From contig NC_011979.1 in the NCBI RefSeq assembly GCF_000022265.1, forward strand, positions 4,020,001-4,052,000: a stretch of DNA of 32,000 nt. The letters run 5' to 3'. Shown here in pieces: positions 1 through 32,000 of this stretch. The notes beneath the pieces were generated by a model. It saw nothing but the letters and a program-made list of their open reading frames with translations. It had not been told where the DNA came from and ran no database searches. Position numbers and translations under genes: made by a program. Positions within the stretch are counted from its first letter, which is position 1. The number at the start of each line of letters is the position of its first letter. This DNA is from Geotalea daltonii FRC-32. Its GTDB lineage: Bacteria; Desulfobacterota; Desulfuromonadia; Geobacterales; Geobacteraceae.

Positions 1-34
1 CCACTTAAACCCCCAGAATACTATCTATATAAAA

Positions 35-505
35 CTACCAGCGGTAGTGAGCAAAAGCCCTGTTGGCTTCAGCCATCTTGTGCGTATCTTCGCGCTTCTT
101 GACCGCTGCGCCACGGTTGTTATAGGCATCCAGAATTTCACCGGCAAGCTTATCCGTAACAGTCTTCTCCGACCTGTCATTGGCATACTTCACCAACCAA
201 CGCATGGCAAGAGAAACCCTACGCTCCGCCCTAACCTCAACAGGCACCTGATAGGTGGAACCGCCGACCCTCCTGGATTTAACCTCCAGCATAGGCTTAA
301 TATTATCAAGACTCTTCTTCAGAATCTTGACCGGCTCCTCATTCACCTTTTCACTGACTATCTCAAGAGCACCATAAAGAGCCCTTTCCGCCGTACTTTT
401 CTTGCCATCGAACATGATAATATTGACCAGCTTGGCAACAACCCGATCCCCATACTTAGGATCCGGCAATATTATTCTTTTAGCCACTTCTCTTCTTCTT
501 GGCAT
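35..505 (-). CDS. rpsG: 30S ribosomal protein S7
   Basis: 156-aa ORF with the canonical S7 ends ([20 protein letters not shown]... and ...[10 protein letters not shown]). It lies directly downstream of rpsL, as in the str operon. Confidence 0.97.
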
Positions 506-528
506 ACCTAACCCCTCAAATTGATCGT

Positions 529-900
529 TTACTTCGGTCTTTTGGCACCATACTTGGAGCGACTCTTCTTACGATCCTTCACACCAACCGAGTCAAGCGT
601 TCCACGCACTATATGGTACCTGACACCCGGCAAGTCCTTTACCCTTCCGCCGCGAATAAGAACAACAGAGTGCTCCTGAAGATTGTGCCCAACCCCGGGA
701 ATATAGGAAGTGACCTCAATCCCGTTCGTCAAACGCACCCTCGCCACCTTACGGAGAGCCGAGTTCGGCTTTTTCGGCGTAGTAGTATAGACCCTGGTAC
801 AAACGCCACGTTTCTGCGGACAACACTTCAAGGCAGGAGCAGTGGACTTGTCTTTCTTACTCTCCCTGCCGATACGGATCAACTGATTAATGGTTGGCAT
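529..900 (-). CDS. rpsL: 30S ribosomal protein S12
   Basis: The ORF track opens at 915, but MPTINQLIR... (ATG at 898-900) is the canonical S12 N-terminus. It is preceded by a GAGAGG Shine-Dalgarno. 123 aa, ending ...KYGAKRPK. Confidence 0.96.
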
Positions 901-950
901 AACTACCTCTCGCATGCTTCATGCACAGGGGTCTCCCTGCGGAAGCGATG

Positions 951-979
951 AAAATAACAATTTAACTTTCGCTTGTCAA
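951..979 (-). promoter_or_regulatory. Candidate sigma70 promoter of the rpsL-rpsG (str) operon
   Basis: Minus strand reads TTGACA (974-979), a 17-nt spacer, then TATTTT (951-956). An A/T-rich tract lies upstream, and the site is about 50 nt upstream of the rpsL ATG. Sequence match only. Confidence 0.4.
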
Positions 980-1019
980 GCTTTTTATCAAGCAACTAGA
1001 TTTTTTTCAAAAACCTAAC

Positions 1020-5153
<4,134 letters not shown>

Positions 5154-5223
5154 AATATATTCCTCCTCGTTGTTTAGGAGTTATAACCATAAATTTGTTT
5201 TGTTGCGTCCAAAGACCTGACGG

Positions 5224-8200
5224 TCAGTCTTCCTCGTTTTCAAGGAGCTCAACATCCAGTCCCAGGGACTGCAGTTCCTTGATAAGAACATTGAAGGATT
5301 CCGGAAGTCCCGGCTCAAGGGTGTGCTTGCCCTTGACTATCGCTTCATACATTCTGGTACGTCCTGCCACGTCGTCAGACTTGACAGTGAGGAATTCCTG
5401 GAGTGCATAGGCAGCACCGTAAGCTTCCATTGCCCAAACCTCCATCTCCCCGAGACGCTGCCCACCGAACTGGGCCTTGCCGCCGAGAGGCTGCTGGGTT
5501 ACCAGACTATAAGGCCCGATGGAACGAGCATGAATCTTATCGTCAACCAGGTGGTGCAGTTTCAACACATACATCACACCAACAGTGACCTTATGCTTGA
5601 ATGCGTCGCCTGATTTACCGTCATAGAGTGTAACCTGGGCAGTATGGGCAAAACCGGCCTTGCCGAGCATTTCCCGGATGCCTTCTTCCGATGAACCTTC
5701 GAAAACCGGTGAAGCCATAGGCACGCCACGCTTGAGGCGCTTGGCCACATTGCTCAGCTCTTCATCATCCAGGGTATCAAGGAATTTATTCATCTCCTTG
5801 TTGCCGTAGACCTCTTTCAGATAGGTCTTGATCTTGGTTTTCTCGGAGTTCTTCTCCAGCATCTCCTCGATCTGCCAGCCAATACCTTTGGCTGCCCATC
5901 CCAGGTGGGTCTCAAGAATCTGCCCCACGTTCATACGTGACGGAACACCCAGAGGGTTCAACACGATTTCGACAGGGCGACCATCCTCAAGATAGGGCAT
6001 GTCTTCTTCGGGAAGGATACGGGAAACGACACCTTTGTTCCCGTGGCGGCCGGCCATTTTATCACCTACCTGCAGCTTGCGCTTGATGGCAATGTAAACT
6101 TTTACCATCTTGATAACGCCGGGAGGCAGATCGTCGCCACGCTTGAGCTTCTGCACCTTGTCATCGAAAACATACTTGATTATATCGATTTGCTGATTCA
6201 GGGTAGACAGGATCTGAGCCACCTTGTCATCGGTGCTTTCATCATCAGCAACGGAGATTTCGTCCCACCTGTCGATAGGAATCGAGCTCAGAGCCTCTTC
6301 GGAGATGGCCTTGCCTTTGACGATCAGTATCTTGCCGTCTTTACCTTCAACCTTAACAGCCGCCGTCTTGCCTACCAGCAGCTTTTTAAGTTTGCTTACC
6401 GCAGACTCTCGGATGATGCGGATTTCGTCCTGTTCATCCTTACGCAGTTTCTTTTCTTCTGCCTGTTCGATCAACTCGGTACGGGCGTCCTTGTCCGCCC
6501 CTTTGCGGGAGAAGATCTTTGCGCCGATGACCGTACCTTCTACACCCGGCGGAACACGCAGAGAGGTGTCACGTACGTCACCGGCTTTTTCACCGAAAAT
6601 TGCCCGCAGGAGTTTCTCTTCCGGGGAAAGCTGTGTTTCCCCCTTGGGAGTAATTTTCCCAATCAGGATATCGCCTGGCCTTACCTCGGCACCGATGCGT
6701 ATGATGCCGGACTCATCCAGGTCCTTGAGGGTTTCTTCGCCAAGATTCGGTATATCGGCGGTTATCTCTTCTTTGCCCAGCTTGGTGTCACGGGCGACGC
6801 ATTCGAATTCTTCAATATGGATAGATGTATAACGATCATCCTTCACCAGCCGCTCGGAGATGAGAATGGAGTCCTCGAAGTTGTAGCCCCCCCATGGCAT
6901 GAAGGCGACCAGAACGTTCTGACCCAGAGCCAGTTCACCCATGTCGGTGGAAGGACCATCGGCAATAACATCGCCCCGCTTGACATGGTCCCCTATTTTC
7001 ACAACGGGCCGCTGATTGATGCAGGTGTTCTGGTTGGAACGGGCAAACTTGATGAGGTTGTAGATATCCACACCGGTGCCGGTTTCATCATATTCATCCT
7101 CGTCGATCTTGACGACGATGCGGGAAGCATCTACCGACTCAACGACACCGTTATGGCGGGCAACGACGGAAACACCGGAATCCCTTGCCACGACGCGCTC
7201 CATGCCCGTACCGACCAATGGAGAATCGGCTCTGAGCAGGGGCACGGCCTGACGCTGCATGTTGGAACCCATAAGAGCACGGTTGGCGTCGTCATTTTCC
7301 AGAAAAGGAATCAGTGATGCGGCAACGGAAACCAACTGCATTGGGGCTACATCCATCAGCTCCAGTTCGTCCCTGCCGACGAGAACGAATTCGCCGCTTT
7401 TGCGGGCAGAGATATAGTCGGCGACGAAACGGCCATCCTTGTCCACTTCTGCATTGGCCTGGGCTATGGCATGACCTTCTTCCTCAAGGGCAGAGAAAAA
7501 CCGGACTTCATTGGTAACTTTCCCTTCCTGGACCAGCCGATAGGGGGTTTCTACGAAGCCGTGCTCGTTGATCCTGGCATAGGTTGACAGTGATGCAATG
7601 AGGCCGATATTCGGACCTTCCGGAGTCTCAATGGGGCAAACCCTGCCATAATGGGTGGGATGAACGTCACGTACCTCGAAGCCGGCACGCTCACGGGTCA
7701 AACCGCCTGGTCCCAAAGCTGAAAGACGCCGCTTGTGGGTAACCTCGGAAAGAGGGTTAGTCTGATCCATGAATTGGGAAAGCTGGGAAGAACCAAAAAA
7801 TTCTTTCACCACAGCTGAGACCGGTTTGGAGTTGATCAGGTCGTGAGGCATGAGGTTCTCAACTTCCTGCAGGCTCATCCTCTCTTTGATGGCACGCTCC
7901 ATACGAACGAGACCAATGCGGTACTGATTTTCCAGCAACTCGCCAACGGCACGAACACGGCGATTGCCAAGATGATCGATGTCGTCGATGTTCCCTCTGC
8001 CGTTCTTGAGATCGATGAGGTAACGGACAACCTCAAGTACGTCTTCCCTGGTCAATGTCATGCAGTCCAGCGGCACCTGAAGACCGAGCTTGTAGTTGAG
8101 CTTCAATCGGCCAACTGCAGACAGATCGTACCTCTCAGGATTGAAAAAGAGGTTTTCGAACAGCGACAGGGCACTCTTCAGTGTTGGGGGGTCTCCAGGG

Positions 8201-9336
8201 CGCAGCCGTCTGTATATTTCGATCAGTGCATCATCGGTGGAACCGATCTTGTCGATTATGATCGTGTCACGGAATGATGAGGTCACATGCAGATTATCGA
8301 TGAACAATACCTTAAAGGTGTTGATCCCTTTCGACTTGATCTCTTCAAGCTTTGCCTGGGTCAATTCCTCGTTGCATTCGGCAACGATCTCCCCCGTGGA
8401 GGGATCAACGATGTCATGGGAAGAAATCTTGCCGACAAGTTCTTCTATGGTAATGGGTATGAATTTTATACCATGCTCTGCCATCTTTCTGATGGCCGCC
8501 TTGGTGAACTTGCGATTTGCCTTGACCAGAACTTCCCCGGTTGCCGAGTCAACAATATCGATGGCCGCTTTCTGATTAGTAAGCAGTTCAGGGTCTGCTA
8601 CCTTGGTCAGTTTCTCCCCAGCAAAGTTTATCTCTTCACTTTTGTAGAAGAAGTTGAGCAACTCGTCCGTCGAATATCCAAGGGCTTTCAGGAGCACTGT
8701 GGCCGGCATCTTGCGGCGGCGGTCTATGCGCACATAAAGTATGTCTTTATGATCAAATTCGAAATCAAGCCACGATCCCCTGTACGGGATTACCCGTGCA
8801 GAATACAACACCTTGCCGCTGGAATGTGTCTTACCTTTGTCGTGGTCGTAAAAAACGCCGGGAGAGCGGTGGAGCTGACTGACAATGACACGCTCGGTTC
8901 CGTTTATAATGAAGGTTCCATTCTCGGTCATCAGCGGAATTTCGCCAAAATAGACCTCTTGCTCCTTGATGTCTCGTATGGAGCGGGTGCTGGGCTCTTT
9001 GTTCACGTCCCAGACAACCAGCCGGACTTTAACCTTCATAGGAGCGGCAAAGGTCATTCCCCTCTGATGACACTCTTCAACGTCATATTTGGGGATGCCT
9101 AGAGAGTAGGAAACATATTCGAGAGAAGCAGTTTCACTAAAATCCTTTATGGGAAAAACACTTTTAAAAACGGCCTCTAGGCCGGAATATTTTCTTGCTT
9201 CAGCGGGGACATCTAACTGGAGGAATCTCTTGTAGGAATTTTTCTGGATATCAATGAGATTTGGTATATCGATAATCTTCTTTATTTTGGCGAAGTTCTT
9301 GCGTAACAGGGGGTTATTCGCAATTGAATAAGCCAT
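5224..9336 (-). CDS. rpoB: DNA-directed RNA polymerase subunit beta
   Basis: ORF of about 1370 aa with hallmark beta-subunit motifs ([15 protein letters not shown] rifampicin region, [28 protein letters not shown]). I chose the start [11 protein letters not shown] (ATG 9334-9336) because AAGGAGA lies 5 nt upstream. The track's upstream ATG at 9354 lacks an RBS. Confidence 0.97.
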
Positions 9337-9425
9337 ATCTTCTCCTTTGGTCAACGCCGTAAAGCCTTAACCCTGTGGATTCTTACTTGCTCTTCGACCC
9401 AGACAACCGGCTTGAGTGGCCGCCA

Positions 9426-9468
9426 AACTAAAATAGAACAGCCAAGGCCGCACATGGCGACCTTGGCT
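9426..9468 (-). terminator. rplL-rpoB intergenic hairpin plus U-tract (attenuator / partial terminator)
   Basis: Minus strand reads AGCCAAGGTCGC-CATGT-GCGGCCTTGGCT, a 12-bp stem with one G-U pair. It is followed by GTTCTATTTTAGTTT. The position matches the known rplL-rpoB attenuator of E. coli. Confidence 0.5.
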
Positions 9469-9493
9469 AGAACAAGAATCGGAACAGCAATTC

Positions 9494-9874
9494 TTATTTA
9501 ATTTCCACTTCTGCGCCAGCTTCAACCAGTTGTTTCTTGGCCTCTTCGGCTTCTTCCTTGGAAACGCCGGTTTTAAGCGGCTGGGGTGCACCGTCAACCA
9601 AGTCTTTGGCTTCTTTGAGGCCCAGGCTGGTAAGTGCACGAACAACCTTGATGACGCCGATCTTGTTGGCACCGGCAGCCTTGAGAATAACATCAAATTC
9701 GGTCTTTTCTTCAGCAGCTTCAGCAGCTGCAGGGCCGGCAACGGCAGCAACAGCCACAGGGGCAGCTGCAGAAACACCGAACTTTTCTTCAAGTTCTTTC
9801 ACCATTTCCGCAAGCTCAAGAACAGACATTTTCTCAATAAAACTAATTACATCAGCTTTGGTAATTTCAGCCAT
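9494..9874 (-). CDS. rplL: 50S ribosomal protein L7/L12
   Basis: 126-aa ORF with an Ala-rich hinge ([22 protein letters not shown]) and the conserved C-terminal domain ...[11 protein letters not shown]...[21 protein letters not shown]. Confidence 0.97.
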
Positions 9875-9919
9875 TTTTTATTCCTCCATGAATATTTATA
9901 CGAATTTGTTTTTAAATTA

Positions 9920-10444
9920 TCAGTTGCCTTCTTTTTGAATCCGGATTGCATTAAGTGCACGGACAAAGCTGCCCGGTACGGCTGCAAGTACGCCAACGAA
10001 GTTGGTGGCGGGTGCCTGCATTGAACCGAGCATTTTTGCAATAAGTACTTCACGGCTGGGCAGATCGGCCAATGCCTGGATGTCGGCCGGGCTGATGGCT
10101 TTGCCGGAGAGCACGCCGGCTTTCAAGGTGAACGGATTGGTCGTTTCCTTGGCGAAACGGGACAGAACCTTTGCTGCTGCGACAGGATCGTCGTAAGTAA
10201 TGGCTACAGCAGTTGGTCCGGCAAAGTAGGGATTCAATGCCTCTTTATCGGTCCCCTTCGACGCCAGTTCCAGCAGTGTGTTTTTGACAACCTTGAACTC
10301 GACAGCAGCCTTGCGAAGCTCATTCCTGAGTTCGGTGGCCTGCCCCACATTCATGCCACGGAAATCAGCAAGAAAAACGGCTTTCGCACGTTGGAGCTTG
10401 TCGTGTACTTCGGTTACAAGTTGGTGTTTGCCTTCTTTATTCAA
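9920..10444 (-). CDS. rplJ: 50S ribosomal protein L10
   Basis: 174-aa ORF immediately upstream of rplL. It has an L10-like N-terminus (K..V.E......[17 protein letters not shown]). Confidence 0.93.
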
Positions 10445-10614
10445 GCGCCTTCCTCCTTTCTTTTGGTTTCGGGTAGTTTACCCCGCCAAAGTCAGGAAGT
10501 ATCGGGAAATAATGCAATTCCTTCAACTACCGCCAGTCTCGGTAGGCCAGTTTCCTGTTTATGTTGCCATGCATGCGGCAACACCTACTGTCTTTGACTT
10601 TGGCAAAACTATAT
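10445..10614 (-). promoter_or_regulatory. Possible rplJ (L10) autoregulatory leader
   Basis: An unusually long 170-nt rplA-rplJ spacer. It contains at least two hairpins: GTTGCC-ATGCATGC-GGCAAC near 10561-10580 and CTACCG-CCAGTCT-CGGTAG near 10528-10546. Assigned by position and analogy only, with no covariance model run. Confidence 0.3.
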
Positions 10615-11316
10615 TTATATTACCTGTGAGGATACGTCAGACACATCAAGATTCACACCAGGCCCCATGGTGGAAGAGACACTGATTTTCTTGATATAGG
10701 TTCCTTTTGCTGCAGACGGCTTCGATTTGACCAGCGCATCGATCAGAGCAAGGATGTTTTCCTTCAGCTTGTCTGTTTCGAAAGAGACTTTGCCAACAGG
10801 AGCATGAATGATACCGGCTTTCTCCACCCTGAATTCGACCTTGCCGGATTTGGATTCGTTGACGGCCCGGCCCACATCGAAAGTGACGGTGCCTACCTTA
10901 GGGTTCGGCATCAGGCCACGTGGGCCGAGAAGTTTACCGATCTTACCGACGACACCCATCATGTCGGGTGTGGCAATGGCGGTATCGAACTCGAACCACC
11001 CTTCCTGGATTTTGGCAACCAGATCATCGGCGCCAACGAAATCTGCTCCTGCGTCGCGTGCTTCCTTCTCCTTTTCACCCTTGGCGAAAACAAGAACCCG
11101 GACTTCCTTGCCGAGACCGTTGGGGAGAACAACTGCACCACGGACCATCTGGTCGGCATGCCGCGGGTCAACGCCAAGCCTGACAGCCACGTCTACAGTT
11201 TCGGTGAATTTGGCGTAAGCAGAACTTCTCACCAGTTCAAGGCCGTCATTAAGGGTATAACTTTTGCTCCTGTCAACCTTGGCAAGAGCGTCTTTAAGTT
11301 TTTTACTGGTAGGCAT
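10615..11316 (-). CDS. rplA: 50S ribosomal protein L1
   Basis: 233-aa ORF with L1 motifs ([20 protein letters not shown]...LP.G.GK, ...[21 protein letters not shown]). Confidence 0.96.
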
Positions 11317-11337
11317 TTTCTTTCACCCTCTCTTTAT

Positions 11338-11760
11338 CTATACAATCTCAACGCCCATACTGCGAGCGGTTCCCTCAATGGTTTTCATGGCGGCTTCAAG
11401 ACTGGCGGCATTCAGGTCGGGCATTTTTTTCGAAGCAATTTCCTGCACCTGGGCCTTCGTCAGTTTTCCGACCTTATTCTTGTTGGGAACGCTTGAACCG
11501 CTTTCGATGCCAAGCGCTTTTTTAATAAGAACAGAAGCCGGAGGTGTCTTGGTGACGAACGTAAATGACCTGTCCGCATAAACAGTTATCACTACAGGAG
11601 TAATTGTGCCTTCGTCTGCCTGAGTCTTGGCATTAAAGGCCTTGCAGAATTCCATTATGTTTACGCCGTGCTGACCCAGCGCAGGACCGATCGGCGGGGC
11701 GGGATTTGCTTTACCGGCCGGTACTTGAAGCTTGATATATCCAGTGATTTTTTTAGCCAT
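11338..11760 (-). CDS. rplK: 50S ribosomal protein L11
   Basis: 140-aa ORF reading [44 protein letters not shown]..., the canonical L11. Confidence 0.97.
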
Positions 11761-11825
11761 TACTAGACTCCTTTTATCTGTTCCTTAAATCAATTTATAT
11801 CTTCAGGTCGCAGGTAGAGCCAGAG

Positions 11826-12353
11826 TCATTGTTTTTCGACCTGCATGAATTCCAGCTCCACAGGGGTAGCTCTGCCGAATATACTAACCATGACCCTAAG
11901 CTTGCCTTTTTCAGGTTTCACATCTTCTACAACCCCGGCAAAATTAAGAAAAGGTCCATCAATAACCCTGACGGTCTCACCAACCTCAAAAAGAACCTTG
12001 GGCCGTGGCTTCTCGGCTCCCTCTTCCATACGCTGGGTGATTTTTGCTACTTCTTCATCCGGAATGGCAAAAGGATTATTGCCTCCGACAAAACCGGTAA
12101 CCTTTGAAGTTTCCTTGACGACATGCCAGGTATCGTCATCAAGCTCCATATTAACAAGGATATATCCAGGGAAGAATTTACGGGACGAGGTTCGCTTCTC
12201 ACCCTTCTTCAACTCGACAACTGTTTCACAAGGAATGAGAACTTCACCAAACTTTTCCTCAAGGCCAAGGTTTTTTATTCGCTCCAGGAGCGATAACCTG
12301 ACTTTATTTTCAAAGCCGGAGTAGGTATGTACACCGTACCATTTATGAGCCAT
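11826..12353 (-). CDS. nusG: Transcription termination/antitermination factor NusG
   Basis: 175-aa ORF starting M..KWY.VHTYSGFENKV, with a C-terminal KOW motif (GETVRVIDGPF..F.G.VE.V). It sits between secE and rplK as usual. Confidence 0.95.
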   Translation of the reverse strand: MAHKWYGVHTYSGFENKVRLSLLERIKNLGLEEKFGEVLIPCETVVELKKGEKRTSSRKFFPGYILVNMELDDDTWHVVKETSKVTGFVGGNNPFAIPDEEVAKITQRMEEGAEKPRPKVLFEVGETVRVIDGPFLNFAGVVEDVKPEKGKLRVMVSIFGRATPVELEFMQVEKQ

Positions 12354-12363
12354 TGTGAGTCCT

Positions 12364-12558
12364 CTAGCGGAGTATGAACCTGATCAGCTTGGCCAGGACA
12401 ACATCACAAGCGCCAAGATAAAGGGAGATCAAGACAATAATCACTACAACAACCCATGCTGTAGAAATGGTCTCCTTGCGGGCAGGCCAGGTAACCTTAC
12501 CCAACTCAGCTCTCACTTCCTCCAAAAAATTTTTGGTCTTTACCAGCACTCGTGCCAC
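12364..12558 (-). CDS. secE: Preprotein translocase subunit SecE
   Basis: 64-aa ORF with the conserved F..EV..EL.KV.WP.R.E motif followed by a single TM helix. It is in the canonical position upstream of nusG. Confidence 0.9.
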   Translation of the reverse strand: MARVLVKTKNFLEEVRAELGKVTWPARKETISTAWVVVVIIVLISLYLGACDVVLAKLIRFILR

Positions 12559-12585
12559 CCCACAGTAATTAGGTTTTTAAAAAAA

Positions 12586-12662
12586 TGGCAGGCCAGGAGG
12601 GATTCGAACCCACAACACCCGGTTTTGGAGACCGGTGCTCTAGCCGTTAGAGCTACTGGCCT
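12586..12662 (-). tRNA. tRNA-Trp (anticodon CCA)
   Basis: Reverse complement is AGGCCAGTAGCTCTAACGGCTAGAGCACCGGTCTCCAAAACCGGGTGTTGTGGGTTCGAATCCCTCCTGGCCTGCCA. It folds as a cloverleaf with a perfect 7-bp acceptor stem, anticodon loop CTCCAAA, a TTCGAAT T-loop and an encoded CCA. The T-stem has a U-U mismatch at 50:64. Confidence 0.93.
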
Positions 12663-12701
12663 GCATGAATGAGCCACACAGCGGAGTGGCTCATTTTCGA
12701 A

Positions 12702-12851
12702 TTATTTTGTTTCCTTATGTGACGTGTGCGTACGACAGAAGCGGCAGTACTTCTTCAGTTCCAGCTTTTCCGGTGTTGTCTTCTTGTTTTTTGTCGTTGT
12801 ATAGTTTCTCTGCTTGCACTCGGTGCAGGCAAGTGTGATGATATCTCGCAT
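12702..12851 (-). CDS. rpmG: 50S ribosomal protein L33
   Basis: Not listed in the ORF track because it is under 60 aa. My translation is [49 protein letters not shown]. It has the 4-Cys zinc-ribbon L33 signature and the canonical tuf-rpmG-tRNA-Trp-secE position. Confidence 0.9.
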
Positions 12852-12905
12852 TGCTGCCTTCCTTTGTCTTGATCAGCAAAGGCGGGGTTGGCCCGCCTCT
12901 GTGAA

Positions 12906-14096
12906 TTATTCGATAATAGAGCTGACAACCCCGGCGCCGACAGTGCGGCCGCCCTCACGGATGGCGAAGCGAAGTCCTTCGTCCATGGCGATTGGGGTGA
13001 TCAGGTTCACTTGTACTGCTACGTTGTCGCCGGGCATTACCATCTCGGTGCCGGCGGCAAGTTCTACTATGCCGGTCACGTCGGTGGTGCGGAAGTAGAA
13101 CTGGGGACGATAGCCGTTGAAGAACGGGGTGTGTCGTCCACCTTCTTCTTTGGTCAGAATGTAGGCTTCTGCCTTGAATTTGGTGTGCGGGGTGATTGAA
13201 CCGGGCTTGGCGAGTACCTGGCCACGCTCGATGTCTTCACGCTTGACGCCACGAAGCAGAGCGCCGATGTTGTCGCCGGCACGGCCTTCATCCAAAAGCT
13301 TCCTGAACATTTCTACGCCGGTTACGGTGGTCTTGGAGGTTGCCTTCATTCCGACGATCTCTACTTCTTCGCCGACCTTGACGATGCCTCTTTCTACACG
13401 GCCGGTTGCTACGGTTCCACGGCCGGAGATGGAGAATACGTCTTCGACGGGCATGAGGAACGGACGGTCGATGGCGCGCTGTGGCTCTGGGATGTAGCTG
13501 TCTACGGCTTCCATGAGCTTCATGATGGCGGGCTCGGCCAGTTCGCCCTGCTCGCCGTTCAGTGCCTGAAGGGCGGAGCCTTTGATGATGGGGATGTCGT
13601 CGCCGGGGAAGTCGTAGGAGGAGAGCAGTTCACGAATCTCGAGTTCTACCAGTTCGAGAAGCTCTTCGTCGTCGACCATGTCGGCTTTGTTGAGGAATAC
13701 TACTATGTAAGGTACGCCTACCTGACGGGCGAGCAGAATGTGCTCACGAGTCTGGGGCATTGGACCGTCGGCTGCGGATACGACCAGGATGGCGCCATCC
13801 ATCTGCGCTGCTCCGGTGATCATGTTCTTTACGTAGTCGGCGTGGCCCGGGCAGTCAACATGGGCATAGTGACGCTTGTCGGTTTCATATTCAACATGGG
13901 CGGTGGCGATGGTGATACCACGCTCACGCTCTTCGGGTGCATTGTCGATCTGGTCGAAGGCTTTGAATTCTGCCTGGCCTTTGCCTGCCAGTACTTTGGT
14001 GATGGCGGCGGTCAGGGTGGTCTTGCCGTGGTCAACGTGCCCGATGGTGCCTATGTTTACATGCGGTTTGGTTCTTTCGAATTTTGCTTTTGCCAT
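12906..14096 (-). CDS. tuf: Elongation factor Tu
   Basis: 396-aa ORF reading [33 protein letters not shown]..., with the DCPGHADY and NKAD GTPase motifs. A GGGAGGA RBS lies upstream. Confidence 0.99.
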
Positions 14097-14162
14097 GAAG
14101 GTATCCTCCCTATAAATGAATGCCTAAAAGTTCGTTTTACCGATTTTTTTGAACAGATTAAA

Positions 14163-14238
<76 letters not shown>

Positions 14239-14251
14239 GATCGAAGAAAAT

Positions 14252-14328
14252 TGGAGCGGGAAACGGGACTCGAACCCGCGACCCTCAGCTTGGAAGGCTG
14301 ATGCTCTAGCCAACTGAGCTACTCCCGC
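14252..14328 (-). tRNA. tRNA-Gly (anticodon TCC)
   Basis: Reverse complement is GCGGGAGTAGCTCAGTTGGCTAGAGCATCAGCCTTCCAAGCTGAGGGTCGCGGGTTCGAGTCCCGTTTCCCGCTCCA. It is a cloverleaf with anticodon loop CTTCCAA and an encoded CCA. Confidence 0.93.
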
Positions 14329-14441
14329 CAATTCCTGCAAATCAGAAGATTTTTGAATCGATAAGCAGCACAGCAACCCAGTACATGCGACATAAAGTCT
14401 CCTGAGGCCTGTCGTGATCTCATCTCTTCTGTAGTATTTTA

Positions 14442-14526
14442 TGGTGGAGGGAGGAGGATTCGAACCTCCGAAGTCTACGACGACAGATTTACAGTCTGTT
14501 CCCTTTGGCCGCTCGGGAATCCCTCC
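14442..14526 (-). tRNA. tRNA-Tyr (anticodon GTA), long variable arm
   Basis: Reverse complement is GGAGGGATTCCCGAGCGGCCAAAGGGAACAGACTGTAAATCTGTCGTCGTAGACTTCGGAGGTTCGAATCCTCCTCCCTCCACCA. This is close to E. coli tRNA-Tyr as I recall it, with anticodon loop CTGTAAA. Confidence 0.94.
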
Positions 14527-14549
14527 AGACGAAGAACGTTTCCTGACTG

Positions 14550-14625
14550 TGGAGCTGGCGATGGGACTCGAACCCGCAACCTGCTGATTACAAGTCAGCT
14601 GCTCTACCAATTGAGCTACGCCAGC
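14550..14625 (-). tRNA. tRNA-Thr (anticodon TGT)
   Basis: Reverse complement is GCTGGCGTAGCTCAATTGGTAGAGCAGCTGACTTGTAATCAGCAGGTTGCGGGTTCGAGTCCCATCGCCAGCTCCA. It has a perfect acceptor stem and anticodon loop CTTGTAA. The T-stem has one C-A mismatch and one G-U pair. Confidence 0.9.
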
Positions 14626-14640
14626 AATGTTTCTCTAAAC

Positions 14641-14668
14641 TTAATACAACTTTTTACTGCTTGGTCAA
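14641..14668 (-). promoter_or_regulatory. Candidate proximal promoter (P2) of the tRNA-tuf operon
   Basis: Minus strand reads TTGACC (14663-14668), a 16-nt spacer, then TATTAA (14641-14646). The -10 element ends about 15 nt before the first tRNA nucleotide. Confidence 0.35.
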
Positions 14669-14692
14669 GATGCTTCAAAAAGCGAAGTTCCT

Positions 14693-14721
14693 TGTATAGA
14701 TCAATTCAACTTTACTGTCAA
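14693..14721 (-). promoter_or_regulatory. Candidate distal promoter (P1) of the tRNA-tuf operon with an A/T-rich UP-like tract
   Basis: Minus strand reads TTGACA (14716-14721), a 17-nt spacer, then TATACA (14693-14698). It is preceded by TTTTTTTTCTTAAAAAATTG. Confidence 0.4.
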
Positions 14722-14747
14722 CAATTTTTTAAGAAAAAAAACAATTC

Positions 14748-16562
14748 TTATGTTTCTATCTTTTTTCTTTTCATGTTTTTCTGGCGAAAAGCAAGGTCAT
14801 CTCGTCCACCAAAAAGCTCGCCAGATGCAGATTCACGGTTACACGCCTGCAGTGCCTGGATCACGTTTTTTCTTTCCTCTGCCACATGGGAAAGGAGCAA
14901 AGATTTCTGCAGCCTCTTTTCCTTGTCGCTCTTTGCCACATAGACTGCATTACCGGTAAAAGGATCAATCCCCGTATGATAGATACAGGTCGACAATGTG
15001 CCTGGTGAGGGGGTGAAATCCTGTACCTGCTCGACCTTCAATCCGTTTCTTTTAAGAAAAAGCGCCAGATCAACCATGTCTGACATAGTGCTTCCAGGAT
15101 GGCCCGAGATAAAATAAGGTATTACATATTGTTTTTTGCCGGCACAGGAACTTTCCTCTCTGAAACTGGCAAGGAACTTTTCAAATGCCCCGCTACCCGG
15201 CTTACGCATCAGGTCGGTTACCTTTTTAGAAACATGCTCTGGCGCGACCTTCAACAACCCGCCCACATGATAGCGCAACAGCTCCGTAAAGTAGGACTTT
15301 TGGAAGGCTAAGAGATCATAGCGAATGCCGGAGGAAACCACCGTATGCTTTATTCCTTCAAGTTTCCTGATTTTGGCCAGCAGGGCTGCTGCCCGTTTGT
15401 CCGACATATACAGATTTCTGCAGGGAACGGGATAGAGACAGCTTTCACGTCGGCAGGAAGCCTCAGCTGAGGGATTGCCACACCTCAAACCGTACATGTT
15501 CGCTGTTGGTCCGCCAATGTCGCTGATACTCCCCTTGAACCACCTCAATGAGGAAAGCTTGGTTATTTCCTGAAGAATGGACGCTTCACTGCGGGACTGA
15601 ATCGCCTTGCCCTGGTGATGGGTGATGGCGCAGAAGGCACACCCGCCAAAGCAACCACGGTGGGTAGTAATAGAAGCTCTTATCTGTTCGTAGGCAGGAA
15701 TGGTTTCTTTGTACGAAGGATGGGGCGCTTTCATAAAAGGAAGCGCATAAACCAAGTCCATGACTTCCTCCGAAAGGGGAAGAGCAGGTGGATTACATAT
15801 CAGGTACCGGTTATCATGCTTCTGGCAAAGTTTCTTGCCACAGAACGGATTTTGTTCCAGAGAAATAAGCCGGAAAGCCTCGTTGAATTTTGCCGGTTCA
15901 GCATTTACCCCTGAAAAAGCTGGAATTTCGCTAACAGGACCATCGCCAGGAATAGCATTGGAAATAAAGGCCGTTCCGCGGATATCCGTTAGAGAAGTGA
16001 ACGCCTCGCCGTTACGCAATCTTGTAGCCAACTCCAGCATGGGGGTCTCACCCATACCGTAAATAAGCAAATCTGCCTTGGCATCAAAAATGATGGAGCG
16101 GCGCACCTTGTCTTCCCAGAAATCATAATGGGCAAAGCGGCGAAGAGATGCTTCAATGCCGCCGATGACGATCGGCACATGGCGAAAGGCTTCCCTCAGG
16201 CGAGAACTGTAAACGATAGTGGCACGGTTGGGCCGCGCCCCATGCCTGTTGCCGGGAGTATAGGCATCATCATGGCGAAGCTTCCGTGCCGGAGTGTAAT
16301 GGGCGACCATGGAATCCATGGCTCCTGCCGAGACAGCAAAAAACAGGCGAGGGGCACCAAGCGTCATGAAAGCATCTTTCGAATGCCAATCCGGCTGGGG
16401 AATTATCCCTACTCTGAACCCATGAAATTCAAGCCAGCGGGCAAGGAGAGGTATGCCGAACGAAGGATGGTCGATGTAGGCATCGCCGCTGACAAAGATA
16501 ACATCAAGCTCGTCCCAGCCCCGCTTTTTCATATCTTCCCTTGAGATGGGGAGAAAAGACAT
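14748..16562 (-). CDS. ygiQ: YgiQ-family (UPF0313) radical SAM protein
   Basis: 604-aa ORF. The N-terminus [36 protein letters not shown] is typical of YgiQ. It carries a CFGGCAFC (CxxxCxxC) radical SAM cluster motif. Confidence 0.85.
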
Positions 16563-16623
16563 CTACCGCAGATCCTTTTTCAACGGGCTTCCCGTGAAAC
16601 CAGCCCGCCAAAGCAACAAGTAT

Positions 16624-17664
16624 TTATGGAAACAGCCCCAGAGACTCCAGACCAAGGTTCTCCGGAAAGCCGTTCATAATGTTCATATTTTGTATGGCCT
16701 GACCGGAGGCACCCTTTATGAGATTATCGATGGCCGAAACAATGACAATCCTGCCAGTCCTCTTATCGACCGTCAATCCGATGTCACAGAAGTTAGAGCC
16801 ACGAACGAAGGCGGTGGACGGAAAATTATTTTCAGGCAACACCCGCACAAAGGCCTCGCCGTGGTAAAAATCCCGATATAACTCAACAAGTCCGGCCAAA
16901 GAGACTTCGCCTGCAGGTTCGGCATAAATAGTTGAGAGGATGCCACGGTCCATGGGAACCAGGTGGGGAGTAAAGGTAATGGTCAGCTGTTTCCCTGCAA
17001 GAAGGGAAAGCTCCTGCTCAATTTCGGGGATATGGCGATGAACCCCGCCGACTCCATAGGCCTTGAACCCATCGTTAACTTCGCAGTACAGATTGTCCAC
17101 CTTGGCACTGCGCCCTGCCCCACTGACCCCCGATTTCGCATCGGCAATAATGGTGGCAGGATTTACGAGTTTCTTTTTCAGGAGCGGCGCCAGTCCGAGA
17201 ATGATGCTGGTCGGGTAACACCCCGGATTGGCGACCAGGTCTGCCTCGGCAATTTTTTCCCGCCGCAGTTCCGGCAGGCCGTATATCGCCTCTTTCAAAA
17301 GTTCAGGATTCATGTGAGGCTCATACCATGCCGCGTACTCCCTGGCATCATGCAGACGATAATCCGCTGAAAGATCCACCACCCGCTTGCCAAGCTTCAG
17401 GAATGTGGGAACCACTTCCATGGCCGCCTTGTGTGGCAGTGCAGTGAATATGAAATCGGCCCGCTCAGCAATCCGCACCGGTTCCAGGTTCTCCAGCACC
17501 AAATTGTAGCGGCTGCGCAAGGTGGGAAATATTTCAGCCACATTTTTACCGGCGCTTTGCTCCGATGTCACACAGGTAACGGAAACCTCGGGGTGTCCGT
17601 GAAGCAGCCGTAACAGCTCAATGCCCGTATAACCGCTGGCACCTACAATTGCAACCTTCAACAT
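16624..17664 (-). CDS. argC: N-acetyl-gamma-glutamyl-phosphate reductase
   Basis: 346-aa ORF with a Rossmann N-terminus ([21 protein letters not shown]) and the active-site motif NPGCYPTS. Confidence 0.95.
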
Positions 17665-17698
17665 GTGGTTACCTCCTTAATGAATTGAACCCGTCAAT

Positions 17699-17732
17699 GA
17701 AAAAAGGGGAAAATCCTTCCTGGATTTTCCCC
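17699..17732 (-). terminator. Rho-independent terminator after rpsI
   Basis: Minus strand reads GGGGAAAATCC-AGGAA-GGATTTTCCCC, an 11-bp perfect stem, followed by TTTTTTCATT. It starts about 40 nt after the rpsI stop. Confidence 0.8.
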
Positions 17733-17771
17733 TTGATAGCATTATTTTGTTGTAGCGAAGAACAGCTCCGA

Positions 17772-18164
17772 TTAACGCTTGGAGAACTGGAAGCTGGCAC
17801 GGGCAGATTTCTTGCCGTATTTCTTACGCTCTTTTATGCGTGAATCGCGGGTAACAAAACCAGCCTTTTTCAACGGGGTGCGCAGCGCCGCATCAACTTC
17901 AAGCAGAGCCTTGGTAATGCCGTGCTTGATGGCGCCGGCCTGGCCGGAGTCTCCACCACCGCTGACGGTCACGTAGATATCGAACTTGCCCAGGTTCTCG
18001 GTCAGCTCAAGGGGCTGCTTGACAACCATCTTGGAAGTTTCCCTACCGAAGTATTCATCGAGGGTCTTGTGATTGACTGTTATGACGCCTGTTCCCGGCT
18101 TCAACCACACCCTGGCGATGGAGGATTTCCTTTTCCCTGTTCCGTAAAAGCTTGCTGCTGCCAT
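17772..18164 (-). CDS. rpsI: 30S ribosomal protein S9
   Basis: I chose the start [15 protein letters not shown]... (ATG 18162-18164) because AGGAGA lies 7 nt upstream. The track's start at 18194 would add a non-conserved extension. The C-terminus ...[17 protein letters not shown] is canonical S9. Confidence 0.95.
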
Positions 18165-18198
18165 TTTTCTATCTCCTGATCTCAATAGAATCAAAAAT

Positions 18199-18630
18199 TT
18201 ATATGCTCAGTGCCTTGGGCTGCTGGGCCGCATGGGGATGGTCCGTTCCGGTATAGATCTTCAGCTTCTTGATCATATGGCGGGCCAGCTTGTTTTTCGG
18301 CAACATGCCCTTAACAGCTTTCTTGATGAGGTCTTCAGGCTTCTTCTCCAGCAGTTTGCCGGCAGAAATCTCCTTGAGTCCACCGGGGAATCCGGAGTGG
18401 CTGTAATAGATCTTGTCTGCATTCTTGTTGCCGGTAAGCTGAATCTTATCGGCATTGACAACGATCACGAAATCGCCGGTATCAACGCTGGGCGTAAATG
18501 TAGGCTTGTTCTTACCGCGAAGCACATTGGCTATTTCGGTAGCGATCCTGCCGAGAACCTTATTATCAGCATCGACCAGATACCAATTCCTGGTCACTTC
18601 ATCTTTTTTCGCAACTTGCGTAGTCTTCAT
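18199..18630 (-). CDS. rplM: 50S ribosomal protein L13
   Basis: 143-aa ORF with WYLVDA.....LGR.A..IA..LRGK.KP.FTP motifs. It is the first gene of the rplM-rpsI pair. Confidence 0.96.
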
Positions 18631-18683
18631 CTAACCCTCACAACTGGCTGAAATTTATTCATACTGGATCACAGAAAGTTCGT

Positions 18684-18712
18684 AACATAATACATCAGCC
18701 GGACACTGTCAA
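18684..18712 (-). promoter_or_regulatory. Candidate sigma70 promoter of rplM-rpsI
   Basis: Minus strand reads TTGACA (18707-18712), a 17-nt spacer, then TATGTT (18684-18689). It lies in the truA-rplM spacer. Confidence 0.4.
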
Positions 18713-18738
18713 GAAAAATTCTGTGGTCTTCGCAGAGA

Positions 18739-19473
18739 TCAATAAAAGACTTCCATGAGACAGAGTCCTTGCGGCGGTGCGGTGATGCCGGATGCAGACC
18801 GGTCTCCTCCGGCAAGCAACCCGGGAATGGCAGATGGGTCCAGCTTACCCTGCCCCACGGCGACCAAGGTGCCAGCAATGACCCTGACCATGTTTTTCAA
18901 AAATCCTGAGCCATGCACATCTATGATGACAGAGTCGCCTACTTTGGCAACCGAAACATGGAACATTCGGCGGATAGTTGTTTTTGCCACACAGTTTGAC
19001 GCCCGGAACGCTGCAAAATCATGCTCACCGACAAAATGGGAAGCGCCCAGCTGCATCAATTCCATATTCAGTATGCCCCGCAGATGCCAGGAGTTGAGCC
19101 GTGTCAGGGGAGAGCGCCGCTTACTGTTATAAATGGTGTACCGATAATGCTTGCTGATTGCATCGGCACGGGGGTTGAAAGAAAGCGGCACCTCGGAGGC
19201 ATCCCTGATGGCGATATCTGGAGGGAGAAGGCAATTGAGGCCATCGGAAAAGGCACGGACAGGCAGATCCTTTTGCGTTTTAAAAACCGCCACCATCCCC
19301 AGTGCATGAACCCCGGCATCGGTACGACCTGAGGATTGCAGCCGAACCGATTGCCCCAGCATCTTCTCCAGGGACTCTTCAATTACCTGCTGAATAGTTA
19401 TGCCATTGGGCTGCAACTGCCATCCGCAGTAGGCGGTACCGTCATATTCTATGATAAGCTTTATATTACGCAT
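18739..19473 (-). CDS. truA: tRNA pseudouridine(38-40) synthase TruA
   Basis: 244-aa ORF reading MRNIKLIIEYDGTAYCGWQLQPNG.TIQ..IE..L, with the catalytic-Asp region GRTDAGVHA. Confidence 0.94.
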   Translation of the reverse strand: MRNIKLIIEYDGTAYCGWQLQPNGITIQQVIEESLEKMLGQSVRLQSSGRTDAGVHALGMVAVFKTQKDLPVRAFSDGLNCLLPPDIAIRDASEVPLSFNPRADAISKHYRYTIYNSKRRSPLTRLNSWHLRGILNMELMQLGASHFVGEHDFAAFRASNCVAKTTIRRMFHVSVAKVGDSVIIDVHGSGFLKNMVRVIAGTLVAVGQGKLDPSAIPGLLAGGDRSASGITAPPQGLCLMEVFY

Positions 19474-19484
19474 GAACGAAGGGC

Positions 19485-19513
19485 ACTATAGCAGAAATTC
19501 GAATGGAAACCAA
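19485..19513 (-). promoter_or_regulatory. Candidate promoter just upstream of truA (would give a near-leaderless mRNA)
   Basis: Minus strand reads TTGGTT (19508-19513), a 17-nt spacer, then TATAGT (19485-19490). The -10 ends only 11 nt before the truA ATG, and no Shine-Dalgarno is visible there. Confidence 0.3.
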
Positions 19514-19562
19514 CAGGGGATGGTGTATATCATTTTTTTGCACATGCCAGACCCGCTAAAAT

Positions 19563-20990
19563 TTATATTGGCAAACTTAAACTGGCACGCAAGCCTTTAT
19601 CCGGCAGATTGTCAAGCTGGATGCCACCCCCGTGAAGAATGGCGACTTCTCTCACGAAGTTGAGGCCCAGGCCAGTGCTCTTCTTGCCGGTGTCGGGGCG
19701 TTGCAGGGAAAAGAACCTATTGAATATCTTATCCCTGCAATACTCGGGAATTCCGGGGCCCTCATCATCGACCACAATAACAAGAGCTCCTTCAGCAACA
19801 GTTGCGGTTATCGCAATGGTTCCCCCTGAGGGGCTGAAATCAATGGCGTTCTGAACTATATTGGAAACAGCCTGGTGAAGTAGAAACAGATCCCCTGGTA
19901 CGCTGGCACCCTCATCCACATGAAATGCAATTTGCAGCCCCTTGCGTGACAGGATAGGACCCTTGCTTTCCAGCACAGCGGTGAGAAGCCCATTAAGACA
20001 AACGGGCTCCACATTTTGCAGGGTCTTTCTTGCCTCAAGTTCGGACAGCTTAAGCATGCGGTCCACCAGGTCCTGGATCCGGTTGGCCTCGGTACGGATG
20101 TTGGAAAGGAACAGCTGCCGCTTCTCCGTCGGCATCTGCTCATCCAGAAGTTCCGCCGCTCCTTTGATGGCAGAAAGAGGACTCTTTATTTCATGGGTAA
20201 GGGTCTGGACGTACCGTTCCACATATTTTTTCCCTTCCAGGGCCTCACGCATATCTTCCAGAGCCAGGCCCATATCCCGCAATTCCGTGCGCCCCAACGG
20301 GGGAAGCCTCGGCCTTTTCCCATCGCGGATCTTATTGGCATACCTGGTGAGTCTTTTGATGGGATGGGTCAGCCACAAAGATACGACAAAAGAAAGGGCA
20401 ATAGCCGACGCCGCTGCAAGGTACCAGAGCTTGAGGATTCTGGGTCTTTCGCTGTTGACAAAGGCATTGATGTTGGTGGTCGGTTTGGCCACCGTCACTA
20501 CTCCTGCATTTTTCCCATGAATGATGATAGGTGCTGCAACAAACAGTATGGACGTCCTGGGGTCCTTAGGATCCAGGCGAGTAGTCCTTGTGCCGTATTC
20601 CCCTTTCAGTGTCAGGGAAACGTCCCGCCACCTGGAGTAATCCGCGCCGACGTTCTTGGGTTCCAGTGAATCGAAGATCACTTTTCCCGAAGGGTCGGTG
20701 ATGTATATGCGAAGGTCCACACGCTTCTTCTGGAATCCATAAATGCGCGCTGTAAGGGAGCGGGAATAGGCGTGATCAAAAGCCTTGTACAGATCCTGCG
20801 GATTAAAGCGTCCGGTCTCCATCTGCGTTCCCACCATGGCCGCCAGCAGCGTGGCGTGGTCCGCAAGGGGATCTTCCACGCTTTCCAGAAAAAATGTCCT
20901 CAGGTCCTTGAAGAATTGGCTGGCCGGGTATGAAAAGCAGATGACTGAGATAAGGAGGTAGGCGAGAAAAATCCGTGCTGCCAGCTTCAT
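19563..20990 (-). CDS. Sensor histidine kinase, CreC-like
   Basis: 475-aa ORF with two TM helices bracketing a sensor domain of about 170 aa. It has an H-box (THEIKSPLSAIKGAAELL) and HATPase N/G boxes (NAIDFSP..., DEGPGIP, GLGLNFV). The sensor segment ADYSRWRDVSLTLKGEYGTRTT and the region around the H-box closely resemble E. coli CreC as I recall it. The start overlaps the response-regulator stop by 4 nt (ATGA). Confidence 0.85.
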   Translation of the reverse strand: MKLAARIFLAYLLISVICFSYPASQFFKDLRTFFLESVEDPLADHATLLAAMVGTQMETGRFNPQDLYKAFDHAYSRSLTARIYGFQKKRVDLRIYITDPSGKVIFDSLEPKNVGADYSRWRDVSLTLKGEYGTRTTRLDPKDPRTSILFVAAPIIIHGKNAGVVTVAKPTTNINAFVNSERPRILKLWYLAAASAIALSFVVSLWLTHPIKRLTRYANKIRDGKRPRLPPLGRTELRDMGLALEDMREALEGKKYVERYVQTLTHEIKSPLSAIKGAAELLDEQMPTEKRQLFLSNIRTEANRIQDLVDRMLKLSELEARKTLQNVEPVCLNGLLTAVLESKGPILSRKGLQIAFHVDEGASVPGDLFLLHQAVSNIVQNAIDFSPSGGTIAITATVAEGALVIVVDDEGPGIPEYCRDKIFNRFFSLQRPDTGKKSTGLGLNFVREVAILHGGGIQLDNLPDKGLRASLSLPI

Positions 20991-21667
20991 AGGTCTTCCC
21001 TCAGGGCATACCCTGTTCCCCGATAGGTTACAATAGGGTCTTTGCCTGGCTCAATTGTTCTCAGTTTCGCTCTGATGTTTTTTATATGGGCGTCAATGGT
21101 CCGGTCAAGACTGCAGTCAGGATGCTCCCAGACGATCTGCATAAGCTGATCCCGGGAAAAAACATGACCGGGCCGTCGGATGAAGGTCTTGAGGATGTCG
21201 AACTCATAGCGGGAGAGATCCAAGACCCTGCCAAGATAGGAAATCTGGCGTTTCGACTCATTCACTGCGAATGTCCCGGTACATGGAGAAGGCTTGTTGC
21301 CTGTGCCGGTCCTTCTCAACACAGCCTTGACCCTGGCCGACACCTCCCTGGGGCTGAAAGGTTTGGTAATGTAATCGTCGGCGCCGATCTCCAGGCCAAC
21401 AATCCGGTCGATCTCATCGGCGCGGGCGGTAAGAAAAATGATTGGGACGGAACGAAGTTGCCGTATCTGTTTGCACAGTTCGAATCCGCTCATGTCCGGC
21501 AGGCCGACATCGAGAATGATGAGATCGACAGCATGATCCGCCAGCGAAGAAACAACCTGTGTCCCTGATGGAAAACAGAGCGTCTCGAATCCCTCTGTTT
21601 CAAGGGCATATTGAATAGCGTCGACAATTCCAGGTTCGTCCTCGACGATCATTATTCGCGGCTTCAT
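20987..21667 (-). CDS. OmpR/PhoB-family response regulator, CreB-like
   Basis: 226-aa ORF. The receiver domain reads IMIVEDEPGI...LIILDVGLPDMSGFELC, and the winged-helix output reads LSRYEFDILKTF...DRTIDAHIKNIRAKLR...YRGTGYAL. Several blocks match E. coli CreB as I recall it. Confidence 0.88.
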   Translation of the reverse strand: MKPRIMIVEDEPGIVDAIQYALETEGFETLCFPSGTQVVSSLADHAVDLIILDVGLPDMSGFELCKQIRQLRSVPIIFLTARADEIDRIVGLEIGADDYITKPFSPREVSARVKAVLRRTGTGNKPSPCTGTFAVNESKRQISYLGRVLDLSRYEFDILKTFIRRPGHVFSRDQLMQIVWEHPDCSLDRTIDAHIKNIRAKLRTIEPGKDPIVTYRGTGYALREDL

Positions 21668-21712
21668 GATGGTTTGCCCCCTCCAGATCTGCGAAAAACT
21701 TCAATCTGATCC

Positions 21713-23083
21713 TCAGCTTGCTCTTTTCTCTTTTGTTTCCCTGATTATGTCAATCTTTTTCTTCAGCAGGTTGAGGACAAGCCAGCCCAGAAAAATACAG
21801 AGGGTTGCAACCAGCACGAAAACCGAGTGTTCCAGATACCGCGGCCCATATCGGTGGAGGGAGCCGTTCAGCAGGGGCATGAAGACGGAGATTGCAAGGT
21901 ACCAGGCGAAGGGAGCAAATACGACATTGGAAACGGACTGAATTTCTGAGGCTATCGCGGTCTCGGCAGCGGAAGATTTTTTACGGCAAAGGCGGCCGAC
22001 CATCCGTTCCGCCGCCAGATAGGTGATTACCAGGATCGGCACATATATCAGCATCCCCGCCAGCCTGTGGACCCGTTCCGGTGTGGCCCATTCGCCATAG
22101 ATGTCTGCCCGGTACAAATAGATGGAGATCATAATCCTGAAACTGTTGCCCAAGAGTGTCACCAGATAGGCCGAAATAATGCTGATGACAAGCCAGGCCC
22201 ATTTCTTCATTGGGTTGTCCAATCGGGAAACGAGGGTAAAGAAGATGGTGGCAAAACAGATAATGAAAAAATTAACTCCCGCACAGGCCGGGGCAATGAC
22301 GACGCGGCTGGCAAGGCTGACAAAACCGACGGCAGGATCGTACTGGAACTGGATGCCGGTGATGAGCTCCACCAAAAAGGCAAGGGGTTGCAGAACCCAG
22401 ACCAGATCGTCTACTCCTGCTGTGCTGTAAAAGCCCTTGAGGGACAAAATCACTATCATGCCCAACCCATACAAAGGGAGGTTCTTCCTCGTTACCCCTT
22501 TGTCCGTCCGCCGCCGTCTGTTTCTTTGCCAGTTCCGCCAACACGACAGTACCCGCTTCACTGGCCCCTTGCCGAAACAGTTGACCATAAAGGAGAGAAA
22601 AACGATCCGGCTGTCGAGGAAGAGGCTGTAGGAGCCTGCATACCTGTCGTCAAAAAATCTGCTGACGCTTCGCCCTTTGCCGGCAAAGAGTTGCGCCAGC
22701 CCCGTCATGCCGGGTTTGCACCGCCAGCGGCCCAAGGCGGGATCCTGCCAGTCAAGGCGCGTCACATCCTCCATAGTCATCGGACGAGGCCCGACCATGG
22801 ACATGGAGCCCCCGAGGACATTGAAAAACTGCAACAGTTCGTCAAGCCCTGTTGCCCGGATCCATCCCCCGACCCTCGTCACCCGTCCTTCCCGCATGCT
22901 TCGAAACTTGTAGATGCGAAACATGCGCATTTCTTTTCCAAGCCTCTCCTGCACAAAAAGAACCGGTCCTCCATCTTCGAGAAGAATCAGCAGGGTAACA
23001 ACGAAAAAGACAGGGAGAAAGACAACCAGGCCAATGGATGCAGCGACCATGTCAAAGATGCGTTTTATGGGATTCTGTTTCAT
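21713..23083 (-). CDS. Fusion protein: small PglC-like polyprenyl-phosphate sugar phosphotransferase (aa ~1-175) plus an exosortase/archaeosortase-family polytopic domain (aa ~200-445)
   Basis: The N-terminal half carries Bac_transf hallmarks. These are a re-entrant helix with Pro (LVVFLPVFFVVTLLILL), GGPVLF.QER.G, FRIYKFRSM, the GLDELLQFFNVL Asp-Glu dyad, MVGPRP and KPGMTGLAQ. A highly basic linker (WRNWQRNRRRRTDKGVTRK) follows, then about 7 TM helices. These carry the three exosortase signature residues in order and context: APAC267AG (22283-22285), GNSFR316I (22136-22138) and RVH339RLAG (22067-22069). Called by motif, with no HMM run. The start overlaps the upstream radical SAM stop (ATGA). 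Confidence 0.75.
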   Translation of the reverse strand: MKQNPIKRIFDMVAASIGLVVFLPVFFVVTLLILLEDGGPVLFVQERLGKEMRMFRIYKFRSMREGRVTRVGGWIRATGLDELLQFFNVLGGSMSMVGPRPMTMEDVTRLDWQDPALGRWRCKPGMTGLAQLFAGKGRSVSRFFDDRYAGSYSLFLDSRIVFLSFMVNCFGKGPVKRVLSCWRNWQRNRRRRTDKGVTRKNLPLYGLGMIVILSLKGFYSTAGVDDLVWVLQPLAFLVELITGIQFQYDPAVGFVSLASRVVIAPACAGVNFFIICFATIFFTLVSRLDNPMKKWAWLVISIISAYLVTLLGNSFRIMISIYLYRADIYGEWATPERVHRLAGMLIYVPILVITYLAAERMVGRLCRKKSSAAETAIASEIQSVSNVVFAPFAWYLAISVFMPLLNGSLHRYGPRYLEHSVFVLVATLCIFLGWLVLNLLKKKIDIIRETKEKRAS

Positions 23084-24501
23084 GACGCCGGCGTAACCTC
23101 CGTTTCTTTTAGACCAGGCCGGATCCCGACCTCCTGCTCCTCCCGCTGCGCAGTCAGCAGAACCGACTCCAGAACTCCCCTCATTGAAATCAAGCCTTTA
23201 AACTTGATCATTGCATTCCAAAGGGGTTCAAAGCGCTTCCACCCTCCCGCGTACATAAGATGCCGCACACGGTTCGGAAACAGCGAATGGGCGCTGCTTG
23301 CCTTAAGGATGGAGCCCCACCGGTAAAACTCCCGGTAAGCAAGGTCATACCCTGCTTTCAATTGGTCTGCCGTCATTCCCTTGGGCTGGTAAACCACATG
23401 ACGGGTATCATACAAGTCCCAGTCACTGCTCTGGATGCGCCCATCACCATCGAGGGTCCGAAACAGCGCCGTACCGGGATATGGTGTCAGAATATGAAAT
23501 GTTGCCGTGGTGATACCCCGCTCAATGGCCCAGGATGCGGTACGCCTGAATATATCCGGGCCGTCGCTGTCCAGGCCGAAGACGAAGCTGCCGTTGATGA
23601 AAACACCCAGGTCATCCAGGCGGCGGATCACTCGATCGTAGTCCCGTCCCAGGTTCTGTCGTTTGTTGCTCGCCTGGAGATTCCGGGGATCGATGGATTC
23701 GAAACCAATAAAAATACTTCGAAGTCCTGCCTCCACGGCTCTTTCGATCAGGTCGCCTTCAAGGATGGAATCGACCGTCGCCGCCCCCTGAAAGAGTCTA
23801 TTCATGCCGCGCATGCCATCGAACAGATTTGCGGCGAAGTGCCGGTCCCCCAGCAGATGATCGTCCAGAAAATAGAGATGACGTCCCGGGAGGCTCTCAA
23901 TTTCAGCGAGCGCTGCATCGACGCGTTGGGTATAGAAAGAGGCGCCACCCTGAAAAAAACTATCCTTATAGCAGAAATTGCAGTGATGGGGACAGCCGCG
24001 GGAGACGACCAGGGAGTTAGGCACCAGATATAGTTCCCACTTGATCAGATCGCGGCGTGGGGGTGGCACACCCATGAGGGAACGGTTCGGAGAAAAATAA
24101 ACAAGTCTTGGTTCTCTCCGCCGGAAATCTGCAAGGAAAGCGGGAAACGTATCTTCACCAGGCCCGAGAAAAATGGCGTCGGCATGAAGTTTTGCCTCTT
24201 CAGGCAAAGAAGTTACATGCAGACCTCCCATAGCCACGAAAACGCCCTTTGACCGGTAATGATCGGCAATCATGTATGAGCGGCGGGCGCTTGTAACATA
24301 GGCTTGAATCACCACCAAATCGGGATGATCGCTGGTATCAAGTTCTTCCACATGTTCATCGACAAGCTCAACTTCATCGTCCGGCGACAGAAAAGCGGCA
24401 AGGGTTGCAAGTCCAAGGGGTGGAAACAATGAATACTTTATGGGACGCCAGAATGGACTTTTTGCCTCTATCAAGGCGGGCAAAATCATTTTCACTTTCA
24501 T
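23080..24501 (-). CDS. B12-binding-domain radical SAM protein (class B rSAM, DUF4070-like C-terminus)
   Basis: 473-aa ORF. The N-terminal cobalamin-binding-like domain reads ILPAL...FPPLGLATLAAFL...DLVVIQAYVTSA...VAMGGLHVT. The CxxxCxxC motif is SRGC170PHHC174NFC177YKD (23971-23994). An AAGGAGA RBS lies 5 nt upstream of the ATG. Confidence 0.88.
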   Translation of the reverse strand: MKVKMILPALIEAKSPFWRPIKYSLFPPLGLATLAAFLSPDDEVELVDEHVEELDTSDHPDLVVIQAYVTSARRSYMIADHYRSKGVFVAMGGLHVTSLPEEAKLHADAIFLGPGEDTFPAFLADFRRREPRLVYFSPNRSLMGVPPPRRDLIKWELYLVPNSLVVSRGCPHHCNFCYKDSFFQGGASFYTQRVDAALAEIESLPGRHLYFLDDHLLGDRHFAANLFDGMRGMNRLFQGAATVDSILEGDLIERAVEAGLRSIFIGFESIDPRNLQASNKRQNLGRDYDRVIRRLDDLGVFINGSFVFGLDSDGPDIFRRTASWAIERGITTATFHILTPYPGTALFRTLDGDGRIQSSDWDLYDTRHVVYQPKGMTADQLKAGYDLAYREFYRWGSILKASSAHSLFPNRVRHLMYAGGWKRFEPLWNAMIKFKGLISMRGVLESVLLTAQREEQEVGIRPGLKETEVTPAS

Positions 24502-24590
24502 ACGGTCTCCTTGGTATTGATCCGATAACTGCCGGTTCTGCTCTGGGCAAGGAGGGAACCTTCAAGGCTCCCTCACGCTCTTAATCGGCT

Positions 24591-26588
24591 TTACTTGATC
24601 ACCTTTCCCTGTCGCCGGTATCGTTCAAGCCCGAGGAGCGCGGCAGCCACGACAATGAACAGCACCGTGAGGCCGGGTTCCGGCACGGAGGTGCATCCCA
24701 CGGCCAGATTGGAAACACCTGCGGGAAGTGGCAATGGCTGGTCCACATTATCCGCTGCGCCTTCTTTGTTTCGAACCTCTTCAAGAACGGCAATGAATGA
24801 TGTATACGGAGTGAGCAGGTTGTAGTCGAGCCCGAGATTCGTTACCTCTCTCCTGGTGTCAGAATTTTCCCCCTGGACATTGTAATTCGACAGTCTTGCG
24901 ATACGAGAACGGGCCCAGAGGTATTTCAGGGGGGCATGGTCTGAAAGGGGTTTGGTTTCTTTGACGTAAAAAGTTCGGGTATATTTGCCTGCTGCGGTTT
25001 TACCGGTAAGCTCAATTTCGCCGATCGGTTTGCCGCGCCACTTGCCGTACAAAACCAGGGGGCGCTGGGCAAAGAGATCGGGAATGGTCGCCGGTTCCAC
25101 ATTGTAGGCCTCAAATTCTTTGAATTTGACATGAACGCCGGTCAACAGGGGGGACGCCACATACTTGCGGAAGCGATCCGAGGCTTCCTTCGCCTCTTCC
25201 GGCTTCGTTACCACGAAGGACTCCCCTTGGCCCGCCTGGGCAATACCGTCCACCAGGTAGCGATTGATGCTCGACCCGATACCGAAGGAGAAGACATTGG
25301 TGGTATCCAGATTTTCGGAAATCAGCTTGAAACTCTCCCGTTCCGCACTGATAAAGCCGTCGGTGATGATAACCGCCGTACGGGCTTTACCCTTTTCCCG
25401 CGGCAGGGACAGGGCTTTATTCAGGGCGGCAGCTAGCTCAGTTCCGCCTCCTCCCTGCTGGGAATCGATGAGTCTGATCGCTTTCGTGATATTTTCACTG
25501 GTTGCAGGAATGGACGAAGGATCCATGACCTGTGAGCCGCCGGCAAAAAGGACCAGGTTGAACGTGTCAGTGGGACGGAGGTTGCCGATCAGGTCCCGGA
25601 TCAGAGTCTTCGCCGTATCGAGGGGAAAGCCGTGCATGGAACCGGAAACATCCAGGACAAAGATGTATTCCCGAGGCAGGATCTCAGCCGCCTGCACCTT
25701 TTCCGGAGGCTGGACCATAAGAAGAAAGAAGTTCTCCTTCTCCCCTTGATAAAGCATGAGCCCGCTCTGAATCTCCTTGCCGGCAAGGCGGTATTTGAGG
25801 ATGAAGTCCCGATTGGCCGCAAACCCTCCCGATTTCACAAGAGCCGCAGTGACCATAGATTTGTCCAACCATGACAGATCCACCTTGTGGGAAGGACTGA
25901 CCACTTCCTGGATCGGTATCGAGGTGGAGAGAAAGACATTGATGTTAAAAGCAGTAGCCGGAGTTTTCCCCTCCTTGAGATAGGGTGATTTTACCCATTT
26001 GTCGCGCTCTGGAGCGTCCGCCTCTTTCTGATTGGAATACCTGGGTCCGACAACGGTAGGGTAGACGAATTCATAGGTTCCATCCGTCGGCACCAGGAGC
26101 TCGGCATAGTGTAGCTCGATCTGCACCTCATCCCGGGGCATGATGTTTGCGAGGCTCATGGAGAAAACATTCGGCCGTTGCTCCTCCAGGAGCGAGGCGC
26201 TCTTTCCTTCGGCCTTGGCCTTGACGAATTCGGCTTTGGCGGCCTCTTTCTCCTTGATTCGGGCTGTAACGACACGTTTGCCAACCGTCATCTTCATGCC
26301 ATGAACGGAAGCCCTAGTTGAGGCGGGGAAACAGTATCGGGCGTTAATGGGCCGAGTGCCGTTGTTGACATACTTCTGCGTAACGGTGACATCGGCGATG
26401 ACGCCGTTGATGGTGACCTTGACGTCGGTATTCTTCAACGGAAGCCGGTCAACGGCAGGGTCACCATGCTCGATGAAGAAGTAGGGGGAAAGGGTTTTAT
26501 CGCCCCCGTTTTCACTGGAGGCATGGGCAGGCATCTGCGGGATAAGTGAACTGATTAAACAAACTAGGGCAAGCAACTTCGTCTTCAT
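24591..26588 (-). CDS. Secreted VIT-domain plus von Willebrand factor A protein with a C-terminal PEP-CTERM sorting signal
   Basis: I chose the start MKTKLLALVCLISSLIPQMPAHASS (ATG 26586-26588) because it gives a clear signal peptide and AAGGAGG lies 6 nt upstream. The track's 55-aa N-terminal extension is low-complexity and crosses the promoter region. The VIT-like block is LPLKNTDVKVTINGVIADVTVTQKYVN...YCFP....SVHGMKM.VG.R...A.IKEKEAAK. The VWA domain has a MIDAS motif (IFVLDVSGSM). The C-terminus is SVPEPGLTVLFIVVAAALLGLERYRRQGKVIK. Confidence 0.88.
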   Translation of the reverse strand: MKTKLLALVCLISSLIPQMPAHASSENGGDKTLSPYFFIEHGDPAVDRLPLKNTDVKVTINGVIADVTVTQKYVNNGTRPINARYCFPASTRASVHGMKMTVGKRVVTARIKEKEAAKAEFVKAKAEGKSASLLEEQRPNVFSMSLANIMPRDEVQIELHYAELLVPTDGTYEFVYPTVVGPRYSNQKEADAPERDKWVKSPYLKEGKTPATAFNINVFLSTSIPIQEVVSPSHKVDLSWLDKSMVTAALVKSGGFAANRDFILKYRLAGKEIQSGLMLYQGEKENFFLLMVQPPEKVQAAEILPREYIFVLDVSGSMHGFPLDTAKTLIRDLIGNLRPTDTFNLVLFAGGSQVMDPSSIPATSENITKAIRLIDSQQGGGGTELAAALNKALSLPREKGKARTAVIITDGFISAERESFKLISENLDTTNVFSFGIGSSINRYLVDGIAQAGQGESFVVTKPEEAKEASDRFRKYVASPLLTGVHVKFKEFEAYNVEPATIPDLFAQRPLVLYGKWRGKPIGEIELTGKTAAGKYTRTFYVKETKPLSDHAPLKYLWARSRIARLSNYNVQGENSDTRREVTNLGLDYNLLTPYTSFIAVLEEVRNKEGAADNVDQPLPLPAGVSNLAVGCTSVPEPGLTVLFIVVAAALLGLERYRRQGKVIK
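24594..24686 (-). other. PEP-CTERM sorting signal (VPEP, hydrophobic helix, Arg-rich tail) at the C-terminus of the VIT/VWA protein
   Basis: The encoded sequence is VPEP-GLTVLFIVVAAALLGL-ERYRRQGKVIK-stop. This is the tripartite architecture of the PEP-CTERM domain recognised by exosortases. Confidence 0.8.
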
Positions 26589-26652
26589 GGTAAACCTCCT
26601 TGTATTGCAGGTTGCCGTAACTTCCGGCTCATTGTTGAGTCGAATGTACACG

Positions 26653-26696
26653 ATGAAATTGAAGTGAATTTGAAGTGGGGATGAAAAAAGTGTGAA
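26653..26696 (-). promoter_or_regulatory. Phased TTCA(C/T/A) direct-repeat array (cre-tag-like) upstream of the VIT/VWA gene
   Basis: Minus strand reads TTCAC-ACTTTT-TTCAT-CCCCAC-TTCAA-A-TTCAC-TTCAA-T-TTCAT. Four pentamers start exactly 11 bp apart, and two more form a second 11-bp register offset by 6 bp. The first pair matches TTCACnnnnnnTTCAC at 9 of 10 positions. The array ends 64 nt upstream of the ATG. Confidence 0.45.
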
Positions 26697-26710
26697 AAAA
26701 GGGGAGGACA

Positions 26711-26742
26711 AATAAAAAGGCCGTGGAAAAAATTCCACGGCC
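26711..26742 (-). terminator. Rho-independent terminator after the short-type asd
   Basis: Minus strand reads GGCCGTGGAA-TTTT-TTCCACGGCC, a 10-bp perfect stem, followed by TTTTTATTT. It starts about 25 nt after the asd stop. Confidence 0.85.
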
Positions 26743-26767
26743 TTGTCAGACATTAATGTTGCTTGAA

Positions 26768-27787
26768 CTATTTAAGGTACTTCTCGATGAGAATCTCCGC
26801 AATCTGCACCGCATTGGTGGCCGCCCCTTTGCGGATATTGTCCGCTACCACCCACAGGTTCAGGCCATTTTCGATAGATTCATCCTTGCGAATCCGCCCG
26901 ACCTGGACAAAATCCTGCCCGGCTGCATCAACAGGCATGGGATATATACCTTCTGCAACGTCATCAACCAGCTCACAGCCCGGTGCCGCAGCGATCAGCT
27001 CCATGGCCGTCGCAACAGAAATCTCCTTCGCTGTCTCAATATTGATCGATTCGGAGTGGCCGAAGAAAACGGGAATCCGCACCGCAGTCGCAGTAACCTT
27101 GATGTCGGCTTCCATTATCTTGCGCGTTTCATTGACCATCTTCATCTCTTCCTTGGTGTAACCGTTATCGCAGAAGGAATCGATCTGGGGCAGACAGTTG
27201 AAGGCAATCTGATGGGGGTAAACTTCGGTGTTGGCAGGACGGCCATTGAGAAGCTCTCCCACTTGGACACGCAGTTCTTCAATGGCTTTCTTGCCGGTAC
27301 CGGAAACGGCCTGATAGGTGGAAACGACGATGCGCTTGATCTGGGCATGGTCATGGAGGGGTTTGAGAGCTACCACCATCTGGATGGTGGAACAGTTGGG
27401 ATTGGCGATAATCCCTTTCTTCTTGTACCCGGCAATGGCGTGGGCATTCACCTCCGGCACCACCAGAGGCACATCCGCGTCCATGCGCCAGGCGCTTGAA
27501 TTATCGATGCAGATTGCCCCGGCTTTGGCAGCAGAGGGGCAAAACTCTTTGGAACGCTCCCCTCCTGCGGAAAAGAGCGCGATATCAATGCCGTCGAAAG
27601 AATCATGGGTCAATTCCTCCACCAGGACCGCCTTGCCCTTAAATTCCAGTATTTCTCCCGCACTGCGGCTGCTGGCCAGATATTTTATCTTCCCTACCGG
27701 GAAATCACGCTCCTCAAGACACTCGATCATCTGGGCGCCAACCGCGCCGGTGGCGCCGACAATGGCTATATTCCATTTTTTACTCAT
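26768..27787 (-). CDS. asd: Aspartate-semialdehyde dehydrogenase, short (Gram-positive / Vibrio Asd2-like) class
   Basis: 339 aa from ATG 27785-27787 (MSKKWNIAIVGATGAVG...). The track's start at 27793 is a TTG only 3 nt from the GGGGAG RBS. The active-site Cys context (IIANPNCSTIQ) and the His context (PVFFGHSESI) are both retained. Confidence 0.9.
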   Translation of the reverse strand: MSKKWNIAIVGATGAVGAQMIECLEERDFPVGKIKYLASSRSAGEILEFKGKAVLVEELTHDSFDGIDIALFSAGGERSKEFCPSAAKAGAICIDNSSAWRMDADVPLVVPEVNAHAIAGYKKKGIIANPNCSTIQMVVALKPLHDHAQIKRIVVSTYQAVSGTGKKAIEELRVQVGELLNGRPANTEVYPHQIAFNCLPQIDSFCDNGYTKEEMKMVNETRKIMEADIKVTATAVRIPVFFGHSESINIETAKEISVATAMELIAAAPGCELVDDVAEGIYPMPVDAAGQDFVQVGRIRKDESIENGLNLWVVADNIRKGAATNAVQIAEILIEKYLK

Positions 27788-27812
27788 TACCAATATCTCC
27801 CCTTAAATACGT

Positions 27813-27839
27813 CAAATAAAAACGCCCCGAGAGGGGCGT
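27813..27839 (-). terminator. Rho-independent terminator about 145 nt after the long-type asd and about 25 nt before the short-type asd start
   Basis: Minus strand reads ACGCCCC-TCTC-GGGGCGT followed by TTTTTATTT. On the plus strand the same hairpin is followed by CTTTATACTTATT. Confidence 0.75.
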
Positions 27840-27984
27840 CTTTATACTTATTGGATGTGGATTTCGTGCAGTAGCAAGGCTGTCGAGGAGCCGCGAGGAG
27901 ACTAGGTACCCAGAACAGCGCTACGCCGCACGACCGGAGACGAAGACTTACGCAGCTACTGTGCGAAAGGCCGCATTCATGTAA

Positions 27985-29085
27985 TTATTTCTCGAGGAGT
28001 ATGCGGAGCATTCTCCGCAACGGCTCCGCCGCCCCCCACAACAGCTGATCGCCACAAGTAAAGGCCGACAGGTATTGGGGGCCCATCTTCATCTTCCGTA
28101 CCCGGCCGACCGGGACGGTCAGCGAACCGGACACCGCCGTCGGAGTCAGTCCGGTTAACGTCTCTGCCTTGGTATTGGGTACAAACTTTACCCACTGATT
28201 GTCATTCTTGATCAAGCTCTCGATGTCGGCAATGGGTATATCCTTATTCAGCTTTATGGTCAGGGCCTGGCTGTGGCAGCGCATGGCGCCGACCCGCACA
28301 CAGATGCCATCTACAGGGATCGGCGAAGAGGTGCCGAGGATCTTGTTGGTCTCGGCATAACCTTTCCACTCCTCACGGCTTTGCCCGTCTTCCACCTCCC
28401 GGTCGATCCAGGGAAGAACGCTTCCGGCCAGAGGAAAGCCGAACTCCTTGGTGGGCAAGGAGCCATCCCGCAGGGTGGTGGTCACCTTGCGGTCGATCTC
28501 CAGGATTGCAGAAGCAGGGTTTTTCAGTTCCTCGGCAACCACGCCGTGGAGAACCCCCATCTGGCTTAACAGCTCACGCATATTGGGAGCGCCTGCACCA
28601 CTTGCCGCCTGATAGGTCATGGAGGTGAGCCACTCCACCAGACCTGCCCGAAACAACCCGCCAAGCCCCATGAGCATCAGGCTGACGGTGCAGTTGCCGC
28701 CGATGAAATCCTTCTGCCCTTTGGCCAGGGCGGCGTCTATGACGTTACGGTTTACCGGGTCGAGGATGATGACCGCATTGTCTTCCATACGCAGTGTGCT
28801 GGCGGCGTCTATCCAATAGCCCTGCCATCCCTGCTTGCGCAGCTCGGGGTGTACGGCCTTGGTGTAATCACCACCCTGGCAGGTGATGATAATATCGAGC
28901 TTTTTCAATTCCTCGATATCATCGGCCTTTTTCAGGGTTCCGGCATTCATGGGGGCAGGCTGACCGGCCTGTGAGGTGGTAAAAAATACCGGCTCGAAAC
29001 CGAAACTGAAATCTTTTTCCTCCTGCATCCGCTGCATGAGGACCGATCCAACCATACCGCGCCAACCGACAATTCCGACTTTCAT
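27985..29085 (-). CDS. asd: Aspartate-semialdehyde dehydrogenase, long (E. coli-type) class
   Basis: 366-aa ORF alignable along its whole length with E. coli Asd as I recall it. Matching blocks include [76 protein letters not shown] and [17 protein letters not shown]. Confidence 0.95.
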
Positions 29086-29121
29086 ATGTTTGTTCCTCTT
29101 CTATTGAAGTTTTGAAGATCG

Positions 29122-29151
29122 ATTATGATCATTCCAGGGGGAAATTTGCAA
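29122..29151 (-). promoter_or_regulatory. Candidate promoter for the long-type asd
   Basis: Minus strand reads TTGCAA (29146-29151), an 18-nt spacer, then CATAAT (29122-29127). It lies in the leuB-asd spacer. Sequence match only. Confidence 0.3.
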
Positions 29152-29180
29152 CAATTTTAATACATTTCGTTGCAGATCGA

Positions 29181-30269
29181 TCACAGTGCAGCGATTATGG
29201 CCTTGCCCATCTCACTGGTGTTGACCAGCTTCTCGCCATCCTTTTTCTGATAGATGTCCCTGGTCCGGTAGCCCTGGTCGAGAACTTTGGCCACTGCCTT
29301 ATCGATGGCATCGGCGGCCTCGACCAAACCGAAGGAATAGCGCAGCATCATGCCCGCCGACAGGATCTGGGCAATGGGGTTGGCAATGCCCTGACCGGCA
29401 ATATCAGGTGCCGAGCCGCCGGATGGCTCATACATGCCGAAGGTCCCTTCTGCCAGTGAAGCGCTGGGGAGCATCCCCAGGGAGCCAGTCAGCATGGCGG
29501 CCTCATCGGAAAGGATATCGCCAAACATGTTTTCGCAAAGCAGGACGTCGAACTGCTTGGGCCAGCGCACCAGCTGCATGGCCCCGTTGTCTACGTACAT
29601 GTGGGTCAGCTCCACATCGGGATATTCCTTGCCGATGCCGGTCACCACCTCGCGCCAGAGAACCGATGAAGAAAGAACATTGGCCTTGTCGATGGAGCAG
29701 ACCTTCTTTGAACGCTTGCGAGCCGCCTGAAAAGCAACATGGGTAATGCGCTCGATCTCCGGTACGCTGTACTTCATGGTATCGATGCCGATCCGGTCGC
29801 GTCCCTGACCCTCGATTCCCTTTGGCTGTGAAAAATAGATACCGCCGGTAAGTTCACGGACCACCAGTACGTTGAAGCCGCCGGCAATCACCTCTTCCTT
29901 AAGTGATGAAGCACCGGTAAGGGATGGGAAAATGATGGCAGGACGCAGATTGGCATAGAGCCCGAATATCTTGCGCAGAGGAAGCAATGCCCCCCGCTCC
30001 GGCTGCTCATCGGGTGGCAGGGTTTCCCATTTGGGGCCGCCCACCGAACCGAAAAGAATTGCATCGGCAGCCTTGCAGATATTGATGGTAGTTTCCGGGA
30101 GGGCCTTGCCCTCATTATCAATGCCGGCTCCCCCCACGTTGGCATGGGTGCGCTCGAATTTCACATCGTATTTTGTTTCGACAGCGTCCAGAACCCGCAA
30201 CGCCTCGGCCATAACCTCAGGGCCGATACCATCACCGGGCAGAACTGCCACTTTGAAAGCTTTTGCCAT
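29181..30269 (-). CDS. leuB: 3-isopropylmalate dehydrogenase
   Basis: 362 aa from ATG 30267-30269 ([19 protein letters not shown]...), with a GGGGGA RBS upstream. Motifs include [39 protein letters not shown] and [17 protein letters not shown]. Confidence 0.95.
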
Positions 30270-30306
30270 TGTTAATCCCCCGCTTATCAATTTAAAAAAT
30301 TGGTCG

Positions 30307-30336
30307 ATATTATTTGCCCCAACGCATAGTTGTCAA
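30307..30336 (-). promoter_or_regulatory. Candidate promoter for leuB
   Basis: Minus strand reads TTGACA (30331-30336), an 18-nt spacer, then TAATAT (30307-30312). It is about 38 nt upstream of the leuB ATG. Confidence 0.35.
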
Positions 30337-30413
30337 CAAAAAAGGACCGCTTTTACACGATCCCGATCGAAATTGCGATAAATATCAAGTTTCAGCTATG
30401 ACTATGACAAGGT

Positions 30414-31451
30414 CTACTTCTGTAGTCGGATTGATGCTGCAGCCCCTCCGACAAAGGCTTCTGTCAATTCTCGTTCAAGACGGTAACCTTCGCCGTTGTA
30501 CTTGGCGGAGAAATGAAACGGGGTCACCCTTGTCACGCCCGCCTGGCGGGCCAGGGAACCGGCCTGGGCTGCAGTCAGGTGGCATTTTACCCTGGCCCGG
30601 TCAGCTTCCTCATTCAAGAAAGTGGATTCAATAAAAAGATAATCGGCATCATGGGCAAGAGTGACTATTTTCCCTGCATTGGCGGGGGAAAAGACCACGT
30701 CTGTCACATAGGCAATCTTCTGTCCCGGCACCACCTGCAATACCTGGCCCTTCAGGTCGCCCAGCTTCATCTCACGCTCCTCGTAGCCTCCTGCCTTCTT
30801 CCACGATGCCCGAATGATCGTATCATCCGGCTTTTCCTGCAGGACCGCCCGTTTCAAGTCGGCCAGCCACGGCCCCACTTCAAGGCCAAGATTTTCCAGG
30901 CGATTTTTCATTACGTTTACGTGCTGCTTTTCCTCAAGACAGAAGGCGAGGCTGGTGGTCCTGTGATCGAGGCAGGCACAATGGATCGAGAAATTCTCCT
31001 CATCCAGCAACAGCCCATAGTCAACCATAAATGAGCGGCCGGCGCTCCTGTGGAAACCTTCACGGCAATGGAATTCGGCAGAGAGCGCAGAACCGTCCCC
31101 ATCCACTTCAACGGCAACAACGGTGAAATCAGTTGGATAATTCTCTACCAGGTTCCAGGTATATCCGGCCAGCCGATGTTCAATCTGCTCGACAAAGCCG
31201 GAGGGGCCATAAAGGCGGATTCTTTTGTCGCGCCCCAGACAGGTGCGGACCAGCTGATCAAAGCCGATAAAATGATCCACATGGGTGTGGGACACAAAGA
31301 TGTGGCTTACCCGCAGAAGCTTTCGCGCCGAGAGGTTTGACAGGTCGCCAAGGTCGAAGAGAATCGCTCGCCGCTCGAAGAGAAAATCAATGTAAAGTCC
31401 CGGATCATCAAATGGGTCATTAATGAGGAATGGATGAAACTGAGGGGTCAT
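30414..31451 (-). CDS. MBL-fold metallo-hydrolase (RNase Z / beta-lactamase-fold family), function unknown
   Basis: 345-aa ORF with the HxHxDH zinc motif (VSHTHVDHFIGFD) and later His/Asp ligand contexts (CLDHRT, AYVTDV, TPFHFSAKY). Confidence 0.8.
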   Translation of the reverse strand: MTPQFHPFLINDPFDDPGLYIDFLFERRAILFDLGDLSNLSARKLLRVSHIFVSHTHVDHFIGFDQLVRTCLGRDKRIRLYGPSGFVEQIEHRLAGYTWNLVENYPTDFTVVAVEVDGDGSALSAEFHCREGFHRSAGRSFMVDYGLLLDEENFSIHCACLDHRTTSLAFCLEEKQHVNVMKNRLENLGLEVGPWLADLKRAVLQEKPDDTIIRASWKKAGGYEEREMKLGDLKGQVLQVVPGQKIAYVTDVVFSPANAGKIVTLAHDADYLFIESTFLNEEADRARVKCHLTAAQAGSLARQAGVTRVTPFHFSAKYNGEGYRLERELTEAFVGGAAASIRLQK

Positions 31452-31555
31452 GTGGCGCCTCTGATGCAGTGATCTGTATTTATTCTACCGGCAAAGCAAT
31501 TACAGTCAAAATTGCCGGTTCCATCAATAGACACAGATGGCAAATGAGGTTGACG

Positions 31556-31584
31556 TTGACAGTGTACGATTGAACATTTAGAGT
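31556..31584 (+). promoter_or_regulatory. Candidate sigma70 promoter for the plus-strand MshEN-domain gene
   Basis: Plus strand reads TTGACA (31556-31561, inside TTGACGTTGACA), a 17-nt spacer, then TAGAGT (31579-31584). The palindrome array starts at the last base of the -10. Confidence 0.35.
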
Positions 31585-31638
31585 AGTTTCCATCCGGAAA
31601 CCACTAGTTTCTCATCCGGAGTTTCCGGATGGAAACTA
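31584..31638. repeat. Perfect 18-bp inverted repeat built from GTTTCC-N4-GGAAAC palindromes, with a third degenerate copy between the arms
   Basis: TAGTTTCCATCCGGAAAC (31584-31601) is the exact reverse complement of GTTTCCGGATGGAAACTA (31621-31638). Each arm is itself a palindrome with 6-bp arms. A degenerate copy, TAGTTTCTCATCCGGA (31605-31620), lies between them. Confidence 0.9.
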
Positions 31639-31673
31639 GAGTATGAAAAATTTGCAAGATGCTGGGGGATGTG

Positions 31674-32000
31674 ATGGCGCTTAAACTGGGTGAGATGCTG
31701 GTGGAATCGGGGATAATAACCCAGGCTGAACTTGATGAAACCCTGAAAAGCCAGGTTATTTTCGGCGGCAAGATCGGCACAAACCTCATCGAAATGGGTT
31801 ACATAGAGGAAGAGGAACTGGCCCAGTTTCTCAGCAAAAAGCTTGGCGTTCCCTGTGCCGGCAATGAGCAGTTGATCAACCTCCATCCCGGTGCATTAAA
31901 GCTCATTCCCAAAGAGATAGTAAGAAAATACCGGGTCGTACCCCTGGGGCTGGATAAGAAAAAGCTTTACGTGGCCATGGAGGATCCCTCCAATCTGGCC
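31674..32000 (+). CDS. T2SSE_N / MshEN-domain protein (5' partial, runs off the window)
   Basis: Open frame from ATG 31674 to the window end (109 codons). It is absent from the ORF track because it has no stop. A GGGGGA RBS lies upstream. My translation is MALKLGEMLVESGIITQAELDETLKSQVIFGGKIGTNLIEMGYIEEEELAQFLSKKLGVPCAGNEQLINLHPGALKLIPKEIVRKYRVVPLGLDKKKLYVAMEDPSNLA, which is GspE/PilB N-terminal-domain-like. Confidence 0.8.
   Translation, partial: MALKLGEMLVESGIITQAELDETLKSQVIFGGKIGTNLIEMGYIEEEELAQFLSKKLGVPCAGNEQLINLHPGALKLIPKEIVRKYRVVPLGLDKKKLYVAMEDPSNLA

Follow-up and report, generated by a model that had tools for sequence, protein, structure and literature searches.

A putative dedicated exosortase K system with CreBC-type regulators, inserted between an asd-like gene and truA in Geotalea daltonii

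Five genes separate an asd-like gene from truA in Geotalea daltonii FRC-32, and the locus raises the question of which of them form a coherent protein-sorting system and how they came to lie there. The window that we analyzed comprises 32,000 nucleotides (positions 4,020,001 to 4,052,000 of NC_011979.1), to which all coordinates refer. The cassette consists of five co-oriented ORFs on the minus strand (24591..26753 as longest ORF, 23080..24501, 21713..23083, 20987..21667 and 19563..20990) between the asd-like gene (26768..27793) and truA (18739..19473). Its upstream boundary is the asd-like intrinsic terminator (26717..26744, minus strand), whose 12-bp stem is followed by TTTATTTG and which scored strongly in a terminator scan; the downstream boundary is the gap between the kinase gene and truA (19474..19562, minus strand), in which a terminator was looked for and none was found. 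Two gene junctions are 4-nt ATGA overlaps (23083-23080 and 20990-20987), the remaining intergenic gaps measure 89 nt (24502-24590) and 45 nt (21668-21712), and the scan returned no minus-strand terminator in any gap of the cassette, all of which agrees with a preliminary description of the locus. The 89-nt gap harbors a G+C-rich 10-bp hairpin (24552..24574, minus strand), which was rejected as a classical terminator because a U-run is absent and whose fold is not significantly better than that of shuffled sequences (z = -1.5). It might conceivably influence the stability or processing of the mRNA and could uncouple the expression of the downstream genes, which counts against a single operon. 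The proposal that the cassette occupies a slot within conserved synteny was corroborated: Geotalea toluenoxydans, Geotalea sp. SG265 and Geomonas propionica exhibit the cassette-free order leuB-asd-asd-like-truA-rplM-rpsI-argC, with only 18-145 nt between the asd-like gene and truA. The 7.3-kb cassette was inserted at this position in the G. daltonii lineage, and none of the other loci encoding its sorting enzyme, exosortase K (XrtK), is flanked by asd, truA or leuB.

Profile searches recovered the anticipated families for all five products, namely VIT/VWA, B12-binding/Radical_SAM, Bac_transf/Exosortase_EpsH, CreB and CreC. The third product, a protein of 456 aa with a reading frame open throughout, unites two enzymes. 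Its N-terminal half (22514..23083, minus strand) is predicted to be a PglC-type small monotopic phosphoglycosyl transferase with a Bac_transf domain at residues 7-167 (PF02397, 148 bits), D81-E82 and GPRP motifs, and PDB matches to PglC (8e37, 8g1n) and WbaP. The C-terminal half (21713..22513, minus strand) matches exosortase models, as had been expected; it contains an Exosortase_EpsH domain at residues 259-359, reaches 133 bits with TIGR04287 (cut-off 55), and carries Cys267, Arg316 and His339, a triad that is invariant across 16 homologues (alignment A1). Close homologues, among them unfused proteins with the same gene neighborhood, bear the JGI and NCBI name exosortase K, and the profile score places the sorting enzyme in this named family (TIGR04287). 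The only other named exosortase subtype matched was XrtD, marginally (19 bits vs. a cut-off of 400), and the XrtA model is absent from the profile matches of the fusion.

Homologues of the XrtK half are free-standing proteins with lengths of 220-340 aa. In the close relative L088, which shares the gene set, transferase (197 aa) and XrtK (278 aa) are encoded by separate genes; a separate transferase gene is also present in L090 (213 aa). Compared with L088, about 95 nt are missing from the window where transferase and XrtK meet. The loss takes in the stop codon, the spacer and approximately 15 codons from the N-terminal end of XrtK, and is consistent with an in-frame deletion of that size. Neither the 333 homologues that were scored nor the 150 top-ranking clusters out of 1,793 representative ones contain a second fusion of this kind; the fusion appears to be specific to the G. 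daltonii lineage among the sequences compared and looks secondary. Its uniqueness and the missing codons, stop and spacer would also be expected if the deletion had inactivated one or both halves within a decaying cassette, or if the fusion were an assembly or sequencing artefact. We regard this explanation as very improbable. The frame is open over the entire protein, the domains are covered nearly completely (Bac_transf positions 1-176 of 179, TIGR04287 positions 1-158 of 163), the DE, GPRP and Cys/Arg/His motifs are intact, the residues lost from XrtK belong to a non-conserved N-terminal tail, and the five cassette genes are all undamaged and show translational coupling. Three contigs that do not all stem from one source (one is from Logan) moreover encode exactly this 456-aa protein, which disfavors the artefact variant.

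The presumed substrate of XrtK is encoded by the first gene of the cassette (24591..26588, minus strand), a protein of 665 aa with a signal peptide (residues 1-23), a VIT domain (122 bits), a vWA domain (VWA_3, 59 bits) whose MIDAS motif (D313-x-S-x-S) is intact, and a sorting signal at the C-terminus. The ATG at 26588 is the most likely start because an AGGAGG ribosome-binding site (26595..26600, minus strand) lies 7 nt upstream and the protein then begins with a MKTKLL...AHA signal peptide; the start of the longest ORF (26753) was rejected, as this position falls within the asd-like terminator. The PEP-CTERM-type sorting signal (24594..24686, minus strand) is composed of V635-P-E-P, a hydrophobic helix and the basic tail RYRRQGK; it scores 14.5 bits with TIGR02595, slightly below the 16-bit cut-off, and is the only PEP-like tail within the 32-kb window. 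Cargo orthologues are 48-77% identical, and VPEP, helix and basic tail are retained in 68 of 82 orthologue tails. The PDB relatives of the cargo are the eukaryotic PARP4 and inter-alpha-trypsin-inhibitor heavy chains (ITIH), which by sequence belong to the same VIT-vWA fold family. The latter lose a C-terminal propeptide, and their new C-terminus is esterified to a glycosaminoglycan. This processing is a suggestive parallel to a C-terminal sorting of the cargo, although the processing enzyme is not shared with the cassette.

Our comparison of XrtK loci showed that the VIT-vWA cargo with its VPEP tail, XrtK, CreB and CreC constitute a conserved four-gene unit, which was found in at least 80 species-level genomes. 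Among the other loci, where the contigs leave room, XrtK is immediately preceded by the cargo gene in 70 of 71, and response regulator and kinase follow downstream in 57 of 67; the adjacent two-component system is missing from the other ten. A literature search found no paper on XrtK, and hence none that treats the cargo, the regulators or the operator. The suggestion that the five genes might coincide with a named exosortase subsystem holds in part: the enzyme is XrtK and the four-gene unit is recurrent, but the B12-binding radical SAM enzyme (rSAM), the transferase and the fusion lie outside that unit.

The regulators were classified by equivalog models as orthologues of CreBC. The OmpR-family response regulator (20987..21667, minus strand; phospho-acceptor D53) reaches 317 bits with NF008296 (cut-off 273) and shares 53% identity with E. 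coli CreB over its full length and 58-79% with the CreB orthologues of related loci. The sensor kinase (19563..20990, minus strand) scores 597 bits with NF008312 (cut-off 356) and is 41% identical to E. coli CreC from end to end, including the sensor domain; two TM helices enclose a periplasmic domain of about 165 aa and are followed by HAMP, HisKA (H266) and HATPase domains. Ahead of the cargo gene lies a predicted CreB operator (26659..26696, minus strand), an array of four direct half-sites of the TTCAY type in an 11-bp phase (TTCAC-N6-TTCAT-N6-TTCAA-N6-TTCAA), which is the only such cluster in the window. Of 70 related loci, 58 have the same array ahead of the cargo gene and 12 lack it; the motif occurs at 5.6 matches per kb upstream of cargo genes vs. 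0.015 per kb elsewhere, an enrichment of about 370-fold (142/178 motif matches in upstream windows). A -10-like hexamer, TACATT (26643..26648, minus strand), is located 10 nt past the fourth half-site, and at this distance the nearest relatives (L002, L008, L092 and L093) show TACAGT or TACGGT. Its support is moderate, since a strict TAnnnT at +10 is found in just 14 of 59 loci, and the spacing resembles the layout of the PhoB box, in which the operator replaces the -35 element.

The cre/blr tag of E. coli, Aeromonas and Pseudomonas is TTCACN6TTCAC (PMC4689548), similar to the TTCAY-N6-TTCAY of the cassette, and the array pattern also recovers the E. coli creD tag. In comparison with the CreBC/BlrAB systems of these genera and Stenotrophomonas, the array usually has four half-sites instead of two, creD is replaced as adjacent target by the VIT-vWA/XrtK pair, which rSAM and transferase may or may not join, and the host is an anaerobe of the Desulfuromonadales; neither creA nor creD is present in the 32-kb window. 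The array appears to accompany the regulators rather than the cargo, because a Geomonas rSAM-PGT-creBC operon without cargo or XrtK is headed by the same array.

The second gene (23080..24501, minus strand) encodes the rSAM, a cytoplasmic protein of 473 aa with B12-binding and Radical_SAM domains and a CX3CX2C motif at residue 170. It belongs to a very large, conserved family, its nearest solved structure is AprD4 (6fd2, E = 2e-11), and its scores with all named NCBIfam subfamilies are far under the cut-offs. One could envisage an integrated machine in which the transferase builds a polyprenyl-phosphate-linked sugar, the rSAM modifies this sugar or the cargo, and XrtK transfers the cleaved cargo onto the product. 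The gene order is compatible with such a direct mechanistic link, as the rSAM gene is located between cargo and XrtK in all five independent contigs that carry it together with the cargo (the window, L088, L089, L092 and L093), and so is the fusion of transferase and XrtK with both catalytic centers intact, which looks topologically feasible given the positive residues ahead of the first XrtK helix. Transferase::rSAM fusions known elsewhere (P0034) suggest that these two enzymes act together, and the nearest characterized rSAM relatives, HpnJ (71 bits) and AprD4, use sugars or lipid-linked sugars.

The distribution of the two genes nevertheless renders this scenario rather unlikely. In 83 loci with the core system, including those of the cargo relatives L002 (72% identity) and L008 (71%), neither an rSAM nor a Bac_transf gene is present within 10 kb of XrtK; outside the window, cargo/XrtK loci with rSAM are limited to one small cargo clade (L088, L089, L092, L093), three of whose members (L089, L092, L093) lack the transferase. 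Conversely, the Geomonas locus combines rSAM, transferase and CreBC in the absence of cargo and XrtK. Orthologues of the rSAM (63-70% identical) are spread over cargo-less phyla, where they neighbor CreD (in Bacteroidota-like loci), DUF4153, DUF1361 or a small transferase behind an HTH_34 regulator, a distribution that favors a universal substrate over a cargo-specific one. The rSAM has neither a signal peptide nor a TM segment, but the cargo would be Sec-exported, and no motif in the cargo tails distinguishes rSAM-positive from rSAM-negative cassettes. Going by established topology, the transferase should have its active site on the cytoplasmic side of the membrane and the exosortase its Cys on the outer side, so that a direct hand-off would require a flippase; the transferase::XrtK fusion itself was encountered once only. 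Cargo, rSAM and fusion do not form a conserved unit, and a modifying function finds no support as a conserved trait. Both enzymes are best classified as accessory to the core system, and the Cre links in loci devoid of cargo and XrtK, together with the orthologues in cargo-less phyla, make it less likely that the rSAM/transferase pair modifies the cargo than that it is co-regulated with the cargo system.

The architecture of the cassette is shared by the dedicated sortase system of ('marine') proteobacteria, which likewise comprises one sorting enzyme (sortase, TIGR03784), one VIT-vWA target (TIGR03788) and an OmpR-family two-component system (regulator TIGR03787, kinase TIGR03785). The targets are homologous, but all scores stay under the equivalog cut-offs (cargo 426 vs. 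552 bits, regulator 150 vs. 336, kinase 114 vs. 612). The marine system relies on a sortase and LPXTG, the cassette on an exosortase and VPEP/helix, and the regulators of the former are replaced by CreBC. The VIT/vWA family is known to exchange GlyGly-CTERM, PEP-CTERM and LPXTG signals (PMC3237569). The XrtA/EpsH loci for EPS share the exosortase superfamily, the PEP-helix-basic type of signal and the association with a Bac_transf-family transferase; they differ by PrsK/PrsR, EpsI, chain-length genes, many cargos and a TIGR03013 transferase (cassette transferase 122 bits vs. a cut-off of 393). Having its own OmpR-family two-component system next to a single cargo and a single sorting enzyme, the cassette conforms to the self-contained exosortase system that had been postulated and is no EPS/PrsKR-type locus.

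Taken together, it is probable that the cassette represents a dedicated XrtK system, with one enzyme for one substrate and its own CreBC-type control, that was inserted between the asd-like gene and truA. The kinase may detect an envelope or periplasmic signal via the sensor domain that it has in common with E. coli CreC and would phosphorylate the CreB-like regulator. Binding of the latter to the four half-sites (26696-26659) immediately upstream of the -10 element would presumably activate, rather than repress, a single operon from the cargo gene through creBC; the location of creBC inside this operon would then entail positive autoregulation. After Sec export, the cargo would remain anchored in the inner membrane through its C-terminal helix until XrtK (Cys267/Arg316/His339) cuts it at VPEP, and the product might be passed to an acceptor or released to the surface. 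rSAM and the PglC-like transferase may form a separate Cre-tied module whose substrate would be a common component of the envelope, perhaps a sugar linked to polyprenyl phosphate; this module would have entered the cassette in one clade prior to the deletion that joined transferase and XrtK in G. daltonii. The XrtK system is widespread, and until now it has been present only in the form of database models.

The C-terminal half of the 456-aa fusion protein, taken for an exosortase in the preliminary description, is a member of the named family exosortase K (XrtK). Its residues 200-361 match positions 1-158 of the 163-position model TIGR04287 with 133.3 bits (cut-off 55), the exosortase/archaeosortase signature TIGR04178 is hit with 40.9 bits (cut-off 23), and the domain Exosortase_EpsH spans residues 259-359. 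Cys267, Arg316 and His339 are invariant in a 16-sequence XrtK alignment (A1). This alignment also displays a C-terminal region of ~100 aa that is conserved among XrtK proteins, comprises two helices and lies outside the TIGR04287 model; its residues P202, Y206, P214, E229 and H230 (A1 numbering) are invariant, and in the window it corresponds to 21716-22000 (about residues 360-456 of the fusion). An exhaustive profile search returned 1,793 representatives of XrtK clusters, and the best 150 of them are almost all 220-340 aa long. Solved structures related to XrtK were not found, profile search included, and our literature search retrieved no publication on exosortase K or its cargo, none linking exosortases with CreBC, and nothing relevant on MSEP-CTERM/XrtN.

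The genomic context of XrtK was compared in 80 loci from a scan of the XrtK alignment over 185,579 species-level genomes, which confirmed 173 relatives, and in three loci from protein look-ups. The former are mostly Desulfobacterota MAGs, plus representatives of Binatia, Acidobacteriota, Moduliflexus and Chitinispirillaceae. With tblastn, a cargo orthologue (46-72% identity) was located directly 5' of XrtK (31-48%) in 70 of the 71 loci with sufficient room, and CreB-like (58-77%) and CreC-like (51-71%) genes follow directly 3' in 57 of 67. Homologues of the rSAM or Bac_transf within 10 kb of XrtK were absent from all 83 loci. The conserved unit is accordingly four genes, not five: the proposed cassette recurs as cargo-XrtK-CreB-CreC, and the rSAM and the transferase stand outside of it. 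In one locus (L008, 10780-15600) a 5-kb insert, perhaps of mobile or defensive nature, separates XrtK from CreB; its ORFs are AAA-ATPase-like, amidohydrolase-like, Toprim-like, exonuclease-like and small rSAM-like.

In G. daltonii, five minus-strand ORFs were indeed found between the asd-like gene (26768..27793) and truA (18739..19473), namely, the cargo (longest ORF 24591..26753), the rSAM (23080..24501), the transferase::XrtK fusion (21713..23083), the CreB-like regulator (20987..21667) and the CreC-like kinase (19563..20990). The two ATGA overlaps (23080-23083 and 20987-20990) and the gaps of 89 and 45 nt are present as described, and a consensus scan agreed that minus-strand terminators are absent from every intergenic gap of the cassette. 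The 89-nt gap between cargo and rSAM contains a hairpin (24574-24552) without a U-run, whose stability is not significantly higher than that of shuffled sequences. Translation of the cargo most likely begins at ATG 26588, because of an upstream AGGAGG and the signal peptide. A start at 26753 is less likely; this position falls within the asd-like terminator (26744..26717), which is strong in the consensus scan.

The supposed insertion into conserved synteny is documented by Geotalea toluenoxydans, Geotalea sp. SG265 and Geomonas propionica, all of which exhibit the gene order leuB-asd-asd-like-truA-rplM-rpsI-argC with 18-145 nt between asd-like and truA. Since these flanking genes were, moreover, found at none of the other XrtK loci, the cassette represents 7.3 kb of DNA inserted in the lineage of G. 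daltonii. Neither direct repeats nor a tRNA or an integrase were seen at its borders, and its G+C content does not differ from that of the flanks. It is surrounded by housekeeping genes of the core genome (rpoBC, ribosomal proteins, tuf, five tRNAs). The tRNA genes (Trp, Thr, Gly, Tyr, Thr; 12586-14625) are located within the tuf/secE/nusG/rpl/rpoBC block and represent ordinary core-genome context; they are 5 kb away and none adjoins the cassette. In Geotalea sp. SG265 a CstA gene (L173, 6937-8781) sits between asd and asd-like, and the leuB-asd-asd-like-truA block thus has a second variable junction. In G. daltonii, truA is severed from its ancestral upstream genes by the insertion plus the asd-like terminator. 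The gap between kinase and truA (19474-19562) lacks a detectable terminator and harbors only a weak candidate promoter, TTGGTT(19513-19508)-17-TATAGT(19490-19485), so that truA may be expressed by read-through from the Cre-controlled operon.

All domains originally named for the five proteins were borne out by Pfam and NCBIfam. The cargo consists of VIT and vWA domains with an intact MIDAS motif (DxSxS), and its tail has the layout of a PEP-CTERM signal, i.e., V635-P-E-P, a hydrophobic stretch (636-654) and RYRRQGK. The isolated tail scores 14.5 bits with TIGR02595, below the cut-off of 16, and PF07589 is absent from the Pfam matches of the cargo; the tail is a borderline, divergent PEP-CTERM subtype. 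The VPEP tail recurs in 68 of the 82 orthologues of the cargo. XrtK is hence accompanied by a protein with a cognate sorting signal, the rSAM gene standing between the two in the window.

The EPS systems of XrtA/EpsH possess PrsK/PrsR, EpsI, a TIGR03013 transferase and multiple cargos, whereas the window and the related loci have CreBC. An affiliation with this type was rejected, given CreBC, the score of the window transferase with TIGR03013 (122 bits, cut-off 393) and a single PEP-like tail in 32 kb. The best family match of the cargo is TIGR03788, the target of the proteobacterial dedicated sortase system (TIGR03784-03788), with 426 bits (cut-off 552). This system combines a sortase with an LPXTG target, whereas the cassette lacks a sortase, and the equivalog scores of its regulator (150 bits, cut-off 336) and kinase (114 bits, cut-off 612) are also too low; it is an architectural analogue and the cassette is not a member. 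The VIT/vWA family swaps sorting signals (PMC3237569). The CreBC system finally has an adjacent creD (plus creA in E. coli), whereas neither CreD nor CreA ORFs were found in the cassette or its flanks.

The designation of the regulatory genes as CreB-like and CreC-like is corroborated by NCBIfam equivalogs and by full-length similarity to the E. coli K-12 proteins. The OmpR-type regulator, with an intact D53, scores 317 bits (CreB cut-off 273) and shares 53% identity with CreB; the kinase, with HAMP, HisKA and HATPase domains and an intact H266, scores 597 bits (CreC cut-off 356) and shares 41% identity with CreC, the periplasmic sensor domain included. Upstream of the cargo gene, at 26696-26659, four half-sites at 11-bp phase (TTCAC-N6-TTCAT-N6-TTCAA-N6-TTCAA) form the sole such cluster in 32 kb. 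This predicted operator is placed upstream of the putatively controlled gene as is a cre tag, for which the reference sequence is TTCACN6TTCAC (PMC4689548). The pattern TTCA[CT]N6TTCA[CTA], which also recovers the E. coli creD tag, occurs in 58 of 70 loci within a 361-nt segment from 330 nt upstream to 30 nt downstream of the predicted cargo start. These segments contain 142 of the 178 matches in 2.39 Mb (5.6 vs 0.015 per kb, about 370-fold), and four is the commonest number of half-sites per array. In the window the hexamer TACATT lies 10 nt past the last half-site; an operator abutting the putative -10 resembles, by analogy, the layout of PhoB-type activation, and only 14 of 59 loci have a strict -10 where it would be expected. 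Because the regulator genes are the last ones of an array-headed operon, the system should autoregulate, with CreBC acting through the array at the head of its own operon.

The fusion of Bac_transf and exosortase is confined to the G. daltonii protein among 333 scored homologues; P0463 and P0492, the two long members of the top 150 representatives of the XrtK family, proved not to be transferase fusions and have no recognisable extra Pfam domain. Alignment with locus L088, in which transferase (197 aa) and XrtK (278 aa) are separate genes in the order cargo-rSAM (87%)-transferase-XrtK-CreB-CreC, revealed that ~95 nt are missing at the junction with the reading frame intact. They comprise the transferase stop codon, a spacer of 37 nt and some 15 codons of XrtK that are not conserved. 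Both halves are complete with respect to the domain models and retain their catalytic motifs, and an Arg/Lys run ahead of the first XrtK helix fits a cytoplasmic transferase domain, as judged from the sequence. The identical protein is recorded from three contigs and several sources, which makes an assembly artefact unlikely.

The transferase half (PF02397, 148 bits; Bac_transf at 7-167) has the hallmarks of a small monotopic phosphoglycosyl transferase, with a hydrophobic segment (17-35), D81-E82 and G98-P-R-P, and its nearest small PDB relatives are PglC. The rSAM exceeds the cut-offs of PF02310 (40.3 bits) and PF04055 (40.6 bits), contains the CX3CX2C motif C170-PHH-C-NF-C and has neither a signal peptide nor a membrane segment. 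The named B12-rSAM subfamilies (HpnJ, HpnR, BchE, AprD4, PhpK and others) were rejected, all scoring below equivalog cut-offs; HpnJ matches best (71 bits, cut-off 578). AprD4 is the solved-structure match (E = 2e-11), and neither NCBIfam subfamilies nor solved structures provided a functional assignment. The rSAM family is very large and highly conserved, with E < 1e-20 for all 8,000 scored candidates, and homologues are 63-70% identical across Bacteroidota, Verrucomicrobiota and Proteobacteria. An unrelated context with MaoC dehydratases and CoaE (L004, 311-2440) encodes a single 709-aa Bac_transf::B12-rSAM protein (P0034).

The preliminary description had regarded the five genes as a candidate integrated machine for sorting and modification. 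The rSAM also recurs in cassettes without the transferase, i.e., as cargo-rSAM-XrtK-CreB-CreC in L089, L092 and L093. In the neighbour-joining tree of the cargo, rSAM-bearing cassettes, the window and the rSAM-free loci L002/L003 and L008 form one clade, which fits one gain with later losses. A cargo tail motif separating rSAM-positive from rSAM-negative cassettes was sought and not found. Geomonas sp. Red32 (L090, 9891-14236) harbors an rSAM-Bac_transf(213 aa)-CreB-CreC operon without cargo or XrtK at the locus, headed by four TTCAY half-sites at 11-bp phase as in the XrtK cassettes; the same type of operon was observed in L091. In Bacteroidota-like metagenome loci (L094-L149, e.g., L125, L142, L133, L132, L116, L121) the rSAM closes a co-directional block of a 222-aa TM protein, HTH_34 and one of CreD, DUF4153, DUF1361 or a small Bac_transf. 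This block links the uncharacterised rSAM family to CreD (PF06123, 493 bits), a connection for which no literature was found. The Cre-linked loci without sorting genes and the cross-phylum conservation of the rSAM lend no support to a conserved cargo modification and, together with the missing signal peptide and membrane segment of the rSAM, speak for co-regulation by Cre and for an envelope substrate that is widely shared, rather than for a cargo-specific role. We regard the integrated machine, the main rival of our reading, as unlikely.

Comparative genomics brought the exosortase family to light in 2006, and the attachment target of the substrates is still poorly understood. The transferase::XrtK fusion and the rSAM between cargo and XrtK across the clade would be explained if XrtK transferred the cleaved cargo to a polyprenyl-phosphate-linked, rSAM-modified sugar or a downstream glycan. 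We consider this acceptor scenario more doubtful still than the integrated machine. If true, the fusion would be a "Rosetta stone" for the exosortase acceptor, and G. daltonii would offer a minimal inducible system whose acceptor is addressable by mass spectrometry of one protein. It is likelier that CreBC, CreD, the rSAM family and XrtK/VIT-vWA belong to one cross-phylum envelope-response guild, which may exist and would provide concrete effector functions for CreBC.

The cassette is probably a CreBC-controlled dedicated XrtK system with one VIT-vWA cargo, to which a Cre-linked rSAM and transferase are accessory and in which the fusion is a later, lineage-specific event. XrtK would display or release this one protein; each functional step of the system is one that we infer. 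The core was already known in the form of database models, and there appears to be no earlier description of CreBC/cre-tag control, of the assignment of the cargo or of the variant with rSAM, transferase and fusion. The features specific to G. daltonii (rSAM, transferase, fusion) are of interest as a lead, drawn from a handful of loci. Within the literature searched, the first empirical phenotype claim for an exosortase dates from 2024. One cargo, one enzyme, the predictable inducer pathway of CreBC and a defined predicted operator offer a handle that makes the XrtK system much more tractable than EPS loci with their many cargos. Our analysis assigns XrtK its cargo, its regulator and its promoter element; none of the three turned up in the literature. 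Little is understood of the physiological effectors of CreBC, and this two-component system is here tied to the sorting of surface proteins and to a B12-rSAM family that is very conserved and uncharacterised. The system thus bears on two poorly understood topics, the substrate fate of exosortases and the targets of CreBC.

What the first reader, a model, noticed from the sequence alone, without database searches (positions are those of the whole stretch)
21713..23083. Single polypeptide fusing a PglC-like phosphoglycosyl transferase to an exosortase domain
Seen directly:
- Residues 1-175 have every hallmark of a small monotopic polyprenyl-phosphate sugar-phosphate transferase. These are the re-entrant helix with Pro, KFRSM, the Asp-Glu dyad in GLDELLQ, VGPRP and KPGMTGLAQ.
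- Residues ~200-445 form about 7 TM helices carrying the ordered Cys/Arg/His signature of exosortases/archaeosortases: ACAG at aa 267, NSFRI at aa 316 and VHRLAG at aa 339.
- The two halves are joined by an Arg-rich linker that is presumably cytoplasmic.

Inference: the acceptor onto which exosortases transfer cleaved PEP-CTERM proteins is still unknown, as far as I know. A physical fusion to the enzyme that makes polyprenyl-PP-sugar suggests the acceptor here is a lipid-linked sugar, or a glycan built on it. That would mean sorting and glycolipid priming are coupled in one machine. I know of exosortase fusions to CPBP-type proteases (the VPEID-CTERM system), but I do not recall a described sugar-transferase fusion.
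Basis: partly seen in the sequence, partly recalled or inferred. Interest (0 to 1): 0.85.

Follow-up and report, generated by a model that had tools for sequence, protein, structure and literature searches.

The report
One-off sugar-transferase–exosortase K gene fusion
A single Geotalea daltonii gene really does join a small sugar-phosphate transferase to a protein-sorting exosortase, but it is a one-strain fusion of two neighbouring operon genes that each occur without the other in relatives, so it hints at, rather than shows, that sorted proteins are attached to a lipid-linked sugar.

Summary
The 456-aa ORF lies on the minus strand at 21713-23083 of Geotalea daltonii FRC-32. It joins a complete minimal PglC/WbaP-type phosphoglycosyl transferase (aa 1-~196) to a full-length exosortase K (aa ~197-456). 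Cys267, Arg316 and His339 are invariant in 28 homologues. Three independent read sets reproduce the frame.

The fusion is a singleton. An exhaustive search of 1.84 billion representative proteins found none matching both halves.

XrtK belongs to a widespread dedicated cassette: VIT-vWA cargo with a PEP-CTERM tail, then XrtK, CreB and CreC. None of about 80 species-representative loci has a transferase or radical SAM gene nearby.

Close relatives form a series:
- L175: rSAM, PGT and XrtK as separate genes.
- L176: rSAM and XrtK, no PGT.
- Geomonas: rSAM, PGT and CreBC, with no XrtK and no cargo.

So each half works without the other. The "Arg-rich linker" is the transferase clade's own C-terminal tail. 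The two active sites are inferred to face opposite sides of the membrane, and no flippase is encoded in the cassette.

Best reading: a lineage-specific, topologically permissive fusion of adjacent genes. The glycolipid-acceptor idea stays possible for this lineage (about 15%) but is not supported as a general rule.

The parts
21713..23083 (-). Fused ORF of 456 aa (PGT::XrtK). NCBI names it 'glycosyltransferase', Geotalea daltonii FRC-32.
   Evidence: ORF listed. Identical protein P0001. Reproduced in three Logan assemblies at 100% DNA identity.
22550..23083 (-). Monotopic phosphoglycosyl transferase catalytic domain (aa 1-~178). It has a re-entrant helix with Pro24, KFRSM (aa 59-63), the Asp81-Glu82 dyad (nt 22838-22843), VGPRP (aa 97-101) and KPGMTGLAQ (aa 123-131).
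   Evidence: Pfam PF02397 E=2e-43. Aligns to PDB WbaP 8t53 and PglC 8e37/8g1n. pN/pS is 0.18 against the close strain L178 over aa 1-128.
22496..22570 (-). Arg-rich segment (aa 172-196, GKGPVKRVLSCWRNWQRNRRRRTDKG). This is the native C-terminal tail of the PGT clade, here serving as the junction. It is inferred to be cytoplasmic.
   Evidence: The same tail occurs in unfused P0016, P0020, P0031, P0033, P0034, the L175 PGT and the Geomonas PGT. The junction DNA reads through with no stop or start codon.
21713..22495 (-). Exosortase K domain (aa ~197-456, full length apart from about 17 N-terminal residues). Cys267 is nt 22283-22285, Arg316 is nt 22136-22138 and His339 is nt 22067-22069.
   Evidence: TIGR04287 133 bits and TIGR04178 40.9 bits. 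Invariant C/R/H in alignment A1. AlphaFold pLDDT above 90 over most of aa 200-455, with dips near aa 320-340 and 370-390. Stand-alone XrtKs of 270-290 aa align from aa ~197.
23080..24501 (-). B12-binding radical SAM gene. Its stop overlaps the fusion's start (ATGA). It is the recurrent partner of this PGT clade.
   Evidence: Pfam B12-binding plus Radical_SAM. Adjacent to or fused with PGT in L010, L011, L175 and L179. pN/pS 0.06.
24591..26588 (-). VIT-vWA secreted protein, the presumed sole cargo of XrtK. The likely start is M56 at nt 26588; the longest ORF runs to 26753. The PEP-CTERM tail VPEPGLTVLFIVVAAALLGLERYRRQGKVIK is nt 24594-24686.
   Evidence: Pfam VIT plus VWA, and 425 bits to TIGR03788, the sortase target. 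The tail motif VPEP[EG]-TM-basic is conserved in most of the cargo genes examined.
20987..21667 (-). CreB-type response regulator of the cassette.
   Evidence: NF008296 CreB 316.9 bits against a cut-off of 273. It follows XrtK in most loci.
19563..20990 (-). CreC-type sensor histidine kinase of the cassette.
   Evidence: NF008312 CreC 597 bits against a cut-off of 356. It follows the RR in most loci.
26717..26744 (-). Terminator-like hairpin (12-bp stem plus T-run) after asd. It marks the upstream boundary of the cassette.

Best explanation
The gene is a lineage-specific, in-frame fusion of two genes that lie next to each other in one operon.

The operon is a CreBC-linked cell-surface cassette: VIT-vWA cargo, B12-radical SAM, PGT::XrtK, CreB, CreC.

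The C-terminal half is the dedicated exosortase K.
- Its Cys267/Arg316/His339 site is inferred to lie in the periplasmic leaflet.
- It is inferred to cleave the VPEP-TM-basic tail of the adjacent VIT-vWA protein and pass the new C-terminus to an unknown acceptor.

The N-terminal half is a minimal monotopic phosphoglycosyl transferase.
- It works at the cytoplasmic face and transfers a sugar-1-phosphate to polyprenyl phosphate.
- It acts together with the upstream radical SAM enzyme as an accessory module that some cassettes have and most lack.

The fusion arose by small deletions. These removed the PGT stop codon, a spacer of about 37 nt, and the first ~17 codons of xrtK.

The fusion is tolerated because the PGT C-terminus and the XrtK N-terminus are both cytoplasmic.

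Shown:
- the architecture and intact motifs;
- the fusion being a singleton;
- the unfused and partial cassettes in relatives;
- purifying selection on the PGT half.

Inferred:
- the topology;
- the cargo assignment;
- the operon structure;
- independence of the two activities.
For: Domains and motifs.

Singleton status:
- Among 325 scored homologues none is fused.
- In the exhaustive phmmer search of 1.84e9 representatives the top hit is 239 bits, on the XrtK half only. Every listed hit covers essentially one half, aa ~6-194 or aa ~195-455. The one partial exception is P0016, whose match runs to aa 241.
- No plasmid record covers 80% or more of the query.

Core cassette: VIT-vWA, XrtK, RR and HK occur in about 80 species-representative loci with no PGT or rSAM hit within 8 kb. 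The cargo PEP-CTERM tail is conserved.

Series in close relatives:
- L175 is unfused: rSAM 87%, PGT 72% (197 aa), XrtK 55% (278 aa), RR 79% and HK 77% identity.
- L176 has rSAM-XrtK and no PGT.
- Geomonas sp. Red32 has rSAM-PGT-RR-HK with no XrtK or cargo.

Junction: the tail is native to the PGT clade. Relative to L175, the stop, the spacer and the GTG start are missing.

Topology: K/R-rich loops at aa 288-296 and 360-383, and a K/R-rich C-tail. C267 and H339 sit at helix starts and R316 near a helix end.

Selection: pN/pS is 0.18 for the PGT N-terminus and 0.06 for rSAM against a strain of 97-99% identity.

No strong terminator-like hairpin was found between the cassette genes, and a strong one lies upstream.
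Against: - Gene fusions are enriched for functionally linked partners, and PGT and XrtK are also adjacent in L175. True coupling is therefore not excluded.
- No close relative could be read across the junction. The L178 contig stops at aa 128. It is unknown how old the fusion is or whether it is maintained.
- No expression, activity or topology data exist.
- The AlphaFold model gives no confident PGT half (single-sequence depth) and no coordinates to test a domain interface.
- The census of ~80 loci used tblastn with the window's own PGT and rSAM at E<=1e-8. It would miss a very distant PGT, or one lying further than 8 kb away.
Confidence: 0.6

Rival explanations
1. Functional coupling. The polyprenyl-PP-sugar made by the attached PGT may be modified by the radical SAM enzyme, then flipped and extended by enzymes encoded elsewhere. 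It is then the acceptor onto which XrtK transfers the cleaved VIT-vWA protein, or it is the donor that glycosylates the cargo. The fusion co-localises priming and sorting.
For: - PGT and XrtK are adjacent in L175 and fused here, always between the cargo gene and creBC.
- Both halves keep their catalytic residues, and the PGT half is under purifying selection.
- Exosortases are classically embedded in EPS loci that contain PF02397 transferases. Fusions were used as Rosetta stones for EpsH before (PMC1569441).
- The exosortase acceptor is unknown and transpeptidation is suspected (bioRxiv 10.1101/2023.06.07.544157).
Against: - XrtK works without any nearby PGT in about 80 of 80 species-representative cassettes and in L176.
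- The PGT-rSAM pair occurs with CreBC but without XrtK or cargo in Geomonas.
- The fusion is unique.
- The active sites are inferred to face opposite sides of the membrane, and the cassette has no flippase or glycosyltransferase.
- This PGT clade fuses promiscuously to unrelated domains: VanZ-like, rubrerythrin-like and rSAM.
Confidence: 0.17
2. One half is functionally dead, and the fusion merely tethers a remnant. For example, the PGT domain may survive only as an N-terminal cytoplasmic or interfacial extension of XrtK, or XrtK may be crippled by the loss of its ~17 N-terminal residues.
For: - The fusion is a singleton.
- The PGT clade lacks a 12-25-residue segment that PglC and WbaP have.
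- The N-terminus of XrtK is truncated relative to stand-alone homologues.
Against: - All diagnostic residues are intact in both halves.
- The missing loop is a clade-wide feature shared by many unfused, conserved homologues.
- pN/pS of 0.18 on the PGT N-terminus argues against decay.
- The lost XrtK residues are poorly conserved and lie upstream of TM1.
Confidence: 0.1
3. The ORF is effectively two proteins. Internal translation initiation, or proteolysis in the Arg-rich tail, yields a separate PGT and a separate XrtK, so the fusion has no consequence at protein level.
For: A Shine-Dalgarno-like GAGGAAG (nt 22484-22490) lies 9 nt upstream of a TTG codon (Leu204, nt 22472-22474) at the start of XrtK TM1. 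The ATG of Met209 follows.
Against: - The PGT frame has no stop codon, so the full-length product must be made as well.
- The TTG would start the protein inside TM1, downstream of where all homologues start.
- There is no experimental evidence.
Confidence: 0.08
4. A sequencing or assembly artefact created the fusion.
For: None found. It was considered because the architecture is unique.
Against: Three independent read-set assemblies reproduce the ORF base for base. The junction is a clean in-frame read-through.
Confidence: 0.02

Closest known systems
Exosortase K (XrtK, NCBIfam TIGR04287), within the exosortase/archaeosortase family (TIGR04178; Pfam PF09721 EpsH)
   Same: The C-terminal half scores well above all three curated cut-offs. 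It has the ordered Cys/Arg/His triad. It sits next to a PEP-CTERM protein. It is a full-length homologue, at up to 67% identity, of stand-alone XrtKs of 270-290 aa.
   Different: It carries a whole phosphoglycosyl transferase at its N-terminus and lacks about 17 N-terminal residues. No other XrtK among those found has this arrangement.
Small monotopic phosphoglycosyl transferases: PglC of Campylobacter (PDB 8e37, 8g1n) and the catalytic domain of WbaP (8t53)
   Same: A single N-terminal re-entrant helix with Pro. KFRSM, the Asp-Glu dyad, VGPRP and PGxTG are in register, with E about 1e-20 to 1e-23.
   Different: It belongs to a clade that lacks 12-25 residues between KFRSM and RxTxxG and has an Arg-rich C-tail. 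The clade is usually paired or fused with a B12-radical SAM enzyme. Its sugar substrate is unknown.
Proteobacterial dedicated sortase system (NCBIfam TIGR03788 target, TIGR03787 RR, TIGR03785 HK)
   Same: A one-enzyme, one-target cassette. The target is a homologous VIT-vWA protein (425 bits to TIGR03788) and is followed by an OmpR-type RR and an HK.
   Different: The sorting enzyme is an exosortase rather than a sortase. The signal is PEP-CTERM rather than LPXTG. The target, RR and HK all score below those families' cut-offs. The RR and HK instead pass the CreB and CreC cut-offs.
XrtA/PEP-CTERM EPS loci with the TIGR03013 PGT, and EpsH-CAAX protease fusions (Haft 2006, PMC1569441)
   Same: There is a known genomic association of exosortases with PF02397 transferases. 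There is also a precedent for exosortase fusions read as Rosetta stones.
   Different: In those loci the PGT is a large, separate, multi-TM enzyme in a full EPS locus serving many PEP-CTERM proteins. Here a minimal PGT is covalently fused, in a small cassette with one cargo and no EPS machinery.

Membership tests
Exosortase/archaeosortase family (TIGR04178, PF09721) | Score above the curated cut-offs of the family signature models | tested here: met
   TIGR04178 scores 40.9 against 23. PF09721 scores 30.4 against 25.7.
Exosortase/archaeosortase family (TIGR04178, PF09721) | Ordered, conserved Cys ... Arg ... His putative catalytic triad | tested here: met
   C267, R316 and H339 are invariant in 28 sequences. 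The triad is described in bioRxiv 10.1101/2023.06.07.544157.
Exosortase/archaeosortase family (TIGR04178, PF09721) | Polytopic membrane protein with the active site near the outer leaflet | tested here: inconclusive
   AlphaFold helices plus the positive-inside rule fit an N-in/C-in six-TM model with the triad at the periplasmic ends. No coordinates or experiment are available, and there is no solved homologue.
Exosortase/archaeosortase family (TIGR04178, PF09721) | Co-occurrence with proteins carrying a PEP-CTERM-type tripartite signal | tested here: met
   The adjacent VIT-vWA protein ends in VPEPG-TM-RYRRQGK. The motif is conserved in most of the cargo genes examined.
Exosortase/archaeosortase family (TIGR04178, PF09721) | Proteolytic or transpeptidase processing of the cargo C-terminus | not testable with these tools
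   This needs proteomics of the mature VIT-vWA protein.
Exosortase K subfamily (TIGR04287) | Score above the curated cut-off of the XrtK model | tested here: met
   133.3 bits against 55, covering aa 200-361. JGI and NCBI name the closest homologues 'exosortase K'.
Exosortase K subfamily (TIGR04287) | Stand-alone ~270-290-aa protein in a cargo-XrtK-RR-HK cassette (feature derived here from ~80 loci) | tested here: not met
   The cassette is present, but the protein is fused to a PGT and an rSAM gene is interposed.
Monotopic phosphoglycosyl transferase (PF02397; PglC-like) | Pfam Bac_transf above the gathering score | tested here: met
   148.4 bits against 27.
Monotopic phosphoglycosyl transferase (PF02397; PglC-like) | Asp-Glu catalytic dyad, KFR(S/T)M, PRP and PGxTG motifs, and a re-entrant helix with Pro | tested here: met
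   D81-E82, K59-M63, P99-R100-P101, P124-G128 and P24 align to WbaP and PglC. They are invariant in the clade alignment A5.
Monotopic phosphoglycosyl transferase (PF02397; PglC-like) | Transfer of sugar-1-phosphate to polyprenyl phosphate | not testable with these tools
   This needs an enzyme assay. The sugar specificity is unknown.
EPS/WcaJ/WbaP-type large PGTs (TIGR03025, TIGR03023, TIGR03022, TIGR03013) | Full-length match above the curated cut-offs (N-terminal TM bundle plus CoA-binding-like domain) | tested here: not met
   168, 141, 116 and 122 bits against cut-offs of 295-411. Only the C-terminal catalytic domain of those models is matched.
Proteobacterial dedicated sortase system (TIGR03788/03787/03785) | Target, RR and HK above the curated cut-offs; LPXTG signal; sortase enzyme | tested here: not met
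   Target 425 against 552, RR 150 against 336, HK 114 against 612. The signal is PEP-CTERM and the enzyme is an exosortase.
CreBC two-component system | RR and HK above the NCBIfam equivalog cut-offs | tested here: met
   CreB scores 316.9 against 273. CreC scores 597.1 against 356.

The most novel reading that the evidence does not exclude
In the G. daltonii/L175 lineage, the dedicated exosortase K does not simply release or lipid-anchor its single VIT-vWA cargo. It transfers the cleaved C-terminus onto a polyprenyl-diphosphate-linked sugar, possibly modified by the radical SAM enzyme, that is primed by the transferase attached to it. This would be the first identified exosortase acceptor. 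It would be a Gram-negative counterpart of sortase/lipid II and of T9SS/A-LPS anchoring.
Probability: 0.13. Interest if true: 0.85.

Novelty: new variant of a known kind. Interest (0 to 1): 0.45.

Why it matters
The acceptor of exosortase-sorted proteins is still unknown.

This locus offers an unusually simple test bed:
- one exosortase and one obvious cargo;
- one two-component regulator;
- a cultured host.

Nature has also supplied three comparison states. In G. daltonii the transferase is welded to the sortase. In L175 the two are separate. In most cassettes the transferase is absent. Comparing the mature cargo C-terminus across these states would show directly whether a lipid-linked sugar takes part.

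If it does not, the locus is still useful. It is a clean example of a topologically permissive operon-gene fusion, and a warning against reading every Rosetta-stone fusion as mechanistic coupling.

The survey also documents two things I found in no paper searched:
- The XrtK / VIT-vWA-PEP-CTERM / CreBC cassette is widespread: 110 loci in species-representative genomes.
- It parallels the sortase-based 'dedicated' system, with a homologous cargo.

Tried and rejected
1. Sequencing or assembly artefact. Rejected: three read sets reproduce the ORF.

2. My interim conclusion that the rSAM+PGT insertion is peculiar to G. daltonii (after). Withdrawn when the rSAM homologue search led to L175, L176 and Geomonas. 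Only the fusion itself is peculiar.

3. Combined MAFFT alignments of XrtK and PGT homologues to give AlphaFold depth for both halves (A3 and A4). These mis-registered the two families and were not used. The model from A1 therefore has a poor PGT half, and no interface could be assessed. The tool also returns no coordinates.

4. Metagenome scan with the PGT-clade alignment A5. It is uninformative except as a negative control.

5. Foldseek and sequence searches of the PDB for an exosortase structure. Nothing was found: best Foldseek E was 0.25 and there were no sequence hits.

6. Literature searches for XrtK, for exosortase fusions and for G. daltonii exosortase. Nothing relevant was found.

7. 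Base-level reconstruction of the fusion event from L175. The DNA is too diverged (72% amino-acid identity) to place exact deletion end-points.

8. L178, the only close but non-identical strain. Its contig ends at aa 128, so the junction could not be read.
Full report
**1. What is in the sequence**

The finding's coordinates hold one ORF on the minus strand, 21713-23083, of 456 aa with an ATG start.

HMM scans split it cleanly into two halves.
- N-terminal half: Pfam Bac_transf covers aa 7-167 (E=2e-43).
- C-terminal half: Pfam Exosortase_EpsH covers aa 259-359 (above its gathering score).
- NCBIfam exosortase K (TIGR04287) covers aa 200-361 with 133 bits against a cut-off of 55.
- The exosortase/archaeosortase signature TIGR04178 scores 40.9 against 23.

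The N-terminal half aligns to solved WbaP (8t53) and PglC (8e37, 8g1n) chains at E of about 1e-20 to 1e-23. KFRSM, Asp81-Glu82, VGPRP and PGMTG are in register. The large-PGT models (TIGR03025 and relatives) match only over their catalytic domain and fall below their cut-offs. This is therefore a small, PglC-like enzyme.

In an alignment with 27 stand-alone homologues, Cys267, Arg316 and His339 are invariant.

**2. It is not an artefact**

The protein is identical to 'glycosyltransferase [Geotalea daltonii FRC-32]'. The same ORF is present in three independent read-set assemblies (SRR29904085, SRR9436587, SRR9436588). All three are 100% identical to the window at DNA level. The junction is a plain in-frame read-through.

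**3. The fusion is unique**

- Among 325 scored homologues none has both domains. The nearest are stand-alone XrtKs of 270-290 aa (up to 67% identity) and stand-alone small PGTs.
- An exhaustive HMMER search of 1.84 billion cluster representatives gave a top score of 239 bits, on the XrtK half only. Every listed hit covers essentially one half, aa ~6-194 or aa ~195-455. The one partial exception is P0016, whose match runs from aa 6 to 241.
- No plasmid record covers 80% or more of the query.
- I found no paper on XrtK or on a PGT-exosortase fusion. Haft 2006 reports PF02397 genes near EpsH and EpsH-CAAX protease fusions, but not this one.

**4. The neighbourhood**

All genes around the ORF lie on the minus strand:
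- asd, followed by a strong terminator-like hairpin at 26717-26744;
- a VIT-vWA protein ending in VPEPGLTVLFIVVAAALLGLERYRRQGKVIK, a textbook PEP-CTERM signal;
- a B12-binding radical SAM gene whose stop overlaps the fusion's start;
- the fusion ORF;
- a response regulator and a histidine kinase that pass NCBIfam's CreB and CreC equivalog cut-offs;
- truA.

The VIT-vWA protein is homologous to the 'marine proteobacterial sortase target' (425 bits, below the cut-off). The cassette therefore mirrors the sortase-based dedicated system, with an exosortase in place of the sortase.

**5. What XrtK normally looks like**

An XrtK alignment retrieved 110 loci from species-representative genomes. Most are Desulfobacterota and Acidobacteriota, with some Binatia and Moduliflexus. 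Eighty were kept.

I ran tblastn with the six window proteins against these loci.
- The order is cargo, XrtK, RR, HK in nearly all of them.
- Identities are 50-71% for cargo, 31-48% for XrtK and 57-77% for RR and HK.
- No locus has a PGT or rSAM hit within 8 kb.

The cargo tail is conserved as ...GVSNLAVGG-x-VPEP[EG][LM], then a TM helix, then a basic cluster, in most loci.

Occasional unrelated insertions occur inside the cassette, in L013 and L067.

XrtK is thus a one-enzyme, one-target exosortase that ordinarily has no dedicated transferase.

**6. Where the PGT and rSAM come from**

The PGT half belongs to a distinct clade.
- It has the signature KFRSMR-GRVTRVG-W[IL]RATGLDE.
- It lacks 12-25 residues that PglC and WbaP have.
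- Its members end in an Arg-rich tail, GKRxVRxxLxRxRRxRR.
- P0033 stops right after that tail.

The clade fuses to varied C-terminal domains: VanZ-like, rubrerythrin-like and B12-rSAM. It recurs next to a B12-rSAM gene (L010; L011 is a fused form).

Searching with the rSAM protein showed a very conserved family, 65-99% identical across several phyla. Matching contig lengths led me to four informative loci.

| Locus | Gene order | Identity to the window proteins |
|---|---|---|
| L175 | cargo, rSAM, PGT (197 aa), XrtK (278 aa), RR, HK; PGT and XrtK separate with a 37-nt spacer | cargo 77%, rSAM 87%, PGT 72%, XrtK 55%, RR 79%, HK 77% |
| L176 | cargo, rSAM, XrtK, RR, HK; no PGT | rSAM 83% |
| L179, Geomonas sp. 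Red32 | rSAM, PGT (213 aa), RR, HK; no XrtK and no cargo | rSAM 81%, RR 69%, HK 72% |
| L178 | asd, cargo, rSAM, PGT; contig ends at aa 128 of the PGT | DNA 97-99% identical |

In a Chondrinema plasmid, a 66%-identical rSAM gene sits beside creD.

The rSAM gene, with or without the PGT, therefore looks like an accessory module tied to the CreBC unit. It is combined with the XrtK/cargo pair in some lineages only.

**7. How the fusion arose**

I aligned L175's two proteins to the fusion.
- The L175 PGT ends ...WWRAWRRSERRGSLLPC*.
- The L175 XrtK starts (V/M)KHHLGKIKSSASGPMKILRENGLLY.
- In G. daltonii the tail ...WRNWQRNRRRRTDKG runs straight into VTRKNLPLY.

The stop codon, the spacer, the GTG start and about 17 poorly conserved XrtK codons are missing. 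The region is about 70 nt shorter. The exact end-points cannot be placed at this level of divergence.

**8. Are both halves alive?**

All catalytic motifs are intact in both halves.

I measured pN/pS against L178.

| Region | pN/pS | Note |
|---|---|---|
| rSAM | 0.06 | |
| cargo | 0.20 | |
| first 128 PGT codons | 0.18 | 10 synonymous and 6 non-synonymous changes; small numbers |

This argues against decay of the PGT half.

**9. Topology (inferred)**

AlphaFold, run with the XrtK alignment, models most of aa 200-455 at pLDDT above 90, with dips near aa 320-340 and 370-390. The PGT half has no alignment depth and is poorly modelled.

The helix boundaries combined with K/R counts fit this layout:
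- the N-terminus is inside;
- TM1 spans aa 197-221;
- a periplasmic helix (aa 225-242) and a small sheet (aa 247-263) follow;
- Cys267 lies at the outer start of the next helix;
- there is a K/R-rich inner loop at aa 288-296;
- Arg316 lies near the outer end of the following helix;
- His339 lies at the outer start of the next;
- there is a K/R-rich inner loop at aa 360-383;
- two more helices follow, ending in a basic tail on the inside.

Monotopic PGTs have both termini and their active site at the cytoplasmic face. This is established for PglC and WbaP; it is my own knowledge, consistent.

The fusion is therefore topologically permissive, but the two active sites face opposite sides of the membrane. 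The cassette has no flippase or further glycosyltransferase.

No solved structure resembles XrtK, by sequence or by fold.

**10. Interpretation**

The most economical reading is a lineage-specific fusion of two adjacent operon genes whose products can work independently.
- XrtK sorts the neighbouring VIT-vWA PEP-CTERM protein.
- The PGT and the rSAM enzyme make some polyprenyl-linked sugar under the same CreBC control.

This cannot be general, because XrtK cassettes almost always lack a PGT. It also cannot be obligatory, because each gene occurs without the other.

It remains a live possibility for the L175/G. daltonii lineage. There the two genes always sit together between the cargo gene and creBC. 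I put it at roughly 13-17%.

Three other alternatives are less likely:
- a dead half;
- internal initiation at a TTG preceded by GAGGAAG;
- an artefact.

**11. Novelty and interest**

Both components and their loose genomic association are known kinds. The covalent fusion is new but is a singleton.

Its value is as a natural experiment in a cultured organism, with fused, split and absent states, for the open question of what exosortases attach their substrates to.

I score interest at 0.45 and novelty as a new variant of a known kind.

Noticed in passing
window 26588-26753 and 26717-26744 (minus strand): The longest ORF for the VIT-vWA gene (720 aa) runs through a strong terminator-like hairpin that follows asd. 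The real start is probably Met56 at nt 26588. That start gives a clear signal peptide (MKTKLLALVCLISSLIPQMPAHA) and a 665-aa product, matching the homologues.
   Followed up: partly
P0016, P0020 (also P0124, P0130, P0146) and P0034; loci L007, L010, L011: The minimal PGT clade fuses to several different domains at its C-terminus. These are a VanZ-like membrane domain, a rubrerythrin/ferritin-like domain (a recurrent ~432-aa form) and a B12-radical SAM domain. The Arg-rich tail always lies at the junction.
   Followed up: partly
window 23080-24501; L181 (Chondrinema litorale plasmid NZ_CP111045.1, 143229-144713): The B12-radical SAM protein belongs to a family that is 65-70% identical across Desulfobacterota, Bacteroidota, Verrucomicrobiota and Gammaproteobacteria. 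No function is assigned. In Chondrinema it lies next to creD, and in the Geobacterales-type cassettes it lies upstream of creBC. This suggests a Cre-regulon link.
   Followed up: partly
L179 (Geomonas sp. Red32, JAKLOY010000009.1), 10001-14236: This locus has a cassette of rSAM, PGT, CreB and CreC with no exosortase and no VIT-vWA cargo. It is flanked by a small He_PIG-domain lipoprotein-like gene on the other strand.
   Followed up: partly
L013 8780-13800; L067 2328-4880: Unrelated DNA is inserted inside otherwise canonical XrtK cassettes. L013 carries about 5 kb with an AAA ATPase, an amidohydrolase-like gene and a small radical SAM gene. L067 carries a TetR regulator and a glycoside-hydrolase-like gene.
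   Followed up: partly
L090 5836-7875: The cargo gene of this Thermoanaerobaculaceae MAG is split over three reading frames and lacks the PEP-CTERM tail. It may be a pseudogene or the result of long-read indel errors.
   Followed up: no
P0258 (585 aa): This XrtK homologue matches at its residues 18-238 and has an unexamined C-terminal extension of about 350 aa. It is possibly another XrtK fusion of a different kind.
   Followed up: no
window 26768-27793 and 27985-29085: Two different aspartate-semialdehyde dehydrogenase paralogues (asd_B type and asd_gamma type) lie side by side, immediately upstream of the cassette. The cassette itself sits between the housekeeping genes asd and truA, which is consistent with acquisition as a block.
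   Followed up: no
window 22472-22490 (minus strand): A Shine-Dalgarno-like GAGGAAG lies 9 nt before the TTG of Leu204 at the start of XrtK TM1, inside the fused ORF. It is a possible internal initiation site.
   Followed up: no
window 12589-12662 and 14166-14625: There are five tRNA genes. Four form a cluster between tuf and a YgiQ-type radical SAM gene, within the rpoBC / rplJ-rplA / nusG / tuf region. This looks ordinary.
   Followed up: no

Follow-up and report, generated by a model that had tools for sequence, protein, structure and literature searches.

In the XrtA/PEP-CTERM/EpsH system (Haft 2006, PMC1569441), an exosortase and the PrsK/PrsR two-component system, linked to polyprenyl-phosphate sugar transferases, go together with many cargoes that bear a tripartite PEP tail and are scattered in the genome. 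XrtA is co-resident with many PEP-CTERM proteins in G. sulfurreducens and G. metallireducens (PMC1569441), and Geobacter species are on record with XrtA and 5–10 such proteins (PMC1569441, PMC7726332). A VIT/VWA 'vault-like' family has also been described whose members carry GlyGly-CTERM (rhombosortase), LPXTG (dedicated sortase) or PEP-CTERM tails, the PEP-CTERM, exosortase-type example being from Verrucomicrobium spinosum (Haft & Varghese 2011, PMC3237569, Fig. 3C).

The logic of the locus described here is shared with the 'marine proteobacterial' system of class GN sortases, whose components are modelled by TIGR03784 (the sortase), TIGR03788 (its target), TIGR03785 (kinase) and TIGR03787 (regulator). 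There, one VIT+VWA protein bearing a three-part sorting signal at its C-terminus is the only target, and its own Cys transpeptidase is encoded beside it, commonly with a two-component pair. Exosortase K (TIGR04287, TIGR04178 family) is known as a small stand-alone enzyme in Bacteroidota, where its neighbour-encoded partner is, we take it, the MSEP-CTERM protein (TIGR04286). Archaeosortase A, from a homologous family, depends on conserved Cys and Arg residues to cleave off a C-terminal signal of three parts, and its substrates end up attached to lipid; the archaeosortase A/PGF-CTERM system differs from our locus in being archaeal, in its motif, in its many substrates and in the lack of a fused transferase.

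Here we analyse a locus of Geotalea daltonii FRC-32 within a window of 32,000 nucleotides (the whole stretch of DNA analysed). Like the XrtA system, it combines a tripartite PEP tail, an exosortase, a two-component system and a sugar transferase of the polyprenyl-phosphate type; in contrast to it, one cargo is encoded beside the enzyme and the two-component pair is CreBC-like. We assign a probability of roughly 0.78 to the reading that this is a dedicated exosortase system, in which an XrtK-class domain cuts the tail of the cargo, probably with transfer to an acceptor and likely under the control of the CreB/CreC-like pair.

Results

The cargo precursor

The cargo gene follows asd, and its longest reading (24591..26753, minus strand, 720 aa) runs back into the terminator of that gene. 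Since the asd terminator lies inside the extension and the start at 26588 is preceded by a Shine-Dalgarno site, caAGGAGGtttaccATG, we consider the extension spurious and 26588 the right start; the resulting 665-aa product is identical in GenBank and RefSeq. A scan for promoters and terminators found nothing enriched over shuffles except the asd terminator. The features of this part of the locus are:

26717..26744, minus strand: intrinsic terminator of upstream asd, a 12-bp stem (7 GC pairs) and then a T-run; 5′ boundary of the operon
24591..26588, minus strand: cargo precursor, 665 aa (ACM21991.1 / WP_012648717.1), with signal peptide, VIT, VWA(MIDAS), C-terminal passenger region and PEP-type tail
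26514..26588, minus strand: putative signal peptide, aa 1–25, MKTKLLALVCLISSLIPQMPAHA followed by SS
26106..26438, minus strand: VIT domain, aa 51–161 (PF08487, 122.6 bits, E 1e-35)
25185..25664, minus strand: VWA domain, aa 309–468 (PF13768/PF13519/PF00092)

An earlier note on this DNA had described a VIT + VWA passenger with a signal peptide and an intact DVSGS MIDAS motif at 24591–26588, and each of these points was borne out. The coordinates are exact and both domain families match. By inspection, the signal peptide consists of MKTK, a hydrophobic core and AHA before SS, and the N-termini of cargo homologues look comparable. The MIDAS is complete, DVSGS (aa 313–317, nt 25638–25652) being complemented by T383 and D410, and all 75/75 aligned relatives share the five metal-site residues (D313, S315, S317, T383, D410). 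The cargo is thus predicted to be a secreted protein whose binding depends on metal.

The best matches of the cargo among solved structures are PARP4 (E 2e-35), ITIH4 (3e-26) and ITIH1 (1e-14). The heavy chains of ITIH are cleaved near the C-terminus, and the new C-terminus is esterified to a glycan. With neither PEP motif nor exosortase and with unrelated processing chemistry, ITIH and PARP4 offer a conceptual parallel only.

The PEP-type tail

The C-terminal passenger region ends in QPLPLPAGVSNLAVG and is followed by the tail:

24594..24686, minus strand: PEP-CTERM-like tail, aa 635–665, made of VPEP, the helix GLTVLFIVVAAALLGL and RYRRQGK, with borderline HMM scores and family-wide conservation

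The tail forms a tripartite signal (PEP motif, hydrophobic helix, basic cluster) at the extreme C-terminus, with VPEP at aa 635–638 (nt 24675–24686), RYRRQGK at aa 656–662 and the end of the protein at aa 665. It had been called a textbook PEP-CTERM end; the three parts are indeed there, but generic models score it at or below cutoff. TIGR02595, aligned over model positions 1–18 of 24, gave 14.3, 15.0 and 16.1 bits on three tail excerpts (cutoff 16), PF07589 gave 9.2–10.5 bits (cutoff 20.7), and a search of the full-length cargo with family HMMs returned no PEP-CTERM match at E≤0.01. The same tail is nevertheless conserved in about 190 orthologues, and in nearly all of the best 120 homologues. 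Among 68 cargo tails encoded beside XrtK-like genes, E-P is present in 68/68, V at position −1 in 60/68 and P at position 0 in 62/68, while the helix and the basic cluster vary freely. The tails also have conserved extras specific to this subtype, VSNLAVGG upstream of the PEP motif and [E/G][L/M] after it. We accept the tail as real on account of this family-wide conservation and not of its score with generic models, so that a sub-threshold score, which the earlier note had taken as grounds for rejection, is not decisive.

An exosortase K domain fused to a transferase

Downstream of the cargo gene the following features were identified:

24502..24590, minus strand: intergenic spacer, 89 nt, with a 10-bp hairpin just past the cargo stop and the Shine-Dalgarno site of the radical-SAM gene
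23080..24501, minus strand: predicted B12-binding radical-SAM enzyme, 473 aa (ACM21990.1), between cargo and exosortase; clade-specific insert
22511..23083, minus strand: PglC-like polyprenyl-phosphate phosphoglycosyl transferase, N-terminal half of the fusion, aa 1–191 (PF02397, 148.4 bits)
21713..22495, minus strand: exosortase K-type domain, C-terminal half of the fusion, aa 197–456 (TIGR04287, TIGR04178; RefSeq name 'exosortase K')
20987..21667, minus strand: CreB-like OmpR-family response regulator (NF008296, 316.9 bits, cutoff 273)
19563..20990, minus strand: CreC-like sensor histidine kinase (NF008312, 597.1 bits, cutoff 356, full-length alignment), its start overlapping the regulator stop

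Contrary to what had been stated, the exosortase is not adjacent to the cargo gene: the radical-SAM gene separates the two, and the exosortase forms one half of a fusion protein spanning 21713–23083. Signs of an operon in the window are the upstream terminator, short gaps and overlapping stop/start pairs, among them the radical-SAM stop and the start of the fusion gene (ATGA). The fold z-score of the hairpin after the cargo gene is −1.65, which is not significant. Neighbours of the locus are the housekeeping genes asd, leuB and truA, so that its setting is not an EPS island.

The exosortase domain scored 133–136 bits with TIGR04287 (133.3 and 136; cutoff 55) and 41–42 bits with TIGR04178 (40.9 and 42.4; cutoff 23). 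Its conserved residues are C267 (nt 22283–22285), N313/R316 and H339/R340, and the C, N, R and H positions (including C267, R316 and H339) are invariant in an alignment of 21 diverse relatives; the predicted catalytic Cys, Arg and His are intact. By hydropathy, the transferase half has a single hydrophobic segment, at its N-terminus, and the exosortase half has six or more; the exosortase Cys falls where the second segment of its half begins, which would be the periplasmic end for a protein with a cytoplasmic N-terminus. A search of solved structures returned none for an XrtK-like protein. The domain has model scores, signature and Cys/Arg/His in common with exosortase K, and differs in its fusion to a transferase and in its host, a member of the Desulfobacterota; the cargo gave no match to the MSEP-CTERM model TIGR04286 at E≤0.01.

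The other half of the fusion is predicted to be a small monotopic, PglC-like phosphoglycosyl transferase. Its PF02397 score is far above the cutoff of 27, it matches PglC (8E37/8G1N, E 1.5e-20) and WbaP in the PDB, and it contains a hydrophobic segment (aa 8–45) and the motifs YKFRSM (aa 58), D81-E82 in GLDELL and VGPRP (aa 97). TIGR03013 is a weak match of the same domain. The fusion is the sole such case among 53 homologues. In one close relative (L087) the same six genes are present with transferase and exosortase separate, and the G. daltonii fusion matches these two proteins end to end at 72% and 55% identity, respectively. The G. daltonii transferase therefore appears to have become fused in frame to the exosortase from such a gene pair, and the fusion together with the adjacent separate genes in L087 may be a Rosetta-stone link.

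The radical-SAM protein is, by its domains, a predicted class B (B12-binding) enzyme (PF02310, 40.3 bits, cutoff 32.1; PF04055, 40.6 bits, cutoff 29.5) with a CxxxCxxC motif, CPHHCNFC; no model of a characterised subfamily reached its cutoff on it. A role as a cargo-specific modifier is weakened by the occurrence of the same family, at 65–70% identity, among unrelated genes in Bacteroidota, Verrucomicrobiota and Thiofilum, and in Geomonas with the transferase and an orthologous CreBC pair, without cargo or exosortase. G. daltonii and close relatives thus have an elaborated cassette, in which the radical-SAM gene and the small phosphoglycosyl transferase are placed between cargo and exosortase.

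The two-component pair is CreBC-like by equivalog cutoffs over its full length, a likeness of sequence, and a dCache-like match marks a periplasmic sensor region in the kinase. In Geomonas sp. Red32 an orthologous pair (69% and 72% identity) stands behind radical-SAM and transferase genes at a site with neither cargo nor exosortase, so the pair is not strictly tied to the cargo.

Gene order across species

An XrtK-like profile, run against a single genome of each GTDB species, yielded 216 relatives, of which we examined the best 80 loci. Among these, an intact VIT-VWA-PEP gene is located directly upstream of the XrtK-like gene in 63 of the 65 loci of other species with enough upstream sequence; in the remaining two the gene is frameshifted or 2.3 kb off. 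A CreB/CreC-like pair lies directly downstream of the XrtK-like gene in 47/63 loci and nearby in 4 more, and is absent from about a quarter, notably in Acidobacteriota. The syntenic loci come from Desulfobacterota, Binatia, Acidobacteriota, Myxococcota, Moduliflexus and Chitinispirillaceae, and two loci found independently by protein (L001 and L003) have the same gene order. Most cassettes are without any glycosyl transferase. Other ORFs with a PEP tail number one in all flanks of the examined loci and zero in the window. The cargo and the XrtK-like enzyme are thus near-obligate neighbours across phyla, which supports a one-enzyme, one-cargo cassette and with it the proposals that the nearby exosortase has the VIT+VWA protein as its dedicated cargo and that enzyme and substrate stand in a one-to-one relationship.

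Two apparent cargo–exosortase fusions were rejected. A 980-aa ORF (L079) is an artefact of an N run in the scaffold, and in P0014/L004 the cargo helix is joined to the second half of the exosortase, without the Cys region, pointing to a deletion or to mis-assembly of the MAG. A 5-kb gap between exosortase and regulator in L005 is due to an unrelated insertion (an AAA ATPase, an amidohydrolase-like gene and others). One locus (L002) has no exosortase past the cargo, in a stretch that holds a scaffold gap and is therefore uninformative.

Relatives of the passenger

With the sortase-target model TIGR03788 the cargo scored 425.9 bits over aa 53–629, below the equivalog cutoff of 551.65 (a true member scores 771.5). 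It aligned over aa 50–624, at 31% identity, with a true Rhizobium target that has an LPQTAT tail and adjoins a class GN sortase (TIGR03784), and the homology reaches the PLPLP.G motif. The proposal of a passenger shared with the sortase target therefore stands as far as homology and differing tails go, and falls short of common family membership; judged by the alignment, the sortase targets are genuine, distant cousins of the cargo. The two systems differ in the tail (LPQTAT versus VPEP) and in the enzyme (a sortase fold versus an unrelated polytopic exosortase; the window contains no sortase), and the pair here is of CreBC type, scoring 114 and 150 bits with the models of the sortase-system pair, whose cutoffs are 612 and 336. 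A suggested link to the VIT partner of the XrtN system was not reproduced: at E≤0.01 only TIGR03788 and generic VWA families matched the cargo, and the neighbouring enzyme is of XrtK type.

In the nearest relatives of the cargo (45–53% identity) the passenger is fused to TonB-dependent receptor or TonB_C modules, either between a CarbopepD_reg N-terminal extension and a SusC-type receptor plug or before TonB_C. From receptor and TonB topology we take these positions to be periplasmic. The fusions suggest a periplasm-facing role and disfavour a simple surface adhesin, contrary to the adhesin-like role that the earlier note had named beside metal-dependent binding.

Discussion

The gene order, the conserved tail and the intact enzyme point to the following scheme. 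Sec would export the cargo, whose C-terminal helix would keep it in the inner membrane while its VIT-VWA(MIDAS) body faces the periplasm. Where the helix meets the periplasm would lie the conserved V-P-E-P-[E/G] motif; the XrtK-class domain would recognize it and cleave the tail, which is very probably cut off by this, the cargo's own processing enzyme, encoded two genes downstream. By analogy with sortases and archaeosortase, the new C-terminus would probably be passed to an acceptor in the envelope rather than to water. The CreB/CreC-like pair, at the end of the operon and the usual fourth member of the cassette, would most likely be its regulator.

Several other readings were weighed against this scheme. 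The processed cargo might instead cross the outer membrane and join the exopolysaccharide, its MIDAS mediating metal-dependent adhesion, as proposed for classical PEP-CTERM proteins. VWA/MIDAS domains are frequent in adhesins, and a phosphoglycosyl transferase neighbours the exosortase in L087 and forms one protein with it in the window. PEP-CTERM systems are, moreover, generally tied to EPS loci (PMC1569441). Yet the closest passenger relatives sit at a TonB-receptor plug or TonB_C, presumably in the periplasm, and most cassettes have no glycosyl transferase, which leaves the surface or matrix adhesin possible and rather doubtful. We think it unlikely that the system serves signalling rather than sorting, with the tethered or processed cargo as a periplasmic co-sensor of the CreC-like kinase whose cleavage switches its state. 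Such a role would fit the sensor region of the kinase and the association of a two-component pair both with the XrtK cassette (47–51/63 loci) and with the class GN sortase system, for whose pair dedicated NCBIfam models exist (TIGR03785 and TIGR03787, weaker matches here); the cassettes that lack the pair and the Geomonas pair that lacks a cargo speak against it, and plain transcriptional control explains the adjacency equally well.

The remaining two alternatives deny a dedicated pair or cleavage altogether. A generic PEP-CTERM tail could be served by a housekeeping XrtA encoded elsewhere, with the XrtK-like enzyme acting on other or many substrates; the partial TIGR02595 alignment resembles the canonical signal, and related Geobacter genomes carry XrtA with several PEP-CTERM proteins (PMC1569441, PMC7726332). 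Given the juxtaposition of cargo and XrtK-like gene in 63/65 loci of several phyla, the near absence of other PEP-tail ORFs from the neighbourhoods and the conserved extras of this tail, we hold that to be improbable. The XrtA-bearing Geobacter genomes do make cross-processing of the cargo by another exosortase possible, and a co-resident XrtA with many PEP-CTERM proteins would not break the neighbour-encoded pairing. The sub-threshold scores with generic models would also suit an uncleaved membrane anchor whose PEP motif is kept for some other reason. This is highly improbable considering that E-P is invariant while helix and basic cluster drift, that an exosortase with Cys, Arg and His is always next door, and that cleavable signals of other kinds occur on homologous passengers, namely LPQTAT, served by a class GN sortase, and GlyGly-CTERM (PMC3237569).

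Parts of the dedicated exosortase system proposed here are already on record. GenBank names the cargo 'putative exosortase substrate' and RefSeq the enzyme 'exosortase K', so that the pairing is present in the databases, and the recurrent recruitment of the VIT+VWA passenger by different sorting systems, put forward in the earlier note, was published in 2011 (PMC3237569, Fig. 3C). That paper describes neither the pairing with XrtK nor the CreBC-like genes, the inserted radical-SAM and transferase genes or the fusions to TonB-dependent receptors and TonB_C. Our literature search did not find the four-gene cassette, the Geobacteraceae radical-SAM/transferase insertions and fusion, or passenger fusions to TonB-dependent receptor plugs or TonB_C domains; it returned nothing relevant on exosortase K/XrtK or MSEP-CTERM and nothing on an exosortase in G. 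daltonii.

One-enzyme/one-cargo cassettes are the cleanest setting in which to work out the chemistry of exosortases and the acceptors of their cargoes. The cassette occurs in at least 216 species representatives, its one cargo is large and easy to follow, and its likely regulator is obvious. G. daltonii belongs to a cultivable and genetically approachable genus, and its fusion of the enzyme to a transferase that initiates lipid-linked sugars provides a concrete hypothesis for the acceptor: a polyprenyl-diphosphate-linked sugar that this transferase would start and the co-inserted B12-radical-SAM enzyme might modify, so that the cargo would end up linked to a glycan or glycolipid. We regard this as a speculative and rather unlikely proposal; if true, the linked cargo would be the bacterial equivalent of the animal ITI heavy chains, whose C-terminus is esterified to a glycan. 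The other architectures of the passenger, with a TonB-receptor plug, TonB_C, sortase or rhombosortase, suggest a single conserved function, facing the periplasm, for which the tethers differ, and such a shared function could guide functional work across the VIT-VWA family.

The operon and its cargo protein

The three central proteins of the window match ACM21991.1, ACM21990.1 and ACM21989.1 of the Geotalea (Geobacter) daltonii FRC-32 chromosome (4,304,501 bp) exactly. The VIT-VWA-PEP protein (665 aa; hereafter the cargo, with its body before the sorting tail called the passenger) is encoded by the first gene of an operon arranged as follows.

Features of the cargo operon
26744-26717 (-), strong terminator of the upstream asd gene
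24591-26588 (-), cargo gene, first of the operon after the asd terminator
between the cargo and B12-radical-SAM genes (-), spacer of 89 nt
23080-24501 (-), B12-radical-SAM gene, its stop overlapping the start of the fusion-protein gene
21713-23083 (-), gene of the fusion protein (phosphoglycosyl transferase plus exosortase K (XrtK) domain; 456 aa)
between the fusion-protein and CreB-like genes (-), gap of 45 nt
20987-21667 (-), CreB-like regulator
19563-20990 (-), CreC-like kinase, overlapping the CreB-like gene

The cargo start at 26588, an ATG with a good ribosome-binding site, was preferred to that of a longer ORF, because the latter would cross the asd terminator. Just 3′ of the cargo stop codon lies a G+C-rich 10-bp hairpin without a T-run (24545-24575, (-)). 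Although its folding energy does not reach significance (z -1.65), it could set how much enzyme is made relative to cargo. The operon is surrounded by housekeeping genes (rpoBC, tuf, ribosomal proteins, argC, truA, two asd, leuB and RNase Z) and there is no exopolysaccharide island. The two asd genes, directly upstream of the operon, form a tandem pair of different aspartate-semialdehyde dehydrogenase genes (26768-27793 (-) and 27985-29085 (-)), one asd_B-type (TIGR01296, 480 bits) and the other asd_gamma-type (TIGR01745, 621 bits).

All cargo features listed in the earlier note were recovered at the coordinates given there: a VIT domain (aa 51-161, E 1e-35), a VWA domain (aa 309-468) with a complete MIDAS (DVSGS at aa 313-317, T383 and D410), and a sorting tail (24594-24686, (-)) consisting of VPEP, a helix and RYRRQGK. 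The five MIDAS residues are unchanged in 75 of 75 aligned relatives, sortase-type and receptor-fused ones included. The tail had been called a textbook PEP-CTERM, a description that its generic scores do not bear out (TIGR02595 borderline at 14.3-16.1 bits, cutoff 16; PF07589 below cutoff at about 10 bits, cutoff 20.7). We judge it real from family-wide conservation instead: nearly all of the 120 best cargo homologues have a similar C-terminal end, and in 68 cargo proteins encoded beside XrtK-like genes the E-P is unchanged throughout, with P at the first motif position in 62 and V before the motif in 60. The PEP is followed by [E/G][L/M], then by a hydrophobic segment some 17 residues long and a cluster of R/K, and preceded by a conserved QPLPLP..VSNLAVGG. 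A few kb from its cassette (cargo gene, XrtK-like gene and CreB/CreC-like two-component pair), an uncultured Geobacter genome encodes a second, longer VIT-VWA paralogue (L008 3232-5607 (-); P0044, P0046; about 770-790 aa, 769 bits) that lacks an obvious PEP tail.

A probable one-exosortase, one-cargo pairing

A profile of XrtK-like proteins, run on one genome per GTDB species, gave 216 relatives; the best 80 loci were kept and all their ORFs scored with the window's six proteins. Of the 65 loci whose upstream sequence is long enough, 63 have an intact VIT-VWA-PEP gene immediately 5′ of the XrtK-like gene; the remaining two have it frameshifted or 2.3 kb away. CreB- and CreC-like genes follow directly downstream on the same strand in 47/63 loci and are nearby in 4 more. 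The hosts of these 80 loci are mostly Desulfobacterota, along with Binatia, several Acidobacteriota classes, Myxococcota, Moduliflexus and Chitinispirillaceae. Searches started from the cargo instead reproduced the gene order (L001, L003). A tail detector found a single further PEP-tail ORF across the flanks of all these loci, and none besides the cargo in the window. Taken together, the gene neighbourhoods are strong comparative evidence that the XrtK cassette pairs one enzyme with one cargo, as the earlier note had proposed. That note took a separate XrtA alongside many PEP-CTERM proteins as counting against a dedicated cargo. G. sulfurreducens has XrtA and 5 PEP-CTERM proteins, and G. metallireducens 10 PEP-CTERM proteins and two EpsH genes (PMC1569441; PMC7726332); such co-resident proteins would leave the neighbour-encoded pairing intact, so finding them in G. 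daltonii as well would not be decisive.

In the closest species-representative locus (L005 10780-15600), about 5 kb of DNA separates exosortase and response regulator; this inserted block encodes an AAA ATPase, a small radical-SAM-like protein and an amidohydrolase-like protein, among others. The intergenic spaces of the cassette seem prone to insertions. In a Geobacteraceae MAG (L004 6004-8451; P0014), an 815-aa ORF joins the cargo tail helix in frame with the second half of the exosortase; the first half, with the Cys, is missing from it. This ORF is either a system-inactivating deletion or an assembly artefact.

The fused transferase and the radical-SAM enzyme

The fusion protein, named 'exosortase K' in RefSeq, begins with a small PglC-like polyprenyl-phosphate phosphoglycosyl transferase (residues 1-191; PF02397, 148 bits) that matches PglC and WbaP structures at E 1e-20 or better and carries KFRSM, Asp81-Glu82 and GPRP motifs. 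Residues 197-456 form an exosortase K-type domain (TIGR04287, 133 bits, cutoff 55; TIGR04178, 41 bits, cutoff 23), in which C267, R316 and H339 are invariant columns across 21 diverse relatives. Hydropathy suggests a cytoplasmic transferase domain, then a basic linker and at least six membrane segments; the exosortase Cys would mark the outer end of segment two, the position expected for the PEP motif in a periplasmic protein anchored by its tail. The stand-alone XrtK-like protein of L001 (12041-12880) weakly matches positions 77-207 of the 920-residue MSEP-CTERM model TIGR04286 (E 4.5e-4), which may reflect a real relationship or merely shared membrane-helix composition.

Among the best 80 of the 216 species loci, no cassette contains a radical-SAM or transferase gene. 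Metagenomic relatives of the window's radical-SAM (rSAM) enzyme (75-89% identity) reveal four arrangements, L094 being counted with L090 and L093.

Gene orders in Geobacteraceae
L090, L093: cargo - rSAM - XrtK - CreB - CreC
L094: cargo - rSAM - XrtK, then contig end
L087: cargo - rSAM - transferase - XrtK - CreB - CreC
G. daltonii: the six genes of L087, but with transferase and exosortase fused
Geomonas sp. Red32 (L088 10001-14236), likewise L089: rSAM - small phosphoglycosyl transferase - CreB - CreC

The L088 site lacks a VIT-VWA cargo and an exosortase; the two-component proteins encoded there are orthologues of those in the window (69% and 72% identity). In L087 the transferase and exosortase genes are separate, 37 nt apart, and the G. 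daltonii fusion matches the former over its full length (72% identity) and the latter from residue 18 on (55%). These alignments indicate that the fusion, the sole case among 53 homologues, arose when a stop codon, the intervening spacer and some 17 codons were lost.

The radical-SAM family is uncharacterised and unusually well conserved, at 65-70% identity, across Desulfobacterota, Bacteroidota, Verrucomicrobiota and Gammaproteobacteria (Thiofilum) (L091, L092, L088). Since it has other neighbours in other lineages, its substrate is probably not the cargo protein. In Geobacteraceae the translationally coupled next gene encodes a phosphoglycosyl transferase, whereas in Spirosoma its product is a DAGK_prokar lipid kinase and in Thiofilum a peptidase M28; as two of these three partners act on polyprenyl or lipid phosphates, this hints at a lipid-related substrate.

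Relatives of the passenger

The sortase-target model TIGR03788 matches the cargo over aa 53-629, all but the tail, at 425.9 bits, short of the equivalog cutoff of 551.65. A true member, encoded on a Rhizobium plasmid beside a class GN sortase, reaches 771 bits and ends in an LPQTAT tail. The two proteins share 31% identity over aa 50-624. The passenger is thus homologous to the sortase target as far as the tail (VPEP versus LPQTAT), but belongs to a distant branch.

Among 1.84 billion cluster representatives, searched exhaustively, 5,885 proteins matched at E<=1e-30. In the best 150 of these (42-55% identity) the passenger is common to all up to about residue 632, and the sequences diverge beyond: a PEP-type tail follows in 19, a SusC-type TonB-dependent receptor in at least 16 and a TonB_C domain, sometimes together with FKBP (P0308), in at least 16, while the remainder have other barrel-like or unassigned extensions (92 unlabelled). 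No LPXTG tail occurs among these 150. One of the receptor fusions, P0323, reads CarbopepD_reg - VIT - VWA - Plug. In another, a Pontibacter sp. G13 plasmid protein annotated only as a SusC/RagA receptor (WP_311587986.1; L085 6421-11115; 1564 aa), a complete VIT-VWA passenger replaces the N-terminal extension normally found there and is followed by TIGR04056 (486 bits); this passenger is 47% identical to aa 1-632 of the window protein. Many similar proteins of 1500-1770 aa are among the cluster representatives. Both the N-terminal extensions of TonB-dependent receptors and the C-terminal domains of TonB lie in the periplasm. These fusions make it more likely that the conserved job of the passenger is on the periplasmic side of the envelope rather than at the cell surface, which tempers the earlier 'adhesin' reading.

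Discussion

In the best-supported model XrtK acts on the neighbouring cargo, a pairing to which we give a probability of roughly 0.78; the individual steps are held less firmly. Sec would export the cargo, and the tail would tether it in the inner membrane. From family knowledge and synteny, the XrtK domain would recognise V-P-E-P-[E/G], the Cys-dependent enzyme would remove the helix and basic cluster, the new C-terminus would probably pass to an envelope acceptor, and cargo expression would be linked to the CreBC-like pair. That the fused transferase makes this acceptor, leaving the cargo glycolipid- or glycan-linked, is unlikely.

The central point of the earlier note was correct, with its interpretation amended as described, and was already known from public names, the cargo being a 'putative exosortase substrate' in GenBank and the fusion protein 'exosortase K' in RefSeq, and from Haft & Varghese (2011), who reported that the tails of bacterial vault-like VIT/VWA proteins can be of the GlyGly-CTERM type, of the LPXTG type served by a dedicated Gram-negative sortase, or of the PEP-CTERM type (PMC3237569, section 12, Fig. 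3C). Three points were not found in the searchable literature and are incremental additions: that the cassette generally combines XrtK with a CreBC-like pair, that it has variants with radical-SAM and transferase genes, including the fusion, and that the nearest passenger relatives have receptor and TonB_C architectures. The transferase-exosortase fusion offers a testable lead on the exosortase acceptor question.
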